Of a stretch of DNA of 64,000 nucleotides, positions 1 to 64,000 are shown piece after piece. Position 1 is the first letter of the stretch, and each line of letters opens with the position of its first letter. Under the pieces are notes generated by a model. The model saw nothing but the letters and a program-made list of their open reading frames with translations, searched no databases and was not told where the DNA came from. Origin of the DNA: Candidatus Pollutiaquabacter aromativorans (GTDB taxonomy: Bacteria; Bacteroidota; Bacteroidia; AKYH767-A; 2013-40CM-41-45); assembly GCA_049177215.1 (NCBI GenBank), contig CP185379.1, positions 1,192,150-1,256,149 of the forward strand, read 5' to 3'. The translations under genes were made by a program, and so were the position numbers.

Positions 1-1063
1 CAATGCTGTCGATGATCGGGTCAAAGTAGTTATTACTGAAATCTTCCGACAGTAGGCACAACGCCTGAATGTAATCGCTCCGGTATCCCGGGTCGCCCAG
101 CACGCGTTGACACAAGGGTCGCCCTGTCGCATTACTGATGTAATCCCACGATAGGCTTTTGATCTGCGCAAGACTGAGTTGTTGCTGGAAATTCCCGAAC
201 GCTTCGTTGACGTCCCAGTGGATCCATTCGAAGCGATCGGATACACTTTCGTGATAAATGAAATAATTGTGACCGGAGCCGATGTAGGAATCCAGATTGG
301 CGAACAGGTTGTCGGCAGCCCAATGGCGGAAGAAAGGCCAGGTGTTCAGCACTTCGGCCAGTGAATCATGAAAGGCTGTTCCGCTGTTATTGATCTTATC
401 GATCAGTCGGATCAGGTCACTCCAGTCGTTGGCCGTTTCGTTATTATCCAGTTCATAACGGTTGTAATACAAGTTCGGACTGCTTCCATACCAGCGCAGG
501 TCACCGGAAGGATCACCCTTGAACCGATTGCCGGAGCTGCTACCGAACCAACGGTCGCAAAAGTCGTTATTGACCTCTTCGACCAATGTGTACAAACCCC
601 AATAGTTACCATTCACATAAACCCGGGCATAGGAGCACCTGGGAGCTGCAATGCCATGTGCCACCAGGAAGTCCAGCATCAGTTTTTCCCGGAGGAAGGA
701 GGGGTCCTTGAAACCGTTATTCAGATTGAACTTTTTGATGCCATCATATTCTTGTCCCGCTACGAATTCGTTCAAATCAAGCTTGAAAGATTTCTTCGGT
801 CCGGGATTGTTATAAGAGCTATTGCCTTTGTATTTGGCGCCGCTGTTAGAAAGCACTTGGCCGTCTATGGTCAGGTCGCATACGGTATAAACATCCGCTG
901 TATAATTGGTCGACAGCGTATCGAGATAGGAAAGCTGGTGGAACTGCAGGTACACATCATGAACGACGGCTTGCGACCAAAGCTGTTGTCCGGCTGTTTG
1001 GGCCGTCGCAAGATGCAATCCGGCGGACACGATCGAAAATACCAGGAACAGAAATTGACGCAT
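1..1063 (-). CDS. CotH-family protein (spore-coat-protein-H-like kinase fold), secreted; partial, C-terminus beyond window start
   Basis: Minus-strand translation from ATG at 1063 gives a signal peptide (MRQFLFLVFSIVSAGLHLATAQ) followed by CotH-like motifs (KYKGNSS...PKKSFKLDLNEF, LNNGFKDPSFLREKLMLDFL). No in-frame stop before position 1. The + strand ORF 368..1072 is antisense and low-complexity. Confidence 0.6.
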   Translation of the reverse strand, partial: MRQFLFLVFSIVSAGLHLATAQTAGQQLWSQAVVHDVYLQFHQLSYLDTLSTNYTADVYTVCDLTIDGQVLSNSGAKYKGNSSYNNPGPKKSFKLDLNEFVAGQEYDGIKKFNLNNGFKDPSFLREKLMLDFLVAHGIAAPRCSYARVYVNGNYWGLYTLVEEVNNDFCDRWFGSSSGNRFKGDPSGDLRWYGSSPNLYYNRYELDNNETANDWSDLIRLIDKINNSGTAFHDSLAEVLNTWPFFRHWAADNLFANLDSYIGSGHNYFIYHESVSDRFEWIHWDVNEAFGNFQQQLSLAQIKSLSWDYISNATGRPLCQRVLGDPGYRSDYIQALCLLSEDFSNNYFDPIIDSI

Positions 1064-1107
1064 GGCGGGTGATGGAAGTCCGTTGGACATCTAATGGGTA
1101 GCTGGGT

Positions 1108-2400
1108 TTAATCCGACCATCGCCCAAATCGATCACGCGCGGCCTGCTCGAGCAGTTCGCGGTCATCGGGATGAGCGATGCGGATCAATTCGCGGGCGCG
1201 TTCCCGCAGGTTTTTCCCGAACAGGTAGGCAATACCGTGTTCGGTGACCACATAGTGGACGTGGGCGCGCGTCGTTACGACTCCGCCACCTTGCTTCAGG
1301 AAGGGCGTTATCCGGGAAACACCTTTCTGTGTACGCGAGGGCAGCGCGATGATGGCTTTCCCGCCCTTTGACAAGGCCGCGCCACGCATGAAATCCATCT
1401 GACCACCCACACCGGAATACTGGTAAGTGCCGATAGAGTCCGAACAGATCTGTCCGGTCAGGTCGATTTCAATGCAACTGTTGATGGCCACCATCTGGTG
1501 GTTCTGACGGATAACGGATACTTCATTGACATAGTCGATGTCCAGAAAGGTGAAGAACGGGTTGTCATGAACATAGTCGTACAGTTTGCGGCTGCCCAGA
1601 CAAAATCCGGTCACCACCCGTCCGGGGTGTTTTGTTTTGAGTTTATTGTTGATGACACCCGATTCGATCAGCGGAATGATCCCATCGGAGAACATTTCCG
1701 TATGAACGCCCAGATCACGGTGGTTGCCGAGACAGCTCAGCACCGCGTCCGGAATGGCGCCTATGCCCATTTGCAGGGTAGCGCCATCGGGGATCAGTTC
1801 GGCGATGTATTCGCCGATTTTTCGTTCGGTAGCGGTGACCCGATCGCCGAATACCGTCTCGTGCAAGGGCTCCGGCGCATAAACGAGTGCATCCAGTTCG
1901 CTGACATGAATGAGTCCATCGCCGTGGGTTCGTGGCATAAGTGGATTGACCTGCGCAATGACATGTTCCGCTGTATTGACGGCGGCTCGGGCGATATCCA
2001 CAGAGGTGCCAAGGGATACGAAGCCATGCGCGTCCGGCTCCGATACCTGCACCAACGCGACATCGAGGGGCATGATACCGGTGCGGAATAGGTCCGGGAT
2101 TTCGCTGAGAAAAACCGGAATGTAGTCGGCACGCCCTTCGTTCACGGCGGGACGGATCGGTTCGGAAACAAAGAATGAATTGATGTTGAAGTTGCCCTCA
2201 TACCGGGATTCGGCAATCGGGAAGTCCCCCAGTACACTGATACAGACGATTTCCACGTCCTTTAGTCGTGGAGCTTCCCCGGCCAGTGCCCGTACAAGAT
2301 GGGTAGGAGTCGCCGCGCTGCCGTGAATGAAGACCCGCTGACCGGACTGGACTACCTGGAGCGCCTCCGAAGCCGGGAGGTAATCTACTTTGTATTGCAT
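1108..2400 (-). CDS. acetyl-CoA hydrolase/transferase family protein (4-hydroxybutyrate/succinyl-CoA:acetate CoA-transferase-like)
   Basis: Long ORF matching the family over its whole length (e.g. GIGAIPDAVL...SGGQMDFMRGAALSKGGKAIIALPS). Start placed at internal MQYKVDYLPASEALQ (about 431 aa, typical size) rather than the upstream ORF-track Met at 2502. Confidence 0.8.
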   Translation of the reverse strand: MQYKVDYLPASEALQVVQSGQRVFIHGSAATPTHLVRALAGEAPRLKDVEIVCISVLGDFPIAESRYEGNFNINSFFVSEPIRPAVNEGRADYIPVFLSEIPDLFRTGIMPLDVALVQVSEPDAHGFVSLGTSVDIARAAVNTAEHVIAQVNPLMPRTHGDGLIHVSELDALVYAPEPLHETVFGDRVTATERKIGEYIAELIPDGATLQMGIGAIPDAVLSCLGNHRDLGVHTEMFSDGIIPLIESGVINNKLKTKHPGRVVTGFCLGSRKLYDYVHDNPFFTFLDIDYVNEVSVIRQNHQMVAINSCIEIDLTGQICSDSIGTYQYSGVGGQMDFMRGAALSKGGKAIIALPSRTQKGVSRITPFLKQGGGVVTTRAHVHYVVTEHGIAYLFGKNLRERARELIRIAHPDDRELLEQAARDRFGRWSD

Positions 2401-2500
2401 AATGCGGGCAAAGATATTCCGAACTCCTGAATCGGCTCTGACCTTCATCAGGGAGAAACGTTGGAAAAGGTCGTGTACATCATATCCGTATCTTTCGGAC

Positions 2501-2923
2501 ATGACAGCGGATGACTATATCCGGTACTTTCACATGATTGCCCATCCGGAGGGAGGGTACTTTGTAGAGACCTTCCGAAGTGCAACGAACATCCGCTTGG
2601 CTGACTTTGACAGTGACCGATCACTTGCCACCAGCATTCTTTTTCTGCTGAAAGCGGGTCAGTCCTCTGCTTTGCATCGGATTAAAAGCGATGAACTTTG
2701 GTATTATCACGATGGCGAAGGACTGGAAATTGTGGAAATCGATGAACAGGGCAGGGAAGTGGTGACACGGCTGGGAAAGCGTTGTTTCGACGGCGAAGTC
2801 TTGCAACATGTCGTACCTGCAGGTCGATGGTTCGGGGCCAGGTTGGCGGCTGAAGGGTCTTTCTGCCTGGTGGGTTGTCAGGTCAGCCCCGGATTCGACT
2901 TTAGGGATTTTGAATTGAAGTGA
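2501..2923 (+). CDS. cupin-domain protein (DUF985-like)
   Basis: ORF 2390..2923. The conserved part starts at MTADDYIRYFHMIAHPEGGYFVETFRS (cupin_5-like). The earlier Met would overlap the convergent CoA-transferase. Confidence 0.55.
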   Translation: MTADDYIRYFHMIAHPEGGYFVETFRSATNIRLADFDSDRSLATSILFLLKAGQSSALHRIKSDELWYYHDGEGLEIVEIDEQGREVVTRLGKRCFDGEVLQHVVPAGRWFGARLAAEGSFCLVGCQVSPGFDFRDFELK

Positions 2924-2965
2924 GCATTTTTGCACCCCGGAATATCAACTATTGATTCAAACACT

Positions 2966-3673
2966 ATGAGCCTTCACATAAACGCTGAAAAGGGAAGCAT
3001 CGCACCCATCGTTCTGCTCCCGGGCGATCCGCTTCGCGCTAAGTACATCGCCGAGAACTGGTTGAAGGATCCAAAGCTGGTCAGTACCACGCGGAACATG
3101 TTCTACTTTACCGGTGAGTACAAAGGAAAGCGCGTTACTGTTGGAGGTAGCGGAATGGGCTGTCCGTCCATCGGAATCTACTCGTTCGAACTTTATACCG
3201 AATACCAGGTCGAAACCATTATCCGTATCGGAACGGCCGGTTCTTACCTCCCGAATCTGAAGACCTACGAGTTGGTAAACGCCGAGTTTGCCTGCAGTGA
3301 ATCGACCTACGCGCACAACGCTTTCGGCTTCGAAGGCAATAAGATGGTCCATCAAGGGCCTGCTTTTGAACGTATCAACGAAGCCGCTCGTCGGTTGAAC
3401 CAGCCGGTGCATGCCGGAACGATTCATTCCAACGATGTTTTTTACAGAGCCAGCAAGGAGTTGCCCGAGATCGTCGCTGAACACAACTGCCTGGCGGTGG
3501 AAATGGAGGCGTTCGCCCTCTTTGCCAATGCCCGTTACCTGAAAAAGACCGCTGGCACCTTGCTGACAATTTCCGACGTAATTCCGACCGGCGAGGTCAT
3601 CAGCCCAGAAGCAAGGGAAAAATCACTCAAGCCGATGATCGAGCTGGCTTTGGAGGCCTGTGTTGAGCTTTGA
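2966..3673 (+). CDS. deoD: purine nucleoside phosphorylase, DeoD-type
   Basis: MSLHINAEKGSIAPIVLLPGDPLRAKYIAE...GSGMGCPSIGIYSFEL...LAVEMEAFALF are canonical PNP-I (DeoD) motifs. Start placed at Met13 of the ORF-track frame. Confidence 0.85.
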   Translation: MSLHINAEKGSIAPIVLLPGDPLRAKYIAENWLKDPKLVSTTRNMFYFTGEYKGKRVTVGGSGMGCPSIGIYSFELYTEYQVETIIRIGTAGSYLPNLKTYELVNAEFACSESTYAHNAFGFEGNKMVHQGPAFERINEAARRLNQPVHAGTIHSNDVFYRASKELPEIVAEHNCLAVEMEAFALFANARYLKKTAGTLLTISDVIPTGEVISPEAREKSLKPMIELALEACVEL

Positions 3674-3697
3674 GTCCGGACTTTTCCGTAAGGATCG

Positions 3698-5102
3698 TCA
3701 CTTTCCGATACAGAACTTGGAAAAAATGTTTTCCAGGAGGTCATCGGTGCTGATTTCCCCGGTGATCTCGCCCAGGTGATGCAAGGCGACCCGCAGGTCA
3801 CTGGCGATAAAATCGTGCGTAACTCCGGAATCGAGACCGGCAAGTACCCTTTCAAGTGCAGCTTCCGTCTGCTGCAATGCAAGTGCATGCCGGGCGTTGC
3901 TGACGATCGTATCCCCGCTTTGCAAGCGCTCGGTGTCAACCGCCGACAACAAGCGATCTTCTAATGCAGAGAGTCCCGCTCCGGATTTTGCAGAAAGGAA
4001 AATGACTTCAGGATAGTTCTTGAACTCCTTTTCGAGCGCCTCGGGTTTGCTGCCGTCGGACTTGTTTCCGACAAGCAACAGACGGAACGTGTCACTGCCG
4101 GTTAGTTTTCGTAACGCTTCGAGTTCCAACTGCAGCGAGCCGGCAGTCGTTTCGGTAACGTCAAACAGGTAAAGCAGGAGCGGAGATTGCCGGATCTTGT
4201 CCAGCGTACGCTCCACACCGATCCGTTCGATCGTGTCGCTGGTATCCCGGATCCCTGCGGTATCGATGAAACGAAACCGTATTCCCTGGAGGCTGAGCTC
4301 TTCTTCGATCGTATCGCGGGTCGTTCCGGCTATGTCGCTGACGATGGCGCGTTCTTCCCGGAGCAGCGTATTGAGGAGTGTCGATTTACCGACATTCGGT
4401 TTACCCGGCGATCACGACCGGGATGCCATTCCGTAAGACATTGCCCAGTTCGAACGAGCGAATCAAGGCGTCCAATTGGCCACATAAACGCTTGACGAGA
4501 CCGCGCAATTGTTCGCGATTGGCGAACTCAACATCTTCTTCGGAAAAATCAAGTTCCAATTCAATCAGGGATGCAAAGTGGATGAGTTCGGCACGCAGGT
4601 CTTTGATCTTCCTGCTGAAACCTCCGCGCATCTGTTGCAAGGCCACGCGATGGGCAGCGGCCGAACCACTCGCGATGAGATCGGCGACCGCTTCGGCCTG
4701 CGACAGATCCAATTTTCCATTTAAAAAGGCGCGAAGCGTATACTCGCCCGGTTCAGCCAGCCGTGCCCCTTGCTGGCAAAGCGCCTGCAAGAGTTGTTGC
4801 TGGATGAAAGGTGAACCATGACAGGAAAATTCCAGGGTATCTTCACCCGTGTAGGAGTGAGGACCGCGAAAAACGGCAACGAGAACTTCGTCCAGGACCG
4901 CATCGTCGAAATGAAATTCACCGAAGTGCAGGCTATAGCCCGGTTGGTCCTGCAACGACTTTATTGACCGGGATTTTGCACGAAACACCCGGTCACCGAT
5001 GGTAAAAGCGGATTTCCCCGATAGCCGGATCACCGCAATGGCTCCGGTTCCGGGGGCTGTCGATAGCGCCGCAATGGTATCGTCTCGCTTGAAATTCAGC
5101 AT
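3698..5102 (-). pseudogene. mnmE: tRNA modification GTPase MnmE (TrmE), reading frame interrupted by an apparent +1 frameshift at about 4403-4406
   Basis: ORF 4401..5102 encodes the MnmE N-domain and ends ...VVIAG* exactly where the G1 P-loop (GKPNVGKST) should follow. The P-loop and the rest of the G-domain and C-terminus (...FCIGK) continue in another frame, with ORF 3698..4216 as the tail. An extra C in the run CCC at 4404-4406 (minus-strand GG to GGG) explains it. Confidence 0.75.
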
Positions 5103-5228
5103 GTTGAAAGGAGTGCAAATTTACCCATTCCGGTGGATTCATGGGGGCAAAACACTATTTTCGCGCTGGAATTGCGAGAAAAGTCAGACTTCTTCTTTAG
5201 CAACCTATAGCTTAGCAACCCTATTTCC

Positions 5229-6110
5229 ATGAGTGTACTCGTAAACAAGAACAGCAAGATCATCGTCCAGGGCTTCACCGGGAGCGAAGGAACCTTCCAC
5301 GCTTCGCAAATGATCGAATACGGAACCAATGTCGTAGGCGGCGTCACCCCGGGAAAAGGCGGCACTTCGCACCTCGAACGTCCGGTCTTCAACACGGTAG
5401 CCGATGCGGTCCGCCAGACCGGTGCGGATGTCTCCATCGTATTCGTACCGCCGGCTTTTGCAGCCGATGCGATCATGGAAGCGGCCGAATCCGGCATCAA
5501 GCTGGTTGTTGCGATCACGGAGGGTATCCCGACGCGCGATATGATCCAGGTAAAAGAATACCTGGCCGACAAACAAACCCGTCTCATCGGGCCGAATTGC
5601 CCGGGTGTGATTACCGCGGGTGAATGCAAGGTTGGCATCATGCCGGGCTTCGTGTTCAAACCCGGGAAAGTCGGTATCGTCTCCAAATCCGGAACCCTGA
5701 CTTACGAAGCTGCCGACCAGGTCGTGCGGGCCGGCATGGGAATCTCTACCGCCATCGGTATCGGAGGTGATCCGATCATCGGAACCACCACCCGGGAAGC
5801 TGTCGAACTCTTTATGAACGACCCGCTTACGGAAGGCATCATTATGATCGGCGAGATCGGCGGAAGCCTGGAAGCGGAAGCAGCCCGCTGGATCAAGAAG
5901 AACGGCACCAAACCCGTAGTCGGATTCATCGCCGGTCAAACGGCGCCTCCCGGACGTCGCATGGGACATGCCGGTGCGATCATCGGGGGAGCGGATGATA
6001 CCGCAGAAGCAAAAATGAAGATCATGCGCGAATGCGGCATTCACGTTGTCGATACCCCCGCCTTCATCGGCGTTACGATGGCCAAGGTGTTGAAAGGGGT
6101 GACGGCCTGA
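5229..6110 (+). CDS. sucD: succinate--CoA ligase [ADP-forming] alpha subunit
   Basis: Full-length match to SucD ([15 protein letters not shown]...[20 protein letters not shown]...[11 protein letters not shown]). Confidence 0.9.
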
Positions 6111-6124
6111 GGGGGGAAGATTTG

Positions 6125-6276
6125 TAATTAGTAATTAGTAATTCGGGAAAGTTGAAGCTGGAAGGTTGAAAGTTGAATGTTGAAAGTTGAAGGACAACTC
6201 TTCACTCTTCACTATTCACTCTTCACTATTCGCTATTCGCTATTCACTATTCACTATTCACTGTTCACTGTTCACT
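6125..6276. repeat. three adjacent heptamer tandem arrays in the sucD-fabG intergenic region: (TAATTAG)x2.5 at 6125-6143, (GTTGAAN)x5 at 6151-6193, (NTTCACT/TTCGCT)x11 at 6198-6276
   Basis: Read directly: taattagtaattagtaatt ... gttgaagctggaaggttgaaagttgaatgttgaaagttgaagg ... ctcttcact cttcact attcact cttcact attcgct attcgct attcact attcact attcact gttcact gttcact. The array ends 3 nt before the fabG ATG. Confidence 0.8.
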
Positions 6277-6279
6277 AAA

Positions 6280-7026
6280 ATGAAACTACTCTCCGGAAAA
6301 ACCGCCCTTGTCACCGGTGCATCGAAAGGCATTGGTCGCGGGATCGCCCTTAAGTTGGCGGAGCACGGCGCCAATGTCGCGTTCACGTATCTCTCTTCGG
6401 TTGAGAAAGGGCAAGCACTTGAGGCCGAACTGGCGGCATTCGGTATCAAAGCCAAAGGCTATCGAAGTGACGCCTCCGACTTCAAAGCCTCCGAAGAACT
6501 GGTGAATGCGATCGTAAGCGACTTCGGTTCACTCGAGGTCATCGTCAACAATGCGGGCATCACCCGTGACGGTTTGCTCATGCGCATGACGGAGGAGCAA
6601 TTCAACGAAGTCATCCGGATCAACCTGAATTCGGTTTTCAACGTTACCAAAGCTGCGATCCGCCAGTTGCTCAAACAGAAGCAGGGCAGCATTATCAATA
6701 TTTCGAGCGTCGTAGGCGTAAAGGGAAATGCCGGCCAGGCGAATTATGCCGCTTCCAAGGCCGGGATAATCGGCTTCACCAAATCTGTTGCCCTGGAATT
6801 GGGGTCCCGCAACATCCGCTGCAACGCTATCGCACCGGGATTCATCGAGACGGAAATGACGGGAGTCCTCAACGAGGAAACCGTCAAGCAATGGCGCGAA
6901 GCCATTCCGCTCAAGCGCGGCGGCACACCCGACGATGTGGCTAACGCCGTGATCTTCCTGGGATCCGAGCTGTCGGCTTATATCACCGGACAGGTCCTGA
7001 ACGTAGATGGTGGGATGTTGACCTGA
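6280..7026 (+). CDS. fabG: 3-oxoacyl-[acyl-carrier-protein] reductase
   Basis: MKLLSGKTALVTGASKGIGRGIA...NAG...SVVG..YAASKAG is the SDR/FabG signature. The ORF-track start at 6187 would read through the heptamer repeat, so the canonical FabG N-terminus at 6280 was chosen. Confidence 0.85.
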   Translation: MKLLSGKTALVTGASKGIGRGIALKLAEHGANVAFTYLSSVEKGQALEAELAAFGIKAKGYRSDASDFKASEELVNAIVSDFGSLEVIVNNAGITRDGLLMRMTEEQFNEVIRINLNSVFNVTKAAIRQLLKQKQGSIINISSVVGVKGNAGQANYAASKAGIIGFTKSVALELGSRNIRCNAIAPGFIETEMTGVLNEETVKQWREAIPLKRGGTPDDVANAVIFLGSELSAYITGQVLNVDGGMLT

Positions 7027-7040
7027 TACAGTTTGAATGA

Positions 7041-7085
7041 AAAAAGAAACGCCATGCATCATACTCAGCATGGCGTTTCGTTTTA
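7041..7085. terminator. bidirectional rho-independent terminator between convergent fabG and the 7099..7620 gene
   Basis: Perfect 10-bp stem aacgccatgc / gcatggcgtt (7048-7057 and 7069-7078) with an 11-nt loop, followed by TTTCGTTTTAT. There is an A-run on the other side. Confidence 0.6.
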
Positions 7086-7098
7086 TAGCGGTAGTCGA

Positions 7099-7620
7099 TC
7101 AATCGCACCATTGAAGCTTGTCCAGCTCACGGGTGTGTACCTGAATCCTGATTACCTCATGGGCAGGACTGACCCAGACCAACAACCAACCATAAGGTCG
7201 CTTGAAATGGTAGATGCTCGTAATGGGTGAATCCTCGTAATCCTGTTTGTCCGTAACGCGGACAGGTTGTCCGAGAACTTCCTCGAGGTAGGCTTCGTCG
7301 TGGCCGAACAGCTGATAGTTGATCTTGCCACTGAAACCGGGCAGGACCTCAAAGCAATTCAATCCGGTGTACATGCGCAGCCCCATGTTCTCGAAATCCA
7401 AGCCACCGCCGCAGAACTCTTCCCCGCCTTCTTCCGTGAATTGAGAATAGCAGGGAAAGTACTTCTTGAGGCTATCCACTGGAGCGTCGGGTCGCCATTT
7501 ATTGACCTTTCCGGAATCCAGGTCCAGCTTCAACGTGTCACAAATCGGCTTTTTGTCCTCCGCTTTGACGTTGGAGAAGAAGGCGAACAGGATCAAAGAA
7601 AGCAAGATAGCGCTGCGCAT
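7099..7620 (-). CDS. hypothetical secreted protein (signal peptide, Cys-containing)
   Basis: N-terminal MRSAILLSLILFAFFSNVKA signal peptide. No recognisable domain. Confidence 0.45.
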   Translation of the reverse strand: MRSAILLSLILFAFFSNVKAEDKKPICDTLKLDLDSGKVNKWRPDAPVDSLKKYFPCYSQFTEEGGEEFCGGGLDFENMGLRMYTGLNCFEVLPGFSGKINYQLFGHDEAYLEEVLGQPVRVTDKQDYEDSPITSIYHFKRPYGWLLVWVSPAHEVIRIQVHTRELDKLQWCD

Positions 7621-7717
7621 TCGAAGATGTTTTATTCTTCAAAGATAAGCCGATAGGGGCGCGGACGCAAGGCGGAATCAGGCCAATGGATTATCTTCGT
7701 CGACCCATTCTACTACC

Positions 7718-9763
7718 ATGAAGCGAATCCTGCTTTCGGCTTTCATAAGCCTGTCGATGACTGTGAACGCGCAGTCCACACTGACTCCTGAACTATTATG
7801 GAAATTCGGTCGGGTTGCCGAACCGGTTGTGGCACCTCAGGGTGATAAAGCCGCCTATAGCGTTCGAACCATCGACCTGTCCAGTGGTAAGAGCAATTTT
7901 GATATCTGGGTTGTGGAGCTTTCTACCGGGAAATCACATTTGATGGCCGGAGAAACCGCGACGGAAACCAATCCGGTTTGGAGTCCGAATGGTTCGATCC
8001 TGTATTACCTGAGCGATGCCGGCGGGACCTCCCAGATCTGGCGTGTCCGCTCCGATCTTTCCGATCGTCGGCAAGTATCACGCCTGGATAAGGATATCAA
8101 CGCCTTTGGACTATCGGGAAATGGTAAACAGATCTGGTTTGCTCAGGATGTCGCCATAAATAAGACACTGGGAAAGGATATTTATCCTGACCTGCCGAAG
8201 AACAGCGCGCGCATCTATGACGATCTCAATGCGCGTCATTGGGATACCTGGGACGATGGTTCCCGTAGTCATGTCTTTACTGCTTCGCTCAACGATACGA
8301 CCCTGGGACCCGTAGTCGATATCATGGCCGGCGAGCCCTTTGACGCGCCGATGAAGCCGATGGGCGGGGGAGAGGAGATCGCGATTTCAACGGATGGTGC
8401 TCGCATCGCTTATACCTGTAAAAAGATGAACGGGGTTGAGTATGCCACCAGTACCAATTCTGAAATTTATCTCTACGAATTGGCCACAGGGAAAACCACG
8501 AATCTGTCGGAAGGAAACAAAGGATATGATCGGGTACCGGAATTCTCACCGGATGGTTCACGCTTGGTTTGGCAAAGTATGGCCGAAGACGGCTATGAAG
8601 CCGATCAAAACCGATTGATACTGTATGACTTTAAGACCCGGACCAAACGTGACCTGACGCAAGGATACGACAACAGCGTCGAGGCTCACCATTGGAGCCC
8701 GAATGGTCAGGTAGTGTATTTCACTTCAGGAATCAACGCAACCATTCAATTTTTCGTTGCCGATCCACGCATGCGTTCCGCTATCGTGTGGCGACAACTC
8801 TCCGATGAACTTGCGGATTATACGGCATTCACCGTAGCGACAAATGGAAAGCGTGAAGACGTAATCGTAGCAACACGGGAAGACTTATCGCATCCGGCTG
8901 AGCTATTCGTGTTCGACCCGAAGACAAAATCGAGCCGGCAGCTGACCCAGGTGAATGGAGAAGCGTTGAAAGCGCTGAAGATGGGTGAAGTAAGGAAGCG
9001 CATGGTCAAGGCCACTGACGGCAAGGAGATCCTGACGTGGGTGGTTTATCCGCCCAACTTTGATGCTAGTAAAAAGTATCCGACACTGCTCTACTGCCAG
9101 GGCGGACCTCAATCGATGGTTGGTCAGTTCTTTTCCTACCGATGGAACCTGCAACTCATGGCTGCCAATGGATATATCGTCGTAGCGCCGAATCGTCGCG
9201 GACTACCGGGATTCGGAAAAGCGTGGAACGATGATATCCAGGGTGATTGGGGAGGACAGCCCATGCGTGATCTGATCAGCGCGATCGACGACGTGGCGAA
9301 AGAGCCATACGTGAACAAGGATAAATTGGGTGCCGTCGGCGCCAGCTTTGGCGGCTATTCGGTCTTCTGGCTGGCGGGTCATCACGAGAAGCGATTCAAG
9401 TGCTTCATTGCCCACAACGGTGTCTACAACCTGGAGTCCTGTATTGCGACCGAAGAACCTTTTTTCCCGATCCACGAGTTTGAAGGAAATTTCTGGCAGA
9501 GCCCCAAGCCTAAGAGCTACGAGCAGTATTCACCGCATAAATTCGTTCAGTTCTGGGATACACCCATTCTGATCATCGCTAACGAAAAAGACTATCGTGT
9601 CCCTTATACACAGGGATTGGAAGCCTTTTCGGCGGCACGTCTGCGTGGAATCCCGGCCCGACTGCTTAGTTTCCCGGATGAGAACCATTGGGTCCTTAAA
9701 GCCCAAAATAGCGTCGTCTGGCAACGTGTTTTCTTCGACTGGTTGGATCGATACTTGAAGTAA
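7718..9763 (+). CDS. S9-family serine peptidase (prolyl oligopeptidase/acylaminoacyl-peptidase-like) with N-terminal PD40/TolB-like beta-propeller
   Basis: Signal peptide, then WSPNGS/FSPDGS propeller repeats, then a C-terminal alpha/beta-hydrolase domain with catalytic GxSxGG (GAVGASFGGY) and the Asp/His region (DYRVP...DENHW). Confidence 0.85.
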   Translation: MKRILLSAFISLSMTVNAQSTLTPELLWKFGRVAEPVVAPQGDKAAYSVRTIDLSSGKSNFDIWVVELSTGKSHLMAGETATETNPVWSPNGSILYYLSDAGGTSQIWRVRSDLSDRRQVSRLDKDINAFGLSGNGKQIWFAQDVAINKTLGKDIYPDLPKNSARIYDDLNARHWDTWDDGSRSHVFTASLNDTTLGPVVDIMAGEPFDAPMKPMGGGEEIAISTDGARIAYTCKKMNGVEYATSTNSEIYLYELATGKTTNLSEGNKGYDRVPEFSPDGSRLVWQSMAEDGYEADQNRLILYDFKTRTKRDLTQGYDNSVEAHHWSPNGQVVYFTSGINATIQFFVADPRMRSAIVWRQLSDELADYTAFTVATNGKREDVIVATREDLSHPAELFVFDPKTKSSRQLTQVNGEALKALKMGEVRKRMVKATDGKEILTWVVYPPNFDASKKYPTLLYCQGGPQSMVGQFFSYRWNLQLMAANGYIVVAPNRRGLPGFGKAWNDDIQGDWGGQPMRDLISAIDDVAKEPYVNKDKLGAVGASFGGYSVFWLAGHHEKRFKCFIAHNGVYNLESCIATEEPFFPIHEFEGNFWQSPKPKSYEQYSPHKFVQFWDTPILIIANEKDYRVPYTQGLEAFSAARLRGIPARLLSFPDENHWVLKAQNSVVWQRVFFDWLDRYLK

Positions 9764-9794
9764 AAAAATCTGAAAAAAGCCGGTTAGGAATCTA

Positions 9795-9830
9795 AAAAAG
9801 GTTATTTTTGCAGCCCCGTTGCGATAAAAC
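9795..9830 (+). promoter_or_regulatory. putative Bacteroidetes sigma-A -7 element (TAttTTTG, 9803-9810) for the tRNA-Leu pair
   Basis: ggTTATTTTTGcagccccgt lies about 60 nt upstream of tRNA-Leu. The same TTTTGCAGCCCCGT string occurs upstream of tRNA-Arg at 35537-35553. Confidence 0.4.
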
Positions 9831-9870
9831 GACTCATTTACAGTCGGTTTACCGGACGATCAATCCCCTT

Positions 9871-9950
9871 GCCCAGGTGGCGAAATTGGTAGACGCACCA
9901 CTTTGAGGGGGTGGCGGGCAACCGTGCGAGTTCGAGTCTCGCCCTGGGCA
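9871..9950 (+). tRNA. tRNA-Leu (anticodon GAG)
   Basis: Cloverleaf read by hand: acceptor gcccagg/cctgggc, D-loop with GG, anticodon stem ccact/ggtgg with loop ttGAGgg, long variable arm, T-arm gcgag-ttcgagt-ctcgc, discriminator A. Confidence 0.85.
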
Positions 9951-10007
9951 CACCGTTTACCGGGGGAGGTCTTTACCGGCCTTCCCGATGCTGTTGCATC
10001 GAAAGAT

Positions 10008-10091
10008 GCCCGGGTGGCGAAATTGGTAAACGTTGCGGTCTCAGAAGCCGTTGGAGTTACATCCTTGTGAGTTCGAGTCTCACCCCGGGCA
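10008..10091 (+). tRNA. tRNA-Leu (anticodon CAG)
   Basis: Acceptor gcccggg/cccgggc, anticodon stem gcggt/gccgt with loop ctCAGaa, long variable arm, T-arm gtgag-ttcgagt-ctcac, discriminator A. Confidence 0.85.
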
Positions 10092-10095
10092 CCGC

Positions 10096-10131
10096 AAAAG
10101 CCCCTTCGAAAGAAGGGGCTTTCTCTTTTTT
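10096..10131 (+). terminator. rho-independent terminator after the tRNA-Leu pair
   Basis: aaagccccttc-GAAA-gaaggggcttt hairpin followed by TCTCTTTTTT. Confidence 0.65.
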
Positions 10132-10469
10132 AAACGTTTTCAATAGTGGATCTGCCCAGATCCACTTGCTGGTATTCTGTAATCGCGGATCAGCTTTTCC
10201 GTCAATTCGGTGCACCGAATATGCCCTTCTCCGGTTACGAAAGTTTCTATCGAATAGTCTCCGTATTAATTCTGGAATCGCTGTATTCGAAGGGCCTCTT
10301 TTTTTATCAATTACCACGAGTTGTTGGATGCCCTTCACCCGGATTTCGAAAAGCGATGCCAATTCAACCCCATCCCTTACAGTTGTAAGCAGTGGGCGCT
10401 TCTGACCTTAACTGATGGGGTACTTCCTGACTATATAACAGTCGGAATCAAATCTCAACTTCTACGGTC

Positions 10470-12188
10470 ATGAAGAAATTTACCCTGGCGTTATTTCTGA
10501 TAGCGCTTAATCTGACAGCAGCGCTGTGGGCGCGTGCCGAAGGCATTCAACCCGCATCGCAACTTGCAGCAACTGCGACACCCGGACCGATCACAGGTCC
10601 GACAGCAGTGTGCGCCAACCAAACCGGTGTAGCGTATGCCGTAGCGGCATTACCCGGAAGCGTTACCTACGACTGGACACTACCCATTGGTGCATCCATC
10701 GTCTCTGGTGCCGGTACAGCATCGATTGTCGTTGATTTCGGAAGCGATTTCGGCGACATCTGCGTTACGGCCGATGACGGAAGCGGAGCCAGTAGCCCGT
10801 CCTGCATCACCACCATCGCAGCTGCCGGACGACCGAATTCTCCGGATTCGATCGTGGGCCCTGTTTACAGCGTATGTCCCGGTCAAGTCGTGACGTATTC
10901 CGTCCTGACTCCTGATCCCAATGCTGCTTCGTACGACTGGATCGTTCCACCGACCATGACCATCCTCAGCGGGCAAGGAACTGCTACCATCACGGTAGAA
11001 GCGGGTCCCGCTTTCAGCTGGGGGTACTTGCGTGTCTCGGCGAGCAACTGTCGCGGAACCACCGGACAAAAAGTGATCACCGTATTCAATGCACCGACCA
11101 AACCAGGCGCCATTTCCGGCCCGCCGACCGGCGCCTGTCCGAACGGTACCTATACGTATTCGATCCAGGCAGTCCCCGGCGCTACCTCGTACACCTGGTT
11201 CGCACCGGCAGGTTGTGTCATTGCCTCCCCGGTGACGAGCGGTAACCCGTTGACCACCTCTGTCACCTCCGTGGATATCACTTTCCCGGCAGGTTTTGTG
11301 AACGGCTCGATCTACGTACAATCGAACAGCGGTTGTAACTCTTCCGAGCGCCGTGAACTGAAGATTCGTTCAGTGCCGGTCAAGCCGGGTGGAATCCGTG
11401 GTCCACTCTTCGGCGTCTGTGATATGACGAGCGTAATGTACTATGTCGATTCTGTGCCGGGCGCGGAGTCGTACACCTGGACGTTTACCCCCGGAACTTA
11501 CACGACGATCAATGGAAACGGGAACGATACCATCTACGTGGATTTCGCTACCGGCTTCACCCAAGCCACGCTCTGCGTGACGGCGAACAATTCCTGTGGT
11601 AGTTCAGTGGCTCGTTGTGGAGTGGTATTCGCGCGTCCGCAAACGCCTCGCTTCATCGATGGACCGACCGGCGCATGCAATTCCAATCCGGCGACCAGCA
11701 TTGCATATTACGAGGTACAACCGATGTTCGGCGCGAACGGATATGACTGGAGTGTACCGCCGGGTGCCAACATCACACTCGGACAAGGAACTACGCGCAT
11801 TACCGTAGACTTTTTGGGTGCTTCGACCGGAAATGTAAGTGTGCGCGCATTCAACGACTGTGGCATCAGCCCGGCCCGCACGCTGGAAGTGATCGTCAAT
11901 CCTTGCCGTACTGCTGGTTCTGAGAGCAATACCGAATTCCTGGAGCTGATCGCGTTCCCGAATCCGGCGAAGAATTCCATACAGATCGCCTTCCAATCTA
12001 CCGTTGCTCAGGATTACGGTTTGAAAGTGGTCGACATCACCGGCCGCGACGTCATGTCGCTGAATCGTTCAAGCTCAATCGGTTCAAACCGTGAACTGTT
12101 GGATCTGACCGGCATGAGCCCTGGTATCTACCTCATCTGCCTCAATTCGGCAGGATCGCAGGAGAAAATCCGGGTAATTGTAGAGTAA
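10470..12188 (+). CDS. T9SS cargo protein: five tandem ~95-aa Cys-containing PKD-like repeats plus a type-A T9SS C-terminal sorting domain
   Basis: Signal peptide. Repeated module GP..VC.....Y.V..VPGA.SY.W..P.GA.I.SG.GT..I.VDF......G.I.V.A.N.CG.S..R. C-terminal ...FPNPAKNSIQIAF...GIYLICLNSAGSQEKIRVIVE. Confidence 0.75.
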   Translation: MKKFTLALFLIALNLTAALWARAEGIQPASQLAATATPGPITGPTAVCANQTGVAYAVAALPGSVTYDWTLPIGASIVSGAGTASIVVDFGSDFGDICVTADDGSGASSPSCITTIAAAGRPNSPDSIVGPVYSVCPGQVVTYSVLTPDPNAASYDWIVPPTMTILSGQGTATITVEAGPAFSWGYLRVSASNCRGTTGQKVITVFNAPTKPGAISGPPTGACPNGTYTYSIQAVPGATSYTWFAPAGCVIASPVTSGNPLTTSVTSVDITFPAGFVNGSIYVQSNSGCNSSERRELKIRSVPVKPGGIRGPLFGVCDMTSVMYYVDSVPGAESYTWTFTPGTYTTINGNGNDTIYVDFATGFTQATLCVTANNSCGSSVARCGVVFARPQTPRFIDGPTGACNSNPATSIAYYEVQPMFGANGYDWSVPPGANITLGQGTTRITVDFLGASTGNVSVRAFNDCGISPARTLEVIVNPCRTAGSESNTEFLELIAFPNPAKNSIQIAFQSTVAQDYGLKVVDITGRDVMSLNRSSSIGSNRELLDLTGMSPGIYLICLNSAGSQEKIRVIVE

Positions 12189-12207
12189 TTACAGAATTTT
12201 TGATAAA

Positions 12208-12250
12208 AAGGGCCTTGGAGGTACAACTTCCAAGGCCCTTTTACTTTTTC
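12208..12250 (+). terminator. rho-independent terminator after the T9SS cargo gene
   Basis: agggccttgg / ccaaggccct 10-bp stem (12209-12218 and 12231-12240) followed by TTTTACTTTTTC. Confidence 0.55.
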
Positions 12251-12391
12251 TGTTACCGTACAAAACGGTCCATTCACCCCGGAATGTGCGATAAACAGGC
12301 CTGAATTATGCTCCGTTTACCAAAGTAAATTGCAGCCCGGCAGGTGCTGAAGGTATTATTGTTCAACAATCAACTAAAAACACCTGTCGAT

Positions 12392-12643
12392 ATGAGTATC
12401 CGCGAAATGCAAAACCTGATTTACCAACAAGGCAATTTCACTTTTTCCGATGGACGCAAAGACGAGGGGATGGTCATCTCCCGTTACAACATCAAAGAAG
12501 CCCGGGTAGAATTCTACTTTATCCCTGCGAAGAACCTCCTGGCATTCGAATCGGCACGCTCGCACCATGACCTGGAAGCTCACAAAAAAATGGGTCAATT
12601 GGTGGACGTACAATCGATCGTTACTGCCACTACGATTCACTGA
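12392..12643 (+). CDS. hypothetical small protein (83 aa from MSIREMQNL...)
   Basis: ORF 12344..12643 with no recognisable domain. Followed 12 nt later by a 47-aa single-TM ORF (12655..12798, MQRLSTFNRLFLVFFILLFAFIIWKVP...). Confidence 0.3.
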   Translation: MSIREMQNLIYQQGNFTFSDGRKDEGMVISRYNIKEARVEFYFIPAKNLLAFESARSHHDLEAHKKMGQLVDVQSIVTATTIH

Positions 12644-12815
12644 AATCCACAGTCATGCAACGTTTGAGCACTTTCAACCGACTGTTTCTGGTTTTCTTTA
12701 TCCTGCTGTTCGCCTTCATCATTTGGAAGGTGCCGCATGAACCGAAGCAATCAGAAAGCGGCGGCACGATCTCGACTACGCTTTCGGCGGACGAATGATC
12801 CGATCCTGAACAAGC

Positions 12816-12856
12816 AAAAACGGCAGCCTTATCGGGCTGCCGTTTTCATTTTTCCG
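12816..12856. terminator. bidirectional rho-independent terminator between the small ORFs and convergent dnaN
   Basis: aaacggcagcc-ttatcg-ggctgccgttt hairpin with T-run (tttcatttttcc) on the + strand and A-run on the - strand. Confidence 0.55.
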
Positions 12857-12863
12857 GGTTTGA

Positions 12864-13988
12864 TCAGTTGTTCAACATAACCGGCATCACCAGCATGAGC
12901 AGGTCTTCGCCCGAACTTTCGGTGCCGGACGGAATCAAAAGTCCTGCACGGTTGGGTGCCGAAAGTTCCATCATCACTTCCTCGCTGTCGAGGTTGGATA
13001 ACATCTCGACGAGGAAGCGGGCGTTGAATCCGATCTCCATGTCTTCACCCGTGTATTGGCAGCTCAGGCGTTCGTTCGCCTCATTGGCGAAATCAAGGTC
13101 CTCCGCGCTGATTTGCAACGCGCTCCCCTGGATCTTGAGCCGTACCTGGTGGGTAGTCTTGTTCGAAAAGATCGAGACCCGTCGCACGGATTGAAGGAAC
13201 TGGATGCGATCGATCGTTAGTTTGTTCGGATTGTCAACCGGAATAACCGCTTCGTAATTCGGATACCGTCCGTCGATCAACCTGCAAATGAGCGAGAAGT
13301 TGCCGAACGTGAAGAATGCATTGCTGTCGTTGTAGGCGATGGAGACAGGTTCGTCACCCGTACCCAGAATACCCTTCAGGAGATTGAGCGGCTTCTTTGG
13401 CAAAATGAAAGCCCCTTCCTGCTTGGCACGATGGTCAGTACGCCGGTATCGCACCAACTTGTGCGCATCGGTAGCTACAAAGGTGAGACTGTCTTTGGAG
13501 AATTGAGAGAACACCCCCGACATCACAGGCCGCAGTTCATCGTTGCCGGTCGCGAAGAGGGTCTTGGCAATGGCCTTCTGCAACAACGAAGCCGGAACTT
13601 CGATACTCTTGGCGCCGTCCAAGGCCGGAACTTTCGGGAACTCGTCACCATCGAAACCGGTCAACTTGTATTTTCCGTTGTCGCTGACGATTTCAATCCC
13701 TTTCGTCTTATCGTCGATCAGGAAGGTGAGGGGATGTTCCGAAAAAGTCTTGAGTGTCTCCAGCAGGATCTTGGCGGGGATGGCGATCTTTCCGGATTGC
13801 TTCCCTTCGATCAGGGTGACCTCGGTGGTCATCGTTGACTCAAGATCCGAAGCGGAAATGGTCAGGTTGCCTTTCTCAACAATGAAAAGGAAATTGTCCA
13901 GGATGGGAAGCGGGTTACTGGAGTTCAAGACTCCGGAGATCTGTTGTAACTGCTTCAGGAGCGTACTGCTCGATACGATGAATTTCAT
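12864..13988 (-). CDS. dnaN: DNA polymerase III beta subunit (sliding clamp)
   Basis: MKFIVSSSTLLKQLQQISGVLNSSNPLPILDNFLF... is a full three-domain clamp (about 374 aa). Start placed at Met7 of the ORF-track frame. Confidence 0.9.
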   Translation of the reverse strand: MKFIVSSSTLLKQLQQISGVLNSSNPLPILDNFLFIVEKGNLTISASDLESTMTTEVTLIEGKQSGKIAIPAKILLETLKTFSEHPLTFLIDDKTKGIEIVSDNGKYKLTGFDGDEFPKVPALDGAKSIEVPASLLQKAIAKTLFATGNDELRPVMSGVFSQFSKDSLTFVATDAHKLVRYRRTDHRAKQEGAFILPKKPLNLLKGILGTGDEPVSIAYNDSNAFFTFGNFSLICRLIDGRYPNYEAVIPVDNPNKLTIDRIQFLQSVRRVSIFSNKTTHQVRLKIQGSALQISAEDLDFANEANERLSCQYTGEDMEIGFNARFLVEMLSNLDSEEVMMELSAPNRAGLLIPSGTESSGEDLLMLVMPVMLNN

Positions 13989-14181
13989 AGGTTCGGAAGG
14001 AAACAAAAGGCGAACTACCGTCGCCTTCGACCCACAAACCTACCACATTCCCCGTAAAATCTGAGTTCCTGACAGCGTGATTGCTCCTTAAAATATGAAC
14101 AAGCGATACTACCTAGAGTAATGCTATGTTGTTAATAAACAGCTATTTACGAGGGCGCGGAAAGGGTTTCTTCCGGACTGT

Positions 14182-15204
14182 TTATTTCTTTCCTCCTGAT
14201 AAAAAGTCACTTCTCTTCCGAAGCAGCGGATCAAAGGTGAAATGTTGCAGCACCCACCACTTCAACTGAACAGGATCGGTTGCATAAAAGCGATCTGCAT
14301 CGTGCTGGAGTGGGTTTCCCAGGGAGTCATGTGTTGCCAGCGCACCGGTTTGAACGGGCATCGGGAACAACCTCAAGCCGTGAACCCGTCCAGCGGTATC
14401 GGTGACTTCCAACTCAGCAACCGGCGTCAGTCGGGAGAGTGAATCTTGTTCTTCTTTTCGCATCTTCATCGCTTCTGTCTCGAAGGGTACTTTTCGAAAC
14501 AGGTAGAGATAGTTCCTGACCGAAGTCGTGTCGGCAATGCCGATCGAAGTTCCATCAAGTGGATCACCGAGAACGAATCCGTTGGATGTACGGCTCAGCG
14601 AATACGACCAGTCTGGTCGGGACGGGTAATGCACGCGGACCTTCGTGATCTCTTCCGGTTGCAACGAGTAGATCACTTTGTCGCGCCATTCAAGCGAATT
14701 AGCTGTATACCGGGGGCTGAGATAACCGTTGAAGCCCGGTAGTTCACAGATGAATGGCAGGTCAGCGCCTTCTTTCATCATGAAGGTGCCCAGTTGGTCC
14801 GCAGTCGGCCCTCCGACATAATACGTCATTACAGGTTGCTCCGAATCGCCGGAATAGATCTCGCATTTGACGCCGTCGGCAGCCAACGCTTTCACCACAT
14901 TGTTGAACCCGGCTTTCGAAACACGGGTCTTGACTTCCACGCCGGCGATAGCCGTTAACAGGCTTTTCAAGAGGTCCTGACGAGCGGGGAATGAATCATT
15001 CACCAACCAGGTGGCTCCACCGGCGCGTTCGATGGTAATGGACCTTCCGGTACGATCGGCGAGGAAAATTTTCCGGACACTTCCCGTATCGACTGCGAAT
15101 CGGAGTTCTTCCTTGTCGATCGTACTGTTCTTATTCGACCATCCGAACCAAACCGCGGTAATCGCTAAAAGGACAGCTGCAAGGAAGAGGATTTTGTTTT
15201 TCAT
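14182..15204 (-). CDS. hypothetical periplasmic/lipoprotein, probably the DUF4340-type protein commonly encoded downstream of gldG
   Basis: N-terminal TM/signal (MKNKILFLAAVLLAITAVWFGW). Sits immediately downstream (13 nt) of gldG in the same orientation. Confidence 0.45.
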   Translation of the reverse strand: MKNKILFLAAVLLAITAVWFGWSNKNSTIDKEELRFAVDTGSVRKIFLADRTGRSITIERAGGATWLVNDSFPARQDLLKSLLTAIAGVEVKTRVSKAGFNNVVKALAADGVKCEIYSGDSEQPVMTYYVGGPTADQLGTFMMKEGADLPFICELPGFNGYLSPRYTANSLEWRDKVIYSLQPEEITKVRVHYPSRPDWSYSLSRTSNGFVLGDPLDGTSIGIADTTSVRNYLYLFRKVPFETEAMKMRKEEQDSLSRLTPVAELEVTDTAGRVHGLRLFPMPVQTGALATHDSLGNPLQHDADRFYATDPVQLKWWVLQHFTFDPLLRKRSDFLSGGKK

Positions 15205-15216
15205 GTTTGACCCGCC

Positions 15217-16917
15217 TTATTTGCGTTGATAACGGCGACGCCGACCGAGGTGGAACAGCCAGCCCGCGATCCAAAGCAGGAGCAAAGGCAGCACGACATT
15301 GGCCCAGCGGATGATCGTTCCCTGCTCGTTCAACTTACCGGCATCCAGCAAACGCAGCCGGAATTCCTTGGCACGAAGTGCGAGCACTCCGGTATCGTCA
15401 CACAGGTAATCGGCAGCATTCAGGATGAAATTCCGATTGCCGAATTGTTGCTGCGAAAACCGGTCGTATCCGAGCGGATAAATAGCGCCTTTCTTACTTA
15501 CCTGACTTTCGATCAGATTTCCGTCACCCGCAACGATCATCTTGCTGCTGTCTCCTGCGGCTCGGAAACCGATTCCGGGATCCTTCGCGATCGTGTCCGG
15601 TAACCGGTTTTCATAAAGGGAACGAAAGTTACCTTCCAGGAGCAAGACGATCGGCACATGCCGGCGTGGAAAGGTCGCGGGATCCGGCTCCTGTTGCAGG
15701 ATATTCATGGAGATACGGGCGGGCGGCAACTGCAGACGGCAATACTGACTGCCCGCCAGCAAAACGGTTTTCTTGATCCCGGTTACATCAATGGTGTCGA
15801 CGGAGGAAGGGAATTCCGTTTTAACTGCGTTCAGGTTGCGGACGATCGGATGGTTATCCGTGCTTTCCAACAGGGGAAAATAATACCAGGGTAGTAATTC
15901 CTGCTTGGGTTGATTACCCACATACCCGGTCACCACCGGGATGGGTGCCGCCTGAAGGTCCATGACCAGATCGGTATTGACGCGAGCTCCGTAGCGGAAT
16001 AGCTGGTCGTCGAGGTTAAGCTCGTACGGGATTGCCACAGTCGTGCCGGTCTGGCCAAGGCTGTCCATCTCCGCCTGCATGCGATCGATCAGCCATAACA
16101 CCCGTCCGCCTCGCATGATGAACTGATCGATGACGAACTTGTCCTTCTCGTCAAACGACAGCGTTGGCTTGGCGATGATCAGCAACCGGTGGTCCTTCAG
16201 GGCGTCGAGTCGACCACCAATGAAGACGGTATCTACATTGTAATATTCGTTCAACGCGCGCGCTGCGTCGGAAATATGCTTGTTGTCCAATTCGCCGTGA
16301 CCGCGCAGGAAGCCGATACGCGGGGCTCCGCCGGTGCGGGTGAAGCGACGTAACACTCCCGCGATCTCATACTCCAGGTTTTCGACCGACGTGTTCAACA
16401 TCTCTTCTGGCGAGCTGCCAAGCCGGCTCTTCAGCAATTGAACGGGAATTTCCTCCCCACCGAAGGAAGCGATCGCGCCGGGGAAAATGATCTTCTGACT
16501 ACTCCCGCCTTTTTCACGTTCCTCTAAATTGGTTGGGAGCAGACCTTTCCTGGCTAATTGCTTGTAGAGTTCCAGCCGTTTCTTTTCCTCCGGTTCGGCG
16601 GAGGGGTCGACGAACTCATATTCGATATTGCCGCCCGCGTAGATCCTGAATTCATCGAGTAATTCCCGGGTAGCATTTCGAAGCCGCCGGAATCCCGGTG
16701 GTAGTTCGCCATCGAGGTAGACCTTGAAATAAACCACATCATTCAGCGAGCCGGCCAGTTCGCGTGAAGCATCGCTGATGCTGTATCGCTTTTCAGCGGT
16801 CAGATCGATCCGGAAAAAGAGAAAGTTGCCGATGATGTTGACCGAGACCAGGATCACCAGGGAGGCGATCAGCCGAAGCAGACTATCCTTGCGTTGCTTG
16901 CCCGAACTCATGACCAT
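15217..16917 (-). CDS. gldG: gliding-motility-associated ABC transporter substrate-binding protein GldG
   Basis: About 566 aa with N-terminal and C-terminal TM helices (LLRLIASLVILVSVNIIG..., ...VVLPLLLLWIAGWLF) and the GldG-family fold. Start chosen at ATGGTCATGA overlapping the gldF stop. The ORF-track 5' extension to 17175 is antisense overlap with gldF. Confidence 0.8.
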   Translation of the reverse strand: MVMSSGKQRKDSLLRLIASLVILVSVNIIGNFLFFRIDLTAEKRYSISDASRELAGSLNDVVYFKVYLDGELPPGFRRLRNATRELLDEFRIYAGGNIEYEFVDPSAEPEEKKRLELYKQLARKGLLPTNLEEREKGGSSQKIIFPGAIASFGGEEIPVQLLKSRLGSSPEEMLNTSVENLEYEIAGVLRRFTRTGGAPRIGFLRGHGELDNKHISDAARALNEYYNVDTVFIGGRLDALKDHRLLIIAKPTLSFDEKDKFVIDQFIMRGGRVLWLIDRMQAEMDSLGQTGTTVAIPYELNLDDQLFRYGARVNTDLVMDLQAAPIPVVTGYVGNQPKQELLPWYYFPLLESTDNHPIVRNLNAVKTEFPSSVDTIDVTGIKKTVLLAGSQYCRLQLPPARISMNILQQEPDPATFPRRHVPIVLLLEGNFRSLYENRLPDTIAKDPGIGFRAAGDSSKMIVAGDGNLIESQVSKKGAIYPLGYDRFSQQQFGNRNFILNAADYLCDDTGVLALRAKEFRLRLLDAGKLNEQGTIIRWANVVLPLLLLWIAGWLFHLGRRRRYQRK

Positions 16918-17645
16918 TTTCTTTTTTCGAGCGTGAAGCGGGCAAGTAGCAGGAAGCAGGTGGTCAGGCTGACGAAATAGAGCAAGTCGCGGGAATCCAT
17001 CACGCCTCGACTCATCGCGGCATAGTGATTGGCGATTCCCAACTGCGACAGGATGTTCTGCAACCGTACAGGAATTCCTAACAAGGCGAATGCGTCGAAT
17101 CCGGCGTAGAAGAAGTAACAGAGGATCAGCGCGAACAAGAACGCGACGACCTGATTGTTCGTTTGCGCCGAGCAAAAGATGCCGATTGCCACGAAGCCGG
17201 AGGACAGGAACAATAATCCGATGTAAGAACCCGCTATGCCTGCCGTGTCAACATTACCGGCTGGAACCGCCAAACGGTAGACCGTGAAGTAGTAGATCAG
17301 GGTAGGAATCAACGACAACACCACCAAGACGAACGCGGCGAGGAACTTTGCGAAGACCAATTGAAATTCGCTCAGGGGACGCGTTAGCAGGAGTTCAAGT
17401 GTTCCGGTCTTCTGCTCTTCGGAAAACATCCGCATGCTGATCGCCGGGATCAGGAACAGGAACAACCAGGGCGCGACGATGAACAAGCCGTCCAGGGCGG
17501 CGATCCGGTTATCCGGAATGCTGAAGGAAGTATCCGGAAAAATCCACAGGAGTATTCCGACCGACAACAGGAAAACGGTCATCACCAGGTACCCGGTCAG
17601 GGATCCCAGAAAGCTCGATAGTTCTTTACGAAAGAGTGCGTACAC
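16908..17645 (-). CDS. gldF: gliding-motility-associated ABC transporter permease GldF (ABC-2 family)
   Basis: 245-aa six-TM ABC-2 permease immediately upstream of, and overlapping, gldG. Confidence 0.8.
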   Translation of the reverse strand: MYALFRKELSSFLGSLTGYLVMTVFLLSVGILLWIFPDTSFSIPDNRIAALDGLFIVAPWLFLFLIPAISMRMFSEEQKTGTLELLLTRPLSEFQLVFAKFLAAFVLVVLSLIPTLIYYFTVYRLAVPAGNVDTAGIAGSYIGLLFLSSGFVAIGIFCSAQTNNQVVAFLFALILCYFFYAGFDAFALLGIPVRLQNILSQLGIANHYAAMSRGVMDSRDLLYFVSLTTCFLLLARFTLEKRKWS

Positions 17646-17723
17646 GGGCAGGAATGCGCCGCAAAAATAGCGTATTTCCTGTTGGCGCCCACTTCACTTT
17701 TGAAGCGATGCTAAGGCGGGTTA

Positions 17724-19307
17724 TCAGTACTTTATCAACCGGATGGTCTCGCTGCCGGAAGGCTGAAGGATCGTCAGCAGGTAAGTTCCTGCCGGGTAGT
17801 TGCGCAAAGGGATTTCAATCTCAGCGCCATCACGCCGCGGTGTAATCACTTGCAATTGTCGGCCAAGTGCGTCTGATAAAAACAGGGTTGTGCCTTCCGG
17901 ATATTCAGGGTCCAGCAGTACCGTTGTCAAATCACCAGCAGGATTCGGCGAAACCCGTAGCAGGGGAGAGTCGGTCGGACGTGCCGAACGTTGATCATTG
18001 CAATTCACTGCGGTTGCCACGATCGTCGATTGCTGTTGACAACCATGATCATCGGTGACGGATACGGAATATTTTCCGGCCCGGTTGACCGACAAGGAAC
18101 TATGTCGGCTGCCATCGCTCCATTCAACCGTATGCCATGCATTCCCGGCTGATAGCGCGACCTGACTACCTTGACAGAATTCAATGGTAGCCGGCATCTC
18201 CAGCTTTGGACTTTGGGATCTTGCTTCGATCGACAATTCCAGTGTAGCGGAGCATCCGGCGGCATCGGCAACCTGAACGGTATAAAGTCCGGCAGTGAGC
18301 GCTGCTGCATGCTGTGCTGATCCGCCGTAAGGAAACCACTCGATCTCATAAGGAGCAGTGCCACCATTGATTGTAATGGACGCGCTACCGTCCGCTTGTT
18401 CCGGGCAGGAGGCTGGCTGGATCTTGGCATTTTGTACCATCAGTGCTGCTGACGGAACATGAATGCGGTCCCGAAGACTGCATCCATTCGCATCGGTTAA
18501 GGCTAATCCATAATACCCTTCCGCTACGGGACCCAATTCAGGTTCGGATCCGGACAAGCCGTTCCAGTCATACTGGTATGGCCATGTTCCACCTGATACT
18601 TCCAGTTTGATTCGGCCGTTGACTATTCGGCAATCGGAGGGAATCACCGTGTATTTCGTGGTCAACGCTTCTGGTTCATCCAGCACGAATTCTCTTTCAA
18701 TGGAACATCCGTTCGGGTCGCTGATAACGACTAAGTAGCTGCCGGCTTTCAAATGATCTCGCTCCGGAGTTTGTCCAGGGGTGTCGCTCCAGGTGTAGAA
18801 ATACTCATCAACTGCAGGGATTGATTCCAGTAGGATCTGACCATCATCCATTCCTTTGCAACTGATCTCCTTCGTCACGCTTCTGATCTGGATGTGCGGG
18901 ACCAGTAAGGTGTACTCCACGGGAACTTCTGTGTTTTCAGTCCCTGCGAAAATGGTGAAGCGATAAGGCTCCTCGCGTGCATCCTGTTCGCCCGGCGTCC
19001 AGCATAAATGACCGCTGTTTCCTTGCGCGTTTAACAGCTCAAACAGGGCGTTGGGAAGATCCCCCACCCAGCGTCGGATCTGCACGTCCTTATCGGGTTG
19101 AGTGAATACATCAAAGCAGATGCTGCTGCCTGCGCAAACGGTTGCTGAGTAACGATCCGTACCATCGATTCCCGTGAGTGGAAGTGCTCCGGGAGCTTCC
19201 GCGTTTACCGGACTTGATGAGGTGAATGCAGCAACAACAAGTGCGAGAAGACCAAGCGTTAAATTACGGGGAGTAGTTTCAAATAGATGTTGCACGCGTG
19301 AATCCAA
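17724..19307 (-). CDS. T9SS cargo adhesin with SprB-type repeats and type-A C-terminal sorting domain
   Basis: Signal peptide. Repeats of the SprB pattern C.G..DG.I.L...GG..PY.Y.W. C-terminal SPNPAGDLTTVLL...GTYLLTILQPSGSETIRLIKY. Confidence 0.75.
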   Translation of the reverse strand: MDSRVQHLFETTPRNLTLGLLALVVAAFTSSSPVNAEAPGALPLTGIDGTDRYSATVCAGSSICFDVFTQPDKDVQIRRWVGDLPNALFELLNAQGNSGHLCWTPGEQDAREEPYRFTIFAGTENTEVPVEYTLLVPHIQIRSVTKEISCKGMDDGQILLESIPAVDEYFYTWSDTPGQTPERDHLKAGSYLVVISDPNGCSIEREFVLDEPEALTTKYTVIPSDCRIVNGRIKLEVSGGTWPYQYDWNGLSGSEPELGPVAEGYYGLALTDANGCSLRDRIHVPSAALMVQNAKIQPASCPEQADGSASITINGGTAPYEIEWFPYGGSAQHAAALTAGLYTVQVADAAGCSATLELSIEARSQSPKLEMPATIEFCQGSQVALSAGNAWHTVEWSDGSRHSSLSVNRAGKYSVSVTDDHGCQQQSTIVATAVNCNDQRSARPTDSPLLRVSPNPAGDLTTVLLDPEYPEGTTLFLSDALGRQLQVITPRRDGAEIEIPLRNYPAGTYLLTILQPSGSETIRLIKY

Positions 19308-19469
19308 TAGGGTGGAAATGCAAAATATCCCTACCGGCCAGCGGCATCAACTTATTTATGCTTTCAGCTTAAAATGGCAGGTCAACAGTGACCCAGCTGG
19401 GGTGAATCGTGATAGTTGTTAAAGTGCCCGTTATTCGGAAAGTATTGTATATAATTGAAAATCAATATA

Positions 19470-19511
19470 TTATAAAAATAGAAAAGGGCGCACCTTGCGG
19501 TACGCCCTTGA
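19470..19511 (-). terminator. rho-independent terminator downstream of the 19530..22118 gene
   Basis: aagggcg...cgccctt hairpin (19484-19510) followed on the minus strand by a U-run (plus strand tataaaaatagaaaa). Confidence 0.45.
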
Positions 19512-19529
19512 CTAATCACTACAATCAAC

Positions 19530-22118
19530 TTATTCTTTGACGAGTCGGATGGTCTCGTTCTGACCGGCGTACGTTACGTTAACCGTATAGATACCGGCAG
19601 CGAGGCCCTTGATGTCAAGGTTCTTGATGTAACCGTGACCGGCGTTCTCACGGGAGAAGGACATCACGTTACCCAGGATATCGCGTACGATGACCGTTAC
19701 TTCCGTATCCTTAACACCCGGAACCGTCAGTTGTACACGGTTGCGGCCAGGGTTCGGGAAGAGGTCGATGCCAGGTCCACCCACCGGGGTGATTTCAGGA
19801 CGAACCGTCTGGCACTGGATGAAGTTCACGACCACTGCGTCGAAGTTCTCGCAGCCGTTGTTGTCGGTGACGAGTACGGAGTACGTACCATCAACCGTGA
19901 CATCCAGCGTTTGAGCGGTGGAGTTGTCGTTCCACAGATAGGATGCGAAACCGGCACCAGCGTCGAGGGTAACCGTAGAACCGATGCAGCCGGTCACATC
20001 CGGACCAAGATCAACAACCGGAGCCTGGTTGACGGAACCAATCGTTACCGTCACGTAGCCGGTGCAACCGAAGTAGTCGGATACGGCAACCGTATAAGTG
20101 CCAGGAGCGAGGTTGTTAACCGTAGCGGTGGTGTCACCGTTCGGCATCCACAGGTAGGAGTAAGGAGCAGTACCACCCGAACCGGCAACCGTGGCAGAGC
20201 CATCATCACCGTTCGAACAGGTAGCGTCGGTCTGGCTGACGATCGAAGCGACAATGCCGCTCGAGTTAACCGTTCCGCTCAGGTTGGCGATACAACCGTT
20301 GGCGTCGGTTACCGTTACATCGTACATGCCAGGAGTCAGGCCGGTAGCGGTGCTTCCGGTGCTGACATTCGGATTCCATACATAGTCGAACGGACCCGTG
20401 CCGCTGGTCACGACCACTTCGATCGCACCATCGTTACCGTTACAGGTAGCGTCGGTGATAACCAGGCTGGCCAGAACCGGATCCGTACCGGTTACCGTAG
20501 CGGTAGCCGTAGCGGAACACTGATTGTTGTCGGTTACCGTCACCGTATAGGTGCCGGGAGCAAGTCCGGTAGCCGTTTCAGTGGTCTGAACCGGGCTGGT
20601 GTTCCAGCTATAATCATACTGAGGGGTACCACCCGTTACTGCAGCGGTAGCCTGACCCGCACCGCCGGTGCAGGAAGAGGTGGTTCCGGAAGCGGTGACA
20701 GACAATTGAGCCGGCTCGGTGATGGTGAAAGAGCGGGTACCTGCGCATCCAGCGCCATCGGTGATGGTTACAGAGTAGGTACCGGCGCCAAGACCGGAGA
20801 TGCTGGAAGTGGTGTCGGTTGTTGACCACAGGAAGCTGTACGGAGGAACGCCATTGGCGGACGCACTGGCAGAACCATCAAGATCTCCGAAGCAGGTTAC
20901 GCTCGGAGTACTCGTAACCGCTACATTGAGACCACCCACAAGGATGGAATAGGAGTAGGTCTGAACACCGTTGGAAGGACAAGCGTTGTCGCGTACCGTA
21001 ACCGTAAAGGTGTAAGGCTGGGGACGAGCATCGCCAGGACCCGGGGTCCAGCAGAAGGTTCCAACCGGCAGACGTCCGCCGCTTACCGTAAAGGTTGCGC
21101 CCGGGATACCGTTGTTCCAGGTCATGGTCAGGGTGTCACCGGGATCGGTGTCCGCCGTGATGATGTCGAAACAAAGCTGACCACCTGCGCAGGAAGAAGC
21201 GTTGAAGTTGGTCGTACCGTTGATACCGGTCGCGGTCGGCAGGGTATTGTTGCACTGCACCGTGTAAACCTGAAGATCGCGCATTACGCTGCCGATCAGT
21301 ACACCATTGCGGTACTCAAGGATCAGTACTGCGATCACACCAACTTCCGAAGCGGTCGGGTGGGTGAAGATGTCGCCCGTTACCGGGTCAATGCTGACGG
21401 CCGGGGAAGACGTGATCGGGTTCGAGATCGAGTAGCCCGGCTGGTAAGCCAGGTTGGTGTTCTGAGCGTCGCGCGGCGGGATGAAGAAGTAAGCGAGCGA
21501 ATCGCCTTCTGCATCAATGACACCGTGGTTGTAATAGTTATCCTGGCCGATGCACAGGAAGGTAACCGGTACGTTGGTAAAGGTCGGCGAAGTGTTGTCG
21601 AATACGGTGTTGTTCAACTTCGCTTCGATGTACAGGCTGTAGCTGTCGGGCGTACCGATCGTCGTGATCGCGCCGTTGCGGCAACAATCGGAAACCGAGA
21701 ACGTCCAGTCAGGACACTGAGCCGGAAGCGTAACGATTGCCGAGTATTCCCACTCCTGGAAACCAGGTGCTGTACCACCCGAACAGGTCGTCAGTGTGCC
21801 GGGACAAGCATAAGAGATTTCCTGTCCGGTTCCGGGTACCGCGTTGAGTGTAACGGACTGCGAGAAGTTGTTGCAGGACGCTGAACTCATCGTCATGAAA
21901 GCCGATGTCGGTGCAGGAATACCGAAACAGTCACGGTACAATGTGTAAGTCACAAGGTACTGTCCGTTGCCCAGGTATTCATACGTCAGGTCGGCACCAG
22001 CCATGTGACTGGCGTTGGCCGTCCGTCCACCCAGCAGCAGTGCTACCAGGAAGAAGAGGGCTCGAGCTGTCGCGCGAATCCCCGTTGTTTTGTGTACGTT
22101 GTACATCTTTTTAGTCAT
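19530..22118 (-). CDS. large T9SS cargo adhesin (862 aa) with five or more SprB-type repeats and type-A C-terminal sorting domain
   Basis: Signal peptide. Repeated C.GD.DGSA...GG..PYSY.W module. C-terminal LFPNPGRNRVQL...GIYTVNVTYAGQNETIRLVKE. Confidence 0.75.
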   Translation of the reverse strand: MTKKMYNVHKTTGIRATARALFFLVALLLGGRTANASHMAGADLTYEYLGNGQYLVTYTLYRDCFGIPAPTSAFMTMSSASCNNFSQSVTLNAVPGTGQEISYACPGTLTTCSGGTAPGFQEWEYSAIVTLPAQCPDWTFSVSDCCRNGAITTIGTPDSYSLYIEAKLNNTVFDNTSPTFTNVPVTFLCIGQDNYYNHGVIDAEGDSLAYFFIPPRDAQNTNLAYQPGYSISNPITSSPAVSIDPVTGDIFTHPTASEVGVIAVLILEYRNGVLIGSVMRDLQVYTVQCNNTLPTATGINGTTNFNASSCAGGQLCFDIITADTDPGDTLTMTWNNGIPGATFTVSGGRLPVGTFCWTPGPGDARPQPYTFTVTVRDNACPSNGVQTYSYSILVGGLNVAVTSTPSVTCFGDLDGSASASANGVPPYSFLWSTTDTTSSISGLGAGTYSVTITDGAGCAGTRSFTITEPAQLSVTASGTTSSCTGGAGQATAAVTGGTPQYDYSWNTSPVQTTETATGLAPGTYTVTVTDNNQCSATATATVTGTDPVLASLVITDATCNGNDGAIEVVVTSGTGPFDYVWNPNVSTGSTATGLTPGMYDVTVTDANGCIANLSGTVNSSGIVASIVSQTDATCSNGDDGSATVAGSGGTAPYSYLWMPNGDTTATVNNLAPGTYTVAVSDYFGCTGYVTVTIGSVNQAPVVDLGPDVTGCIGSTVTLDAGAGFASYLWNDNSTAQTLDVTVDGTYSVLVTDNNGCENFDAVVVNFIQCQTVRPEITPVGGPGIDLFPNPGRNRVQLTVPGVKDTEVTVIVRDILGNVMSFSRENAGHGYIKNLDIKGLAAGIYTVNVTYAGQNETIRLVKE

Positions 22119-22329
22119 ATTGATTGGAGTTGATTCGTAGTGTACGCAGTTAAGATAGGGCTAAATGTACTATGGGAGCGATCGGTAAGCCTAAATTCTT
22201 CGGTGAAAGGCGGAAGCGGAGTGGTGAAAGGCATGACTTCCGTTGCGAATCTTGGCCGGATTTTGATCGTTAGATGAAGCAATATTATTCATAAAACCCG
22301 TATCTGACAAGGCTTTCACGGGTAATCTT

Positions 22330-22626
22330 TCAAGAATCCACCGGATTCTTGCGAACACTCCAGGCTTCCGCAGGAGCCTTAAAAAGGGGCTTAACATGCG
22401 CCCAAACGGACTTGAAAAGGGGGGAAAACCGGTAATGGTCCAGGGAAGCTTCCGAATCCCATTGAGAAAACGTGAAAAAAACGCCTTTTTCACGTAAATC
22501 TTCCCATAATTCAAGGTGCAGACAGCCCGGGAATGCCCGGATCTTCCCGGAAACTTCCCGAAATAGCTCCGTGAACTTCCCTGCATCCTCCGCGTGAAAA
22601 CTAAGCTTGACCAACCGGTTAATCAT
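22330..22626 (-). CDS. antibiotic-biosynthesis-monooxygenase (ABM/Dabb) family protein
   Basis: About 98-aa ferredoxin-like fold: MINRLVKLSFHAEDAGKFTELF...FTFSQWDSEASLDHY. Confidence 0.55.
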   Translation of the reverse strand: MINRLVKLSFHAEDAGKFTELFREVSGKIRAFPGCLHLELWEDLREKGVFFTFSQWDSEASLDHYRFSPLFKSVWAHVKPLFKAPAEAWSVRKNPVDS

Positions 22627-23413
22627 GAAACTCGATGCGTAGGGTGTCAAATTGTTTTAAGCCAAGCAGTTTGGATGCATTGTCACGATTGATGGCGATC
22701 TCTAAATACCCGTCCTGATTGAACAGGGCGACGATCTCACCGGTTTCAACCGATCCGTAATCATGCATGATCTGCCGGACCGTGTAATTGGCTCGCCTCA
22801 GCAATATCGAATAGGACCGGTCCTTTCGTTCGCGTTCAAAGAGTTCGCGGGAAATATTGAAAATGCTGTTTCCGAAGCCATCCACATAAACGAGTGCGCC
22901 GCGTATGCCACCCGGATCAACGGTCGGCTGAGCAAAGAAACTCGGTAAAAGATGGTCGACCTCCAGGCCGAGTTGACGCGGATGCTTGCCGGTACAGAGT
23001 TTTATCAGGACATCGACCAGTTGGTCCTGCACTTCCCGGTGCCCCGTACGAATCGGATCGATCGGCAGGCGATGAATTTTCTTTTCCTCCTCGCCCAACA
23101 GCAGGGAGAATATTCCACTGTCGACTCCGACAAAGTGATGTCCGTTCGCTGTCACGATCAGATAGTCACGCCCTGGCTCGTCTTGTGCCGAATTTCCGGC
23201 GCCGTCCAGTCCGATGTAATGGACCGTACCGGTCGGAAATGCGGAATACGCGTTGCGTAAGACGAATGCAGCGTGCAGGGTATTGAACGGATCGATCTCG
23301 TGAGAAATATCGATGATGCCGAGATCAGCGGATCGGGAGAGCAGCTTGCCTTTGAATGAAGCGACGTAATGATCGCGTAATCCCCAATCAGTAATAAGCG
23401 TAAGGAAAGCCAT
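22619..23413 (-). CDS. SAM hydrolase / SAM-dependent halogenase family protein (SAM hydroxide adenosyltransferase, DUF62)
   Basis: N-terminus MAFLTLITDWGLRDHYVASFKGKLL matches the DUF62 hallmark (I.L.TDFG..D.YVG..KGVI). Size and C-terminal beta-barrel region are consistent. Confidence 0.7.
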   Translation of the reverse strand: MAFLTLITDWGLRDHYVASFKGKLLSRSADLGIIDISHEIDPFNTLHAAFVLRNAYSAFPTGTVHYIGLDGAGNSAQDEPGRDYLIVTANGHHFVGVDSGIFSLLLGEEEKKIHRLPIDPIRTGHREVQDQLVDVLIKLCTGKHPRQLGLEVDHLLPSFFAQPTVDPGGIRGALVYVDGFGNSIFNISRELFERERKDRSYSILLRRANYTVRQIMHDYGSVETGEIVALFNQDGYLEIAINRDNASKLLGLKQFDTLRIEFHD

Positions 23414-23578
23414 CGTTCTGCTGCGCCCCGGTGTTGAAAACTTCTGATCCTGCTTCGGTCAAAAGTAATGGCTTTTGGGGTACTATTGAATCGACGCTCG
23501 CGCAAATCCATTCACACCAAAGGCTATCCTTGGTGTTGATAACTTGTAACCGGATTTCGCGACCCAATCCAGCCCGAC

Positions 23579-24523
23579 GTGAGTGAAGTAATCATTCCTA
23601 TCGACACGTTCAACCCGGTGGAATTTTTCGGTGTGAACGATGCGAACCTCGACATCATCCGAAAGAATTTTCCCGAACTCAAACTGGTTGCCCGTGGCAA
23701 TGAGATCAAGGTCATCGGCGATGAGAAGAACATCCACCTCTTCAGCGAAAAGATCAACAAGCTGATCCAGCACTACCAGAAGGTCGGGAGCCTGACACCC
23801 GATAACGTGCTCCATTTCCTGGGCGACCGGGATGGCGCCGCACCACCACCCAGCCCGCAGACGGCCGATGTCCTCGTCTTTGGCCAGAACGGACTCATGG
23901 TCCGCGCCCGTACGGCTAACCAGAAACGAATGGTGGAGTCGTCCGAAAAGAACGACGTGGTGTTCGCGATCGGCCCCGCCGGTACCGGTAAGACCTATAC
24001 CGCTGTCGCCCTCGCAGTACGTGCACTGAAGAACCGGGAGATCAAGCGTATCATCCTCACCCGCCCGGCAGTGGAAGCCGGGGAGAACCTGGGCTTTCTG
24101 CCCGGCGACCTCAAGGAAAAGATCGATCCGTATCTCCGTCCGCTCTATGATGCCCTTTACGATATGATCCCTTCCGATAAGGTGAAGTCCTACATCGAGA
24201 ACGGAATCATCGAAGTAGCGCCGCTGGCCTTCATGCGTGGTAGAACACTCGACAATGCCTTTGTCATCCTCGACGAGGCCCAGAACGCAACCGAGAGCCA
24301 GTTGAAGATGTTCCTCACCCGTATGGGACCTTCAGCCAAGTTCATCGTTACGGGCGATGTGACGCAGATCGATCTGCCCAAACACCAACCGTCCGGACTG
24401 GTGCAGGCCATCAAGATACTGTCCAATGTGCGGGGTATCGATTTCATCTATCTCGACGCGCAGGATGTCGTTCGCCACCGTCTGGTGAAGGAGATCATCG
24501 AAGCGTATAACAAGGACCGCTGA
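23579..24523 (+). CDS. phoH: PhoH-like ATPase
   Basis: Walker A GPAGTGKTYTAVALAV and the PhoH-family C-terminal region. Confidence 0.85.
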   Translation: MSEVIIPIDTFNPVEFFGVNDANLDIIRKNFPELKLVARGNEIKVIGDEKNIHLFSEKINKLIQHYQKVGSLTPDNVLHFLGDRDGAAPPPSPQTADVLVFGQNGLMVRARTANQKRMVESSEKNDVVFAIGPAGTGKTYTAVALAVRALKNREIKRIILTRPAVEAGENLGFLPGDLKEKIDPYLRPLYDALYDMIPSDKVKSYIENGIIEVAPLAFMRGRTLDNAFVILDEAQNATESQLKMFLTRMGPSAKFIVTGDVTQIDLPKHQPSGLVQAIKILSNVRGIDFIYLDAQDVVRHRLVKEIIEAYNKDR

Positions 24524-24526
24524 TCC

Positions 24527-25507
24527 ATGATGCACGCTATGCAGGCAACGGCAGTCAGCACGACGGACTTTAATTTCCCCGGCCAGTCCGCTTTTTACCG
24601 GGGCAAGGTGCGGGATGTCTATACGATCGATGGTAAATACCTGGTCATGATCGTTACGGATCGGATATCCGCGTTCGATGTGGTGCTTCCGCGTCCCATT
24701 CCTCATAAAGGGGCCGTGCTCAATCAGATCGCAGCGAAGATGCTGCAGGCAACGGCGGATATTGTTCCGAATTGGGTGATCGATGTCCCGGATCCGAATG
24801 TGACGATCGGACGGGTTTGCAGTACGTTTAAAGTGGAGATGGTCATTCGGGGCTACCTCTCCGGCCATGCCGCACGCACCTATGCTTCGGGTGGCCGCGT
24901 ACTTTGTGGTGTGGCACTCCCGGAAGGGATGAAGGAGAATGACCGTTTTCCCACACCGATCATCACGCCCACAACAAAGGCTGCTGCAGGACACGACGAG
25001 GATATCAGCCGGGAAGACATCATCGCTAAAGGAATCGTTTCGGAAGAAGATTATACCAGGATCGAATCCTATACGCAACAATTGTTCAAACGCGGATCCG
25101 AGATCGCAGCATCACACGGTCTGATCCTCGTAGATACCAAGTACGAGTTCGGAAAGGACGAGGATGGCACGATCCGTTTGATCGATGAGATCCACACTCC
25201 CGACAGTTCACGTTATTTCTACGCCGACGGCTACGCGGAGCGTCAGGCAAAGGGAGAACAACAAAAACAACTCTCGAAAGAATTCGTACGCCAGTGGTTG
25301 ATCGCTAACGGCTTCCAGGGCAGAGCGGGGGAGTCGGTGCCGGAAATGCCGGATACCTGGCTGGACGAGATCAGCAGTCGCTACATTGAACTCTACGAAA
25401 AGCTGACAGGGGAGTCGTTCACTCCGGCCCCTCCCGGCGATCCGCGGGAACGCATTGAATATAATGTTCGCCGGGCATTGAGCCTGCTCGGCTACCAGTC
25501 CGACTGA
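24527..25507 (+). CDS. purC: phosphoribosylaminoimidazole-succinocarboxamide synthase (SAICAR synthetase); true start possibly Met5 at 24539
   Basis: [31 protein letters not shown] is the canonical PurC N-terminus. Size about 320 aa (long form). Confidence 0.85.
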
Positions 25508-26898
25508 TTTTTTCGAATTCCTTCTTCCAAGTCCCGTTGATCGGCGGAAGAAAGCAGCGCACGCATCGCCGTTTCGCTTTCCAGCCTGCTTAGGTCCTTG
25601 AACCCGTATTGTACGGAGCGTTTCAGATAGCTGAGTACGGAGTCTTTCTGGCCAACCTGGGAGAAGAGTTTCGCGGCCAGGAAATTCGGTTCGGCATTTT
25701 CCTGATCGGCCAGTAAATAGATCCGGTTCAGGCGCGCCACTTCGGGCATGTTGCCTTGTTCCATCGCCTGCCGGGTCAGGCTGTAACAGGCCAGCGAAAT
25801 GTAGCCGAGCAGCCGATCGTTCATCGGATCCTGTTTTCGCTTCTGCAAATCCCCGATCACGTGCGACCACCAATCCTCTTCCTGGGAACGAAACGCATCC
25901 AGTAAGAACTGCCGGCGGTTAAGCTCTGCAGAGAGCGCCCGTGAATCTTCCGGTATGGATTGCTGATAGACAGGATCCTTCATCAACCGCTGGACACTAT
26001 TTTCCCACTCGGGAACCGGCGACAATCCCTGCAGGCAATCGATTCCACATCGGTAGATCCGCATGCGTTGGATCGGGTCAGTGGTCCTGGCAGCCAGGGT
26101 GTTGATCTGTCTGGTGAATTGCTGGAGTACTGGTCGCTCGCAATTCCCGCCGGATTTGCAGGCGAGTACCTTGCACCAGCTAAATGCACGGCGCATGTCG
26201 GTCGTCTCGGGCCATGCATGTTTTCCATCGGTGATGTCCAGGTGATGCATGGGTTGTCTGCCCAGACGGTTGACGAATTCGATTACTTCGGAGTAGTTCA
26301 TATCCCGATTGCCCGTCACACCATAGGTTGGTACCGTAGGCGCCGGAATCCCATCCGGAAGTCCGGCACCACAATGCACCACGCCCGAAACACCTTTCAT
26401 GTTACCGGGAGCTACCAGCGCGACTTTGGCGCCGCCGGAAAACCCGCAGAGGAACAGACCCGCGTGGGTGGTTTTCATTTTCTCGAGTACCGCGGCTGCA
26501 AGTTCCCGGGCCATGGAAGCGGATGCGTCGATGCCCAGGCCGTTTCGTACTTGATTGGATCCGGCCAGAATAAAACCGAATTCATCGGCCAGGGATGCGT
26601 AGCGATGTACCGGCACGCGACCGTTGCCTTGCGGGTCAAAGCACACCATCAACGGCATGGGCAGGCTGTCGCGAAAGGATCGGGGAATGTAGAGGATGTA
26701 CGCCTGCCCACTGTTGGTGACTGATTCCAGATAGCTCCCTGGAATCAGTGTCGTCAGCGTATCCCGGACAGGCGGGGCTGGAGCAGGTACACTGTCTTGC
26801 ACAGGCGGCGGAACGGAATTCGTCGCCCGATGATCCGACGAAGTACAGGCTGTGAAACACCACAGCGCGATGAGGAGAGCGGTCAGTGATCGTAGCAT
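25492..26898 (-). CDS. lipoprotein: alpha/beta-hydrolase (esterase, GFSGG nucleophile elbow) fused to a C-terminal helical/TPR-like domain
   Basis: Lipoprotein signal [18 protein letters not shown], then GxSxG ([10 protein letters not shown]), then a C-terminal helical-repeat region. Confidence 0.55.
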
Positions 26899-26967
26899 TG
26901 TTTGCGAAACTACTCTTTCGCGCGCTCAGGAAGATGGGTACACGGTGAATTCGTTTCTTTGCAACCC

Positions 26968-28155
26968 ATGAGCCGGCTGGGACAACAGGTAGAGCGAGTC
27001 GAACGGGTGGTGCGATCCTGGAAACCGGGCGAATCGGTCGCGCGTCATCTCTCCGATCATTTTTCCTGTCACCGCAACATGGGCGCACGCGACCGCCGGG
27101 AATGTCGTGCCTGGGTCTATGCCTGGATTCGACTCGGTCGCTCCCTGGAGGATCTCCCGTTTGCGAAACGCCTTGCTGTTGCCACTTACCTGACGACTCC
27201 GGAACCTTATCCGGCACTGGAGGCGTTGTTGAATTCCGAGTTGTCGGACATTGAGCTCCCGTCATTGCAGTCGTCGGTGGAAGAGAAGACCAACGCGGTT
27301 GCCCGGTCCTTTCCGGGATTCAGCCTGGAAAAAATATTCCCCGGTTCCTCCCGCATTTCTTCCGGTCTTGACCGGGCGGCTTTTCTGTCGGGCTTGTTCC
27401 TTCCCCCTGAATTGTGGATTCGCGTCAGGACAAAGTACCGGGAACAAGTGATACAGGAGTTGACGGATCGATCCATACCGTTTTCCGTGGATCCGATTTT
27501 GCCCAACGCGATCCGGCTACCGAACAGGACGTCGATCGATGATCTTGAAGCAAGCAGAAAGCACCTGCTCGAAGTGCAGGATCGTAGCAGTCAGGCTACC
27601 GCTGAATTTTTCCAGCCCAAGTCGGGTGAAACCTGGTGGGATGCCTGCGCAGGTTCCGGTGGTAAATCCCTGTTATTGCTGGACCAGGAACCGGGCTTGC
27701 ACCTCACGGTTTCTGACCGGCGCCCGTCGATCCTGAAAAACCTGAAAGAGCGGTTTGGGCTCGCAAAATTGAAACCGGACGAGTTGGTGGTCTGTGACCT
27801 GACCCAACCGGAGACTGACTGGCCGGAGCAGATGTTCGATGTTATTTTAGCCGATGTTCCCTGTTCAGGATCAGGAACTTGGACAAGAAAACCGGAAGGA
27901 CTTTTTACCGAAGTGGATGAAGCCTTCTTTCAGCGGTTCAGAAGCCTGCAGCAGAAAATCGTCAAGAATCTTTCATCCAGGATTAAGCCCGGCGGCCGCC
28001 TCATTTATCTGACATGTTCAGTTTTTTCTGCTGAAAATGAAGAAATGCTTTCCTGGGTAGAGCAGGAAACCAACCTGAAACTACAGCAATACCGCTATTT
28101 CGAAGGTGCCGCTTACAGGGCCGATACACTGTTTGGTGCTTCTTTTCTTAATTAA
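26968..28155 (+). CDS. RsmB/RsmF (NOL1/NOP2/Sun) family rRNA cytosine-C5 methyltransferase
   Basis: SAM-binding DACAGSGGKSLLL, PC motif (ADVPCSGSGTWTRKPE) and TC region. Start placed at MSRLGQQ... downstream of the ORF-track start. Confidence 0.7.
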   Translation: MSRLGQQVERVERVVRSWKPGESVARHLSDHFSCHRNMGARDRRECRAWVYAWIRLGRSLEDLPFAKRLAVATYLTTPEPYPALEALLNSELSDIELPSLQSSVEEKTNAVARSFPGFSLEKIFPGSSRISSGLDRAAFLSGLFLPPELWIRVRTKYREQVIQELTDRSIPFSVDPILPNAIRLPNRTSIDDLEASRKHLLEVQDRSSQATAEFFQPKSGETWWDACAGSGGKSLLLLDQEPGLHLTVSDRRPSILKNLKERFGLAKLKPDELVVCDLTQPETDWPEQMFDVILADVPCSGSGTWTRKPEGLFTEVDEAFFQRFRSLQQKIVKNLSSRIKPGGRLIYLTCSVFSAENEEMLSWVEQETNLKLQQYRYFEGAAYRADTLFGASFLN

Positions 28156-28254
28156 GCCCCAATAGCTTGTAAATCAATCAAATAATGCCACTGCAGGCAG
28201 GAACTATTCGGGCTTGGATGAAGTATACATTCTAATCCCACACCAGGGAGTATT

Positions 28255-31200
28255 ATGTACCTACGAATCCTATTCATCCTGACGGGCCTGTTGCTGACAC
28301 AGGTTGTAGTATCAGGACAAAATCAGGCTAATTCCGAATCCGAGCTGCGTAAGCGGGCAGATAAGTTATTTCAGGATCAGGAATATCTGACCGCTGTCGG
28401 GCCTTATTCCCAGTTGCTCAGCCTGCAGCCGAATGATGCCACCCTGAATTATCGTTATGGCACGGCCCTGTTGCTTTCCGGAAAAGACAAACGGAACGCG
28501 GTAAGCTACCTGGAAAAAGCCATGAACGACCCGGCACAACCGATGGAGGGCTGGGTGTACCTCGGACGATCTTACATGTTTCTGGGAAAGTACGAGGATG
28601 CTAAAAGTTGTTTCAACCGGTTTAATACCCGGGCAACGGACGCGCAGCGCAAGAAGTTCAATTCGGAAGAATGGCTTCGTTCCGCGGGTGCCGCATCGGA
28701 GTTATCCCGTCAACGCAGGATGGTCAGCGTGACCGCGCAGAAGGAAGTTTTACGTTCTGCAGCTTACTCTCAAATCGACTATACGAATGCTGCCGGTAGG
28801 ATCCTGCCGGTGCCGGAAAAGTTCCAGACGACAGCCGACAAAGACAAACAGGCTGCTCCGGTCATGTATCTGTCGCGCGACGGACAGACGATCTACTACG
28901 CCAGCTATGGGAAAGGGAGTGTGGGAGGAAAGGACCTCTATCTCATTCGTAAGATGACGAATGGGGAATGGGCACAACCCGAACACCTGGGGTCCGTGCT
29001 AAACTCCGTCTACAACGAGGATTATCCGTTCCTTGACCGGGATGGCAAAACGCTCTACTTCGCGAGCCAGGGTCACAATTCGATCGGTGGCTACGATATT
29101 TTCAAATCCGTTTTCAATTTCAATACCGGCCAATGGTCGGCACCTGAAAACCTGGGAATACCGCTGAACACTCCGGACGATGATCTGCTGTATGTGCCCG
29201 GCTCCGATGGTGTAACCGCCGTATACACCACCGCCGACTTTACAGATAACACGCACACCGAAATCCGTACCATCCACCTCGATGACCAGCGGAATCCTTT
29301 CGCTACCATTCGCGGAACGTATTATTCGATTGACCAGCCCATGCGTCGCGATGCTCGGGTCATTGTGCTGCGTGCAGCCGATCGTTCTGTTGTGACAACT
29401 GTTCGAACCGATCCGAGGACCGGAGATTATGAATTGGTTTTGCCGGGCGGTGAGTCGTACTGGCTTGTCATCGATGGCGGCGGCTATGTTCCGCATACCG
29501 AATCATTCGACCTGCCTGCAGGTCTCGAAAAAGCCGCGCTCCGACAGGAAGTGCGCATGAACCGCAACAAGCAGGAAGAATTGATGACGGTCACCAATTT
29601 CTTCACGCCCATGCCATCTGCCATTGGTGCTGATGTGATTGCAGTGAACGACCGTCCTAGTTCTACCGAAACATCTGCTACAACTCCGTCATCGGAGACA
29701 GTTCAAATCTCGGTCGGAAACGAAACGCTGATTGTTAGCAAACCGGTCAGTCAGCCGGTAACATCCCCTGAACAAGCCGGTGAAGTTCCGGTAACAGCCG
29801 ACCAGGCTGCAGATGAGGACACCTCACTCGCGGACAACTACAATCCGCTGTTGGACCGGGAGATGACCCAGGACGAAATCCGTCAACGCCAGGAAGAACA
29901 GCTTCGCTCGGAAGAAGTGGTCGCGGATGAAAAGATCCCCGCAGAGCAACTCCATGTGCCCGTCGATGAACACGAACTTGCACGCAGCGCCGTGGAGGAT
30001 GGTGTCGCCCTGCAACGCGAAGCGGACAGTCTGCAGGATCGCAGCCGGGAATTGTATGCGTCGGCTGCAAACCGCGAAGAGGAAGCAGTACGCTTACTCG
30101 AAGAAGCGCAGTCCATCAAAGAGGATACCGTTCGCGCAGCCAACCTCTACCTGCAATCGGATGATATGAAGCAGATGGCCCTTGCGGAAAAACAGCAGGC
30201 CAGGGAATTGGACGGGCTTGCAACCGAGCGTCGCGCTGAAGCAAAGCAGGCATTGACCGACGCGAAAGCCTTGATCAGTTCGACGAATACGAAAGACAAG
30301 GAACTTTCCGCTTCAGTTGACAGAGCCTTGGCCGGAACCAGTGAAAAGGCATCCGTTACTGCATCAAGTCCTAGTGCGGCTCAAGGAGTCACATCTCCCT
30401 CGTTGGAACCCATGGCCGAACAGGCTGTTGAAGTTCGTACGGAAGGTGTCTCTTCAACGGCCAACCCGACCAGTCAAACAACTCCGGCTGCCGGACAGCC
30501 GCAAGCTGCGGATGAAGAACAGTTGGCGACAACTTCTCCAAATCAGCAAGAGCAAAATCAAACTGCGGCGACAACTTCCAGGGTATCTCCCGATTCAAAC
30601 GATTCCGGCGTCGTCGCCGTCCAGCAAAATGTCTCAGAAGAATCTCAACCAACTGCGGACTTTAAACGTGGACATGCGGCTGAATCGTCCGGAAAGGAGA
30701 CTGGGAAACCGGTTGTCGGTACGAATCCGGAGGGCTCGTCTGTTTCAGAGAAAAATACTGCTGATGTCCTTGCTGCCGGAACCAACCCTGCAATTACTGC
30801 AAGCGATGAGCATGCAGCAAACGACAAGCAATCGGTTATTGAACCCGAAACAACCGTAAATGCAACCACTAAGCCTGAAGGATTACCGGAACAAAAGGCA
30901 CAGCAATCGGCTGATGAGCGGACTGTAGCGATCCATCAAGCGTCCGAAGAACAACCAAAGGCCGAACCGAATGCAATGGAGAACAGGCCCAAAGATCAGG
31001 CAACTTCGTCGGGAGAGCCTGTTGTCATCGCCGGGCAGCCCACAAGGGAATCAGAGAGCCGTCAACAACCGACCGCCAATCAGCCTTCCGCTGGAAAATC
31101 AAAAGATGATAAAGTTGCAGCGACAACCGGGACGTCGCAACCGACATCTTCTACTGCAGCTAACGCAACGACCATTCGTTCCACGGATGATGCTGCGCAA

Positions 31201-34200
31201 TCGGTACCGGTGGCTGTCAACGCAGACGGTGCTCCGGTTTCCCCCCAGACTACGCAAAACACAGACAGGACCAGAGCTACGACCGGAACTCAAACCGGCA
31301 GCACTGATCGGAGCACCTCAGCAACCCGACTGACGATGGTTCCGGCTATGGAAGGTGTAAGCGAAGAAACGAGGCTGGCTTATCAGAACTACAAGCAACG
31401 GATGGAATTCTCCTCGCGGCTCGACGAACGTTCAAAAGAACTGCAGACGCAAGTGGCAACGATGAAGAACTCTCCGGAACGGGATAGCCTCATCCAGTTG
31501 TCCAACTCCATGAGTATGGAATCAATCCGACAGTGGCAATCGGCTCAACAACAATTACAACTTGCCAAGGCGGATGATCCGGAGATCCAAACCAAAGCGG
31601 AAACTGCCATCGCAACGGCAAAGGCTGCAGAACCTGCAGCGGAGCCCGTCGTAACGAGTCAGGAGCTTGCCACTGTTGCAAACCCGGTGCGACGCGACGC
31701 TGTGCCGACCGGCGAGTCAGCTGCCAGGACCGGCGTATCCGGAAACCAGTCGGCGAATACGAATCGTGCTGATCGTTCGGAGCAACCGGCGGGAACACAA
31801 CCTGCCACTTCCGGACAAGTTAGCGCGATAAAAACCGATGTCGAGGAAACGAATCAACTTTCGGTTACACCAACGACCCCGTCGGTTGAACCGGCTTCCG
31901 GGGAAGCGCGGAATGATGGACAGCTTGCTTCCAACGTGTCCGGAAATCAAGCTGCTGACCGTGTTAGCAACGATGGCGAAGGCCAGCGATTAGAAGTTTC
32001 AGCAAATAACCCGAACGAGCCCCGACCAGTGTCGGGTGGAGATGTCGCTCCAGCAACATCCACTGGCGAAATAAGCCGGAACGAATCAAGGCAGGGTGCG
32101 ATCTCGCCTTCGGCTGAACAAGGTACTACCACTGCCCGGCAGGATCGGAGCGATGCTACGCCTGCGGCTGGACGAGGCGATGAGCAGGCGGTTGCCACGA
32201 AACCATCAACGATTCCATCCGGCGCAGAGCGTGCGGGACAAGTCGTTGCCAACCCGGATCAGACACCAGGTGAAAGACCGGCTTCTGCTGAGCGATCGAA
32301 CCCTGTTTCGAAAGAAGCTGCGCCTACTGTATCCGGTCAGGAAACCGTCACCAACCAATCCGAAAGGCAGGAATCCGTTCGTTCGTCGGAAACCCAGGAG
32401 TCCGGAGGTCAACGGAATTCCAATGCGGTTCAAACTGCAACAGACCGGACAAGGATCGCAGACAATACGGAGCCGGCAGTTACTCCAGCCAATGCTGTTT
32501 CCAACACTCCTACGAATACAACCACTCAAGCGGCAGACAACCGAAATACCGTCAATGAACAGCAGCCGGGCGCGATGCAGCAACCTGCTCAACCCGCAAC
32601 CTCCCAGGTTGAACTGGTGTACGATACGGCTTCCGTTCGGAGCAAATTGCAATCCAATGAAGATGTTCCGGTCGCACAACTGGACTCCTCCCACAAGGAT
32701 TTTCCGCGTTACCTCAAATTGCGCCAGGAAGTGGGAGAGAAGCAGGACGAAACCATCCGCTTGTTTTCTTCGGCTATCGAGTTGAACAAGAAAGCATCCC
32801 AAGAGAAAGAAGAACAAGTCGATCTGATGCAAAAAGCGGAAGCTACCGCCGATGCCAACGAAAAAGCCAAACTGCTCCGCAGCGCTGAAAAGCGTAAACA
32901 CGATTCGGAAGAACACGAAGCGGAAGCCGGCAAACTGATGGCGCAGGCGCAAAAGCTTTCCGACGAGATCTGGGAAAACAACCAGTCGCTCGAAGCGCTC
33001 AGCCTGGCGATCCGAAAGTCGGGTCCTGCACGTACTTCTCCTGCCACTACGCCTGGAACTTCCGGAACAACGACTACCGACATTCGACCGGCAACTATTC
33101 CGGAAATGGATGAGACGGTACGCGCTGAATCATCTGTTTCAATACAGCAGACCGGCAATGATCGTGCGCCGGTCAAAGCAGGCCCGCTTACCGTTCCGGG
33201 CATCGAACGCATGGTCGTGCGCAGCGACAAACCCGCGTACACCGATACTGCACCGATACCGGTGGATCAACCCCTGCCCGAAGGACTCGTCTTCAAAGTC
33301 CAGATCGGCGCTTTCCGCAAACCGATTCCGAACGAAGCCTTTGGCGGTTTGTCGCCCGTCAGCGGCGAAAACACCCGTCCGGGTTGGATCCGTTACTGTG
33401 TCGGTCTCTTCCGCACCTTCGAGCCGGCCAACCTGGTGAAGAAAGCCATGCGCGGACAGGGTTTCAAAGACGCGTTCGTCGTCGCTTACTTTAACGGCAA
33501 ACGGATCTCACTTGGCGAAGCCTATGCCATGCTGAACCAGGCGGGCAGTGACTCCCGTGCGACCTATGCTTCCGTATCCCGTGAAGAATTACAACGCCTG
33601 AAAGCACTCAACATCGTTCCGCAGCGTACCAGCGCACCGGATCGTGACGAACAGGAATTCTTCGGAGGAACTACTTCGGCATCGGCTGACGGTTTCGGTA
33701 CCGGTACGGCTTATGCGGTGCAGGTGGGTGTGTATCGATCTTCCATTCCGCCTGCCGTACTGGGCAGTCTGCAACCTTTACAGCAGGAAGCTTTGCAGCG
33801 CGGTCTTTTCCGCTATACCACCGGACGATACCAGGTTTACGCTTCCGCCGATTCCATGCGCCGAGTCGCTGTGGCCGCCGGTATCCCGGATGCCTTTGTT
33901 GTCGCTTACCGCGATGGTCGTCGTGTCAGCCTGAGCAACGCGCGGCGCAGCGAGACCGGTACGTCAGGATCTACGGTGGTGCGTCCACAACCTGCAGCTT
34001 CAACACCCGCCGCGCAACCGGCAGTTGAAACCGGAGCCATCACGTTCCGGGTACAGGTTGGGGCATTCCGTCAGCAGGTTCCTTTCCAGGTGGTCGATGC
34101 ACTCCTGAAAGTATCGGATCGTGGCGTAGAACGCGAGCAGGATCCGCGCGGACTGCAGGTCTTCTTCGCCGGACGTTTCTCGGACTACGAATCCGCCCGG

Positions 34201-34311
34201 AAGCTGAAGGAAGAAGTGGTGGGCCGCGGTGTGCCGGATGCTTTCGTGGTAGCCTTCAGCGGCACGAAACGGATCCCCCTGGCCGAGGCCTTGCGGCAGG
34301 TAGGTCAATAA
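28255..34311 (+). CDS. giant (2018 aa) secreted protein: TPR, then PD40/TolB-like propeller, then about 1300 aa of low-complexity/coiled-coil, then three C-terminal SPOR (septal peptidoglycan-binding) domains
   Basis: Signal peptide. TPR (YRYGTALLLSGKDKRNAVSYLEKA...). PD40 repeats (YLSRDGQTIYYAS..., LDRDGKTLYFAS...GGYDIFKS). Long A/T/S/Q/E/P-rich and coiled-coil stretches. Three SPOR units (FKVQIGAFR...GFKDAFVVAY, YAVQVGVYR...IPDAFVVAY, FRVQVGAFR...VPDAFVVAF). The ORFs on the opposite strand and in other frames inside it look spurious. Confidence 0.8.
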   Translation: MYLRILFILTGLLLTQVVVSGQNQANSESELRKRADKLFQDQEYLTAVGPYSQLLSLQPNDATLNYRYGTALLLSGKDKRNAVSYLEKAMNDPAQPMEGWVYLGRSYMFLGKYEDAKSCFNRFNTRATDAQRKKFNSEEWLRSAGAASELSRQRRMVSVTAQKEVLRSAAYSQIDYTNAAGRILPVPEKFQTTADKDKQAAPVMYLSRDGQTIYYASYGKGSVGGKDLYLIRKMTNGEWAQPEHLGSVLNSVYNEDYPFLDRDGKTLYFASQGHNSIGGYDIFKSVFNFNTGQWSAPENLGIPLNTPDDDLLYVPGSDGVTAVYTTADFTDNTHTEIRTIHLDDQRNPFATIRGTYYSIDQPMRRDARVIVLRAADRSVVTTVRTDPRTGDYELVLPGGESYWLVIDGGGYVPHTESFDLPAGLEKAALRQEVRMNRNKQEELMTVTNFFTPMPSAIGADVIAVNDRPSSTETSATTPSSETVQISVGNETLIVSKPVSQPVTSPEQAGEVPVTADQAADEDTSLADNYNPLLDREMTQDEIRQRQEEQLRSEEVVADEKIPAEQLHVPVDEHELARSAVEDGVALQREADSLQDRSRELYASAANREEEAVRLLEEAQSIKEDTVRAANLYLQSDDMKQMALAEKQQARELDGLATERRAEAKQALTDAKALISSTNTKDKELSASVDRALAGTSEKASVTASSPSAAQGVTSPSLEPMAEQAVEVRTEGVSSTANPTSQTTPAAGQPQAADEEQLATTSPNQQEQNQTAATTSRVSPDSNDSGVVAVQQNVSEESQPTADFKRGHAAESSGKETGKPVVGTNPEGSSVSEKNTADVLAAGTNPAITASDEHAANDKQSVIEPETTVNATTKPEGLPEQKAQQSADERTVAIHQASEEQPKAEPNAMENRPKDQATSSGEPVVIAGQPTRESESRQQPTANQPSAGKSKDDKVAATTGTSQPTSSTAANATTIRSTDDAAQSVPVAVNADGAPVSPQTTQNTDRTRATTGTQTGSTDRSTSATRLTMVPAMEGVSEETRLAYQNYKQRMEFSSRLDERSKELQTQVATMKNSPERDSLIQLSNSMSMESIRQWQSAQQQLQLAKADDPEIQTKAETAIATAKAAEPAAEPVVTSQELATVANPVRRDAVPTGESAARTGVSGNQSANTNRADRSEQPAGTQPATSGQVSAIKTDVEETNQLSVTPTTPSVEPASGEARNDGQLASNVSGNQAADRVSNDGEGQRLEVSANNPNEPRPVSGGDVAPATSTGEISRNESRQGAISPSAEQGTTTARQDRSDATPAAGRGDEQAVATKPSTIPSGAERAGQVVANPDQTPGERPASAERSNPVSKEAAPTVSGQETVTNQSERQESVRSSETQESGGQRNSNAVQTATDRTRIADNTEPAVTPANAVSNTPTNTTTQAADNRNTVNEQQPGAMQQPAQPATSQVELVYDTASVRSKLQSNEDVPVAQLDSSHKDFPRYLKLRQEVGEKQDETIRLFSSAIELNKKASQEKEEQVDLMQKAEATADANEKAKLLRSAEKRKHDSEEHEAEAGKLMAQAQKLSDEIWENNQSLEALSLAIRKSGPARTSPATTPGTSGTTTTDIRPATIPEMDETVRAESSVSIQQTGNDRAPVKAGPLTVPGIERMVVRSDKPAYTDTAPIPVDQPLPEGLVFKVQIGAFRKPIPNEAFGGLSPVSGENTRPGWIRYCVGLFRTFEPANLVKKAMRGQGFKDAFVVAYFNGKRISLGEAYAMLNQAGSDSRATYASVSREELQRLKALNIVPQRTSAPDRDEQEFFGGTTSASADGFGTGTAYAVQVGVYRSSIPPAVLGSLQPLQQEALQRGLFRYTTGRYQVYASADSMRRVAVAAGIPDAFVVAYRDGRRVSLSNARRSETGTSGSTVVRPQPAASTPAAQPAVETGAITFRVQVGAFRQQVPFQVVDALLKVSDRGVEREQDPRGLQVFFAGRFSDYESARKLKEEVVGRGVPDAFVVAFSGTKRIPLAEALRQVGQ

Positions 34312-34352
34312 CCCGGAATTTCGTATCTTTACGCATCCGAAAGCAGGATGCC

Positions 34353-34643
34353 ATGATCCGTTTCCAGAACGAAGGCGAACTCGCCTTTGAAGAGCTAGTA
34401 GACAACAAGACCGAAGAAGTCCGGGTCCGCGATCTCGTGTTGTACAACGACGACGTGAACACCTTCGATTTCGTCATCCAGTGCCTCATCGAAGTCTGCA
34501 AGCACGACGCCTTGCAAGCCGAGCAATGCACCTATATCGTGCATTACAACGGTAAGTGTACCGTCAAGACCGGGTCCTACCTGCAACTGAATCCCATGCG
34601 TCAGGCTTTGCTCGACCGTGGACTTTCCGCCGTAATCGATTGA
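34353..34643 (+). CDS. clpS: ATP-dependent Clp protease adaptor ClpS
   Basis: VRDLVLYNDDVNTFDFVIQCLIEVCKHD is the ClpS core. 96 aa. Confidence 0.8.
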   Translation: MIRFQNEGELAFEELVDNKTEEVRVRDLVLYNDDVNTFDFVIQCLIEVCKHDALQAEQCTYIVHYNGKCTVKTGSYLQLNPMRQALLDRGLSAVID

Positions 34644-34707
34644 CGGTTTTTACACCAATTTCTTTTCCGGTACACCTTTTGATTACCGGTAGCCAAACTT
34701 CCCGACC

Positions 34708-35512
34708 ATGAGTTCCCGTTCCCTGTTCGCCGGCCTGGCGCTGGCCGTAGTGCTGGTTTCCTGTAGCAAAGTACCCATCACCAAGCGCAAGCAGATGAAC
34801 CTGCTGCCGGAATCCCAGTTGGTTTCCCTGAGCCTGACCAATTATCAGGACTTCCTCAAGCAAAACCCGCCGGTCAAGGGCACCGCCGATGCGGCCCTGG
34901 TGCAGCGGGTCGGAACGAAGGTGGCCGACGCGGTCATCAAGTTCATGAACCAAAACAAGATGGGCGACCGGATCAAAGGCTATCAGTGGGAATTCAACCT
35001 CGTGAACAGTCCGGATGTCAATGCCTGGTGCATGCCGGGAGGTAAGGTGGTCGTGTATGCAGGCCTGTTGCCCGTTACGCAGGATGAGACCAGCCTGGCC
35101 ATTGTCATGGGACACGAGATCGCCCATGCGGTGGCACGACACGGCAACGAGCGCATGAGCCAGATGATGGTAGCGCAAGGGGATGGGCATGGCCCTGGAT
35201 GTGGCCCTTTCCCAGCAGCCGGCCCAGACCCGCAACATGTTCCTCACGGCCTACGGCGCGGGTTCGACCCTCGGCATCCTGGCCTATTCGCGTACCCACG
35301 AAACCGAAGCCGACAAGCTCGGACTCATCTTCGCCGCCATGGCCGGGTATGATCCGCGCCTGTCGGTCGCCTTTTGGGAGCGCATGAGCGCCAAGAGCAG
35401 CGGCAACAAACCGCCCGAATGGATGAGTACCCACCCCAGCGACGCGACCCGCATCAGCAACCTCAAAGCCTTCATGCCCACGGCTTTGAAATATTACAAA
35501 ACCGGCTCCTGA
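34708..35512 (+). pseudogene. M48-family zinc metallopeptidase lipoprotein (HExxH...E), interrupted by an apparent +1 frameshift in a G4 run at about 35179-35182
   Basis: ORF 34708..35352 carries HEIAHAVARHG and then runs out of frame after ...MSQMMVAQG. ORF 35183..35512 in the +1 frame carries the rest, including the third Zn ligand in HETEADKLGL. Removing one G of GGGG restores a single about 267-aa M48 protein. Confidence 0.7.
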
Positions 35513-35514
35513 AG

Positions 35515-35544
35515 TTTGGAAATCTCAAAAAGTTCGTACTTTTG
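35515..35544 (+). promoter_or_regulatory. Bacteroidetes-type promoter for tRNA-Arg: -33 TTTG (35515-35518), 18-nt spacer, -7 TActTTTG (35537-35544)
   Basis: gaagTTTGgaaatctcaaaaagttcgTACTTTTGcagccccgtcaccgacgggg. The leader contains a 7-bp hairpin (ccccgtc/gacgggg) before the tRNA. Confidence 0.5.
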
Positions 35545-35585
35545 CAGCCCCGTCACCGACGGGCTTCCGAAAGGAAGACCTAGCA

Positions 35586-35659
35586 GGACCCGTAGCTCAA
35601 CTGGATAGAGCATCTGACTACGGATCAGAAGGTTAGGGGTTCGACTCCCTTCGGGTCCG
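35586..35659 (+). tRNA. tRNA-Arg (anticodon ACG)
   Basis: Acceptor ggacccg/cgggtcc, D-arm tagctcaactggatagagca, anticodon stem tctga/tcaga with loop ctACGga, T-arm ggggttcgactccct. Confidence 0.85.
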
Positions 35660-36164
35660 CTACTGACACAATAGACCCTTGATTATCAAGATGATAGTCG
35701 AGGGTTTTTTGTTGGTGGACGCCTGTGTGGGCACTCTTTTGCTTTGCTTGCCTTTTCCAAGAACCTCTCGAGGGCGGATTTGCTTGTGCACAGCTCGTTA
35801 AGCTTTTTCAAAGTACGAACGCTTACAAACTTCTTCTAAAATATTGGGGTGTTAAGAATGCCTGGGTCGGTAGTATTCCTTAAATGAAACTTTCATCTGG
35901 ATAATTTATATTAGCAAGGCAATCTTTATGGTCGCGCCCTTTTGCTTGACAGCAAAGGTTCCTACTCAGATGCGAAACCATTTAACGGCATTCGCAATTT
36001 TCGCCATTGTGTCATATTACAATGGAATCTAAATGTTGTTATGATATAGCAGCTGGATTGTTTTAAAAACAGTTTCCGAAGAAGGCTTCTGATAATATAA
36101 CTCGAACTTTCTGTTACCCCTGGATGATTAATTAGGTATTTCCCAACTTCTAAATAAACTAGCT

Positions 36165-37748
36165 ATGCGAGTCTTGCTCTTTCAATGGTTTTTACTAATT
36201 ACAATACAGATTATTAATGCCACTTCTTCGATTGCTCAGCAGCAACAGGGGATAGAGTGGGCCGTGTCTTATGGAGGAGCTAGCATTGACGTAGGAAACT
36301 CTATTCAACTTACCAGCGATGGTGGTTATGTTGCAATTGGAAAGAGTCGTTCAAGTGATGGTGACATCACTGTAAATCACGGCAGGGAAGATTACTGGGT
36401 TGTAAAGATCTCGAGCGATGGGAGTATTCAATGGCAAAAGTCTTTTGGCGGATCATCAGAGGATAATGGAAGATTCGTCCAGGGCACCTCAGATGGAGGA
36501 TACATTTTGATTGGATTTACAATGTCTAATGATGGCGACGTAATTGGAAATCATGGTGGTTATGATTGTTGGGTTGTAAAGCTGGATAGCATAGGGGATA
36601 TTGAATGGCAGAGAGCTTTAGGAGGATCGGGCATGGATGCCGGTGTATCAATTATTCAAACTTCCGATGGAGGTTATGCCATGATTTCTGTGTCAGATTC
36701 TAATGATGGAGATGTATACGGGAACAATGGCCAAACAGACTTTTGGGTTGTGAAACTTTCAGAATTAGGTAACATTGAATGGCAAAAATCTTTAGGGGGG
36801 AGTAGTTCTGAAACGGCATCCTCTATTCAACAAACTGCTGATGGGGGATACATTGTATCGGGTCAGAGTAGTTCCAATGATGGCGATGTTACTGGAAACC
36901 ACGGGGACTCTGATTTTTGGATAGTTAAATTGTCGAGTTTCGGAGATATACAATGGCAGAATTCGTACGGAGGGGCAGCTTATGATCATGGTCTGTCGAT
37001 TCAAGAAACTGCAGATGGAGGGTATATAACATGTGGTTTTGTTGAATCAAATAATGGTAACGTGACTTTTAATCACGGAAGTCGTGATGTTTGGGTACTT
37101 AAGTTATCTAATAATGGTGATTTGGAATGGGAAAAGTCATTTGGAGGCACTGGGGATGATTGGGGGCATGAAATTCAAATCACTTCTGATGGCGGATATG
37201 TGATTCTCGGACACAGTAATTCTAATGATGGAGATGTATTTAATATTCATGGATCAAGGGATTATTGGGCGATAAAGTTGTCTAATTTTGGTGTATTGGA
37301 GTGGCAAAAGACCTTAGGTGGTTCAGAATCTGACATAGGGCATTCTATTCGGCAAACCCTTGACGGTGGGTTTATCCTAATTGGTGAAAGTCAATCAAAT
37401 GATGGCGATGTGACTGGAAATCATGGTGCTTCCGACTATTGGATTGTAAAGTTAAATGCAACAATTGGGTTGTCCGAGTTTTCTGACTTTGAATGGACAA
37501 TTGTTTCCCCAAATCCAGTAACTAGTAGATTAACCATTAAAGTATCACTTACAAATTCTGAAGATCTTCAAGTTTATATACGGGACTTGCTTGGTCATGT
37601 AGTTTTAGAACCAATAAAATTGAATAATGTCAGCGGATTGGTTGAACAATCAATATCAACAACTATGCTTTCCGACGGAATGTACTTGCTTGATATTGTT
37701 GGGCTAAAATGGAGAAAAACTAAGCGAATAATCATAGTTCAAAGATGA
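36165..37748 (+). CDS. T9SS cargo protein with eight tandem ~48-aa SBBP-type beta-propeller repeats and a type-A C-terminal sorting domain
   Basis: Signal peptide. Repeat (I/L)EWQKS.GGS..D.G.SI.QTSDGGY...G.S.SNDGDV.GNHG..D.WVVKL occurs 8 times. C-terminal SPNPVTSRLTIKV...GMYLLDIVGLKWRKTKRIIIVQR. Confidence 0.7.
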   Translation: MRVLLFQWFLLITIQIINATSSIAQQQQGIEWAVSYGGASIDVGNSIQLTSDGGYVAIGKSRSSDGDITVNHGREDYWVVKISSDGSIQWQKSFGGSSEDNGRFVQGTSDGGYILIGFTMSNDGDVIGNHGGYDCWVVKLDSIGDIEWQRALGGSGMDAGVSIIQTSDGGYAMISVSDSNDGDVYGNNGQTDFWVVKLSELGNIEWQKSLGGSSSETASSIQQTADGGYIVSGQSSSNDGDVTGNHGDSDFWIVKLSSFGDIQWQNSYGGAAYDHGLSIQETADGGYITCGFVESNNGNVTFNHGSRDVWVLKLSNNGDLEWEKSFGGTGDDWGHEIQITSDGGYVILGHSNSNDGDVFNIHGSRDYWAIKLSNFGVLEWQKTLGGSESDIGHSIRQTLDGGFILIGESQSNDGDVTGNHGASDYWIVKLNATIGLSEFSDFEWTIVSPNPVTSRLTIKVSLTNSEDLQVYIRDLLGHVVLEPIKLNNVSGLVEQSISTTMLSDGMYLLDIVGLKWRKTKRIIIVQR

Positions 37749-37798
37749 TGACTGTCCATACTACTAAGCCCGAATTAAAATAGTTACTATAAGTTGCC

Positions 37799-39250
37799 AT
37801 GTTCGAACAAACCTTCAAAAACATCGACGACATCCTCCACAAAGACGCCGGTTGCGGTAGCGAACTGGACTATGTGGAACAGACTTCATGGGTGTTGTTT
37901 CTAAAATACCTGGATGACCTGGAGAAAGACCGCGCCACGGCTGCTGAACTGACGGGTAAGACGTACACGCCCATCATCGACAAAAAGTACCAGTGGTCGG
38001 TCTGGGCGGCGCCCAAGGGTAAGGATGGCAAACTGGACCACCACAAGGCGATGACCGGTGACGACCTGACCGACTTCGTGAACGGCAAGCTGTTTCCCTA
38101 CCTGAAAAAGTTCAAGACGGATGCGGACAGCGCGGATACCATCGAATACAAGATTGGCGAAATCTTCAGCGAACTGAAAAACCGCCTGCAAAGCGGATAT
38201 AACCTGCGGGAGGTCATCAACCTCATTGACGAGTTGCGTTTCCGTACCCACGCAGAGAAGCACGAAATGAGCCACCTCTACGAGGAGAAGATCAAGAACA
38301 TGGGCAACGCCGGGCGCAACGGCGGCGAGTACTACACGCCGCGCCCGCTCATCACCACCATCGTGAAGGTGATTGACCCGAAGATTGGCGAGAAGATCTA
38401 CGACGGCGCCTGCGGCTCGGCAGGCTTCCTGTGCGAAGCTTTTGCCTACCTCAACAAGAAAGGGCTGTCCAGCAAGGATACAGTGACTCTCCAGAAGAAG
38501 ACCTTCTATGGCAAGGAAAAGAAATCGCTGGCCTACATCATCGGCATCATGAACATGATCCTGCACGGTGTGGAAGCCCCCAACATCATACACACCAATA
38601 CACTGGCCGAAAACCTCGCGGACATACAGGAAAAAGACCGCTACGATGTGGTGCTTGCCAATCCGCCTTTTGGTGGAAAGGAGCGTGCCGAAGTGCAACA
38701 AAACTTCCCGATTAAAACAGGCGAAACCGCTTCGCTCTTTTTACAGCACTTCATTAAAATATTGAAAGCAGGTGGCAAGGCAGGTGTGGTTATTAAAAAC
38801 ACTTTTTTGAGTAATACCGATAACGCCTCTGTCGCCATCCGAAAGACCTTGTTGGAGAGTTGTAACCTTCATACGGTGCTGGATTTGCCAGGTGGCACGT
38901 TTACAGGAGCTGGTGTAAAAACGGTAGTGCTGTTTTTTGAAAAAGGTAAGCCCACAAAGAAGGTATGGTATTATCAGCTGAACCTTGACCGTAATTTAGG
39001 TAAGACCAACCCGCTCAATGAAAAAGACTTGGCGGACTTCGTGCAGCTCCAAAAATCCTTCAAGGATAGCGAGAACTCTTGGACGATAAACGTAAAGGAC
39101 ATCGACCAGAGCACGTTTGACTTGAGCGTGAAGAATCCGAATAAAAAGCAGGAAGTTGCCTTGCGTCAACCGCAAGAAATTTTAGAGGAGATGAAGGCGC
39201 TGGATGAAGAGAGTGCGGAAATCTTTAATTCAATATTGGAGCTGTTATGA
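37799..39250 (+). CDS. hsdM: Type I restriction-modification system, DNA methyltransferase subunit M
   Basis: HsdM N-terminal domain (WVLFLKYLDDLEK), SAM motif I (DGACGSAGFL) and catalytic NPPFGG (VLANPPFGGKE). 483 aa. Stop overlaps the hsdS start (ATGA). Confidence 0.9.
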   Translation: MFEQTFKNIDDILHKDAGCGSELDYVEQTSWVLFLKYLDDLEKDRATAAELTGKTYTPIIDKKYQWSVWAAPKGKDGKLDHHKAMTGDDLTDFVNGKLFPYLKKFKTDADSADTIEYKIGEIFSELKNRLQSGYNLREVINLIDELRFRTHAEKHEMSHLYEEKIKNMGNAGRNGGEYYTPRPLITTIVKVIDPKIGEKIYDGACGSAGFLCEAFAYLNKKGLSSKDTVTLQKKTFYGKEKKSLAYIIGIMNMILHGVEAPNIIHTNTLAENLADIQEKDRYDVVLANPPFGGKERAEVQQNFPIKTGETASLFLQHFIKILKAGGKAGVVIKNTFLSNTDNASVAIRKTLLESCNLHTVLDLPGGTFTGAGVKTVVLFFEKGKPTKKVWYYQLNLDRNLGKTNPLNEKDLADFVQLQKSFKDSENSWTINVKDIDQSTFDLSVKNPNKKQEVALRQPQEILEEMKALDEESAEIFNSILELL

Positions 39251-39732
39251 AGCAGGGTTGGGAAATAAAGAAGTTGGGAGAGATTGTTGATATTGTTAAT
39301 GGAAGGAATCAATCTTCAGTGCTCTCTGAAAATGGACCATATCCTATTTACGGAAGTGCTGGTAATTTGATGGGCTATTCAACGGAGTATTTGTGTGATA
39401 AAGGCACCACTATAATCGGAAGAAAGGGGAATATCTCTACCCCAATCTTCATTGATGAAAGATTTTGGAACGTAGATACTGCCTTTGGATTATTCCCCAA
39501 AAATGGAAGCATCCCCAAGTTTATTTATTATTTATGTCTTACCATTGATTTCAAAAGTCGAAACAGGGGTACAACTATTCCGAGTTTAGTCAAATCAGAC
39601 TTATTGACCATTGATGTCCCATTTGTTAAGTCCCTCCCCGAACAACAACGCATTGTTTCCATATTAGACGAGTGCTTTGCCGCCATAGCCAAGGCAAAAG
39701 CCAATGCCGAAGAAGAACCTCAAAAACGCTAA
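39247..39732 (+). CDS. hsdS: Type I R-M specificity subunit S, N-terminal target-recognition-domain half (ends in the central conserved region)
   Basis: MKQGWEIKKLGEIVDIVNG... is a typical HsdS start. It ends ...ILDECFAAIAKAKANAEEEPQKR* inside the central conserved spacer. Confidence 0.75.
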   Translation: MKQGWEIKKLGEIVDIVNGRNQSSVLSENGPYPIYGSAGNLMGYSTEYLCDKGTTIIGRKGNISTPIFIDERFWNVDTAFGLFPKNGSIPKFIYYLCLTIDFKSRNRGTTIPSLVKSDLLTIDVPFVKSLPEQQRIVSILDECFAAIAKAKANAEEEPQKR

Positions 39733-40348
39733 GGAACTTTTTGAGAGTTATTTGCAGGGGGTGTTTGAGAATGGGGATTGGGACACGAAAACCATTGAAC
39801 TGGTATGTGATGAAATATTTGCAGGTGGTGATGCGCCCCAAAACAATTTTTCATTGGAGTCCAATAAAAAACATAATATTCCTATATACGCAAATGCTGT
39901 AAAAGATAGAGGTCTGTACGGCTATACTGACTTTGCAAGAGTTAACAAGCCTTGTGTGACAATAGCAGCAAGGGGGAGTGGTACAGGGCACACGGAATTA
40001 AGGAATGAACCATTTTTGCCTATTGTAAGGCTCATTGTATGTATTCCAAACTGCAAAATAATCACAGCCGAATTCCTCAAATACACGATAGATAATTTAG
40101 TGATTCAGCGCAGCGGTAGTGCGATTCCACAACTAACTGTTCCGATGATAAAGGACTATATTATACCAGTTCCACTTATTGAAGAGCAAAAACAGATTAT
40201 TGAAAAGGCAGAAGCACTTAAAGAACAAAAAGCAAGACTCGAAAATGTATATCAAAAGAAGTTGGAAGACTTGGAGGAGTTGAAGAAGGCCATCCTTCAA
40301 AAGGCATTTGCTGGGGAGTTGAAAACAGGAAAACCGGTTGCGGCATGA
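39704..40348 (+). CDS. hsdS: Type I R-M specificity subunit S, C-terminal target-recognition-domain half (different frame, overlaps previous ORF by 29 nt)
   Basis: Continues the conserved central/C-terminal regions (NLKNAKELFESYLQ ... EEQKQIIEKAEALKEQKARLENVYQKKLEDLEELKKAILQKAF). Together the two ORFs make a normal two-TRD HsdS. Confidence 0.7.
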   Translation: MPKKNLKNAKELFESYLQGVFENGDWDTKTIELVCDEIFAGGDAPQNNFSLESNKKHNIPIYANAVKDRGLYGYTDFARVNKPCVTIAARGSGTGHTELRNEPFLPIVRLIVCIPNCKIITAEFLKYTIDNLVIQRSGSAIPQLTVPMIKDYIIPVPLIEEQKQIIEKAEALKEQKARLENVYQKKLEDLEELKKAILQKAFAGELKTGKPVAA

Positions 40349-41235
40349 GTTGGAACGAAAAAAGCATGTTAAATGAGCCATCCGGAGAATGGGGTGGTCC
40401 CTGGACTGAAAAAAAGCTTGAAGCTTTTTCAAAATATGTGTGGTCTTACCTAACCATTATGAAGAAGTTCCCTTTTTGGAAAACCATCTACTTTGATGGC
40501 TTTGCGGGAAGCGGAACAAGGGATAAGCGGGCGAATGCTCATTTGATGCAACAACTAAAAATCACAGACGAAGAAGAAGAAACTTATAAAGGTGCTGCCG
40601 AAAGGGTTTTAGGTTTGCAAGAATTGGGGTTTGACTTTTACTATTTTATTGACAAAAACGACACTTCGCTGAATAAATTGAAAACAAAACTGGGTGATAG
40701 ATTTAAAGATAAAACGATTGTTTACCGGTCAGGAGATGCGAACGTTCAAATAGCCGAGCTTGCAAAAGCCTTGCGAACCAAAGATTACGCAGCATTGGTT
40801 TTTCTTGACCCTTTCGGCATGCAAATAGATTGGAATTCCATAGAAGAATTAAAAGATACACGTTCTGATGTATGGATTTTAGTTCCAACGGGCGTTATTG
40901 TAAATCGTCTATTGGACAGAGCAGGAAAATTGGAGTTTAGCGATAAACTCCAATCATTTTTCGGCTTGCCAATTGAAGAAATCAAAACACATTTCTACGA
41001 AGAAAAAAAAGTGCAGACACTTTTCGGAGTAGAAGAAATCATCACAAAGGTTTCTCGACCTATTGAGAAAATTTCAAGTTTGTATGCCGAACGAATGAAA
41101 ACTATCTGGAAGCACGTTACGGATGAACCACTAGTATTGAAGAACCGAAACGGCTCACCTATATTTCATTTCGTATTTGCATCAAATAATCAGAATGCAA
41201 AAAAGATTGCTAAACAAATTATTCATAACATTTAA
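40345..41235 (+). CDS. TcmP-like (three-Cys-motif partner protein) family protein; unknown function
   Basis: 296 aa. N-terminal W..KKLEAF.KYV..Y, glycine-rich YFDGFAGSG and VFLDPFG motifs as remembered for the TcmP family (TIGR04474). Start overlaps the hsdS stop by 4 nt and it is followed 3 nt later by a Gp37/Gp68 gene. Family assignment is from memory, not a search. Confidence 0.55.
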   Translation: MSWNEKSMLNEPSGEWGGPWTEKKLEAFSKYVWSYLTIMKKFPFWKTIYFDGFAGSGTRDKRANAHLMQQLKITDEEEETYKGAAERVLGLQELGFDFYYFIDKNDTSLNKLKTKLGDRFKDKTIVYRSGDANVQIAELAKALRTKDYAALVFLDPFGMQIDWNSIEELKDTRSDVWILVPTGVIVNRLLDRAGKLEFSDKLQSFFGLPIEEIKTHFYEEKKVQTLFGVEEIITKVSRPIEKISSLYAERMKTIWKHVTDEPLVLKNRNGSPIFHFVFASNNQNAKKIAKQIIHNI

Positions 41236-41238
41236 CCT

Positions 41239-41964
41239 ATGGCACAATCAAGTATAGAATGGACTGAAATGACTTGGAATCCAACAACGGGTTGCGATAA
41301 AATTTCGGCAGGTTGCAAATTCTGTTATGCGGAAGTAATGGCAAGGCGATTAAAAGCAATGGGCGTTGAAAAATATGCCAATGGCTTTGAGTTGGCTATT
41401 CACGAAGATGAATTGCAAACACCTTACACTTGGAAAAAATCGAAAATGGTATTTGTAAATTCAATGAGCGACTTATTTCATAAAGACGTGCCCGTTGAAT
41501 TTATTCAAAAGGTATTCAGAGTAATGAAAGAAAATCCGCAACACGTTTTTCAAATTTTGACCAAACGGGCTGATTTGCTTTTATATTATGATAAAGAAGG
41601 ATTGTTGGAATGGGCGCACAACATCTGGATGGGTGTTTCGGTAGAAAGCGAAAAAGTGATGAACCGGATTGACCTTTTGCGTCAAACCAATGCAAGAGTA
41701 AAATTTTTAAGTTGCGAGCCGTTAATAAGCCCTCTGCCAAATTTGAATTTAAAAGGCATTGATTGGGTAATAGTAGGCGGTGAAAGCGGAAGAACGCCAA
41801 GACCCATGAAAAAGGAATGGGTAATGGAAATTAAAGAACAATGTAGGAAAAAAGATGTAGCGTTTTTCTTTAAGCAATGGGGCGGAACGAACAAAAAGAA
41901 AACAGGCAATCTGCTTAACGGCAAAAAATATTTAGAAATGCCAGAAATAGTTGAATCGAAATGA
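41239..41964 (+). CDS. phage protein Gp37/Gp68 family (DUF5131), three-Cys-motif radical-SAM-like protein
   Basis: IEWTEMTWNPTTGCDKISAGCKFCYAE carries the family-defining N-terminal Cys triad (C-x6-C-x2-C). 241 aa. Stop overlaps the hsdR start (ATGA). Confidence 0.75.
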   Translation: MAQSSIEWTEMTWNPTTGCDKISAGCKFCYAEVMARRLKAMGVEKYANGFELAIHEDELQTPYTWKKSKMVFVNSMSDLFHKDVPVEFIQKVFRVMKENPQHVFQILTKRADLLLYYDKEGLLEWAHNIWMGVSVESEKVMNRIDLLRQTNARVKFLSCEPLISPLPNLNLKGIDWVIVGGESGRTPRPMKKEWVMEIKEQCRKKDVAFFFKQWGGTNKKKTGNLLNGKKYLEMPEIVESK

Positions 41965-44312
41965 ACGAGGCAGAAACACGCGCTGAACTAATCGACCCCA
42001 AGCTCAAGGCTTGCGGCTGGGGCGTGGTGGAAGGCTCCAAAATCCTGCGAGAGTATAAAATCACCGCGGGGAGGATTCAGGCTGGCGGAAGAGGCAAGCG
42101 TGATATTGCAGATTATGTGCTGGTCTATAAAGGCATCAAGCTGGCGGTAGTGGAAGCGAAAAGCGCTTCGGTGGAAGTGGGTGAGGGTGTGATGCAAGCC
42201 AAGAAGTACGCGGAGAAACTGCAAACCGGCACCACGTACAGCACCAACGGGAAGGAAATCTACCAGATTTGCATGGAGACCGGCGCTGAGGGCTTGGTGC
42301 CGGAGTTCCTCAGCCCCGACCAGCTATGGAACAAGACTTTTTCGCCGGCCGGTGCCGAACCGATAGCTACCGCCCAATGGCGCGAGCGATTCACCAATGT
42401 TCCTTTTGAAGACAAAGGAGGCAGCTGGCAGCTTCGCTACTATCAGGAAATCGCCGTGCAACGCGCCATTGAGGCCATTGCACAAAACAAAAACCGAATC
42501 CTGCTCACCCTTGCCACGGGAACAGGCAAAACGGCTATCGCCTTCCAAATCGCCTGGAAGCTATACCAAACCCGCTGGAACCTGAGACGGGATGGCAGCC
42601 GCAGACCGCGCATCCTGTTCCTGGCCGACCGCAACATCCTCGCCGATCAGGCCTACAACGCCTTTTCGGCGTTTCCGGAAGATGCGCTGGTGCGCATTAA
42701 GCCGAATGAGATTAGGAAAAAGGGCAAAGTGCCGACCAATGGCAGCGTCTTCTTCACCATCTTCCAGACCTTCATGAGCGGGCAGGATGCAGCGGGTAAG
42801 CCCACCCCATATTTCGGAGAGTACCCACCGGACTACTTCGATTTCATCATCATTGACGAGTGCCACCGCGGCGGAGCAAACGATGAAAGCAACTGGCGCG
42901 GGATTCTGGAGTATTTCAGTCCGGCGGTACAGTTGGGTCTGACCGCAACCCCCAAGCGACAGGACAACGTGGATACGTATGCTTACTTCGGCGAACCGGT
43001 GTACGTGTATTCGCTCAAAGAGGGCATCAACGACGGCTTCCTCACCCCGTTCAAAGTAAAACGCATCCAGACGACCCTCGACGACTACCGCTATACGTCC
43101 GACGATACCGTGGTAGAGGGCGAAATCGAGGAGGGTAAATTGTACGAGGAGAAGGACTTCAACCGCACCATTGAGATCGTGGAACGGGAGGCCAAGCGGG
43201 TGAATGTGTTTCTTTCAGAGGCAAACCAACACGAAAAAGCAATAATCTTCTGTGCTAACCAAGGGCACGCCGCCTTGATACGGGATTTAGTAAATCAGCA
43301 CGCTAAGCACAAAGACCCCTTTTACTGCGTACGAGTGACTGCCAATGACGGGGAGGAAGGGGAGCGCCTGCTGCGGGAGTTTCAGGACAATGAAAAGACG
43401 TTGCCGACGATTCTGACCACCTCGCAAAAACTCTCCACCGGGGTTGATGCACGGAACATTCGAAACATCGTCCTGCTGCGCCCCGTCAACTCGATGATCG
43501 AGTTCAAGCAAATCGTCGGCCGGGGTACCCGCCTGTTCGATGGGAAGGAGTTTTTCACCATCTACGATTTTGTCGATGCCTACCGCCACTTTTCCGATCC
43601 CGAATGGGATGGGGAACCGGAGGGCGAAGTGGACAAGGTCGTCAGCGATCACGGTCAAGAGAAATACGATCCAAGAGCTCCCCGTGAGCCTGAGGAAGCA
43701 GGAGATCCCAAGGAACCTCGGCGGAAAGTAAAGGTTAAGCTACGAGACGGTAAAGCGCGGGAGATACAGCACATGGTGTCCACCTCGTTTTGGAGTGCGG
43801 ACGGAAGGCCGATCTCTGCACAAGAATTCCTGAGCAATCTGTTCGGAGAACTGCCGAAACTTTTCAAAGACGAAGAGGAACTGCGAAAGCTGTGGAGCAA
43901 TCCATTGACCCGCCGTACGCTGCTTGAAAAGCTGGAAGAGGCCGGTTTCCCCAAGGCAGACCTGCTCACCTTGCAGCAGTTGGTCGATATGGAAAAGAGC
44001 GACCTGTATGATGTGTTGGAATATGTTTTCAATGGCGACTATATCGCCATGACAAGAGAAGCCAGAGCCAAAGCAGCCGAAGCGACCATTTTTGCCCTGC
44101 TCAACGACAAGCAAAAGGAGTTCATTGCATTTGTGCTCAGTAAATACATTGAAACCGGCGTGGATGAGCTTGACCAGGATAAGCTGCCTATCCTGTTGAC
44201 GAACAAATATCAGTCACTGGAAGACGCTAAAGCGGTCTTGGGGGATGTGGCGAATATCAGTCGGTTGTTTGTGGAGTTTCAGGAGCATCTTTATAAGCAG
44301 CGGGTTGCGTAA
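41961..44312 (+). CDS. hsdR: Type I restriction enzyme R subunit (EcoEI-like, 783 aa)
   Basis: HsdR_N PD-(D/E)xK domain (DIADYVLVYKGIKLAVVEAK), SF2 helicase motifs (LATGTGKT, DECHRG, later motifs) and an EcoEI-R-type C-terminal domain. Confidence 0.9.
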   Translation: MNEAETRAELIDPKLKACGWGVVEGSKILREYKITAGRIQAGGRGKRDIADYVLVYKGIKLAVVEAKSASVEVGEGVMQAKKYAEKLQTGTTYSTNGKEIYQICMETGAEGLVPEFLSPDQLWNKTFSPAGAEPIATAQWRERFTNVPFEDKGGSWQLRYYQEIAVQRAIEAIAQNKNRILLTLATGTGKTAIAFQIAWKLYQTRWNLRRDGSRRPRILFLADRNILADQAYNAFSAFPEDALVRIKPNEIRKKGKVPTNGSVFFTIFQTFMSGQDAAGKPTPYFGEYPPDYFDFIIIDECHRGGANDESNWRGILEYFSPAVQLGLTATPKRQDNVDTYAYFGEPVYVYSLKEGINDGFLTPFKVKRIQTTLDDYRYTSDDTVVEGEIEEGKLYEEKDFNRTIEIVEREAKRVNVFLSEANQHEKAIIFCANQGHAALIRDLVNQHAKHKDPFYCVRVTANDGEEGERLLREFQDNEKTLPTILTTSQKLSTGVDARNIRNIVLLRPVNSMIEFKQIVGRGTRLFDGKEFFTIYDFVDAYRHFSDPEWDGEPEGEVDKVVSDHGQEKYDPRAPREPEEAGDPKEPRRKVKVKLRDGKAREIQHMVSTSFWSADGRPISAQEFLSNLFGELPKLFKDEEELRKLWSNPLTRRTLLEKLEEAGFPKADLLTLQQLVDMEKSDLYDVLEYVFNGDYIAMTREARAKAAEATIFALLNDKQKEFIAFVLSKYIETGVDELDQDKLPILLTNKYQSLEDAKAVLGDVANISRLFVEFQEHLYKQRVA

Positions 44313-44362
44313 TTAGGTAATTAAAATTCTCAGTTATTTAACCATATTGCTCAGTCTGGCTA

Positions 44363-45118
44363 ATGAAAAATCTTACAGTAAGTAGTTTCGACGAAATAAT
44401 TAATATATTGACTAACGATAAATATGGTTGTGGCCATGTTGTTTATCGTGGAGTTTCTGATTCTAAGAAACATGACTTAAGACCGTCTGTTGGAAGGATA
44501 GATCCCTCATTGTTAAAGGGCAAAGATCTTCAAGAGTTGGAGCGTGAGATGCTAACCCGTTTTAAATTGAGAGCAAACTTTGAAATTAGTCCGCAACCTA
44601 AGGATGATTGGGAGTGGTTGGCTTTAGCTCAACATCACGGCCTGCCAACAAGACTTCTTGACTGGACATTTAGTCCATTAATTGCAATCTACTTTGCATG
44701 TAAACCCATTCTCAATGACAATGGTTTATTTGATAGTTCTAACAGTGACGCAAGAGCTGTTTACGCACTACATACATGTTCGTACCTAGACACCAGTTGC
44801 TTAGATCCATTTTCAGTTAGTGAATGCTGCTTATTTTACCCCCCTCACATCACAAAGCGTATATCTGGTCAGTTTGGTCTATTCTCTGTTCAGCCAGACC
44901 CCATGACAGCATTCGATTCTCAGTTAGAGGAGTCGGATGAAAACTGGGTAGATAAGATTGAAATTCCACTGGACCTAGCTATTGAAGCTCAAAAGAAGCT
45001 GTTTCTTTTGGGAATAAGGCATGAAACTATTTTTCCAGATTTGGAAGGCTACACATATGACCTAAGAGTAAAGTTCAATATTGCTTCATGTCATACTTTG
45101 AAAAATCTTTGCTTGTAG
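44363..45118 (+). CDS. FRG-domain protein
   Basis: VVYRGVSDSKKHDLRPSVGR and WEWLALAQHHGLPTRLLDWTFSPLIAIYFA match the FRG-domain signature. 251 aa. Confidence 0.65.
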   Translation: MKNLTVSSFDEIINILTNDKYGCGHVVYRGVSDSKKHDLRPSVGRIDPSLLKGKDLQELEREMLTRFKLRANFEISPQPKDDWEWLALAQHHGLPTRLLDWTFSPLIAIYFACKPILNDNGLFDSSNSDARAVYALHTCSYLDTSCLDPFSVSECCLFYPPHITKRISGQFGLFSVQPDPMTAFDSQLEESDENWVDKIEIPLDLAIEAQKKLFLLGIRHETIFPDLEGYTYDLRVKFNIASCHTLKNLCL

Positions 45119-45277
45119 TGTCCTTTTAAAGGCCCAATTGGTTCTCCGACATGATGAATTTCACAAATGGGCGCAGCAGATTCTAATTTAACTCGGTGAA
45201 TTGGCAGGAAAATATTTGGGCTAAACTCTTTGGGTATTTATAAAAACTATATATTAGTCATCAAACCTAACGTCTTT

Positions 45278-46990
45278 ATGAAAACTAAAGTTCTACTTTC
45301 CTTGCTGATTTGTATCAGCATCTCGGTGTCGGCATTATCTCAAGCAACCCCCTCTTATGTGCCAACCAACGGATTGGTCGGCTGGTGGCCTTTTAATGGG
45401 AATGCAGATGATGCGAGTGGGAATGGGAATAACGGGACATTTTCTAACGGCAGTTATGTGCCTAGTATATGGGACATGGCCGCTGAATTTAATGGTAATA
45501 GTTCACTGATAACTATACCAAGCAGCAGTAGCTTTGATACTGATTCATTTACCTTTTCTTTAAGAGTGAATTTGTCTTCACACTTAGGGCACAATGAAAT
45601 TCAGTTTGGTATTCCAGGTGATTCGCTGAGATGGTCTATTGGTTGGGATCCTAATCAGTTATATCTATTACCGATGACCTGTGCAGGAACTTATGGGACA
45701 GGGCAAAATTATCCTCAAGTACCTATAAATGTCGGAACCTGGTATCATATGGTGTTTGTTAATCATGGAATTTATACTGATTATTATTTGGATGGGGTGT
45801 TTTTGGGAACATCCGATATGACAACCCCTTTGAATTGTTGGAGCCCCAGTATGAACCTATACCTGGGCGGAGACATTGGCGGGGGGGCCATCGAGTATTT
45901 TGCTGGTCTAATGGATGAATGCGGATTTTGGAACCGTGCCCTCACCCAACAGGAAATCACAAATCTTTATAATGCCACAACTTCTCCTCCTTGCAACCCG
46001 CTGCCAATTAATTTAATGAATGGACTTGTGGGCTACTGGCCTTTTTGTGGGAATGCGAATGATGAGTCAGGTAATGGAAACAATGGAACCGTAAATGGAG
46101 CAACCATGGCGGCTGATAGGTTTAGCAATGCAGGTAATGCGTTTTCATGGAACACTTCTCCGGATAAAATAGTGGTGCCTAATAGCAATAGCCTACAACT
46201 TACTTCAGCTTTCTCGGTTGGTCTCTGGTTGAAGCCAATTAATAATACTTACGGAACCGGCCCCAATTATCATGCAATAGTAGAGAAGTGGGGGGCAGCT
46301 AACGACGCATCTTATCTATTTGAGCTATTTACTAATGGTATCCCAGCATTCCGAACTCATAATTCTGGAAGTGATGCGGTGATTCAAGCAAGACAAGCGG
46401 TTCCTTTTGATGTTTGGACACACCTTCTTTATACTCAAAATGCAGATACCGGGAGACTATATGTGAATGGCCTTTTGGATACTGTTGTAATGGGAATGAT
46501 AACCCCCATGGTTATGAATAATGACCTGCTATTTGGAAGTAATGATGCTTACAATGTTGGTTCTTCCGGGGATGCATACGAAGGATTAATAGATGATATC
46601 GGTATTTGGAATCGGGTGCTCAGCCAGTCTGAAGTCAACCAAGTATATAACCAAAATATCTGCTTTCAAACCATCACCGTTACCGACACCCTGCTTATCA
46701 ATGTAAATATAACTAACCTGAATCCGGTCACTTATCAGAATACAATCAAGGTCTTCCCGAATCCGACCAATGACCATATCACGGTCGACTTCGGGCCGAA
46801 CTACGCGTCGTTGACGGGTTACAGCTTGCGCATCGACAACACCCTTGGACAGACGATGTTTACCTCCCCTGTGCAGCAGCAATCTGCCTATATCGACCTA
46901 AACACCTGGACAGGTGTGGGGGTCTATTTTGTCTATCTACTGGACGCTCAGGGCCATACCGTGGATGTGAGGAAAATTGTATTGCAGTAG
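45278..46990 (+). CDS. T9SS cargo protein with two LamG/concanavalin-A-like lectin domains and a type-A C-terminal sorting domain
   Basis: Signal peptide MKTKVLLSLLICISISVSALSQA. Duplicated LVGWWPFNGNADDASGNGNNGT / LVGYWPFCGNANDESGNGNNGT LamG hallmarks. C-terminal IKVFPNPTNDHITVDF...GVYFVYLLDAQGHTVDVRKIVLQ. Confidence 0.7.
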   Translation: MKTKVLLSLLICISISVSALSQATPSYVPTNGLVGWWPFNGNADDASGNGNNGTFSNGSYVPSIWDMAAEFNGNSSLITIPSSSSFDTDSFTFSLRVNLSSHLGHNEIQFGIPGDSLRWSIGWDPNQLYLLPMTCAGTYGTGQNYPQVPINVGTWYHMVFVNHGIYTDYYLDGVFLGTSDMTTPLNCWSPSMNLYLGGDIGGGAIEYFAGLMDECGFWNRALTQQEITNLYNATTSPPCNPLPINLMNGLVGYWPFCGNANDESGNGNNGTVNGATMAADRFSNAGNAFSWNTSPDKIVVPNSNSLQLTSAFSVGLWLKPINNTYGTGPNYHAIVEKWGAANDASYLFELFTNGIPAFRTHNSGSDAVIQARQAVPFDVWTHLLYTQNADTGRLYVNGLLDTVVMGMITPMVMNNDLLFGSNDAYNVGSSGDAYEGLIDDIGIWNRVLSQSEVNQVYNQNICFQTITVTDTLLINVNITNLNPVTYQNTIKVFPNPTNDHITVDFGPNYASLTGYSLRIDNTLGQTMFTSPVQQQSAYIDLNTWTGVGVYFVYLLDAQGHTVDVRKIVLQ

Positions 46991-47011
46991 ACGGAGATAA
47001 AAGGTTGGAGG

Positions 47012-47048
47012 TAAGGGGGCTTGCTTGGGTGAAGCCCCCTTTTTTATT
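47012..47048 (+). terminator. rho-independent terminator after the LamG cargo gene
   Basis: agggggctt-gcttgggtg-aagccccct hairpin followed by TTTTTTAT. Confidence 0.6.
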
Positions 47049-47310
47049 GCCCCTTGTATGATTACAATTAGGGCTGTTCTAAACAAGCTTAAACATAACC
47101 TCCGGAATTTCAGCCTTTGAGGGCCATAAAAACCTTCTTTGCCTAAGATCCATATCATCCTAGATTTCCGGGAATTTATAGGCCGATACCTGTGAAGCAA
47201 GTCAAGTTCGTTGCAACAGCCTTGTCTTCCAACGCGCTTTGGGTATTCAAAAGAGCCTCGAAAAACCCCCGAAATCACTATCTTTACGGCCATTCTAAAG
47301 GAGACGAACA

Positions 47311-48717
47311 TTGGCACTTATAAAATCCATTTCAGGTATTCGGGGTACGATCGGCGGGAAACCGGGCGACGGATTGACGCCTCCGGATATCGTCCGTTTT
47401 ACCGCCGCTTTTGGAACCTGGGTGACACGCCAGGGGATCAGCAACAAGCGTCCGGTCATCGCCCTCGGGCGGGATGCCCGGATCTCGGGGGAGATGGTAC
47501 AGAATCTGGTGGCCGGCACCCTGAAGGGGCTGGGCATCGATGTGATCTACATGGGGCTTTGTACCACGCCGGGCGTTGAGATGGCCGTAGTGGACCTCAA
47601 AGCTGACGCGGGTATCATCCTCACCGCCAGCCATAATCCGAAACAGTGGAACGCCCTCAAGTTGCTCAACCGGAAAGGCGAGTTCATCTCCGCCGCCGAT
47701 GGAGCCGAGGTGCTGCGCATTGCCGACGCGGGTGAATTTTCCTTCGCCGAAGTCAACAAGCTGGGTCGTTATACGACCGAACCCAACTACCACCTCAAGC
47801 ATATCGAGAAGATACTGGCGCTTCCGCTGGTCGATGTTAAGGCCATCAAAGCCAGGAAGTTCAAGGTAGTGATCGATTGCGTCAATTCGGTGGGCGGCAT
47901 CGCCGTTCCGGCCCTGCTCAAGGCGCTGGGCGTTGAGGAGACGATCGAGCTGTACTGTGAACCCAACGGCCAGTTCCCGCACAATCCGGAGCCGCTGCCG
48001 GAGCATCTGGGCGATATCTCCAAGGAGGTCCGCAAGCGGAATGCCCACCTGGGTATCGTGGTGGATCCCGACGTAGACCGCCTGGCACTGGTCTGTGAAG
48101 ACGGAGAGATGTTCGGGGAAGAATATACCCTGGTTGCTGTGGCCGATTACGTGCTACGCAGCCAAAAGGGCAATACGGTATCCAACCTGTCGTCGACCCG
48201 CGCGCTGCGCGACGTGACCGAAAAAGCCGGCGGGCACTACTTTGCCGCAGCCGTAGGCGAGGTGAACGTGGTGGAAGCGATGAAGGAACACAAGGCCGTG
48301 ATCGGCGGGGAAGGCAACGGCGGGATCATTTACCCGGAGTTGCACTACGGCCGCGACGCGCTGGTGGGCATCGCCCTATTCCTGAGCCACCTGGCAAAGT
48401 TCGGCAAGAGCGCTTCGCTGCTGCGGGCGACCTATCCGAACTATTACATCTCCAAGAACAAGATCGAACTGACGGCCGAGATCGATGTCGACGGCATCCT
48501 GAGCGGCATCCAGACCAAATACAAGAAACAACCGATCAACACCATCGACGGTGTGAAGATCGAGTTCGACCGCGAATGGGTCCACCTGCGCAAGTCGAAC
48601 ACCGAACCGATCATCCGCATCTACGCAGAGAGCCAGTCGCAGACCACCGCGCAGAACCTGGCCGAGAAGATCATCCACGACATCAAAGACATGATCAGCG
48701 AGAAGCATAGCCGCTGA
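47311..48717 (+). CDS. glmM: phosphoglucosamine mutase / phosphohexomutase
   Basis: Active-site TASHNP (ILTASHNPKQWNALK), metal-binding DPDVDR and the sugar-binding GGEGNGG loop. Confidence 0.8.
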   Translation: MALIKSISGIRGTIGGKPGDGLTPPDIVRFTAAFGTWVTRQGISNKRPVIALGRDARISGEMVQNLVAGTLKGLGIDVIYMGLCTTPGVEMAVVDLKADAGIILTASHNPKQWNALKLLNRKGEFISAADGAEVLRIADAGEFSFAEVNKLGRYTTEPNYHLKHIEKILALPLVDVKAIKARKFKVVIDCVNSVGGIAVPALLKALGVEETIELYCEPNGQFPHNPEPLPEHLGDISKEVRKRNAHLGIVVDPDVDRLALVCEDGEMFGEEYTLVAVADYVLRSQKGNTVSNLSSTRALRDVTEKAGGHYFAAAVGEVNVVEAMKEHKAVIGGEGNGGIIYPELHYGRDALVGIALFLSHLAKFGKSASLLRATYPNYYISKNKIELTAEIDVDGILSGIQTKYKKQPINTIDGVKIEFDREWVHLRKSNTEPIIRIYAESQSQTTAQNLAEKIIHDIKDMISEKHSR

Positions 48718-48728
48718 TTTAGCACCGC

Positions 48729-49877
48729 ATGAACCCGCGCATCTACCTCGACAACGCCGCCACCACACCGCTCGACCCCGAAGTGCTGGAGGCGATGCTG
48801 CCTTTTATGCAGCACCACTTCGGAAACCCTTCGTCCATCCACGCGTTCGGGCGGGAGGTGCGTTCGGGTATTGAAAAGGCCCGTAAGACCGTTGCGAAGC
48901 TGCTGAACGCTTCACCCTCGGAGATTTTCTTTACCTCCGGTGGTACGGAAGCCAACAATACGGCCTTGTTCTGTTCGGTGCGCGACCTGGGTATCCAACA
49001 CGTGATCTCGTCGCCGATCGAACACCATGCGGTGACGCATACGCTGGAGCAGATGGCCAGGGAGGGAAAGATCCGGCTCAGTTATGTCAAACTCGACGAC
49101 AAAGGACGCGTGGATCTGACCGATCTGGAGCGCTTGCTGGCTGAAGGAGGAAAGACGCTGGTTTCACTCATGCATGCCAACAACGAACTGGGCAACCTGT
49201 TACCGATCGCAAAAGTGGCTACGCTGTGCAAGCAATACGGCGCCTTGTTCCATTGTGATACGGTGCAAACGATGGGACATTTCCCGATCGATCTCAAGGA
49301 GATCCCGGTTGATTTCATCACCTGTGCCGCGCATAAGTTTCACGGCCCGAAGGGCGTCGGCTTTCTGTTCATTCGCTCGGGTGTCAGCATTCACCCGTTC
49401 ATTTTCGGTGGCGCGCAGGAACGCAACATGCGGGGCGGGACGGAGAACGTGTACGGTATCGTCGGCCTGGCAAAGGCGCTCGAACTGGCTGTTTCCCACA
49501 TGGAGGAGCACCATCAGTATATCCAGGGGCTGAAGGACCACATGGTCAGGCGCCTCAAAGCGGAGATACCCGGAGTTGCTTTCAATGGCGATACGCTGGG
49601 AGAGAGTCTCTACACGGTCCTGAACGTCAGTTTCCCGGCGAGTGAAGCGGGCGAGATGCTGCTCTTCAATCTCGACATTGCCGGTATTTCCTGTTCGGGC
49701 GGCAGCGCCTGTTCAAGCGGATCCAATGCGGGTTCGCACGTTTTGGCTGCGATCTATCCCGATAGCACCCGTCCGGCGGTTCGGTTCTCCTTCAGTAAGC
49801 TGAATACAAAAGCGGAGATCGATCGTACGGTTGACAAGCTGAAGGAGTTGACCGTAGCGAACGTGATCAATTCCTGA
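48729..49877 (+). CDS. cysteine desulfurase (class I, IscS/NifS-like)
   Basis: YLDNAATTP, SGGTEANN, PLP-lysine region CAAHKFHGPKG and active-site Cys loop SCSGGSACSSGS. Confidence 0.85.
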   Translation: MNPRIYLDNAATTPLDPEVLEAMLPFMQHHFGNPSSIHAFGREVRSGIEKARKTVAKLLNASPSEIFFTSGGTEANNTALFCSVRDLGIQHVISSPIEHHAVTHTLEQMAREGKIRLSYVKLDDKGRVDLTDLERLLAEGGKTLVSLMHANNELGNLLPIAKVATLCKQYGALFHCDTVQTMGHFPIDLKEIPVDFITCAAHKFHGPKGVGFLFIRSGVSIHPFIFGGAQERNMRGGTENVYGIVGLAKALELAVSHMEEHHQYIQGLKDHMVRRLKAEIPGVAFNGDTLGESLYTVLNVSFPASEAGEMLLFNLDIAGISCSGGSACSSGSNAGSHVLAAIYPDSTRPAVRFSFSKLNTKAEIDRTVDKLKELTVANVINS

Positions 49878-49886
49878 TTGAGTTGT

Positions 49887-50360
49887 TTATCTGCCCGGTC
49901 CGCGTGGCGGGCCGTCGCGACCTTCCCGGCGTTCCTGCAACATTTCCAGCAGCTTTCGCTTAAAGGCTTCTTCCGCCTGGTAGAGGCGCGCGACTTTTTT
50001 GATCGGCAACACTTTTCTGAACTGCGGATCGTATTTGCGGATAATGTCGAGTTCCGATTGGCGGAATTGTAATTCGGTATCCACGGCTTTCGCTACTTCA
50101 CCATCGCTCATCTCGTCGAAGTTCTGACGGGCGTTGATCAGGTTGTCGCGACGGCCTTTGCGCAGCGCTTCCAGTTCGTCCTGGTACTTGTTGTAGATCG
50201 GCCAAAACGATTTGGCTTCTTCCGGGCTGAGATCAAGGCGTTCCGTCAGGAAGCCGATCTTCATGGCTTCCACGCGCTCGCGACGGCCTTCGGGCGGCTG
50301 TCCGTTGGAGAAGAAGAAGAGCAGGAGGAATGCCGGGATAAGCAGCAGGGTACGGTTCAT
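49887..50360 (-). CDS. hypothetical periplasmic protein (signal peptide; helical, LTxxQ/Spy-like)
   Basis: The conserved part begins MNRTLLLIPAFLLLFFFSNG. The ORF-track 5' extension to 50837 overlaps the upstream gene and looks spurious. Confidence 0.45.
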   Translation of the reverse strand: MNRTLLLIPAFLLLFFFSNGQPPEGRRERVEAMKIGFLTERLDLSPEEAKSFWPIYNKYQDELEALRKGRRDNLINARQNFDEMSDGEVAKAVDTELQFRQSELDIIRKYDPQFRKVLPIKKVARLYQAEEAFKRKLLEMLQERREGRDGPPRGPGR

Positions 50361-50364
50361 GGCT

Positions 50365-50898
50365 TCAGAGTTCGAGTTGAGAAAGATCGATGTCGTTCTC
50401 CAGGAGGTATTGTTTGAGTTCTTGTTCGTTTGTCCCGGTTTCTTCACTCGCCGGTAAGAGACTGGCAACTGTGGAAGGATCAAGGTCGAGGTAGTCCAGC
50501 GCTTCACTGACTTCATCAACCGACAAAGGTTGAATCGCTGCGGTATAGTCGACTTTCCGGTCGGTGAAATAGCTGCGCGTTCCAAGGAACAGGCAAACCA
50601 GCAGGGCCGCGATCGAGAGGGACCATTCCGGCTGCTTCCACCAGCGGAAGGCGGGCGAGGCGCCACCCCGGATGCGGGCATGAATCGACGATTCGAGCTG
50701 TTCAAAATACCGTTCGGGAGCGACGAATCCGTCCGGTTCGGGTCTTGCCGTTTCAGTATGGAGGAGCTCGACCCGCCGCTCGATCTCCCGCGGCAGCTTT
50801 TCAAAGTAGTCTTCGGGAGTCTGGAACGGCAATACACGGTTTCCGGCAGTGATCTCCGGATCCTGATCGTGTGGCAGTGGTTGGTTTCGCCGTTTCAT
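50365..50898 (-). CDS. putative anti-sigma factor (single-TM membrane protein)
   Basis: Sits immediately downstream of an ECF sigma factor on the same strand. 177 aa with one TM helix (WSLSIAALLVCLFLG). Confidence 0.45.
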   Translation of the reverse strand: MKRRNQPLPHDQDPEITAGNRVLPFQTPEDYFEKLPREIERRVELLHTETARPEPDGFVAPERYFEQLESSIHARIRGGASPAFRWWKQPEWSLSIAALLVCLFLGTRSYFTDRKVDYTAAIQPLSVDEVSEALDYLDLDPSTVASLLPASEETGTNEQELKQYLLENDIDLSQLEL

Positions 50899-50933
50899 GG
50901 TTCTGTAGTTGGAGCGGTTCTTTCCGGCTTGGT

Positions 50934-51482
50934 TTAATCGCCCAGCATGTATTTTTCAATTTTCTTGACCGCATGATGGTAGGAAGCCTTGAGGGCACCA
51001 ACCGTGACGCCGAGAACTTCCGAGATATCCTCGTATTTCATGCCGTCGAAATACTTCATGTTGAAGACGATCCGTTGCTGCGTTGGCAGTTTCAAAATGG
51101 CCTGCTGCAGTTTGAGTTGTATACGGTCACCTTTGAAATAAGGATCGTTGTGCAGGGTATTGGAGAGTTGATTCTCCACATCCGACCAGGGGACGAAGAA
51201 GCGACGACGTTTCTGGTTGAGAAACGAGATCGATTCGTTGGTCGCGATGCGATAGAGCCAGGTGAAGAGTTTGGAGTCGGACCGGAAGTTGTCGAGGTTC
51301 TTCCAGACTTTCACAAATACGTTCTGGGCAACATCATTCGCATCATCGTGGTCGATGACGATCTTTCGAATGTGCCAGTAAATACGTTGCTGGTAACGGC
51401 GGACCAGGGTGTTGAACGCGACGTGCCGGGTCGATTCCTGTCGGAATTGTTCGAGCAATTCTTCGTCGGAGTACTCCGTCAT
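50934..51482 (-). CDS. RNA polymerase ECF-type sigma-70 factor
   Basis: Region 2 (RIYWHIRKIV.D..DANDVAQNVFVKVW) and region 4 (QRIVFNMKYFDGMKYEDISEVLGVTVGALKASYHHAVKKIE). Start placed at internal MTEYSDEEL. Confidence 0.8.
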   Translation of the reverse strand: MTEYSDEELLEQFRQESTRHVAFNTLVRRYQQRIYWHIRKIVIDHDDANDVAQNVFVKVWKNLDNFRSDSKLFTWLYRIATNESISFLNQKRRRFFVPWSDVENQLSNTLHNDPYFKGDRIQLKLQQAILKLPTQQRIVFNMKYFDGMKYEDISEVLGVTVGALKASYHHAVKKIEKYMLGD

Positions 51483-51513
51483 ACCGTGCTGGGCGGCTGA
51501 GCCGCGGCGGGGA

Positions 51514-52488
51514 TCAGGTGGAAGAGAGTTCGTGCTTGCGCCGGCGGATGACCCGTTCGGCTGCGGCTGCGATGTTTTCTGCTTCCAATCCATACTTTTT
51601 CATCAACTGTTCCGGCGTACCGCTTTCCCCGAAGCTGTCGTTGACGGCTACATACTCCTGCGGAACCGGATGCTGGCTAACCAATACTCGAGCGATCGCG
51701 TCGCCCAGGCCGCCGTTGACCTGATGTTCCTCTGCGGTGACAGCACATCCGGTCTTACGGGCAGACCGTAAGACTGCCTGAACGTCCAGGGGTTTAATCG
51801 TATGAATGTTGATGATTTCGGCGCTGATGCCTTTTTCTTCGAGCATTTCGCAGGCCTCGAGCGCTTTCCAGACGAGGTGACCGGTGGCGAAGATGCTCAC
51901 GTCGGTTCCTTCGGCCAGGGTTACGGCTTCGCCGATCTTGAATACCTGATCGGCCGGGGTGAAGTTGGGAACGACCGGTCGTCCGAAGCGCAGGTACACC
52001 GGACCCTTATAGGCGGCAATAGCGAGTGTTGCGGCTTTGGTTTGGTTGAAATCGCAGGGGTTGATGACCACCATGTCGGGGAGCATACGCATCATGCCGA
52101 TGTCTTCCAGGATCTGGTGCGTGGCGCCGTCTTCGCCGAGCGTAATGCCGGCGTGGGAGGCGCAGATCTTGACGTTCTTACCGGAATACGCGATCGACTG
52201 ACGGATCTGGTCGTAAACACGTCCGGTCGAGAAATTGGCGAAGGTGCCCGTGAACGGGATCTTGCCGCCGACTGTCATGCCCGCAGCGAGGCCCATCATG
52301 TTCGCCTCGGCAATGCCGACCTGGAAAAAGCGGTCCGGGAATTCTTTCTCAAAGGCGTCCATCTTGAGACTGCCGGTCAGGTCGGCACAGAGTGCGACGA
52401 CCTGCGGGTTGCTGCGGCCCAGTTCGAGGAGCCCGGCGCCAAAGCCGGAGCGGGTGTCTTTCTTGTCGGTAAAAGTGAAACGTTTCAT
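51514..52488 (-). CDS. transketolase, C-terminal (pyrimidine-binding plus C-terminal domain) subunit
   Basis: 324 aa matching the transketolase Pyr and C-terminal domains (FQVGIAEANMMGLAAGM...SHAGITLGEDGATHQ). Confidence 0.85.
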   Translation of the reverse strand: MKRFTFTDKKDTRSGFGAGLLELGRSNPQVVALCADLTGSLKMDAFEKEFPDRFFQVGIAEANMMGLAAGMTVGGKIPFTGTFANFSTGRVYDQIRQSIAYSGKNVKICASHAGITLGEDGATHQILEDIGMMRMLPDMVVINPCDFNQTKAATLAIAAYKGPVYLRFGRPVVPNFTPADQVFKIGEAVTLAEGTDVSIFATGHLVWKALEACEMLEEKGISAEIINIHTIKPLDVQAVLRSARKTGCAVTAEEHQVNGGLGDAIARVLVSQHPVPQEYVAVNDSFGESGTPEQLMKKYGLEAENIAAAAERVIRRRKHELSST

Positions 52489-52503
52489 GCGTGTAGGGTG
52501 GGT

Positions 52504-53916
52504 TCAATTCATGATGACGACATTCGATTCGCCGGACACGATCGAGAATTCCTTTTCGAGTGTGTAGATACTTTCCCGGGAAGCCCGCGGACGGAAGACC
52601 GCGCGGTAACGACCGGGTTGGAGAATGAAGGTTTCTTTGCTGAGGTTTTCGTCGAGGTTGGTGACCCATTTCAGGGTCTTGCCTTCGACCGTATAGATAC
52701 TGCCGAAGCCGGGATTATTGGTAACGAGTGTCACGATGCCGGGACGCGGAATCGTGACCGTAGTGGTTTTACTCTGGCTTATATCTACGTTGTCGAGCAG
52801 GATACGAGGTAATGTAAGAATCTCGAGATTGTACTTGCCAACCCGGTACTTTTCCGTCGCGTTGATGTCCTGGACGACGAGGGTAGCCATATCGCCCGGT
52901 TGGCGAACGATCGCCTGGATCTTCCGGTATTCCGATGGGCCGTCGTACCGGATCATCAGGGAGCCCTGTCCGGCATCAATACCCACGGTGCTGTGTTTCC
53001 CGGGTACGAGCACCACCGAGTCCTTGACGGCTTGCGGGACGGTGTGGACCACGATCCGATAGATCGGAAGCGGGTCGATGACAAGCGTGTCCGGATTGCC
53101 CTTGGCGTTCAGCGTGTGAATGTAATTGTACTTGACCTCGCCGGTGTTACGGTCGTAGAACGTCATGTTCACATTCGTCTCGCTGGGTACACCGTTCACG
53201 TCGAGCAGGTTCACCTGCATGGTCGTGGAATTGAGCGCCTGGGAAATGACGATATCCATCGCCTGCCGGAACATCACTTCATTCGTCGCGTCGAAGTATC
53301 GGCCCACGCAATCGAACGTCTTCTTCAACGATTCGTCGAGTCCCATCCCGATGACGAAAGGTTTCAGGAAAATCCCTTTTCGCTGAAGCGCTGCCGAGAC
53401 GGCACACGGATCACCGCCGCATTCTTCGATACCGTCGGTGATCAGGATCAGGATATTGCGAGCGGGGCTCGCGGGGAAATCGTCGGCGCAAAGTTCGAGT
53501 GAACGCGCGATCGGTGTAGTGCCTCTGGGAGTGATGTTCTTCAGCGCGTCCTGGATGCGTGTCGCGTTACCGCTTGCGAAAGGAACCTCCAATCGGCTGT
53601 CGTCGCAATCCTGGGGAGGATAGGGCTTCTGGTGACCGTACACGCGCAAAGCCAGCTCGATGTTGGGGACGAACCGCAGGCTGTCGAGCAATTGGTTCAT
53701 CAGGTTTTTCGCGACATCGATCTTGGCGCCGCTTTGCCAGCGCCCGTACATGCTTTGCGAAGCATCGAAGAGGAACTCGATGCGGGTGAGGGTAGGCTGT
53801 ACCTGCTTCCGGCTGGTCACCTGAGCCTGCACAGGAAGTCCCAGCCCGAGCAGGACCATCAGGAAAAAGATCCGGTCCGTGTACAGCTTGAATTTGTTCC
53901 CCTTCATTCCTCGCAT
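52504..53916 (-). CDS. von Willebrand factor type A (VWA) domain protein, secreted
   Basis: Signal peptide MKGNKFKLYTDRIFFLMVLLGLGLPVQA and MIDAS DxSxS motif (LFDASQSMYGRW). The ORF-track 5' extension to 54006 is discounted. Confidence 0.7.
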   Translation of the reverse strand: MRGMKGNKFKLYTDRIFFLMVLLGLGLPVQAQVTSRKQVQPTLTRIEFLFDASQSMYGRWQSGAKIDVAKNLMNQLLDSLRFVPNIELALRVYGHQKPYPPQDCDDSRLEVPFASGNATRIQDALKNITPRGTTPIARSLELCADDFPASPARNILILITDGIEECGGDPCAVSAALQRKGIFLKPFVIGMGLDESLKKTFDCVGRYFDATNEVMFRQAMDIVISQALNSTTMQVNLLDVNGVPSETNVNMTFYDRNTGEVKYNYIHTLNAKGNPDTLVIDPLPIYRIVVHTVPQAVKDSVVLVPGKHSTVGIDAGQGSLMIRYDGPSEYRKIQAIVRQPGDMATLVVQDINATEKYRVGKYNLEILTLPRILLDNVDISQSKTTTVTIPRPGIVTLVTNNPGFGSIYTVEGKTLKWVTNLDENLSKETFILQPGRYRAVFRPRASRESIYTLEKEFSIVSGESNVVIMN

Positions 53917-53927
53917 AAATGGGCGAC

Positions 53928-54770
53928 TCAATAGTCGCCGAGGGTTTCTTCGAGTTGAGCCAGCGCCGTGGCGGTTTGTTCGGCATTCGGTGCCACGCCG
54001 TGCCACTTGTGGGTACCCATCATGAAATCCACGCCCATGCCCATTTCGGTTTTCATCAGGATCACCACCGGCTTTTTATTGCCGCAAAGCGATCGTGCTT
54101 TTTGTAAGGTAAGCACGACATCTTCCATATGATTGCCGTTCATTTCGAGTACTTCCCATCCAAACGCCTCGAACTTGGGGCGCAAGGGACCATAGGGGAG
54201 GACCTGGTCGATCGAGCCGTCGATCTGTTGGTTGTTGACGTCGATCGTGGCGATGATGTTGTCAACTTTCTTAGCGCCGGCATACATGACCGCTTCCCAG
54301 ATCTGGCCTTCTTCCATTTCGCCGTCGCCGCAGAGACAATATACCAACTGATTATCCTTGTTCAGTTTCTTCGCCAGGGCGGCACCCAGGGCAACACTCA
54401 TGCCTTGGCCGAGAGATCCGGAAGCCATGCGAACACCCGGAAGCCCTTCGTGTGTGGCCGGGTGACCTTGCAGACGGGAATCGATCTTACGGAAGGTGCT
54501 CAGTTCCTGTAAAGGGAAATAGCCGGATCGTGCCAGCACACTGTACCAGAGCGGTGAAATGTGACCGTTACTGAGGAAGAACAGATCTTCGCCGGCACCG
54601 TCCATCGAAAATTGTTTCGGCTCATGCTTCATCACCGAGAAATAGAGCGCGACAAGGAAGTCGGTGCAGCCCAGGGAACCTCCCGGGTGTCCGGAATTCA
54701 CGCCATGTACCTGTCGGATGATATCGCGGCGAACCTGTGAGGCGATGCGTTTCAATTGATCTGTATTCAT
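53928..54770 (-). CDS. transketolase, N-terminal (thiamine-diphosphate-binding) subunit
   Basis: HGVNSGHPGGSLGCTDFLVALYF, GHISPLWY and GDGEMEEGQIWEA are TPP-binding motifs. Start placed at MNTDQLKRIASQ. Confidence 0.85.
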   Translation of the reverse strand: MNTDQLKRIASQVRRDIIRQVHGVNSGHPGGSLGCTDFLVALYFSVMKHEPKQFSMDGAGEDLFFLSNGHISPLWYSVLARSGYFPLQELSTFRKIDSRLQGHPATHEGLPGVRMASGSLGQGMSVALGAALAKKLNKDNQLVYCLCGDGEMEEGQIWEAVMYAGAKKVDNIIATIDVNNQQIDGSIDQVLPYGPLRPKFEAFGWEVLEMNGNHMEDVVLTLQKARSLCGNKKPVVILMKTEMGMGVDFMMGTHKWHGVAPNAEQTATALAQLEETLGDY

Positions 54771-54920
54771 ACGGGAATGGTTAATGCGGTGGAATGATGC
54801 GATCCACATCACCGGCCTCTAAGGTAGAAACGCGTTCCGCTACGCGCTTCTTGTGTGGATGCTTGTTTTTCAGAAAATATCAACAAAAACAGGACGATTC
54901 GCCGGAAATTTCGCCAATTA

Positions 54921-55325
54921 TCAGTCGGGAAACTCCCATTCCCCGTCCATGAAATCATCCAGCGCCCGGCGTTCCTTCTTAGTAGGTCGTCCGGTACCGG
55001 GATCTCGAAAAACGGTCACGCGGCTGATGCGGGCTTTATAGGCATCCAGCTCTTCTTTCGGTGTAAGGTCCGCACAGAAATCGGGAACCAGTTTTGCGCC
55101 CAGGCGGTTTTCGGTTAACTGCTTCACCGACAAGATCCGGGTGAGTCCTGCTCTGCGGATGTGGAGGGTGTCACCGGGTTTCACCAGTCGACTGGCTTTA
55201 ACGGGATGACCATCCATGTGTACCCGACCCTGTTCACAGGCCAGGGTCGCCTGGGAACGGGTTTTAAAAAGGCGGACCGCCCACATCCATTTGTCGATTC
55301 GGGTACGTGTGCCGGCGGGTTCCAT
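54921..55325 (-). CDS. hslR: ribosome-associated heat-shock protein Hsp15 (S4 domain)
   Basis: RIDKWMWAVRLFKTRSQATLACEQGRVHMDG is the Hsp15/S4 signature. Confidence 0.8.
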   Translation of the reverse strand: MEPAGTRTRIDKWMWAVRLFKTRSQATLACEQGRVHMDGHPVKASRLVKPGDTLHIRRAGLTRILSVKQLTENRLGAKLVPDFCADLTPKEELDAYKARISRVTVFRDPGTGRPTKKERRALDDFMDGEWEFPD

Positions 55326-55369
55326 ATCGCAAAGATAGGCCTTCCGGAAATGCCGTATCTTCGAATCCT

Positions 55370-56383
55370 ATGGCAGGTGATCGACTTCGTAAAAAATATA
55401 CCCACCAATTCGTGCTGGCCGCCATCATTATCCTGGGTGGTCTTATTCTCTTTACCATGCGAACGTTCATCGACGCTTTCCTGGGCGCGGTGACCTTGTA
55501 TGTTCTCTTCAGGCCGATGATGCGGAAACTCGTCGAAGTCCGCAAGTGGCCGCGTGGGGGAGCGGCTGTCCTGATCTTGTTTCTTTCATTCCTGATCGTC
55601 CTTATTCCACTGATCGCGATCACCTATATGATCGTTCCGAAGGTTTCCCTGTTTTTCTCCGATTCTTCGGTGATCATGTCGGTGTTGAATTCCGCGGATG
55701 CCAAGATCCAGGCGATGACCGGGTACGAACTCATGAACCAGGAAAACATCCGAAAGGTGCAGGAGTCAGCGGGTGAATTCATCACGCGATTTCTGGGTGA
55801 ATCCATGGGTATTCTGGCTGATATCGCCGTATTATATTTCCTGCTTTATTACTTTCTGGTGAATACCGGGAAGGTGGAAAATTTCTTCGAACGTTATCTG
55901 CCATTGTCCAAAGACAATACCTCCCGATTAACCGATGAGTTGGAAACTCAAACTTTCTCCAACGCCTTAGGTGGACCCTTGCTGGCGCTCATCCAGGGCA
56001 TCTTTGCAGCGCTGGGGTATTGGCTTTTCGGTTTACAGGAACCGGTGTTCTGGGGGCTGATGACGGGCTTCTTCTCCTTCTTGCCCGTTGCAGGCTCCAT
56101 GCTCATCTGGCTGCCCGCAGCGATCTATCAATTGTCAACCGGTATGATCTGGCAGGGCATCGCCATTTTCGCTTATGGCGTGCTCGTAATTTCAGTGGTG
56201 GACAATGTGTTCCGCTTCGTTTTCCAGAAAAAGTTCGCGGATGTACATCCCCTGATCACCGTGATCGGGGTAATTGTCGGATTGCAATTGTTCGGCGTTC
56301 CCGGAATCATTTTCGGTCCGCTGCTGATCTCCTATTTCCTGATCATGTTGCGGATCTTCCGGGAGGAATTCCTCTCCGTCTGA
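55370..56383 (+). CDS. AI-2E family transporter (PerM/UPF0118)
   Basis: Eight predicted TM helices. Conserved C-terminal FGVPGIIFGPLLIS. Start placed at MAGDRLRKKY. Confidence 0.8.
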   Translation: MAGDRLRKKYTHQFVLAAIIILGGLILFTMRTFIDAFLGAVTLYVLFRPMMRKLVEVRKWPRGGAAVLILFLSFLIVLIPLIAITYMIVPKVSLFFSDSSVIMSVLNSADAKIQAMTGYELMNQENIRKVQESAGEFITRFLGESMGILADIAVLYFLLYYFLVNTGKVENFFERYLPLSKDNTSRLTDELETQTFSNALGGPLLALIQGIFAALGYWLFGLQEPVFWGLMTGFFSFLPVAGSMLIWLPAAIYQLSTGMIWQGIAIFAYGVLVISVVDNVFRFVFQKKFADVHPLITVIGVIVGLQLFGVPGIIFGPLLISYFLIMLRIFREEFLSV

Positions 56384-56386
56384 CGA

Positions 56387-57946
56387 TTATCGAAAGATCG
56401 CCGCCCGGTCGATCGGACGCTGGGCTTCCTTCCAGTTAAAACCTTTCAGGCGCAGTTCCCGGGTACTGATCTGCTTGACCGGGTACAATACTCCCTCCGG
56501 TGACTGGAGCAGGGAAAGTCCTTTGACTTTATTTTCTTCGAGGTAGATGGTCATGTCACTGCAATCGGCTCGGTTGACGGCGAAGTTCTTTTCTTCCTTG
56601 TTGCGTGCGTAATAAATGGTCTGACCGTTGCCGGAGACGTCGATCCGGTAGAGATTATTATCGATAAAGTAGCCGGTCATGGTCTTACCTCTGACCTGGT
56701 TGAAGCGCAAGGAATCGATCGGCCCTGTTTGACTGCTGTCGGCACGTGACGCGATGAATGCAGAATTGACCAGGTACAGCCGGTGAATTCCGCCGCCGGC
56801 TGCGATGATGTCGATCGAGTCGGCAGTGAGTTGGTTGAGCCCCGACCAGAGGACAGGATCCCGGAACATCCGAAGGGTCGAATCCTTCAGTGTATACGCG
56901 ATGGAATCGCAACGACCTTGCAGGTCCGGTTTAAACAGGCGCACATGATGGAACGCGAACAAGTTCCGGTTGTTCTGCTTTGCCGTATCGCCTGAAGCGG
57001 CGGGGAGTGAATCGGCAGCGGTGGCCAGGAGGGTGTCGGCATGCATGAACAGGCTGTCGGTATCGAAGATCTGCACCAGCTCGGCATTTCCGGCCACCCA
57101 GGAACTATCCGTTAGTTCATGGTGTTCCCCGTAGTCTCCGCGGATGATCAGGCGGTTGACGGTATCGGTGATGCTGACATGGCCGAATACCCGGCCGATC
57201 CCGCTGCTGCGGTCATAGAGTATGGAATCTCCACGAAGCATCTGCGTCCGGGTCAGGAGATAAGAATTTCCCTGAAAGCTGGTCTGCTGACTGTTGGTGT
57301 TGTACCAGCCTTGTTCGCAATACATCGTATTGCTGGAGGAGTTAATACGGGTGGGTCCTAAGAAGTAGGCGGTCTTTTCGACCGTATTGTAGCGAAGTGT
57401 ATCGCAGGTGAGGGTGTAACGCGGATTCACCAGCAATACATTTTGCTTGAAGTAAAGATCACGCCGATCACTGTAGTAGTACCCTGTCTTACTGCTCAGA
57501 CGATTATCGCCATCGAGGATCATGGCGCTGTCGGTATAGCTTGCTATATCCGTACCGAGGTTATAATCCAACTGACGGGTATGCAGGGTCATGCGACCAT
57601 CGCTCAGGACCACATCTTCGAACACCTGGGCGATCTTGGTATTCCCATCGTAATACAGATGCTTTCCGCGCAATTGGAGTGAATCGCCCTGGCGCATGTT
57701 GATGCGAGAAAACGCTTCGAGGCGATTGTCGTCTCGGTACAGGTAGGCGGAATCACATTGCATGGTAGCCCCTTCGTGCCGGAAGGCCACATTGCCTATC
57801 AATCGTAAGGCGTTAGCTTCCAGGGATTCGTCGAATTCGGAAACGTCCGCGTTCAATAATTCTATTCGCGTCGGTTGTTGCGCGAATACGACTGAGCCGG
57901 TGAAAAGCAAGAGCAGGCAGATCGCCAGGAAAAAGCGGGAACGCAT
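56387..57946 (-). CDS. OstA-like (LptD N-terminal-like) periplasmic protein
   Basis: Signal peptide MRSRFFLAICLLLLFTGSVVFAQ. Beta-jellyroll-like repeats. Low-confidence family call from memory. Confidence 0.5.
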   Translation of the reverse strand: MRSRFFLAICLLLLFTGSVVFAQQPTRIELLNADVSEFDESLEANALRLIGNVAFRHEGATMQCDSAYLYRDDNRLEAFSRINMRQGDSLQLRGKHLYYDGNTKIAQVFEDVVLSDGRMTLHTRQLDYNLGTDIASYTDSAMILDGDNRLSSKTGYYYSDRRDLYFKQNVLLVNPRYTLTCDTLRYNTVEKTAYFLGPTRINSSSNTMYCEQGWYNTNSQQTSFQGNSYLLTRTQMLRGDSILYDRSSGIGRVFGHVSITDTVNRLIIRGDYGEHHELTDSSWVAGNAELVQIFDTDSLFMHADTLLATAADSLPAASGDTAKQNNRNLFAFHHVRLFKPDLQGRCDSIAYTLKDSTLRMFRDPVLWSGLNQLTADSIDIIAAGGGIHRLYLVNSAFIASRADSSQTGPIDSLRFNQVRGKTMTGYFIDNNLYRIDVSGNGQTIYYARNKEEKNFAVNRADCSDMTIYLEENKVKGLSLLQSPEGVLYPVKQISTRELRLKGFNWKEAQRPIDRAAIFR

Positions 57947-58010
57947 GCGGGATACCGGAATTACCATGATTCCCGGCGAAAATACTCAATCGAAACGATC
58001 CTGAACAGGG

Positions 58011-59003
58011 TCAGGAGTTCCCGCGGGTACTTTGGACCATTTGTCCGACCGTGCTCAGTACATCCGGGAGTTTGGTGCGATCAAGTCCTTTCGTCATGAC
58101 CGTCAACAGGAAAGGCGAGGAGCCAATGTAAACGATGGCCGTCTCGTGTAATTGCTGATCACCTTCGTTAAAGCGTTCGCCGAATTTGTGAGCGACCAAT
58201 TGATCGTTCGGCAACTCTTTCACCAGTCCGATCTTAAAATCGCTACGGCTCAAAAGATCCAGGGCGAATTCGGAAGATGAGGGGAACAGAAAGGTGGAAC
58301 TGTATAATACCCGCATGAACTTGCTTACCTCGAATACATTGACCTGATAGTCCCAGTCCTTCATATCGGGCACCCTAAGCTGTAATGACTCAAACAGCGA
58401 TTTGAAGACTTTAGGATCCACCTCCCGGTTGAGGAGTGCCGTAGCGTCGTTGTTTGAATGGATGATCATCGATTCCAACAATTGGCGAACCGAATAGCTT
58501 TTTCCGGTTTCCATGGGTTTGCTGAAAAGCGTCTGTTCCGGGAGTTCGGAAAAATGTCGCTTCAGCAGGATCTGTTTGTTCAACAGGCCGGGATTCGCCT
58601 CGGCTTGTTTCAATATACATTCCAGGGTAACCAGTTTCATGATACTGCCCGGACTATAACTTTCACCTTCGTTGATGCTGAACCATTGACCGGTGTTCAG
58701 GTCCCTGAAATACACCGCAGCAGAACGAATCAGACCCTTTTGCTTCTGGTCGTCCAGATAGGACATGATGTTACCTTTCAGGGAGGCGTAAACCGGACTT
58801 TCGTTCGGAATATCCACCATGATGAGCGGTTTGGTCAGCTTGTACTGCCCATTCCGGACAAGTTGAACATCGCAAGAGCCTTGAGCGGCCACACGTTCAA
58901 TTACCTTGACGTGCGATTTGACCACCAGCGCCGTGGCGGCCGAAGAAACTGCGATGGCAATGAGTACGAACCCGATGGGAATCCGGGCGTGAAGAAAATT
59001 CAT
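58011..59003 (-). CDS. serine hydrolase, class A beta-lactamase-like
   Basis: N-terminal TM/signal, SxxK (SPGSIMKL), an SxN-like element (HSNND) and a KxG-like element (AHKFGERF). Whether it is a true beta-lactamase or a PBP-like hydrolase cannot be told from sequence alone. Confidence 0.55.
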   Translation of the reverse strand: MNFLHARIPIGFVLIAIAVSSAATALVVKSHVKVIERVAAQGSCDVQLVRNGQYKLTKPLIMVDIPNESPVYASLKGNIMSYLDDQKQKGLIRSAAVYFRDLNTGQWFSINEGESYSPGSIMKLVTLECILKQAEANPGLLNKQILLKRHFSELPEQTLFSKPMETGKSYSVRQLLESMIIHSNNDATALLNREVDPKVFKSLFESLQLRVPDMKDWDYQVNVFEVSKFMRVLYSSTFLFPSSSEFALDLLSRSDFKIGLVKELPNDQLVAHKFGERFNEGDQQLHETAIVYIGSSPFLLTVMTKGLDRTKLPDVLSTVGQMVQSTRGNS

Positions 59004-59117
59004 GGGCGCTTTCTGATAAGGAGTGGCGAATTTACCTTTGTCAAATGGTTCAAACCATGAATTTGGTCAGGATTTGACCAAGACATTCTAGCACTTCACC
59101 GACGGAATCAACCTGTT

Positions 59118-61619
59118 TTGGCTTTTTTACAATACGCTGACATCATCCTGCCGCTTTCGGTGCCCCGGGCCCTGACCTATGGGGTCCCGGAACATCTGGC
59201 GGGTGAGGTCCTGCCGGGCAAGCGGGTCATCGTACCGCTGGGTAGGAACAAGCTATTCTCCGGTGTGGTACGAACCGTCCATGAGCATGCTCCCAGCGGG
59301 GTGGAAGTAAAAGCGATCGCGTCGGTCCTGGATGATCTTCCGGTTGTTCTCGAATCGCAGTTCAGGCTTTGGGAGTGGATTACCGAGTATTACCTCTGCA
59401 ATCCGGGTGATGTACTCACGAGCGCGCTGCCGGCCTCTTTCCGTTTGCAGAGCGAGACTTCCGTTTCGCTGAATCCGGACAAGGATTTTCTCGATGCAGG
59501 ACTTTCAGCGGACGCCTTGACCATTTTGGAACAGGTGAAGGAAGAGGATGAAATTTCCCTGCACGACCTGAACCGACTTTTCCCTGAAAAGGGAATGCCG
59601 AAATTGATCAAGTCGTTGTTGGAGGAGGGTTGGTTGCTGGTGAAGGAGGAGATACAGGAACGCTATAAGCCGCTCCAGGAAGCGCGCATCCGCTTGCGGG
59701 ATGCTTACCGGGACGATGCAGGACTGGAAACTGTTTTCCTCCAACTGGAACAGGATAAAAGGAAAAGCCGGCAACTGGAAACACTCTTGGTTTTTCTGAA
59801 ACTGCGGTTGGATCAAGCCGGGACCGACTATGTCCGGAAATCAGCTTTAACTGCGCATGAGCAGGTCTCCGGTTCCGCGCTTCAAACCCTGATCCGAAAC
59901 GGGATCCTGGAAGAATACGCAGCGGTGATCGACCGCGTCCCTGCATTTTCCGGCAATGTTCAGCCCGTTGCGGAGTTGAGTGAGAACCAACAACTCGCTT
60001 TGCAGCAGATACAAGCGGCCTTGCTGGAGCATCCGGTGGCCTTGCTGCATGGTGTAACGTCGAGCGGAAAGACGGAATTGTACATCCACCTGATTGATGA
60101 ACAGCTTCGGGCTGGTCGTCAGGTATTGTATCTCCTTCCGGAAATCGCGTTAACGACGCAACTGGTGCAACGCTTGCAGCGATATTTCGGAGCAGCCGTA
60201 TCCGTTTACCACTCGCGGTTCAACAGCAATGAACGGGTAGAGGTTTGGAAGCAGGTCCTGCATTTCGATCAGACGGACCAGCAAACTCCGTTTCCGCGAA
60301 AGGGGCAGTTGGTCCTGGGGGCGCGATCGTCCATTTTCCTTCCGTTTTCCCGTTTAGGACTAGTCATCGTCGATGAAGAGCACGATCCTTCCTATAAGCA
60401 ACAAGACCCTGCGCCACGCTATAACGGACGGGACGCGGCGATTGTCCTCGCTGCAGGTCATGGCGGCAAGGTGTTGTTGGGTTCTGCCACGCCTTCCCTG
60501 GAGAGCTACACCAATGCGCGGCAGGGTCGCTATGGATTGATCAACCTGCACGAGCGTTTCGGGGGTATTCGTATGCCGGAGATCAGTGTTGCGGATATCG
60601 CTGACGCTTCCCGGAAGAAACTGATGAAGGCCCACTTCACGCCGGAATTACTCGATGCCGTGCGCAGCGCGTTAGCGAAGGAAGAACAAGTGATCCTTTT
60701 TCAAAACAGGCGCGGCTTTTCATCGTTTCTGGAATGCCGTCATTGTAACTGGATCCCGCATTGCAAGAACTGTTCGGTCACGCTGACCTATCACAAGCAG
60801 CAACACCAGATCAAATGTCACTATTGCGGATATGCCCAGTCGGTGCCTTCGGCTTGTCCGAACTGCGGCGATCATCATATTGAAGTCAGAGGCTTCGGAA
60901 CGGAGCGGATCGAGGAGGAGATTGCCGTGTTCTTTCCGGATCACCGCATCGCTCGCTTCGACCTGGATACTGTCCGAACCAAATCGTCCCTGCATCGGCT
61001 GTTGCATGATTTCTCAGAGCGCCGCATAGACCTGCTTGTCGGGACACAGATGGTCTCGAAGGGTCTGGACTTCGACAATGTCAGTACCGTAGGGATTCTG
61101 GATGCCGACCAGATGCTCAACTTCCCTGACTTCAGGTCTTTTGAGCGCAGCTTTCAGCTGATGTCACAGGTTGCAGGTCGGTCGGGCAGGAGAAGCAAAC
61201 AAGGAAAGGTCATTATCCAGACGCGTAATCCGGGGCATTGGGTCATCCGGGCCGTGATGAATCACGACTATGCTTCCTTTTACCACCAGGACATGGAAGA
61301 GCGGCGCCACTTTGGTTATCCGCCGCATTGCCGACTGGTGTCCTTCACAATCCGTCATCGGGAGGAAGCCCTGACGCATGACGCGGCTACGCGGTTCTGT
61401 ACTTTGTTACGAAACAAATTCGGGTCGCGGGTCCACGGTCCGCATATCCCGGTCGTTCACCGTGTACGGAATCAGTACATCCGCCACATTTTGCTCAAGA
61501 TCGAACGCGAGCAGAAAACCGCGGGCGTTCGTGAGACCATTCGATCCTGCATGCGCGAATTTTACCAGGAGCGGATCTACCATCCGGTCCAGCTTTTTGC
61601 GGACGTTGATCCCGTATAA
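59118..61619 (+). CDS. priA: primosomal protein N' (replication restart helicase PriA)
   Basis: 3'-binding-domain N-terminus, Walker A (GVTSSGKTE), DEEHD and the Cys-rich zinc-binding region (CRHCNWIPHCKNC...CHYCGY...CPNCGD). Confidence 0.9.
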   Translation: MAFLQYADIILPLSVPRALTYGVPEHLAGEVLPGKRVIVPLGRNKLFSGVVRTVHEHAPSGVEVKAIASVLDDLPVVLESQFRLWEWITEYYLCNPGDVLTSALPASFRLQSETSVSLNPDKDFLDAGLSADALTILEQVKEEDEISLHDLNRLFPEKGMPKLIKSLLEEGWLLVKEEIQERYKPLQEARIRLRDAYRDDAGLETVFLQLEQDKRKSRQLETLLVFLKLRLDQAGTDYVRKSALTAHEQVSGSALQTLIRNGILEEYAAVIDRVPAFSGNVQPVAELSENQQLALQQIQAALLEHPVALLHGVTSSGKTELYIHLIDEQLRAGRQVLYLLPEIALTTQLVQRLQRYFGAAVSVYHSRFNSNERVEVWKQVLHFDQTDQQTPFPRKGQLVLGARSSIFLPFSRLGLVIVDEEHDPSYKQQDPAPRYNGRDAAIVLAAGHGGKVLLGSATPSLESYTNARQGRYGLINLHERFGGIRMPEISVADIADASRKKLMKAHFTPELLDAVRSALAKEEQVILFQNRRGFSSFLECRHCNWIPHCKNCSVTLTYHKQQHQIKCHYCGYAQSVPSACPNCGDHHIEVRGFGTERIEEEIAVFFPDHRIARFDLDTVRTKSSLHRLLHDFSERRIDLLVGTQMVSKGLDFDNVSTVGILDADQMLNFPDFRSFERSFQLMSQVAGRSGRRSKQGKVIIQTRNPGHWVIRAVMNHDYASFYHQDMEERRHFGYPPHCRLVSFTIRHREEALTHDAATRFCTLLRNKFGSRVHGPHIPVVHRVRNQYIRHILLKIEREQKTAGVRETIRSCMREFYQERIYHPVQLFADVDPV

Positions 61620-61624
61620 GACGA

Positions 61625-64000
61625 TCACTCCCGGATCAACTGGATCCAGCCTTTCAACTCCTTTGTTTTCGTCTTCATCACGTAATAGTAGACGCCTTCG
61701 TTGGCCAGTTCGCCTCCGGTCGTTTTTCCATCCCATTGAAAATCCGGGTCCGAAGATTCGTAAATGATGCGACCCCAGCGATTGTAGATACGGAACTCGA
61801 AACCGTCGTAATTGCAAAGGTCCTTGACGTAGTAGGTATCGTTCTTGCCGTCATCATCCGGCGTGAACACGTTCGGGATCTTCAATTCGCCCTCGCAGAC
61901 ACGGTACACCACGAGCACGGAATCGATGGCAGAGCAGCCGGAAACTCCGAAGGGAACACTGACATAGTAGTACTGGGTATTGCCCGTGGTCGTGGCGTAG
62001 AACGTCTCGTCATCCAACAGGTCCTGGGTCACCTGACTGGCAGGAGTCCAGTTGTAGGTGTAGGGCGGGTTGTTATTGGGATCGGTGACGAAGACGTGGA
62101 GCGTGTCCTGTTCTCCGTCCGTGACTACGATCGTGTCTTCCAGAATGTCGACACCGATGAGGGACGTGACCTTTACGGTGTCAAAGATCGGTACTGGCAC
62201 ATAACAGAACGACTGGCTGACGGGTAACTGGAATCCGAGATAGAACTGGGGGACGTAGCTTCCATTTCCGGTGTAGGTATGTGAAACAGTGTCGAGTTCC
62301 ACTTCACTGAGAACCGTTCCGTCACCGAAATCCCAAGAGTAGAACGCAGCGCCGGTACTTGTTCCGTTGAACGTGACCGAAAGGGGACTGCATCCGCTAT
62401 CCGGGGCAAACGTGAAACTTCCGGTCGGACCAGGGACCACGATCGCACCGGGCAGGATGACCGTGTCCCGGCAACCGAACTGGTTGAGGACCGTCAGGCT
62501 GACATCGTAGGAGCCTGGCGGAACACTGTAAGCATATTGAACGGTCGATAAGGACGAATTCGGGAAAGCCGTAACGCCTAGATTCCAGGACCAACTTGAT
62601 ACGTAAGCGTTGCTGTCGCTGACGATCGTCGCGTACACCTGAGCCTTCTTGATACCGTTTTCAACCACACAAGTATCGGTCGTGGTGATACTCACGGAGG
62701 CGGGAGTCGTATAAACCTTGATCGTGCGAATTGTTGAATCCGTACAACCGTTGGCATCGGTCACGACGACCGTTACCGGGTAATCGCCATTGGCCGTGTA
62801 GCTGTGCAGTTCATTTGAACTGCCGGACGGCAGGGTGTTCCCATCGCCGAAATTCCACGAATAGGTAAGCGGATTCGCGACATAAGGTCCCGGGTTGACG
62901 CTCATGCCGATCGTTTCGTTGATGCAGGCGTTGGTGTCAATAGGGTTAAAGGCCAGAATCGGTGTGGGCCGGGTAGGTCGGATGTAGTTCGTCAGCGTGA
63001 TCACATCGGTACAGCCGTTCACGTCGGTCACAGTCAGCGTGACATTGTAGTTGCCGGGCGTAGTATAGCTGCTGGTATCGGTTGAATTGGTGGTAACGTG
63101 GGTGTTGCCGTTGCCGAAATTCCAGGACCACTGGGCGATCGCTCCTCCGAAAGTCTGGCTGCTGTCGCGGAAGGTGACGGTCATGGGGGCACAGTCGGTC
63201 AACGGGCTTGCCGTGAAATGCGCGTCCGGGCCTACAATGGCAATCGGAACCTGAGCCGTGTCGATGCAACCGTGAATGTCGGTAATGGAGAGCGTCGCGG
63301 TGTAATTGCCTACGCTATTGTAGAGATGCAGGGTGTCGGCAAAGCGTGTGGTATCACGTACACCCGCGATGCCTTCTCCGAACGTCCACTGGTATTGGTT
63401 GGCGTCCTGCGAGCCGCTTCCGGTGAAATAGATGGTTCCCGGATAACAGGCTTGCTGAGTATTCACCACAGCATTGGCGATCGGTTCACGAATCTGCGCG
63501 ACCAGGGTCGTTTCCACCACACATCCGTTGTCGGCGTTGGTCGCTTCGAGCGTTACGGGATAATTGGTGTTGTCAGGAAAAACGTGGGTAGGGCTCGTCT
63601 GCGTCGATAGGCCGGAACCGTCCGCGAAGTCCCAGGAGTAGGATGTGGCTCCGCCGGATGTATTGGTGAACGCGACGGAATAAGGGTTGGCGCAATTGTA
63701 CGTGATCGTGAAAGCGGGAATCGGCCCCAGTACGACGATTTGATCCTGGAGGACAAACGTATCGGGACAGCCGTTATAAAATGCGATCAGGGTGATGTCG
63801 AAAGGATCGGAGACTCCGGAAGTGTCCATGTTGAACTGATGGCTGGGGTTCTGCGTAGTACTGGAACCACCATCACCGAAGTTCCACAACCAGCCGGTAA
63901 CAGGTGGCAGGGAGGCGTCGAGGAAAGAGACCGTTTCCTTGAAGCAAATGGTATCGATCGGAGAAGTAATTCCTGCTGTCGGGCGGGTACCGACACGGAT
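61625..64000 (-). CDS. large PKD-repeat adhesin with T9SS type-B ('gliding-motility-associated') C-terminal domain; partial, N-terminus beyond window end
   Basis: Multiple PKD units (WNFGDG motif) and a C-terminal ...PNVFTPDDDGKNDTYYV...YNRWGRIIYESSD... type-B CTD. The frame is open to position 64000; the ORF-track start at 63889 is a TTG. Confidence 0.75.
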   Translation of the reverse strand: MRVGTRPTAGITSPIDTICFKETVSFLDASLPPVTGWLWNFGDGGSSTTQNPSHQFNMDTSGVSDPFDITLIAFYNGCPDTFVLQDQIVVLGPIPAFTITYNCANPYSVAFTNTSGGATSYSWDFADGSGLSTQTSPTHVFPDNTNYPVTLEATNADNGCVVETTLVAQIREPIANAVVNTQQACYPGTIYFTGSGSQDANQYQWTFGEGIAGVRDTTRFADTLHLYNSVGNYTATLSITDIHGCIDTAQVPIAIVGPDAHFTASPLTDCAPMTVTFRDSSQTFGGAIAQWSWNFGNGNTHVTTNSTDTSSYTTPGNYNVTLTVTDVNGCTDVITLTNYIRPTRPTPILAFNPIDTNACINETIGMSVNPGPYVANPLTYSWNFGDGNTLPSGSSNELHSYTANGDYPVTVVVTDANGCTDSTIRTIKVYTTPASVSITTTDTCVVENGIKKAQVYATIVSDSNAYVSSWSWNLGVTAFPNSSLSTVQYAYSVPPGSYDVSLTVLNQFGCRDTVILPGAIVVPGPTGSFTFAPDSGCSPLSVTFNGTSTGAAFYSWDFGDGTVLSEVELDTVSHTYTGNGSYVPQFYLGFQLPVSQSFCYVPVPIFDTVKVTSLIGVDILEDTIVVTDGEQDTLHVFVTDPNNNPPYTYNWTPASQVTQDLLDDETFYATTTGNTQYYYVSVPFGVSGCSAIDSVLVVYRVCEGELKIPNVFTPDDDGKNDTYYVKDLCNYDGFEFRIYNRWGRIIYESSDPDFQWDGKTTGGELANEGVYYYVMKTKTKELKGWIQLIRE

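Follow-up and report, generated by a model that had tools for sequence, protein, structure and literature searches.

[quoted passage not shown] By its profile matches, the arrangement is not new but another instance of the PADLOC candidate PDC-M41, from which it differs in nothing of kind; the embedded two-enzyme cassette is a catalogued anti-phage candidate. The reading that we favour, and that we trust about as far as we doubt it, is that the pair, though embedded in the R-M operon, would act independently as a second layer of defence, modifying a base in nucleic acid, and is positioned like prrC.

The operon and its genes

The window, that is, the whole stretch of 64,000 nucleotides that was analysed, holds the following features at the locus.

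35586..35660, +, tRNA-Arg(ACG) (ARAGORN), at the left edge of a low-GC island
37799..39250, +, hsdM, Type I N6-adenine DNA methyltransferase subunit, 483 aa
39247..39732, +, hsdS N-terminal fragment, 161 aa, with the first target-recognition domain and the first half of the central conserved helix
39704..40348, +, hsdS C-terminal fragment, 214 aa, with the second half of the central helix, the second target-recognition domain and the distal conserved region
39706..39716, +, approximate site of the hsdS +1 frameshift, in the central conserved region, gccGAAGAAGAACctc
40345..41235, +, tcmP, three-Cys-motif partner protein, 296 aa, PADLOC PDC-M41A
41239..41964, +, DUF5131 / Gp37-Gp68 three-Cys protein, 241 aa, radical-SAM-like, PDC-M41B/PDC-M30B
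41961..44312, +, hsdR, Type IB (EcoAI/EcoEI family) restriction subunit, 783 aa
44363..45118, +, FRG-domain gene, 251 aa, 50 nt 3' of hsdR, PADLOC candidate PDC-S15

The ORF calls in the window give the order hsdM-hsdS-tcmP-DUF5131-hsdR, all on the + strand. ATGA start/stop overlaps are found at the hsdM/hsdS (39247-39250), hsdS/tcmP (40345-40348) and DUF5131/hsdR (41961-41964) junctions, and tcmP is separated from DUF5131 by a spacer of 3 nt (41236-41238). The first-pass annotation of this DNA had given the same order, strand, overlaps and gap. It had, however, taken hsdS for one gene, which is in fact split by a +1 frameshift into ORFs of 161 and 214 aa, and its expectation that the whole array is translationally coupled fails as written because hsdS is broken into two frames. 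The operon sits on a low-GC island (about 35.8-47.2 kb in the GC profile) that adjoins the tRNA-Arg gene.

HsdM matches PF02384 (N6_Mtase, 7.8e-65) and PF12161 (HsdM_N, 4.2e-10) in Pfam and MTase_I in PADLOC (1.7e-164), and the motifs DGACGSAGF and NPPFG can be read in its translation; it has the make-up of a Type IB subunit, an N6-adenine methyltransferase with an HsdM_N domain. HsdR scores 797.1 bits against NF046051 (EcoAI/FtnUII family), above the family cut-off of 550, and contains the Pfam domains ResIII, EcoEI_R_C and HSDR_N. The N-terminal nuclease, SF2 helicase core and EcoEI_R_C tail of a Type IB restriction subunit are all present, with D...EAK, GTGKT and DECH readable in the translation. 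Judged from their sequences, both subunits are canonical and complete with their catalytic motifs kept, and the domain content and family scores mark the locus as a Type IB (EcoAI/EcoEI family) restriction-modification operon.

A single intact HsdS, with two target-recognition domains linked by conserved helices, was not found in the operon; both domains are present, on two ORFs in different frames. The N-terminal fragment (PF01420, 1.6e-23) stops early relative to intact homologues, and the C-terminal one (PF01420, 8.7e-17) aligns with the C-terminal halves of intact HsdS proteins. A frame change is required at about 39706-39716, where intact homologues are uninterrupted (AIAKAKANAEQNLKNAKELFESYLQGVFENG); the single-frame reading of the central region in homologues is ANAEQNLKNAKELFES. 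With hsdS frameshifted, the R-M system here may have lost or changed its activity, unless the additional base arose in the assembly; the cassette itself is intact.

The FRG-domain gene downstream of hsdR matches PF08867 (4.6e-26) and PDC-S15 (4.9e-67) in the Pfam and PADLOC profile searches, and is possibly a further embedded or attached cassette. At the related locus L001, an FRG gene likewise follows hsdR.

The two embedded proteins

TcmP scores 142.8 bits against TIGR04474 in the NCBIfam profile search, above the curated cut-off of 53, with a PF07505 three-Cys partner encoded 3 nt downstream, and it matches PADLOC PDC-M41A at 1.3e-109. Its translation contains IYFDGFAGSG. Among 62 diverse homologues, D51/A54/G55 and D155/P156 are invariant, and with them the SAM-binding motif I (DxFAGxG) and a motif-IV-like DPFG. 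All 50 listed Foldseek matches in the PDB are SAM-dependent enzymes built on the class I methyltransferase fold, and most of them are methyltransferases (best E 2.6e-4); the structural model behind them is moderate (pLDDT 69.6). With its Rossmann-like fold, glycine-rich motif I and motif IV, TcmP is predicted to be a class I SAM-dependent methyltransferase fold protein.

The only recurrent Pfam matches among the 62 homologues are weak ones to RsmD (7), RlmJ (4) and Trm1 (2), far below the family cut-offs, and the sole PDB sequence match is the RsmD-like 2fhp (E 0.056). These matches hint weakly toward the purine N-methyltransferases; RsmD, RlmJ and Trm1 act on exocyclic purine amines (N2/N6) in RNA. 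TcmP resembles the three in the class I fold and motif I and presumably has a D-P-aromatic motif IV in common with them, but differs in its own conserved elements, an N-terminal GGxWTxxKL and a C-terminal region.

The DUF5131 protein scores 324.9 bits against PF07505 (cut-off 28.9) over profile positions 1-243 of 243, and matches PDC-M41B (2.9e-127) as well as PDC-M30B in PADLOC. This full-length match above the gathering score is accompanied by the three-Cys motif GCDKISAGCKFCYA in the translation, in which C19, C26 and C29 do not vary among diverse homologues. The triad is spaced CX6CX2C as against CX3CX2C in canonical radical SAM enzymes; variant spacings occur within the superfamily. The predicted structure, of moderate quality (pLDDT 77.2), has the partial TIM-barrel core fold of solved radical SAM enzymes. 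Foldseek returned no significant match to the model in the PDB, the nearest fold being that of spore photoproduct lyase. DUF5131 is a listed subgroup at RadicalSAM.org (Megacluster-5-2), with spore photoproduct lyase as its neighbour (Megacluster-5-3), and a weak match to TIGR04471 (6.5e-26) falls below the cut-off. We regard the protein as a putative small enzyme, radical-SAM-like in type.

The radical-SAM sequence cluster closest to DUF5131 is that of spore photoproduct lyase and of SplB-like proteins such as PA0069/Rv2578c (Megacluster-5). The lyase nevertheless shares only 9% identity with DUF5131, carries CX3CX2C instead of CX6CX2C and is much longer (340 against 241 aa), and only DUF5131 has an obligatory methyltransferase-like partner. 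For both proteins the first-pass annotation had read well: the FDGFAGSG and Cys-triad motifs are in the translations, the TcmP and Gp37/Gp68 assignments agree with TIGR04474 and PF07505, and the SAM-motif-I and radical-SAM-like readings agree with the class I methyltransferase matches and the nearest fold, respectively.

Distribution of the pair

The neighbourhood survey comprised 80 related genome loci, closest relatives only and not phylogenetically independent; the capture events behind them may number no more than three or four. DUF5131 lies directly 3' of TcmP in 77 of the 80, mostly with a gap of -8 to +6 nt; by gene order the pairing is obligate. Context was counted for the 43 loci whose flanks each reach at least 3 kb. 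In 23 of them the pair sits inside a Type I operon, at least three architectures of which occur, and in 17 (about 40%) Type I genes are absent nearby. In the two main architectures the place of the pair is between hsdS and hsdR; in L030, L033 and L079 it either precedes hsdM or separates hsdM from hsdS. Its other neighbours include Type IIG, DISARM-like, Hma-like, DdmD-like, Mokosh-like, TIR or Abi genes, and some copies adjoin housekeeping-type genes (IleRS, PurL or DinB). Further copies stand alone on plasmids without an R-M system, conjugative plasmids and one integrative element carry the pair, and on plasmids and phages its gene order also occurs reversed or convergent. Because copies adjoin such varied defence systems or housekeeping genes, the cassette is, as far as neighbourhoods tell, autonomous and mobile. 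The earlier suggestions that the two genes form a recurring module and that they are linked with R-M or defence genes both hold, the same block being found in many genomes.

Each Type I architecture has its own range of TcmP identity, and DUF5131 lineages have been swapped among closely related TcmPs. Type I operons of the second architecture hold further unrelated embedded genes (Schlafen/AlbA_2, GmrSD_N, DUF4062, deaminase, RhuM, YhcG). On a Nostoc plasmid, TcmP lies beside BREX-1 genes and has as its partner a canonical Radical_SAM protein, of PA0069/Rv2578c type. As for viruses, gp43 of Gordonia phage Jablanski is a true TcmP (117 bits, cut-off 53) that adjoins a DUF5131 gene, and relatives of the present TcmP subfamily are nearly absent, with 4 distant loci among 2.9 million viral contigs. 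Phages commonly carry DUF5131 with no detectable TcmP (178 records), and in some it belongs to the early genes, close to DNA methyltransferases. The gene of Jablanski and phi1026b is located in the lysogeny or integrase region, the usual place of genes expressed from a prophage.

The first-pass annotation knew of no characterised function for the arrangement, which is already catalogued, with candidate status, as PDC-M41/PDC-M30; both the A and B models of PDC-M41 match here, on adjacent genes (1.3e-109 and 2.9e-127). PDC-M41 was predicted by "guilt by embedding", as a candidate only (Payne et al. 2024, bioRxiv 10.1101/2024.01.29.577857). The definitions of both PDC-M41 and PDC-M30 come from two-gene cassettes found inside BREX, DISARM or Type I R-M systems, and the two candidates combine one common family (FAM_00989) with two differing partner families (bioRxiv 10.1101/2024.01.29.577857). 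PDC-M41 lies outside the tested set and is unmentioned in the main text, and the paper proposes no mechanism for these candidates; PrrC, it notes, is found embedded almost only in Type I R-M systems (Payne et al., bioRxiv 10.1101/2024.01.29.577857).

Possible role of the cassette

On the second-layer reading, the Type IB operon would have captured a mobile PDC-M41 cassette between hsdS and hsdR. We infer that its two enzymes would act jointly on a nucleic-acid base, probably in DNA: TcmP would bind or methylate the base, and DUF5131 would perform radical chemistry on it. The class A radical-SAM methylases RlmN and Cfr combine SN2 methyl transfer with radical chemistry on a purine in nucleic acid, both steps residing in one polypeptide with the canonical cluster motif; the likeness of the pair to them is a mechanistic analogy alone. 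The cassette would be self-contained, transcribed together with the R-M genes in the manner of prrC, and no component of the Type I enzyme.

The EcoprrI locus has the order hsdM-hsdS-prrC-hsdR, with prrC co-transcribed with the R-M genes, and PrrC, an ABC-ATPase plus nuclease, is an anticodon nuclease guard. The likeness consists in an unrelated defence gene in the hsdS-to-hsdR slot, and only this operon position is in common. Pfam, NCBIfam and PADLOC scans found no ABC-ATPase or anticodon-nuclease domain in the pair, which consists instead of two SAM-type enzymes, with about 40% to half of its copies lacking Type I genes.

The first-pass annotation had proposed either that the pair adds to or replaces the R-M chemistry or that it is a co-regulated second defence layer. 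The latter fits much better, because the pair also occurs without R-M genes, on plasmids and beside housekeeping genes, because the same operons host unrelated cassettes, and because HsdM and HsdR keep their catalytic motifs. The cassette contains no recognisable nuclease, sensor or membrane effector, which leaves no obvious route from the modification to the arrest of a phage. That several copies have housekeeping genes as neighbours also speaks against a second layer, and the non-canonical Cys spacing and the moderate structural models weigh against the favoured reading as well.

The pair could also be a guard of the PrrC type, a latent toxin silenced by the Type I complex and freed when a phage anti-restriction protein disables R-M, so that host or phage tRNA, rRNA or DNA is damaged by radical or methyl chemistry and the infection aborted. 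It occupies the prrC slot (hsdM-hsdS-X-hsdR) with tight ATGA junctions, its closest families on the TcmP side are RNA-base methyltransferases, and 23 of the 43 loci are embedded in Type I operons. Yet a toxin that needs an R-M mask should not last alone, as it would have to in the 17 loci without Type I genes nearby and in the solitary plasmid copies. The pair has no homology to PrrC, RloC or any nuclease, and its intactness beside a frameshifted hsdS would put the cell at risk if the antidote were the R-M complex; we consider such a guard unlikely. An accessory function, in which the pair marks self DNA a second time, at or near the sites that HsdS specifies, or alters the restriction reaction, would agree with the overlapping, co-oriented genes of one operon, with the hsdS-hsdR slot of the two main architectures and with the architecture-specific TcmP identity ranges, which suggest long association. 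It is made rather improbable by the many copies without Type I genes or beside unrelated systems, by the different placement in L030, L033 and L079, by the exchange of DUF5131 lineages among closely related TcmPs, and by an HsdM and HsdR that are canonical and complete.

Since phages carry DUF5131 without TcmP (178 records), a role in phage DNA modification or repair fits too. A DNA modification installed by the pair might shield the mobile element, plasmid or phage that carries it from restriction in new hosts, making the pair mobile-element cargo rather than host defence; the early phage genes near DNA methyltransferases, the conjugative plasmids and integrative element, and two proteins that look like modification enzymes with no effector present are all in line with this. 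We nonetheless think it quite unlikely, given that the TcmP subfamily has only 4 distant loci in the viral contigs, that embedding in host R-M, BREX-adjacent or Abi-adjacent loci is a signature of defence cargo, and that the Jablanski and phi1026b genes lie in the lysogeny/integrase region. Finally, DUF5131 might act as a lyase in DNA repair, as spore photoproduct lyase does, with help from TcmP; in R-M operons it would be hitch-hiking at a recombination hot spot, with no defence role. Its closest fold and its radical-SAM cluster (spore photoproduct lyase, SplB-like PA0069/Rv2578c) point that way, as do copies beside DinB or housekeeping genes. This last alternative seems very improbable to us: a repair enzyme is not expected to be patchy, horizontally mobile and in defence operons at roughly half of the loci, the invariant methyltransferase-type partner would be left unexplained, and a low-GC island is typical for accessory genes.

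Operon layout and the split hsdS

The restriction-modification (R-M) system of the window is of Type IB, and its operon comprises five co-oriented genes on the + strand, in the order hsdM-hsdS-tcmP-DUF5131-hsdR. The inserted cassette encodes TcmP, a three-Cys-motif partner protein of 296 aa, and DUF5131, a Gp37/Gp68 three-Cys radical-SAM-like protein of 241 aa.

Genes of the operon, with window positions and profile matches
37799-39250, + strand: hsdM (N6_Mtase, 7.8e-65; HsdM_N)
39247-40348, + strand: hsdS, two ORFs, each matching Methylase_S
40345-41235, + strand: tcmP (TIGR04474, 142.8 bits, cut-off 53)
41239-41964, + strand: DUF5131 (PF07505, 324.9 bits, cut-off 28.9, end to end)
41961-44312, + strand: hsdR (NF046051, EcoAI/FtnUII family, 797 bits, cut-off 550; EcoEI_R_C tail)

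Read directly, the junctions agree with the first-pass annotation, which had described this gene order, ATGA start/stop overlaps at hsdM/hsdS, hsdS/tcmP and DUF5131/hsdR, and a spacer of 3 nt between tcmP and DUF5131. The two motifs that it quoted, FDGFAGSG and GCDKISAGCKFCYA, are both found in the translations, and its proposed TcmP and PF07505 families are both matched above cut-off; no Pfam family was assigned to tcmP in the profile search of the window protein. The finding is real, and the annotation is correct apart from hsdS, which had been taken as a single ORF and is split in two by a frameshift.

The two hsdS ORFs, at 39247-39732 (161 aa) and 39704-40348 (214 aa), lie in different frames. 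In four intact HsdS homologues the stretch ...AIAKAKANAEQNLKNAKELFESYLQGVFENG... is uninterrupted, and the window hsdS, gccGAAGAAGAACctcaaaaacgcTAA, requires a +1 shift at ~39706-39716 to match them, so that the break in the specificity subunit falls midway along its central conserved helix. The split gene could be a pseudogene reflecting decay of the R-M system, it could encode two half-subunits, or it could be an assembly error. Unlike hsdS, the genes tcmP, DUF5131, hsdM and hsdR are all intact. The catalytic motifs are kept in HsdM (NPPFG) and HsdR (D...EAK, GTGKT, DECH), and nothing points to the earlier suggestion that the inserted genes might replace the R-M chemistry.

The two proteins and their occurrence in other genomes

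Both cassette proteins show the conservation expected of enzymes. Among 62 TcmP homologues sharing 31-60% identity, no variation is seen at D51, A54 and G55 (DxFAGxG), F96, D155 and P156 (DPFG), P181 and G207. The AlphaFold model of TcmP is moderate (pLDDT 69.6), and all 50 matches listed in the Foldseek search of the PDB have the class I methyltransferase fold and depend on SAM. Most of them are methyltransferases; the best E-value is 2.6e-4, and TM values are 0.3-0.4. A sequence search of the PDB gave a single marginal match, the RsmD-like 2fhp (E 0.056). The only recurrent weak Pfam matches among the 62 TcmPs were to Cons_hypoth95/RsmD (7), RlmJ (4) and Trm1 (2); RsmD, RlmJ and Trm1 are purine exocyclic-amine methyltransferases. 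We also take the DPFG of TcmP to resemble the Trm1 motif, although a literature search on Trm1 DPFG found nothing.

DUF5131 is extremely conserved, the best 120 database matches being at least 82% identical, with C19, C26 and C29 (CX6CX2C), C202 and G181-E-S-G184 invariant. Its model (pLDDT 77) gave no significant Foldseek match, and the protein gave no match in the PDB sequence search; the fold, as predicted, is like that of spore photoproduct lyase (SPL). RadicalSAM.org places DUF5131 as radical-SAM subgroup Megacluster-5-2, beside the MJ0683-like 5-1 and SPL 5-3 (PMC9477430). In a metagenomic protein of 437 aa (P0154), an N-terminal N6/N4 adenine DNA methyltransferase part (PF01555, 1e-15) is followed by the C-terminal TcmP half (TIGR04474, 75 bits); this apparent chimera may be a genuine fusion or may stem from an error of gene calling.

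The TcmP family forms 2,079 clusters at 50% identity (E up to 1e-3), and a pattern scan with one genome per species found relatives of the window subfamily in 454 genomes. The 62-sequence alignment (A2) was too diverse for the locus scan and a closer one (A3) was therefore used, which limits the survey to relatives of 52-91% identity. Tblastn and ORF clustering were applied to the best 80 of the 454 loci, which come almost entirely from Bacteroidota and allied metagenome-assembled genomes. The pairing is obligate: DUF5131 lies directly 3' of TcmP in 77 of the 80, with a gap mostly of -8 to +6 nt.

Half of the loci (40/80) have Type I genes near the pair. In the subset of 43 loci that extend 3 kb or more to each side, the pair is embedded, that is, with Type I genes on both sides on the same strand, in 23, has such genes on one side in 3, and has none in 17; the link to R-M operons is real. 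Type I genes make up well under 1% of a genome, so the embedded share, roughly one half, lies far above chance by this rough comparison, which draws on 80 loci that lack phylogenetic independence and may go back to no more than three or four captures. The labels L001-L088 below denote loci in other genomes, plasmids and phages.

Arrangements of the pair with Type I genes
Architecture A, as in the window: M-S-pair-R, EcoAI type (L001, L004, L006-L008, L011, L015, L046, L056)
Architecture B, ~27 loci: R(~930 aa)-pair-S-variable genes-M, a different Type I family with 25-31% identity to the window proteins
Architecture C: a third HsdM type upstream of the pair (L025, L030, L033)
L079: pair upstream of M-YhcG-S-R

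The interval between S and M in architecture B hosts Schlafen/AlbA_2-HATPase_c_4, DUF4062, GmrSD_N-AlbA_2, a SEC-C protein, a deaminase-like protein or IS200, and in architecture A genes of RhuM and YhcG type lie between M and S. These embedded genes follow the defence-in-defence pattern reported by Payne et al. (bioRxiv 10.1101/2024.01.29.577857). A specific functional tie of the pair to the hsdS-hsdR junction was considered and rejected, as elsewhere the pair separates hsdM from hsdS or precedes hsdM. Some copies have decayed: tcmP is frameshifted in L005 (916-2526) and L046 (6719-7568), and DUF5131 in L012 (8505-9238); in L005 the hsdR that follows the pair is cut down to its first ~170 nt.

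Neighbours of the pair outside Type I operons
L042: HKD-Snf2 helicase and Type IIG/DrmMI-like methyltransferase
L059: DUF499 and DUF1156 methyltransferase (Hma-like)
L071: DdmD-like and PD-T4-1-like proteins
L078: Mokosh-like helicase
L037: Type IIG/ISP enzyme
L066: TIR SpbK-like protein
L054, L065: isoleucyl-tRNA synthetase (housekeeping)
L013: PurL (housekeeping)
L016: DinB (housekeeping)
L029: TonB receptor (housekeeping group)

Plasmids of Acetobacter and Leisingera carry the reversed order, DUF5131 then TcmP, and the Leisingera pair adjoins Abi genes. On the Nostoc sp. C052 plasmid pC052_C (L088, 6823-8885), a true TcmP (219 bits) adjoins BREX-1 genes, and its partner, encoded in divergent orientation, is a canonical Radical_SAM protein (PF04055) of the PA0069/Rv2578c (SplB-like) type in place of DUF5131. 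A JGI metagenome contig holds a complete M-S-TcmP-DUF5131-R-FRG block beside mnmE, within an integrative element that carries HTH_17, VapE and a tyrosine integrase. Since the pair thus occurs near other defence genes, near housekeeping genes, on plasmids and in an integrative element, the cassette is autonomous and mobile, with a preference for defence loci that is strong and not exclusive.

The partner can also change. TcmPs that are 70-91% identical to that of the window carry either of two DUF5131 lineages, one 50-54% identical to the window DUF5131 (L008, L010, L011, L014, L015, L056) and one 82-95% identical (L004-L007, L012, L013, L016-L018), so partners have been swapped by recombination inside the cassette. 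Both lineages are seen among TcmPs of 74-80% identity to the window protein. Together with the Nostoc plasmid, the two lineages show that the partner is interchangeable among SPL-related radical SAM proteins.

In phages, DUF5131 was found in 178 of 50,697 records, mainly of Mycobacterium, Gordonia and Burkholderia (phrog_2045 in PHROGs, which has no family for TcmP). When the window TcmP itself was the query, only two Synechococcus phages were found, with DUF5131 as a convergent neighbour, and IMG/VR gave only four distant relatives of the subfamily. In Gordonia phage Jablanski (L084, 3983-5852), gp43 ("methyltransferase") is a divergent TcmP (hhalign 97.5%; TIGR04474, 117 bits) lying tail to tail with the DUF5131 protein gp42 in the lysogeny module, flanked by an integrase with a RelBE pair on one side and the immunity repressor on the other. 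TChen and phi1026b have longer DUF5131 proteins, and TcmP is not evident there.

Catalogue status and possible function

The pair is already a catalogued defence candidate, and the present one is therefore a further instance rather than a new arrangement; it would not surprise a specialist. In PADLOC-DB, TcmP matches the phage-defence candidate component PDC-M41A (1.3e-109) and DUF5131 matches PDC-M41B (2.9e-127) as well as PDC-M30B. These candidates stem from Payne et al., who curated 145 of them from a collection of genes lying inside BREX, DISARM and Type I R-M systems (bioRxiv 10.1101/2024.01.29.577857). Their cassette table gives CAS_00125 as FAM_02577>>FAM_00989 (listed with 104, PDC-M30) and CAS_00149 as FAM_02405>>FAM_00989 (listed with 75, PDC-M41); the shared FAM_00989 means one DUF5131 family with two TcmP families. 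Neither PDC-M30 nor PDC-M41 is discussed or tested in the main text of that work. Otherwise, the literature on DUF5131, TcmP, COG4422 and PDC-M41/M30 yielded catalogue or annotation mentions only, such as PDC-M30 in defence inventories and a TcmP gene adjoining hna in Sinorhizobium meliloti. We found no functional study, in line with the first-pass annotation, which was aware of no characterised function, while the arrangement itself is on record.

Since DUF5131 is an SPL-like radical SAM protein by prediction and TcmP is purine-N-methyltransferase-like, the two may act on a nucleic-acid base, probably in DNA, and the cassette would then form an independent layer that is co-expressed with the R-M system. 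We give this combined reading about an even chance. Its position can be likened to that of prrC in EcoprrI, and a guard toxin of the PrrC type would suit such a place; this is nevertheless unlikely. What weighs most against any reading as a defence is that the pair has no recognisable effector (no nuclease, sensor or pore). Copies on plasmids, in phages and in an integrative element would agree with a protective modification serving a mobile element, an option that the strong preference for defence loci makes quite improbable. The frequent embedding in Type I operons is what a true R-M accessory would show, yet the cassette also stands apart from such operons, and we consider this role distinctly doubtful. 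A repair enzyme or a passenger, which the kinship with SPL and the housekeeping neighbours might suggest, is very improbable for a pair so closely tied to defence loci.

If the pair serves defence, it must work via SAM and radical chemistry on nucleic acids. Viperins use radical-SAM chemistry to yield antiviral nucleotides, and do not modify nucleic acids; the pair would thus have a different mode of action. Quite tentatively, TcmP and the SPL-like enzyme might jointly make an undescribed nucleic-acid base modification, for example by radical C-alkylation or cross-linking starting from an N-methylated purine. If true, this chemistry would amount to a new principle of antiviral action or epigenetics, usable alone or plugged into modification-discriminating systems (Type I, Type IIG, DISARM-like, Hma-like, BREX). 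The pair is widespread, and the window offers a clear and compact example with experimental handles in DxFAGxG and DPFG, in CX6CX2C and C202, in the predicted SPL-like fold and in the interchangeability of the partner. The cassette makes a good and tractable candidate where new radical-SAM chemistry directed against phages is sought.

The low-GC island around the operon

The operon lies in a low-GC island (35800-47200; ~40% GC, compared with ~54% in the surrounding genome) that begins just past tRNA-Arg(ACG) at 35586-35660 and contains, besides the R-M operon and an FRG gene, two T9SS-sorted surface proteins. The att-site search detected neither another copy of the 3' end of tRNA-Arg nor convincing direct repeats on the flanks, and the ORF listing contains no island integrase. 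Over 37.5-45.4 kb, promoters and terminators were predicted no more often than in shuffled sequence, the Bacteroidota -7 motif TANNTTTG was not enriched, and no operon map was obtained.

Within the operon, GC3 is a sharp mosaic, with 0.67 in hsdM and 0.66 in hsdR as against 0.38 in hsdS, 0.35 in tcmP and 0.36 in DUF5131. A recent recombinational swap-in of the latter three genes, which this contrast brought to mind, is not supported, as identity with relatives is only 69-84% at the nucleotide level throughout, with no sharp step. The GC3 contrast is missing from related loci.

44363-45118: FRG-domain gene (PDC-S15, 4.9e-67), 50 nt 3' of hsdR

With a GC3 of 0.33, this gene resembles hsdS, tcmP and DUF5131, and not hsdM or hsdR. 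L001 likewise has an FRG gene after hsdR. The window gene may be a second attached candidate cassette.

At 36165-37748 lies a protein of 527 aa with a T9SS C-terminal sorting domain, built of ~58-aa units; the DNA repeats with a period of 174 nt in at least six copies of 60-70% identity. A 2018-aa ORF at 28255-34311 has a long low-complexity middle rich in Ala, Thr, Ser, Gln and Glu, and the ORF shows strong AT skew (0.26-0.30 at 30-33 kb).

Follow-up and report, generated by a model that had tools for sequence, protein, structure and literature searches.

The window, a 64,000-nucleotide stretch of the Bacteroidota MAG 'Candidatus Pollutiaquabacter aromativorans' (host genome of roughly 54% GC), carries an EcoAI-family (type IB) type I restriction-modification operon with the order hsdM-hsdS-[TcmP-DUF5131]-hsdR. 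All genes and gene segments given below lie on the + strand. The first gene, hsdM (37799–39250), encodes the type I N6-adenine methyltransferase subunit with HsdM_N and N6_Mtase domains (Pfam N6_Mtase, 220 bits; PADLOC MTase_I, 546 bits). The last, hsdR (41961–44312), encodes an EcoAI/type IB restriction subunit with EcoEI_R_C and ResIII domains; its score with NF046051, the EcoAI/FtnUII equivalog model, was 797 bits (cut-off 550). These features, together with an HsdS with two TRDs parted by conserved regions, are shared with the EcoAI/EcoEI-type (IB) systems. Unlike them, the window operon has two unrelated, translationally coupled genes between hsdS and hsdR, and its hsdS is split by a frameshift.

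The N-terminal half of hsdS (39247–39732; Pfam Methylase_S, 84 bits) covers TRD1 and the start of the central conserved region and ends at the frameshift. The C-terminal half (39704–40348; Methylase_S, 62 bits) includes the rest of the central conserved region, TRD2 and the C-terminal conserved region; the central conserved region as a whole occupies 39630–39790. The gene was cut into these two ORFs by a 1-nt insertion at about 39707–39716, where the alignment reads GAACAA-AAC in five relatives and GAAGAAGAAC in the window. The extra base is absent from sister strains, in which HsdS is intact at 366 aa. Next come TcmP (three-Cys-motif partner protein; 40345–41235; TIGR04474, 143 bits with a cut-off of 53; PADLOC PDC-M41A, 364 bits) and a DUF5131 or 'phage Gp37/Gp68' protein (PDC-M41B/M30B; 41239–41964; PF07505, 325 bits; PDC-M30B, 423 bits; PDC-M41B, 421 bits), which are translationally coupled into the hsd operon. 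Overlapping stop and start codons had been described for all junctions; ATGA overlaps were found at three of the four (hsdM/hsdS, 39247–39250; hsdS/TcmP, 40345–40348; DUF5131/hsdR, 41961–41964), whereas TcmP and DUF5131 are spaced by 3 nt.

The whole operon lies inside an AT-rich island (35661–46700; GC about 0.40 vs. 0.54 in the backbone), with a tRNA-Arg(ACG) gene (35586–35660, ARAGORN) at its left edge. Just downstream of the tRNA gene, GC drops from about 0.55 to 0.36–0.44, and a hairpin plus T-run lies 3′ of it at 35673–35707. An integrase and a flanking direct repeat were looked for in the island, and neither was found. Upstream of hsdM, the island contains a gene (36165–37748) for a secreted repeat protein whose C-terminal sorting domain is of the T9SS type (Pfam Por_Secre_tail); the gene has tandem repeats of 174 nt. 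Directly 3′ of hsdR is a gene for an FRG-domain protein (44363–45118; PF08867, 92 bits), matching the PADLOC candidate PDC-S15 (224 bits), followed by a gene for a LamG-domain T9SS cargo protein (45230–46990; Laminin_G_3, Por_Secre_tail). These flanks are as AT-rich as the operon interior (GC3 of 0.31, 0.33 and 0.42, respectively), save for the 3′ end of the LamG gene, where GC3 rises to 0.65–0.80 over 46.68–46.92 kb. The only host-like blocks in the island are hsdM and hsdR.

The sequence-only reading had judged hsdM and hsdR by eye to be richer in GC than the three genes between them, and calculation bore this out. In 400-nt windows, GC was 0.50–0.56 over the 5′ part of hsdM (37.8–38.8 kb), 0.35–0.43 over 39.2–41.8 kb and 0.52–0.57 over hsdR (42.0–44.0 kb). 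The GC3 values were 0.67 for hsdM, 0.38 for each hsdS half, 0.35 for TcmP, 0.36 for DUF5131 and 0.66 for hsdR. Pooled, 329 of 906 third positions in hsdS, TcmP and DUF5131 were G or C (0.36) vs. 842 of 1268 in hsdM and hsdR (0.66; chi2=191, p=1.6e-43). With 30 backbone genes of the window as the host reference (GC3 0.64 ± 0.057), the z-scores were +0.5 for hsdM, +0.3 for hsdR and −4.6 to −5.1 for the four block ORFs. The correlation of RSCU with pooled host codon usage was 0.71 for hsdM, 0.77 for hsdR and 0.77 ± 0.09 for host genes, but −0.16 to −0.43 for the block ORFs. Thus, the codons of hsdM and hsdR are typical of the host and those of the three genes between them are not. The GC richness of hsdM is not uniform: GC3 was 0.75–0.95 at 37.9–38.6 kb, 0.45–0.52 at 38.62–38.98 kb and 0.65–0.70 thereafter.

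To place these values, 80 HsdR-anchored related loci from many phyla were compared. The hsdM-hsdR interval was AT-richer than both genes in all 50 EcoAI-type (type IB) loci. Regression on the GC3 of flanking ORFs gave slopes of 0.86 for hsdM, 0.84 for hsdR, 0.32 for hsdS and 0.44 for cargo genes, and the GC3 of hsdS was confined to 0.18–0.42 in all loci, even with a host at 0.71. It was AT-richer than the flanking host ORFs in 83% of loci, AT-rich hosts included (mean −0.10). The window lies near the family lines for hsdM, hsdR and hsdS, and its cargo lies somewhat under the line (GC3 0.36 observed vs. about 0.44 predicted). Across the 80 loci, hsdM and hsdR are conserved and the intervening gene content is highly variable. 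The same positions hold Old, AbiD, SoFic, PrrC-like AAA_13 and Schlafen/AlbA_2 proteins, as well as PDDEXK_3, IS200-type transposases and PDC-M30. Among related loci, DUF5131 lineages also occur with different A partners (M41A or M30A). Between hsdM, hsdS and hsdR, the family thus has a slot that gathers interchangeable defence cargo.

Recombination within the operon is shown by three lines of evidence: heterogeneity of dS, incongruence between the cassette and hsdR trees, and clustered patches of conspecific SNPs. The closest relative of the interior, L081, shares 79–94% nucleotide identity across 39.63–41.96 kb (TRD2 79–85%, TcmP 85–86%, DUF5131 88–94%), and identity drops to less than 75% within some 100 nt of the start of hsdR. 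Based on NG86 estimates, dS vs. L081 was 0.51 for DUF5131, 0.85 for TcmP and 1.39 for TRD2, whereas it was saturated for hsdR and, outside a 300-nt tract, for hsdM. For hsdR, dS was saturated vs. all relatives, along the whole gene without internal patchwork. It should be noted that TcmP was saturated vs. L082 too, so that the age contrast hangs mainly on comparisons with L081 and L097. At informative sites among the window, L081 and L082, the cassette of the window grouped with L081 at 149 sites and with L082 at 58, while its hsdR grouped with L082 at 184 sites and with L081 at 96 (Fisher p=1.4e-16). Moreover, the window was the outgroup to L081 and L082 in hsdR (384 sites) and hsdM (140 sites) but not in the cassette. 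The operon interior thus has another history than hsdR and most of hsdM, in line with the exchange proposed earlier, and probably a younger one. Since the closest cassette relative is itself old (dS about 0.5), no recent donor was identified, and the cassette is recent solely relative to hsdR. On the branch leading to the window, the polarised synonymous changes in the cassette showed no clear drift towards GC (AT>GC 5 vs. GC>AT 9 in DUF5131; 15 vs. 6 in TcmP), which fits a late arrival and equally fits selection for AT-richness.

The frame genes contain short imports of their own. A gene-conversion tract in hsdM (38549–38848) coincides with the local GC3 dip and shows 89–91% nucleotide identity to relatives. 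Its fraction of identical codons vs. L081, L082, L015, L002 and L020 was 0.65–0.80, compared with 0.3–0.5 in the rest of hsdM, and its dS was 0.46–0.68, the remaining gene being saturated. In the tract, the window allele is about 5 points nearer to external loci than the sister-strain allele; in the hsdS central conserved region, which shows 89–93% nucleotide identity to many loci from different hosts, it is 5–6 points nearer to foreign family members. The AT-rich dip falls exactly on this tract, in which AT-rich relatives are matched closely at synonymous sites; import from an AT-rich pool thus gives rise to such dips.

Five conspecific contigs, separately assembled from five samples (JGI, ENA and three Logan runs), all carried the mosaic locus with both flanks at 97–99% nucleotide identity. 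Over long stretches they were identical to the window, with no SNPs in the T9SS repeat gene or in 31.9–34.2 kb, none in the FRG gene in 4/5 contigs and 1–2 in the LamG gene. Eight short SNP clusters were found, all within the operon; 21 of the 28 strain-level hsdM SNPs fell within 38.5–38.9 kb, and one contig had a third hsdR allele (5.2% divergence). Short conversion tracts are thus still imported into the operon within the species. As to whether the cassette varies among related strains, its gene content is invariant in the five contigs and its sequence differs only by short patches, so no swap was caught in the act.

The two extra genes had been expected to travel with hsdS. This does not hold for hsdS as a whole. 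TRD1 of the window has its best relative in L024, at only 57% aa identity, and is at most 41% identical over the TRD to those of pair-carrying loci; TRD2 is related to those of L081 (83%), L006 (76%) and L028 (67%). TRD1 is thus unrelated in every pair-carrying relative, and the two TRDs have independent relatives. Conversely, L082, L094, L097 and L099 share TcmP at 79–91% aa and DUF5131 at 87–94% aa, yet their TRDs are unrelated (33–42% aa), and L006 and L028 have TRD2 in common with the window but different cargo. In all look-ups of TcmP homologues of at least 70% aa identity, the pair was part of a type I operon and nearly always followed hsdS immediately; wherever domains were read, the HsdR was of the EcoEI_R_C type. 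The pair itself is mosaic, as TcmP is 79–80% identical in L066 and L083–L085 while DUF5131 is only 53–55% identical. The co-inherited unit comprises the hsdS central conserved region, TRD2, TcmP and DUF5131, rather than a whole hsdS with its cargo.

Based on the above results, we suggest modular evolution as the source of the composition jump, with a probability of about 0.7. The hsdM and hsdR genes would be a slowly evolving scaffold, with synonymous sites that have come into equilibrium with the host or with a compositionally similar lineage. More recently, homologous recombination would have replaced the interior, beginning with the hsdS central conserved region and taking in TRD2, TcmP and DUF5131. 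The incoming allele would stem from a pool of AT-rich members of this operon family, and the same process would be at work throughout the family. Crossovers would have occurred in sequence conserved across the family: on the left in the hsdS central conserved region, which bounds the L081-like block on that side and probably served as crossover anchor, and on the right at the DUF5131 stop and hsdR start, the hsdR start codon being the right breakpoint of the cassette. TRD1 would have been swapped in a separate event. The proposed cassette exchange thus stands as far as replacement of the interior is concerned, but the flanks are AT-rich too, the pattern is family-wide and the unit excludes TRD1. 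Since AT-richness is shared by the island flanks and the cassette alike, a model of foreign DNA inserted into a resident frame requires extra events. The mosaic is genuine and the support for it is good, yet operons of this kind ordinarily evolve in such a way.

The order of events, with old frames and a younger cassette, is inferred, and the reverse direction should be considered, although we regard it as rather unlikely. In that case, the AT-rich island and a complete AT-rich operon arrived together, and hsdM and hsdR were later overwritten by host-like alleles through homologous recombination or gene conversion, the frames being the newcomers and the cassette the island original. All island genes except these two are AT-rich, the island abuts tRNA-Arg, and short conversion tracts demonstrably enter hsdM and hsdR. 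A possible counterpart is L094, where hsdM-hsdS-TcmP-DUF5131-hsdR-FRG, with the FRG gene at the same position as in the window, lies on an AT-rich element that carries an integrase, an excisionase-like HTH_17 protein and a VapE-like protein and borders on a host gene of higher GC; hsdM and hsdR of L094 (GC3 0.49 and 0.43) are shifted hostward relative to their neighbours (0.24–0.33). However, no GC-rich donor was seen. The nearest HsdM proteins (L081 and L015, 90–91%) and the nearest HsdR (L082, 86–88%; GC3 0.36) come from AT-rich loci and not from the more distant L046 and L063, so the high GC3 was not imported from the sampled GC-rich relatives. In addition, hsdR is a long-branch outgroup to L081 and L082 with saturated dS, which fits divergence in place better than recent import, and within the window no further type IB locus was seen as a potential source for conversion.

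It is also unlikely, on our estimate, that the genes do not differ in history at all, with hsdS and embedded genes being intrinsically AT-rich in every host owing to selection or relaxed constraint, such as weak codon selection in genes that are poorly expressed or evolve fast, mutation biased towards AT, or a requirement for AT-rich DNA in regulation or silencing. The jump would then be uninformative on exchange. The narrow GC3 band of hsdS across the family and the lack of a clear GC drift in the cassette agree with this, and accessory genes are in general AT-richer than core genes. However, expression-linked effects are usually far smaller than a 30-point GC3 gap, and the dS heterogeneity, the triplet incongruence (p of the order of 1e-16) and the shuffling of modules across loci show that histories differ. 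The AT-rich dip of hsdM also lies exactly where the gene is highly identical to AT-rich relatives at synonymous sites. Finally, an assembly chimera, in which a metagenome assembler fused reads of AT-rich and GC-rich organisms at hsdM and hsdR, is conceivable for a MAG and for genes conserved across taxa, but it would require six switches, each exactly on a gene boundary with frames kept, and is refuted by the same gene order and composition in the five contigs from five samples.

Shuffling of hsdS TRDs through recombination in conserved regions is reported for Xylella fastidiosa (preprint 10.1101/2022.09.01.506293) and S. aureus (PMC3753647), among others. The window is similar in the independent relatives of TRD1 and TRD2 and in the left breakpoint at the central conserved region. 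It differs in that the exchanged segment does not stop at TRD2 but includes both cargo genes, up to the start codon of hsdR.

TcmP is predicted to have a class I SAM-methyltransferase fold. Its AF2 model (pLDDT 71.8) matched SAM methyltransferases throughout in Foldseek (E down to 7e-6, TM 0.30–0.38), and the motifs F50-D-G-F-x-G-S-G57 and L154-D-P-F-G158 are invariant. DUF5131 is a three-Cys, radical-SAM-like protein with invariant C19, C26 and C29; it scored 91 bits on TIGR04471 (radical SAM mobile pair protein A), under the cut-off of 355, and its poor model (pLDDT 61.5) matched generic TIM barrels only. We would guess that the pair serves in defence or nucleic-acid modification as an accessory module, acting alongside the type I enzyme or being guarded by it. 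As one recurrent cargo of the slot, it matches the PADLOC phage-defence candidate PDC-M41, a sibling of PDC-M30, and is of modest interest. The PDC candidates were collected from genes that lie within BREX, DISARM and type I R-M systems (Payne et al., bioRxiv 10.1101/2024.01.29.577857). In keeping with that definition, TcmP and DUF5131 adjoin each other within a type I R-M operon, and the window locus has no architectural difference from PDC-M41.

Among other embedded modules, TgvAB in the type I R-M operon of Vibrio cholerae VPI-2 is a GmrSD-like type IV restriction system that acts as an independent, complementary defence (PMC11411939, where the rlo genes in Campylobacter jejuni hsd loci are also cited). 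It is likewise a two-gene module in a five-gene type I operon, but TcmP-DUF5131 is unrelated to it. The anticodon nuclease PrrC is an accessory gene within the hsd operon of the type IC R-M locus EcoprrI (PMC12707154). In contrast to PrrC, the window cargo is predicted to comprise a methyltransferase fold and a three-Cys TIM-barrel-like protein, with no ABC-ATPase nuclease, and latency under the R-M complex or triggering by anti-restriction is not in evidence for TcmP-DUF5131. As noted for the slot above, PrrC-like AAA_13 proteins fill the same position in loci related to that of the window.

Based on profile matches, hsdR (41961-44312) encodes a predicted restriction subunit of the EcoAI/FtnUII family (type IB). 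The protein matched the EcoAI/FtnUII equivalog NF046051 over its full length (1-779) at 797.1 bits against a cut-off of 550, matched EcoEI_R_C at 87 bits, and is 100% identical to the NCBI entry XQP85246.1. HsdM (37799-39250) was recognized by N6_Mtase PF02384 (220 bits), HsdM_N PF12161 (41 bits) and the PADLOC MTase_I profile (546 bits). Each of the two hsdS ORFs carries one Methylase_S domain, so both target-recognition domains (TRD1 and TRD2) are present. They are followed by genes for TcmP (40345-41235; TIGR04474, 142.8 bits vs a cut-off of 53) and for a DUF5131 protein of the 'phage Gp37/Gp68' family (41239-41964; PF07505, 325 bits). The sequence-only reading had described overlapping stop and start codons at every junction; ATGA overlaps were found at three of the four, while TcmP and DUF5131 lie 3 nt apart on the same strand. 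The overlapping codons on either side argue for the co-expression of the pair with the R-M subunits. It should be noted that one extra nucleotide in the central conserved region (39700-39720) divides hsdS into the two ORFs; at this point, the window reads GAAGAAGAAC and five relatives read GAACAA-AAC. Since hsdS is a single intact 366-aa ORF in the five conspecific contigs, the frameshift would be either strain-specific (an inactivation or a split) or an assembly indel.

In sliding windows, the GC content was 0.35-0.43 over 39.2-41.8 kb, compared with 0.52-0.57 for hsdR and 0.50-0.56 for the 5′-terminal two-thirds of hsdM. The contrast was located mainly at third codon positions, whose GC (GC3) was 0.67 in hsdM, 0.38 in each hsdS half, 0.35 in TcmP, 0.36 in DUF5131 and 0.66 in hsdR. 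When pooled, 329 of 906 third positions were G or C in the interior (the hsdS halves, TcmP and DUF5131) against 842 of 1268 in the frame genes hsdM and hsdR (chi2 = 191, p = 1.6e-43). Relative to 30 backbone genes of the window (GC3 0.64 ± 0.057), hsdM and hsdR had z values of +0.5 and +0.3, and the four interior ORFs of -4.6 to -5.1. The RSCU correlation with the pooled host was 0.71 for hsdM and 0.77 for hsdR, compared with 0.77 ± 0.09 for the host genes themselves, and ranged from -0.16 to -0.43 for the interior ORFs. Thus, the proposed AT-rich interior between GC-richer frame genes was borne out by GC content and codon usage alike. The switch at the DUF5131/hsdR junction was abrupt. The gene hsdM is GC-rich overall but contains an internal GC3 dip at 38.62-38.98 kb.

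The neighbors outside the operon were AT-rich like the interior, with GC3 values of 0.31 for a T9SS repeat protein gene, 0.33 for an FRG-domain gene and 0.42 for a LamG T9SS gene; hsdM and hsdR are therefore two host-like blocks in an otherwise AT-rich island of about 11 kb. This stretch starts directly after tRNA-Arg (35586-35660), which sits at the GC drop, so that atypical composition is found beside a tRNA gene, as in tRNA-linked islands. No integrase was detected among the island ORFs, nor were att-like direct repeats at the island boundaries, and promoter and terminator counts were within the shuffled expectation, except for a hairpin after the tRNA. The window island differs in this from the integrase-bearing element that carries the related operon L094. 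There, hsdM-hsdS-TcmP-DUF5131-hsdR-FRG lies on an AT-rich element with HTH_17, a VapE-like protein and a tyrosine integrase, adjoining mnmE, and the GC3 of hsdM (0.49) and hsdR (0.43) exceeds that of the neighbors (0.24-0.33). An FRG-domain gene, which in the window matches PADLOC PDC-S15, is situated directly 3′ of hsdR both in the window (44363-45118) and in L094 (14213-15001). The two FRG proteins are only 27% identical, and the post-hsdR position may be a further cargo slot. At the 3′ end of the LamG gene (46680-46990), which encodes the T9SS sorting domain, GC3 turns host-like (0.65-0.80), which suggests a mosaic origin for this gene as well, or an island boundary within its ORF. The T9SS protein gene upstream of hsdM (36300-37460) contains 174-nt (58-aa) tandem repeats that are mutually 60-70% identical.

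An HsdR scan with one genome per species yielded 80 loci from Bacteroidota, TM6, CPR phyla, Chloroflexota, Proteobacteria and Methanosarcinales. Across them, amino acid identity was 66-83% for HsdR and 72-90% for HsdM, and mostly about 30% for the hsdS TRDs. In all 50 loci holding both hsdM and hsdR, the intervening DNA was AT-richer than either gene, with a mean difference of 6.5-6.7 GC points and a maximum of 15-16. When GC3 was regressed on that of the flanking ORFs, which served as a host proxy, the slope was 0.86 for hsdM (r 0.86) and 0.84 for hsdR (r 0.85), against 0.32 for hsdS (r 0.74) and 0.44 for the other interior genes (r 0.62). The GC3 of hsdS was at most 0.42 in all loci, including one with a host value of 0.71 (L046: hsdM 0.80, hsdR 0.77, hsdS 0.37). 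With a host GC3 of 0.63-0.64, the window falls near the family lines for hsdM, hsdR and hsdS, and its cargo (0.36) somewhat under the predicted value of about 0.44. The large contrast in the window is what the family rule gives for a GC-rich host. In several AT-rich hosts (L013, L020, L025, L001 and others), hsdM and hsdR had a GC3 of 0.51-0.54 vs 0.35-0.37 in the flanking ORFs, and in these loci the frame genes look like GC-richer newcomers. The GC3 of hsdM exceeded that of the flanks in 82% of loci. GC-biased gene conversion was set aside as the source of GC-rich frames, since the mean excess over the flanks was +0.012 for hsdR, which was not significant, and just +0.066 for hsdM.

The gene content of the interior was also variable. 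hsdS adjoins hsdR directly in about 12 loci, and in the remaining loci the hsdS-hsdR interval, the hsdM-hsdS interval or both hold from one to several additional genes. The cargo of these slots includes Old (719 bits), AbiD, SoFic, AAA_13/PDC-S06 (PrrC-like), Schlafen AlbA_2 proteins, PD-(D/E)XK GxxExxY-type proteins, Bro-N/PDC-S13, RhuM-like PDC-S05, RmrA-type proteins, IS200-type transposases and PDC-M30. DUF5131 with a partner occupied the slot in 5 of the 80 loci, four times with a PDC-M30A-type partner and once with TcmP.

The closest relative of the interior was L081, a locus on a 219-kb contig of about 40% GC. Amino acid identity to L081 was 91% for HsdM, 31% for TRD1, 83% for TRD2, 90% for TcmP, 95% for DUF5131 and 78% for HsdR. 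In 300-nt segments, nucleotide identity was 79-85% in TRD2, 85-86% in TcmP and 88-94% in DUF5131, fell to 78% over the start of hsdR, and beyond that point L081 was absent from the best matches. The L081 HSPs start in the central conserved region of hsdS (39634) and resume at precisely the first codon of TcmP; in L081, hsdS and TcmP are separated by an additional PDDEXK_3 gene. The dS values (NG86) were 0.51 for DUF5131, 0.85 for TcmP and 1.39 for TRD2, and were saturated in hsdR and hsdM, save for a 300-nt hsdM tract at 0.52. Judged by L081, the co-inherited unit begins in the central conserved region of hsdS and takes in TRD2, TcmP and DUF5131 (39.63-41.96 kb). A second relative, L082, has an HsdR that is 86-88% identical (aa) and the same pair at 88-93%, but its TRDs are unrelated. 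In the triplet of the window, L081 and L082, the cassette sided with L081 at 149 vs 58 sites and hsdR with L082 at 184 vs 96 (Fisher p = 1.4e-16), and three further triplets gave p ≤ 1e-14. In hsdR and hsdM, the informative sites most often united L081 and L082 to the exclusion of the window (384 and 140 sites, respectively), so that the window frame genes have a long branch; for the cassette, the window falls together with L081.

Shuffling of TRDs at the conserved regions of hsdS is familiar, and accessory DNA is generally AT-rich. TRD1 of the window had no close relative among the pair-carrying loci, and its best match anywhere was 57% aa (L024). The same pair occurs with unrelated TRDs in L082, L094, L097 and L099, and TRD2 is common to L006 (76% aa) and L028 (67% aa), which have other cargo. 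Consequently, the earlier idea that the two extra genes travel with hsdS applies to the TRD2 half in the comparison with L081, and it fails for TRD1 and for these other loci. The idea of a cassette within a resident frame keeps its core, the distinct histories of interior and frames, but is complicated by equally AT-rich DNA outside the operon. As for variability of the whole unit among related loci, interior content varied across the 80 loci, whereas cassette gene content was identical among the conspecific strains.

Based on these results, we consider it probable (about 0.7) that a host-equilibrated scaffold encloses a younger AT-rich interior swapped at conserved junctions. In this scheme, hsdM and hsdR would persist and equilibrate to the host composition, and the interior would be exchanged at the conserved junctions. 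Replacement in the reverse direction, with the frames arriving around the interior, is unlikely: the AT-rich surroundings would agree with it, and against it, the frame genes have a long branch, the nearest HsdM and HsdR proteins came from AT-rich loci, none from GC-rich ones, and no GC-rich donor of hsdM/hsdR was found among the sampled loci. Likewise unlikely is an intrinsic AT-richness of the interior kept by selection, with no historical difference; the uniformly low GC3 of hsdS would suit it, as would the lack of a clear trend to higher GC at the few informative sites on the window branch of the cassette, and the discordant siding of cassette and hsdR in the triplets speaks against it. 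An assembly chimera was ruled out, because five contigs from five samples, independently assembled, reproduce this island with unchanged gene order and nt identities of 97-99%.

These five conspecific contigs (L103-L107) were reached via two further members of the HsdR 90% cluster. Over 31.9-34.2 kb and throughout the T9SS repeat gene, the window was SNP-free in comparison with them; FRG was likewise free of SNPs relative to four of these contigs, and LamG differed at 1-2 positions. Within the operon, SNPs formed eight short patches (38.1-38.9, 39.5-39.9, 40.3-40.5, 40.7-40.9, 41.1-41.5, 41.9-42.1, 42.5-43.1 and 43.9-44.1 kb). A third hsdR allele is present in L107 (L107:1442-3793, corresponding to 41961-44312); its 122-135 SNPs (about 5%) are scattered along 42.1-44.3 kb, and it has indels at 42338-42350 that compensate each other; hsdR of the other four contigs differs from the window by 27 SNPs. 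In addition, 65-80% of codons 250-350 of hsdM (38549-38848) are identical to those of L081, L082, L015, L002 and L020, against 30-50% in the rest of the gene. This tract and the GC3 dip fall together, so import from the AT-rich pool leaves precisely the type of compositional scar noticed in the sequence-only reading. The window allele is also nearer to foreign family members than the sister-strain allele, by 5-6 points, both in the hsdM tract and in the central conserved region of hsdS. Recombination thus reaches the frames too and is ongoing. Another SNP-dense tract was found in the backbone at 34300-35600, directly upstream of tRNA-Arg, over the ClpS and M48-peptidase genes; it diverges by 10.8% from L103 and by about 1-3% from L104, next to the SNP-free 31.9-34.2 kb, and looks like another imported recombination tract.

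Accessory genes embedded in type I operons are already well established, such as PrrC in EcoprrI (PMC12707154), TgvAB in a type I operon of V. cholerae and, as cited in the same work, RloF in C. jejuni (PMC11411939), and 'guilt-by-embedding' is an established discovery method (bioRxiv 10.1101/2024.01.29.577857). The present data bring no conceptual change to the understanding of R-M systems or defence islands. What they add is threefold: composition is quantified for a type IB family that crosses phyla, an exchange unit is defined that comprises one half of hsdS and the two cargo genes, and evidence at the population level is given for continuing patchy conversion. The locus is a worked example of type I R-M diversification, visible from cross-phylum comparisons down to within-species SNP patches, in which half-specificity domains and defence cargo would be swapped at conserved junctions while the scaffolds persist. 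As a practical signature, hsd interiors in the EcoAI-type family lie 10-30 GC3 points under hsdM/hsdR; this contrast marks exchangeable cargo and could aid the finding of embedded defence genes.

According to the PADLOC profiles, TcmP corresponds to PDC-M41A (PDLC04636, 364 bits) and DUF5131 to PDC-M41B (PDLC04639, 421 bits), and the pair is thus assigned to the candidate defence system PDC-M41. The PDC set was built from genes embedded in BREX, DISARM and type I R-M systems, and all 145 PDC systems are listed by their authors as untested (bioRxiv 10.1101/2024.01.29.577857). In the literature on TcmP, DUF5131, PF07505, PDC-M41, PDC-M30 and PDC-S15, we found annotation-level mentions only. Neither protein matches PrrC/AAA_13 profiles, which sets the pair apart from a PrrC-type guard (ABC-ATPase/anticodon nuclease).

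Loci found through TcmP came from a metagenome scan (L081-L093) and from exact-protein look-ups (L094, L097-L102). Wherever TcmP was at least 70% identical (aa) and flanks were available, the pair was part of a type I operon, in nearly all cases immediately 3′ of hsdS, with an EcoEI_R_C-type HsdR where domains were read. TcmP-DUF5131 adjacency was kept in all TcmP-bearing related loci with DNA reaching past TcmP. In L101 and L102 (5217-12732), the order is hsdR-TcmP-DUF5131-hsdS-x-hsdM with hsdR in two ORFs; here too the pair is flanked by hsdR and hsdS, and the start codon of TcmP overlaps the stop codon before it. For a 59%-identical pair close to a serine recombinase (L091), no R-M genes were seen in the available DNA (about 7 kb downstream but only 1 kb upstream). 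TcmP and DUF5131 identities to the window were 79-80% and only 53-55% in L066 and L083-L085, against 79% and 92% in L087, which points to recombination even within the pair. The 53-55% DUF5131 lineage has two alternative upstream partners, a 296-aa TcmP (L066, L083-L085) and a 373-aa PDC-M30A with a C-terminal GMT-like wHTH (L006, L011, L033, L040), and the A component appears exchangeable.

TcmP had no Pfam match, and single-sequence and profile searches of both proteins against PDB sequences gave nothing meaningful. With an AF2 model of TcmP (pLDDT 71.8), all significant Foldseek matches in the PDB were class I SAM methyltransferases (EgtD, RlmJ and KsgA among them; E 7e-6 to 1e-3), at TM values of only 0.30-0.38. 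The motifs F50-D-G-F-x-G-S-G57 and L154-D-P-F-G158 are invariant in 33 TcmP homologues and presumably resemble methyltransferase motif I and a DPPY-like motif IV, which we take as a lead only. In DUF5131, C19-x6-C26-x2-C29 is invariant in 28 homologues with non-canonical spacing; as the canonical CxxxCxxC is absent, the protein was not assigned to the radical SAM enzymes.

A more speculative proposal, which we regard as doubtful when its two parts are taken jointly, is that the pair is a dedicated partner of EcoAI-type systems rather than a free-rider and, separately, that an AT-rich cassette pool spanning phyla recombines into host-adapted hsdM/hsdR. As a dedicated partner, the pair would join a protein of methyltransferase fold to a three-Cys, radical-SAM-like one, with translational coupling in the stretch from hsdS to hsdR, and might install a second, unconventional nucleic-acid modification or might be a back-up effector sensing the state of the R-M complex. 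The cassette pool could exist on the grounds of the GC3 slopes of 0.32-0.44 (hsdS, cargo) vs 0.85 (hsdM, hsdR). Being abundant and tightly tied to EcoAI-type operons, TcmP-DUF5131 is a reasonable test candidate. In one pair-carrying locus, L098 (5494-8004), hsdS is broken by an IS element with an rve_3 transposase on the opposite strand, and in the matching locus L099 hsdS is intact.

Follow-up and report, generated by a model that had tools for sequence, protein, structure and literature searches.

The hsdS gene of a type I R-M system in Candidatus Pollutiaquabacter aromativorans reads as two overlapping ORFs in the analyzed 64,000-nucleotide stretch of DNA (hereafter the window), and the single surplus base that divides it is probably a consensus error of the source assembly, as judged by comparison with other assemblies of the species. 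In the organism itself, hsdS is most likely intact and encodes a normal two-TRD, 366-aa subunit of a type IB system. The source assembly appears to be a single-contig, 3.72-Mb MAG (3,719,830 bp), presumably built from long reads. Since the extra base is absent from five out of five other assemblies, and since the same assembly carries at least two more unique +1 insertions, in the mnmE and M48 peptidase genes, an artefact is favored; thus, among the alternatives raised in the preliminary description, it is the sequencing error that gains from the comparison. We infer that the hsdS insertion results from the same process as those in mnmE and the M48 peptidase gene, and that the assembly was built from long reads of a strain mixture. 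Under the proposed mechanism, reads of co-existing strains with different synonymous alleles would be merged into one consensus, and neighboring SNPs would upset the read alignment, so that both SNP alleles would be retained in adjacent columns, one base would be added, and the reading frame would shift.

The split gene belongs to a compact operon on the plus strand, which comprises hsdM, the two parts of hsdS, tcmP, a DUF5131 gene, hsdR, and an FRG-domain gene (37799-45118). The first gene, hsdM (37799..39250, plus strand), encodes a 483-aa type I N6-adenine methyltransferase (PF02384 and PF12161; PADLOC MTase_I, 546 bits). At its stop, it shares 4 nt with the start of hsdS, and overlaps of the same length are found at the hsdS/tcmP and DUF5131/hsdR junctions. 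The N-terminal hsdS ORF (39247..39732, plus strand; 161 aa, annotated as XQP85242.1) encodes TRD1 and the first half of the central conserved helix, followed by five out-of-frame codons and a stop; its last residues are ...AKANAEEEPQKR (or, in a longer stretch, ...AIAKAKANAEEEPQKR), directly before the stop. The C-terminal ORF (39704..40348, plus strand; 214 aa, P0022, annotated as XQP85243.1) lies in the +1 frame, starts with the ATG at 39704 and the residues MPKKNLKNAKELFESYLQGVFENG, shares 29 nt with the N-terminal ORF, and encodes the remainder of the central helix together with TRD2 and the conserved helix at the C-terminus. Each half ORF contains one Methylase_S domain (PF01420, TRD), and the window puts the two domains in different frames. 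The ORFs and the PF01420 matches thus bear out the preliminary description of an hsdS gene that is split at the central conserved region into two overlapping ORFs, the second of which starts from an internal ATG 29 nt before the stop of the first and in another frame.

The remaining components of the system point to its type. The hsdR gene (41961..44312, plus strand; 783 aa) encodes a protein of the EcoAI/FtnUII family that matches NF046051 (restrict_EcoAI) over its full length with 797 bits, as compared with a cutoff of 550. Because HsdR scores above the EcoAI/FtnUII equivalog cutoff, the system was typed as an EcoAI-type (type IB) R-M system. As in EcoAI and type IB systems, HsdM has the N6_Mtase and HsdM_N domains and is encoded next to hsdS, and HsdS, once repaired, has a central conserved helix that joins its two TRDs and a further conserved helix at its C-terminus. 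The repaired ORF and its intact orthologue P0121, each of 366 aa, align to the solved HsdS structures 5YBB and 3OKG across both helices. Unlike in EcoAI and type IB systems, the gene order in the window is hsdM-hsdS-[tcmP-DUF5131]-hsdR, with two defense-candidate genes as cargo.

The lesion in hsdS is one surplus base in GCC GA[A]G AAG AAC on the plus strand, at 39710..39712 (39707-39710 in the list of window-unique indels), where A39710, A39711, or G39712 is in excess and the window has GA[A]G versus GAG in the five other assemblies. The window string at 39709-39718, extra base included, is GAAGAAGAAC; GAAGAAGAA occupies 39709-39717, and a run of five adenines (A5) occupies 39722-39726. The shift of frame falls midway along the central conserved helix, between TRD1 and TRD2. 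Deletion of a single base anywhere in 39700-39730 joins both ORFs into 366 aa; however, a deletion within 39710-39712, and no other, yields ...ANAEKNLKNAKELF..., the same as in P0121, from which the resulting 366-aa product differs by R134Q and A138S only. The junction in full-length homologues reads ...AKANAE(Q/K)NLKNAKELFESYLQGVFENG..., while a deletion in the A5 run yields AEEEPQNAKELF, which brings four extra mismatches, one of them a proline in the coiled-coil helix. The conserved frame already includes the codons CTC AAA AAC (L-K-N), which hold the A5 run, and this run does not change in any of the six sequences, i.e., in the window and the five intact orthologues. The A5 run, whose deletion gives the poorer protein, is thereby excluded as the shift site. 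Slippage of the (GAA)3 tract is excluded as the cause as well: its unit is a trinucleotide, therefore one-unit slippage cannot alter the frame, and the intact alleles read GAGAAGAAC at this position, which is not a perfect repeat. The frameshift, which had been placed at the A5/(GAA)3 tract, is accordingly relocated to 39710-39712, outside A5. The accompanying proposal, that removal of one A from the A5 run or of one base from the tract restores a normal HsdS, is correct as regards the fusion into 366 aa; a normal sequence, however, is regained by deletion at 39710-39712 and not by deletion in the A5 run.

Comparison with orthologues, which had been suggested as a check, revealed the intact 366-aa HsdS, P0121, on five contigs (L001-L005) that stem from separate samples and pipelines. 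These contigs come from one ENA MEGAHIT assembly, one JGI metagenome, and three Logan assemblies, all of them short-read and independent. The same gene order is found on all five: a 2018-aa protein, ClpS, the M48 peptidase, a 527-aa T9SS protein, hsdM, hsdS, tcmP, DUF5131, hsdR, and FRG. In both TRDs, the DNA of the window and that of the five contigs are 100% identical, and at the junction the contigs read GCC AAT GCG GAG AAG AAC CTG AAA AAT GCT AAG GAG, one base fewer than the window. The five assemblies are identical at this site, without variation in tract length. A 90% cluster look-up in approximately 15 billion proteins found no half-size hsdS copies apart from the two records of the MAG itself; the cluster of each half ORF consists of the MAG's own record and one full-length HsdS (P0121, P0123). 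In the contig index, neither the two half ORFs nor P0022 had an exact protein match. A degenerate, variable-gap junction pattern, which matches the window and the five contigs, had 0 matches in the collections of genome and metagenome contigs, which evidently do not hold these contigs. In addition, P0123, encoded on a Logan contig of 2633 nt, is a 419-aa HsdS with the same TRD1 as in the window (the first 133 residues are identical) and an unrelated TRD2; from its sequence, it is a predicted natural TRD swap with the breakpoint in the central conserved region.

The hsdS insertion is one of three in the window. We compared the window with 25 independent loci, i.e., the five hsdS loci and 20 more around three other window genes, which cover positions 1-62693 (62.7 kb) at a depth of 3-10 and an identity of 97-99.7%. 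Exactly three indels separate the window from every covering locus; each is a +1 in the window, and each breaks a gene that is intact in the other loci, namely mnmE (10 out of 10 loci, 467 aa), the M48 peptidase gene (8 out of 8, 267 aa), and hsdS (5 out of 5). A codon-usage log-odds score that had been trained on the long ORFs of the window failed to tell genes from antisense ORFs, and split genes were therefore detected through Pfam domain continuity and by comparing the window with other assemblies. A frequency of one indel per approximately 20 kb is the look of an insufficiently polished long-read MAG.

The insertion in mnmE (4403..4407, minus strand) divides the gene into the ORFs 4401-5120 and 3698-4411 and falls inside the G1/P-loop, between VIAG and KPNVGKST. 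According to Pfam, one of these ORFs has TrmE_N and positions 1-95 of the helical domain, and the next one has the GTPase domain and positions 89-211 of the helical domain. At this site, eight loci read GCG GGT AAA and two loci GCC GGG AAA, while the window reads GCC GGG T AAA, that is, GGG T AAA versus GGT AAA or GGG AAA in the population. These tandem alleles had been foretold (GGG and/or GGT in the population) before the data were retrieved, and were then confirmed. The mnmE split is probably an assembly error, and an annotation would wrongly show two genes or a pseudogene at this site. The insertion in the M48 peptidase gene (35177..35183, plus strand; ORFs 34708-35352 and 35183-35512) has the same form: the window reads CA A G GGG, and the population has CAG GGG (seven loci) or CAA GGG (one locus). 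The chance that a random single-base insertion in the covered region matches a known SNP together with its alternative allele is approximately 1.8% per site, and a collapsed consensus of mixed strains would give side-by-side alleles such as those at mnmE and the M48 gene. In hsdS, as in the M48 gene, the extra base falls on a third-codon position at which the change is synonymous. The hsdS site reads GA[A][G]; GAG is the form of the population, and the patch of the window around the site favors GAA elsewhere, but the A allele (GAA) occurs in no other assembly. The tandem pattern in hsdS is consistent with mixed alleles, and any insertion beside a different base would read in this way.

All three insertion sites are located in SNP-dense stretches, and each coincides with a haplotype switch or lies within approximately 50 nt of one. 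The window is nearly identical to L009, one of the compared loci, on the left side of 4403, with 1 difference in 500 nt, and diverges from it on the right side, with 17 differences; the M48 site is 40-60 nt away from the point where the window changes between L001-like and L002-like sequence. A different kind of deviation is found at window position 6240: in the intergenic region that precedes the short-chain dehydrogenase gene on its upstream side, the window lacks a 7-nt sequence (CTATTCA) that 8 out of 10 other assemblies contain. It has been described that nearby allelic variants in a collapsed long-read assembly cause wrong read alignments, INDEL errors, and truncated ORFs (Cosentino et al., 2021; PMC8445201). 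The case described here resembles that one in its one-base indels at clustered allelic variants, which cut ORFs that the true haplotypes keep intact and are unique to one assembly. The earlier case, however, was a diploid eukaryote, whereas here the haplotypes would be those of co-existing bacterial strains in a metagenome, as deduced from the comparison of assemblies.

The surroundings of the hsdS insertion are themselves mosaic. Within the central conserved region (39647..39736, plus strand), the window differs from the five intact alleles by nine substitutions and the indel, while the flanking TRDs are 100% identical, and it switches every few bases between the allele of the species and the common allele of the R-M family. 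Neither this haplotype nor its intact form was found in any other assembly compared. A 29-nt string from the central region, GAACAACAACGCATTGTTTCCATATTAGA (window 39640-39668), occurs exactly in 30 contigs (L026-L055) from several phyla, Bacteroidota among them; the contigs come from Flavobacteriales, Chitinophagaceae, Pedobacter, Balneolaceae, Ignavibacteriales, and the betaproteobacterium Formosimonas. All 30 belong to other taxa and are in frame at the junction, mostly with GCC GAA CAA AAC. Most of them carry hsdM and hsdR, whose products are 70-90% identical to those of the window; HsdM, where present, is 70-91% identical. The TRDs of the window were not found among these 30 contigs, which supplied no donor and no intact copy of the window haplotype. 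Judging by these matches, the R-M family appears to be very widely transferred. Conserved central-region DNA can attract cross-mapped reads; it is near-identical across many taxa, and therefore mixed pile-ups are especially likely at this position. Natural recombination, a mixed pile-up, or the two combined would be expected to give a mosaic this fine. An origin of the patch in one gene-conversion tract derived from the common family allele is excluded by the alternation of alleles every few bases. On a larger scale, the window at positions 38231-44102 departs from the five contigs only in short patches, located in hsdM, the central region of hsdS, tcmP, DUF5131, and hsdR, where mainly third-codon positions are changed; these patches are separated by 600-1000 nt at 100% identity, with both TRDs included in the identical parts. 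Such patchy divergence reflects either a recombination mosaic or a multi-strain consensus.

The operon also holds candidate defense genes and is part of a variable island. Between hsdS and hsdR (40345-41964), tcmP (40345..41235, plus strand) encodes a three-Cys-motif partner protein (TIGR04474; PADLOC candidate PDC-M41A), and the adjacent DUF5131 gene (41239..41964, plus strand) encodes a Gp37/Gp68-like protein (PF07505; PADLOC candidate PDC-M41B/M30B). The pair, which overlaps hsdS and hsdR by 4 nt each, is considered a candidate defense pair by its PADLOC matches. It is present in all five same-species loci but in only one out of 30 related type IB loci (L041), thus the gap between hsdS and hsdR looks like a variable cargo slot. 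The FRG-domain protein encoded directly 3' of hsdR (44363..45118, plus strand; PADLOC candidate PDC-S15) is a possible additional defense component of this island. In another genome of the species (GCA_016713765.1), a block that corresponds to approximately 35600-47250 of the window is missing; it spans the genes for the 527-aa T9SS protein, hsdM, hsdS, tcmP, DUF5131, hsdR, and FRG, up to that for a 586-aa Laminin_G/T9SS protein. Where the block would lie, between the M48 peptidase and phosphoglucomutase genes, this genome encodes just one 1196-aa T9SS protein; the island is therefore strain-variable.

Two rival readings invoke slippage or recoding. One of them holds that A5 or (GAA)3 is a repeat prone to slippage, through which the R-M system would phase-vary in specificity or activity as an NgoAV-like phasevarion. 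Indeed, SSR tracts of phase-variable hsdS genes are located between the two TRDs (PMC7383803; PMC9577141), and in NgoAV of Neisseria gonorrhoeae the hsdS1/hsdS2 split occurs at a variable poly-G tract (PMC9577141). As in NgoAV, hsdS of the window forms two ORFs through a frameshift between TRD1 and TRD2, and the removal of one base fuses them into a two-TRD HsdS. Unlike in NgoAV, where a long poly-G tract varies among isolates and the truncated product has demonstrated activity, there is no qualifying tract here, no strain variation, and no second case of the split. The published criteria for phase-variable type I genes are at least nine mononucleotide, five dinucleotide, or three tetranucleotide-or-longer units, with units in multiples of three excluded (PMC7383803), and both A5 and (GAA)3 fail them in length or unit. 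Moreover, A5 is not the shift site and is shared by all six sequences, and the intact alleles, with GAGAAGAAC, have no repeat and vary in length in none of the five independent assemblies. The suggestion of a slippage-prone tract that phase-varies the system is thus largely refuted, and we regard it as highly improbable. The other reading, programmed +1 ribosomal frameshifting or transcriptional slippage that restores full-length HsdS, has in its favor the 29-nt overlap of the two frames and nothing further. The orthologous alleles encode HsdS in one frame, hence there is no conserved recoding signal, and the shift site lacks a slow codon, a stop codon, and a homopolymer long enough for slippage of RNA polymerase, which makes recoding scarcely conceivable.

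A real, recent, and strain-specific frameshift, by which hsdS is inactivated and the R-M system switched off, or by which both halves are made, is unlikely in our view, although it deserves more weight than the two readings above. R-M specificity genes are often truly inactivated in nature, and the prior for a real lesion is therefore higher than in mnmE. Engineered or natural half-size HsdS proteins, such as the truncations of EcoDXXI and EcoR124I, which consist of one TRD and part of the central region, can dimerize and then recognize a symmetric site. The R-M island is strain-variable, being absent from GCA_016713765.1, and selection on it may be weak; the central-region haplotype of the window is unique; and the in-frame ATG of the C-terminal half at 39704 overlaps the stop of the N-terminal half, which makes translational coupling conceivable. 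If real, the N-terminal half would comprise TRD1 and approximately 25 residues of the central helix, and the C-terminal half would comprise the rest of the helix, TRD2, and the C-terminal helix. If both were made, the two halves, parted in the middle of the central coiled-coil helix, could reassemble non-covalently, or the N-terminal half could homodimerize and recognize a palindromic target; a functional split HsdS of this kind is a doubtful prospect, to be given little credence. NgoAV works with a naturally truncated HsdS, its hsdS1/hsdS2 being split between the TRDs (PMC9577141), so the earlier remark that a half-size HsdS can function holds for other systems; here, however, the half-size ORF recurs in no other assembly, and the remark is relevant only if the base is real. 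The same applies to the comparison with the half-size HsdS of EcoDXXI and EcoR124I, and the N-terminal half here retains only about half of the central helix. Furthermore, the split is missing from five out of five other assemblies and half-size copies occur nowhere else in the protein collection, and the TRDs are without decay and 100% identical to those of the intact alleles. The same assembly has equally unique +1 insertions in the mnmE P-loop and the M48 peptidase gene, each with a mixed-allele signature, and it is implausible that three genuine frameshifts, including one in mnmE, would fall within 62.7 kb of the 3.7-Mb genome of a free-living organism.

Were the frameshift real, it would represent one more strain-specific inactivation or truncation of hsdS, a known phenomenon; were the split functional as well, it would be a natural split HsdS that had arisen without a repeat tract, at the point of TRD-swapping recombination. 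With the consensus error as the preferred explanation, the case is rather one for caution, as frameshifts in single-contig MAGs of strain-mixed communities can mimic phase-variable or split R-M genes, and the extra base in hsdS falls exactly where real phase-variable hsdS genes hold their repeat tracts. A cheap and transferable check is to consult independent assemblies of the same species and then to compare the extra base and its neighbor with the two alleles of a population SNP. The underlying feature in Candidatus Pollutiaquabacter aromativorans is best explained as a type IB R-M system that is intact and ordinary and that resides on a strain-variable island.
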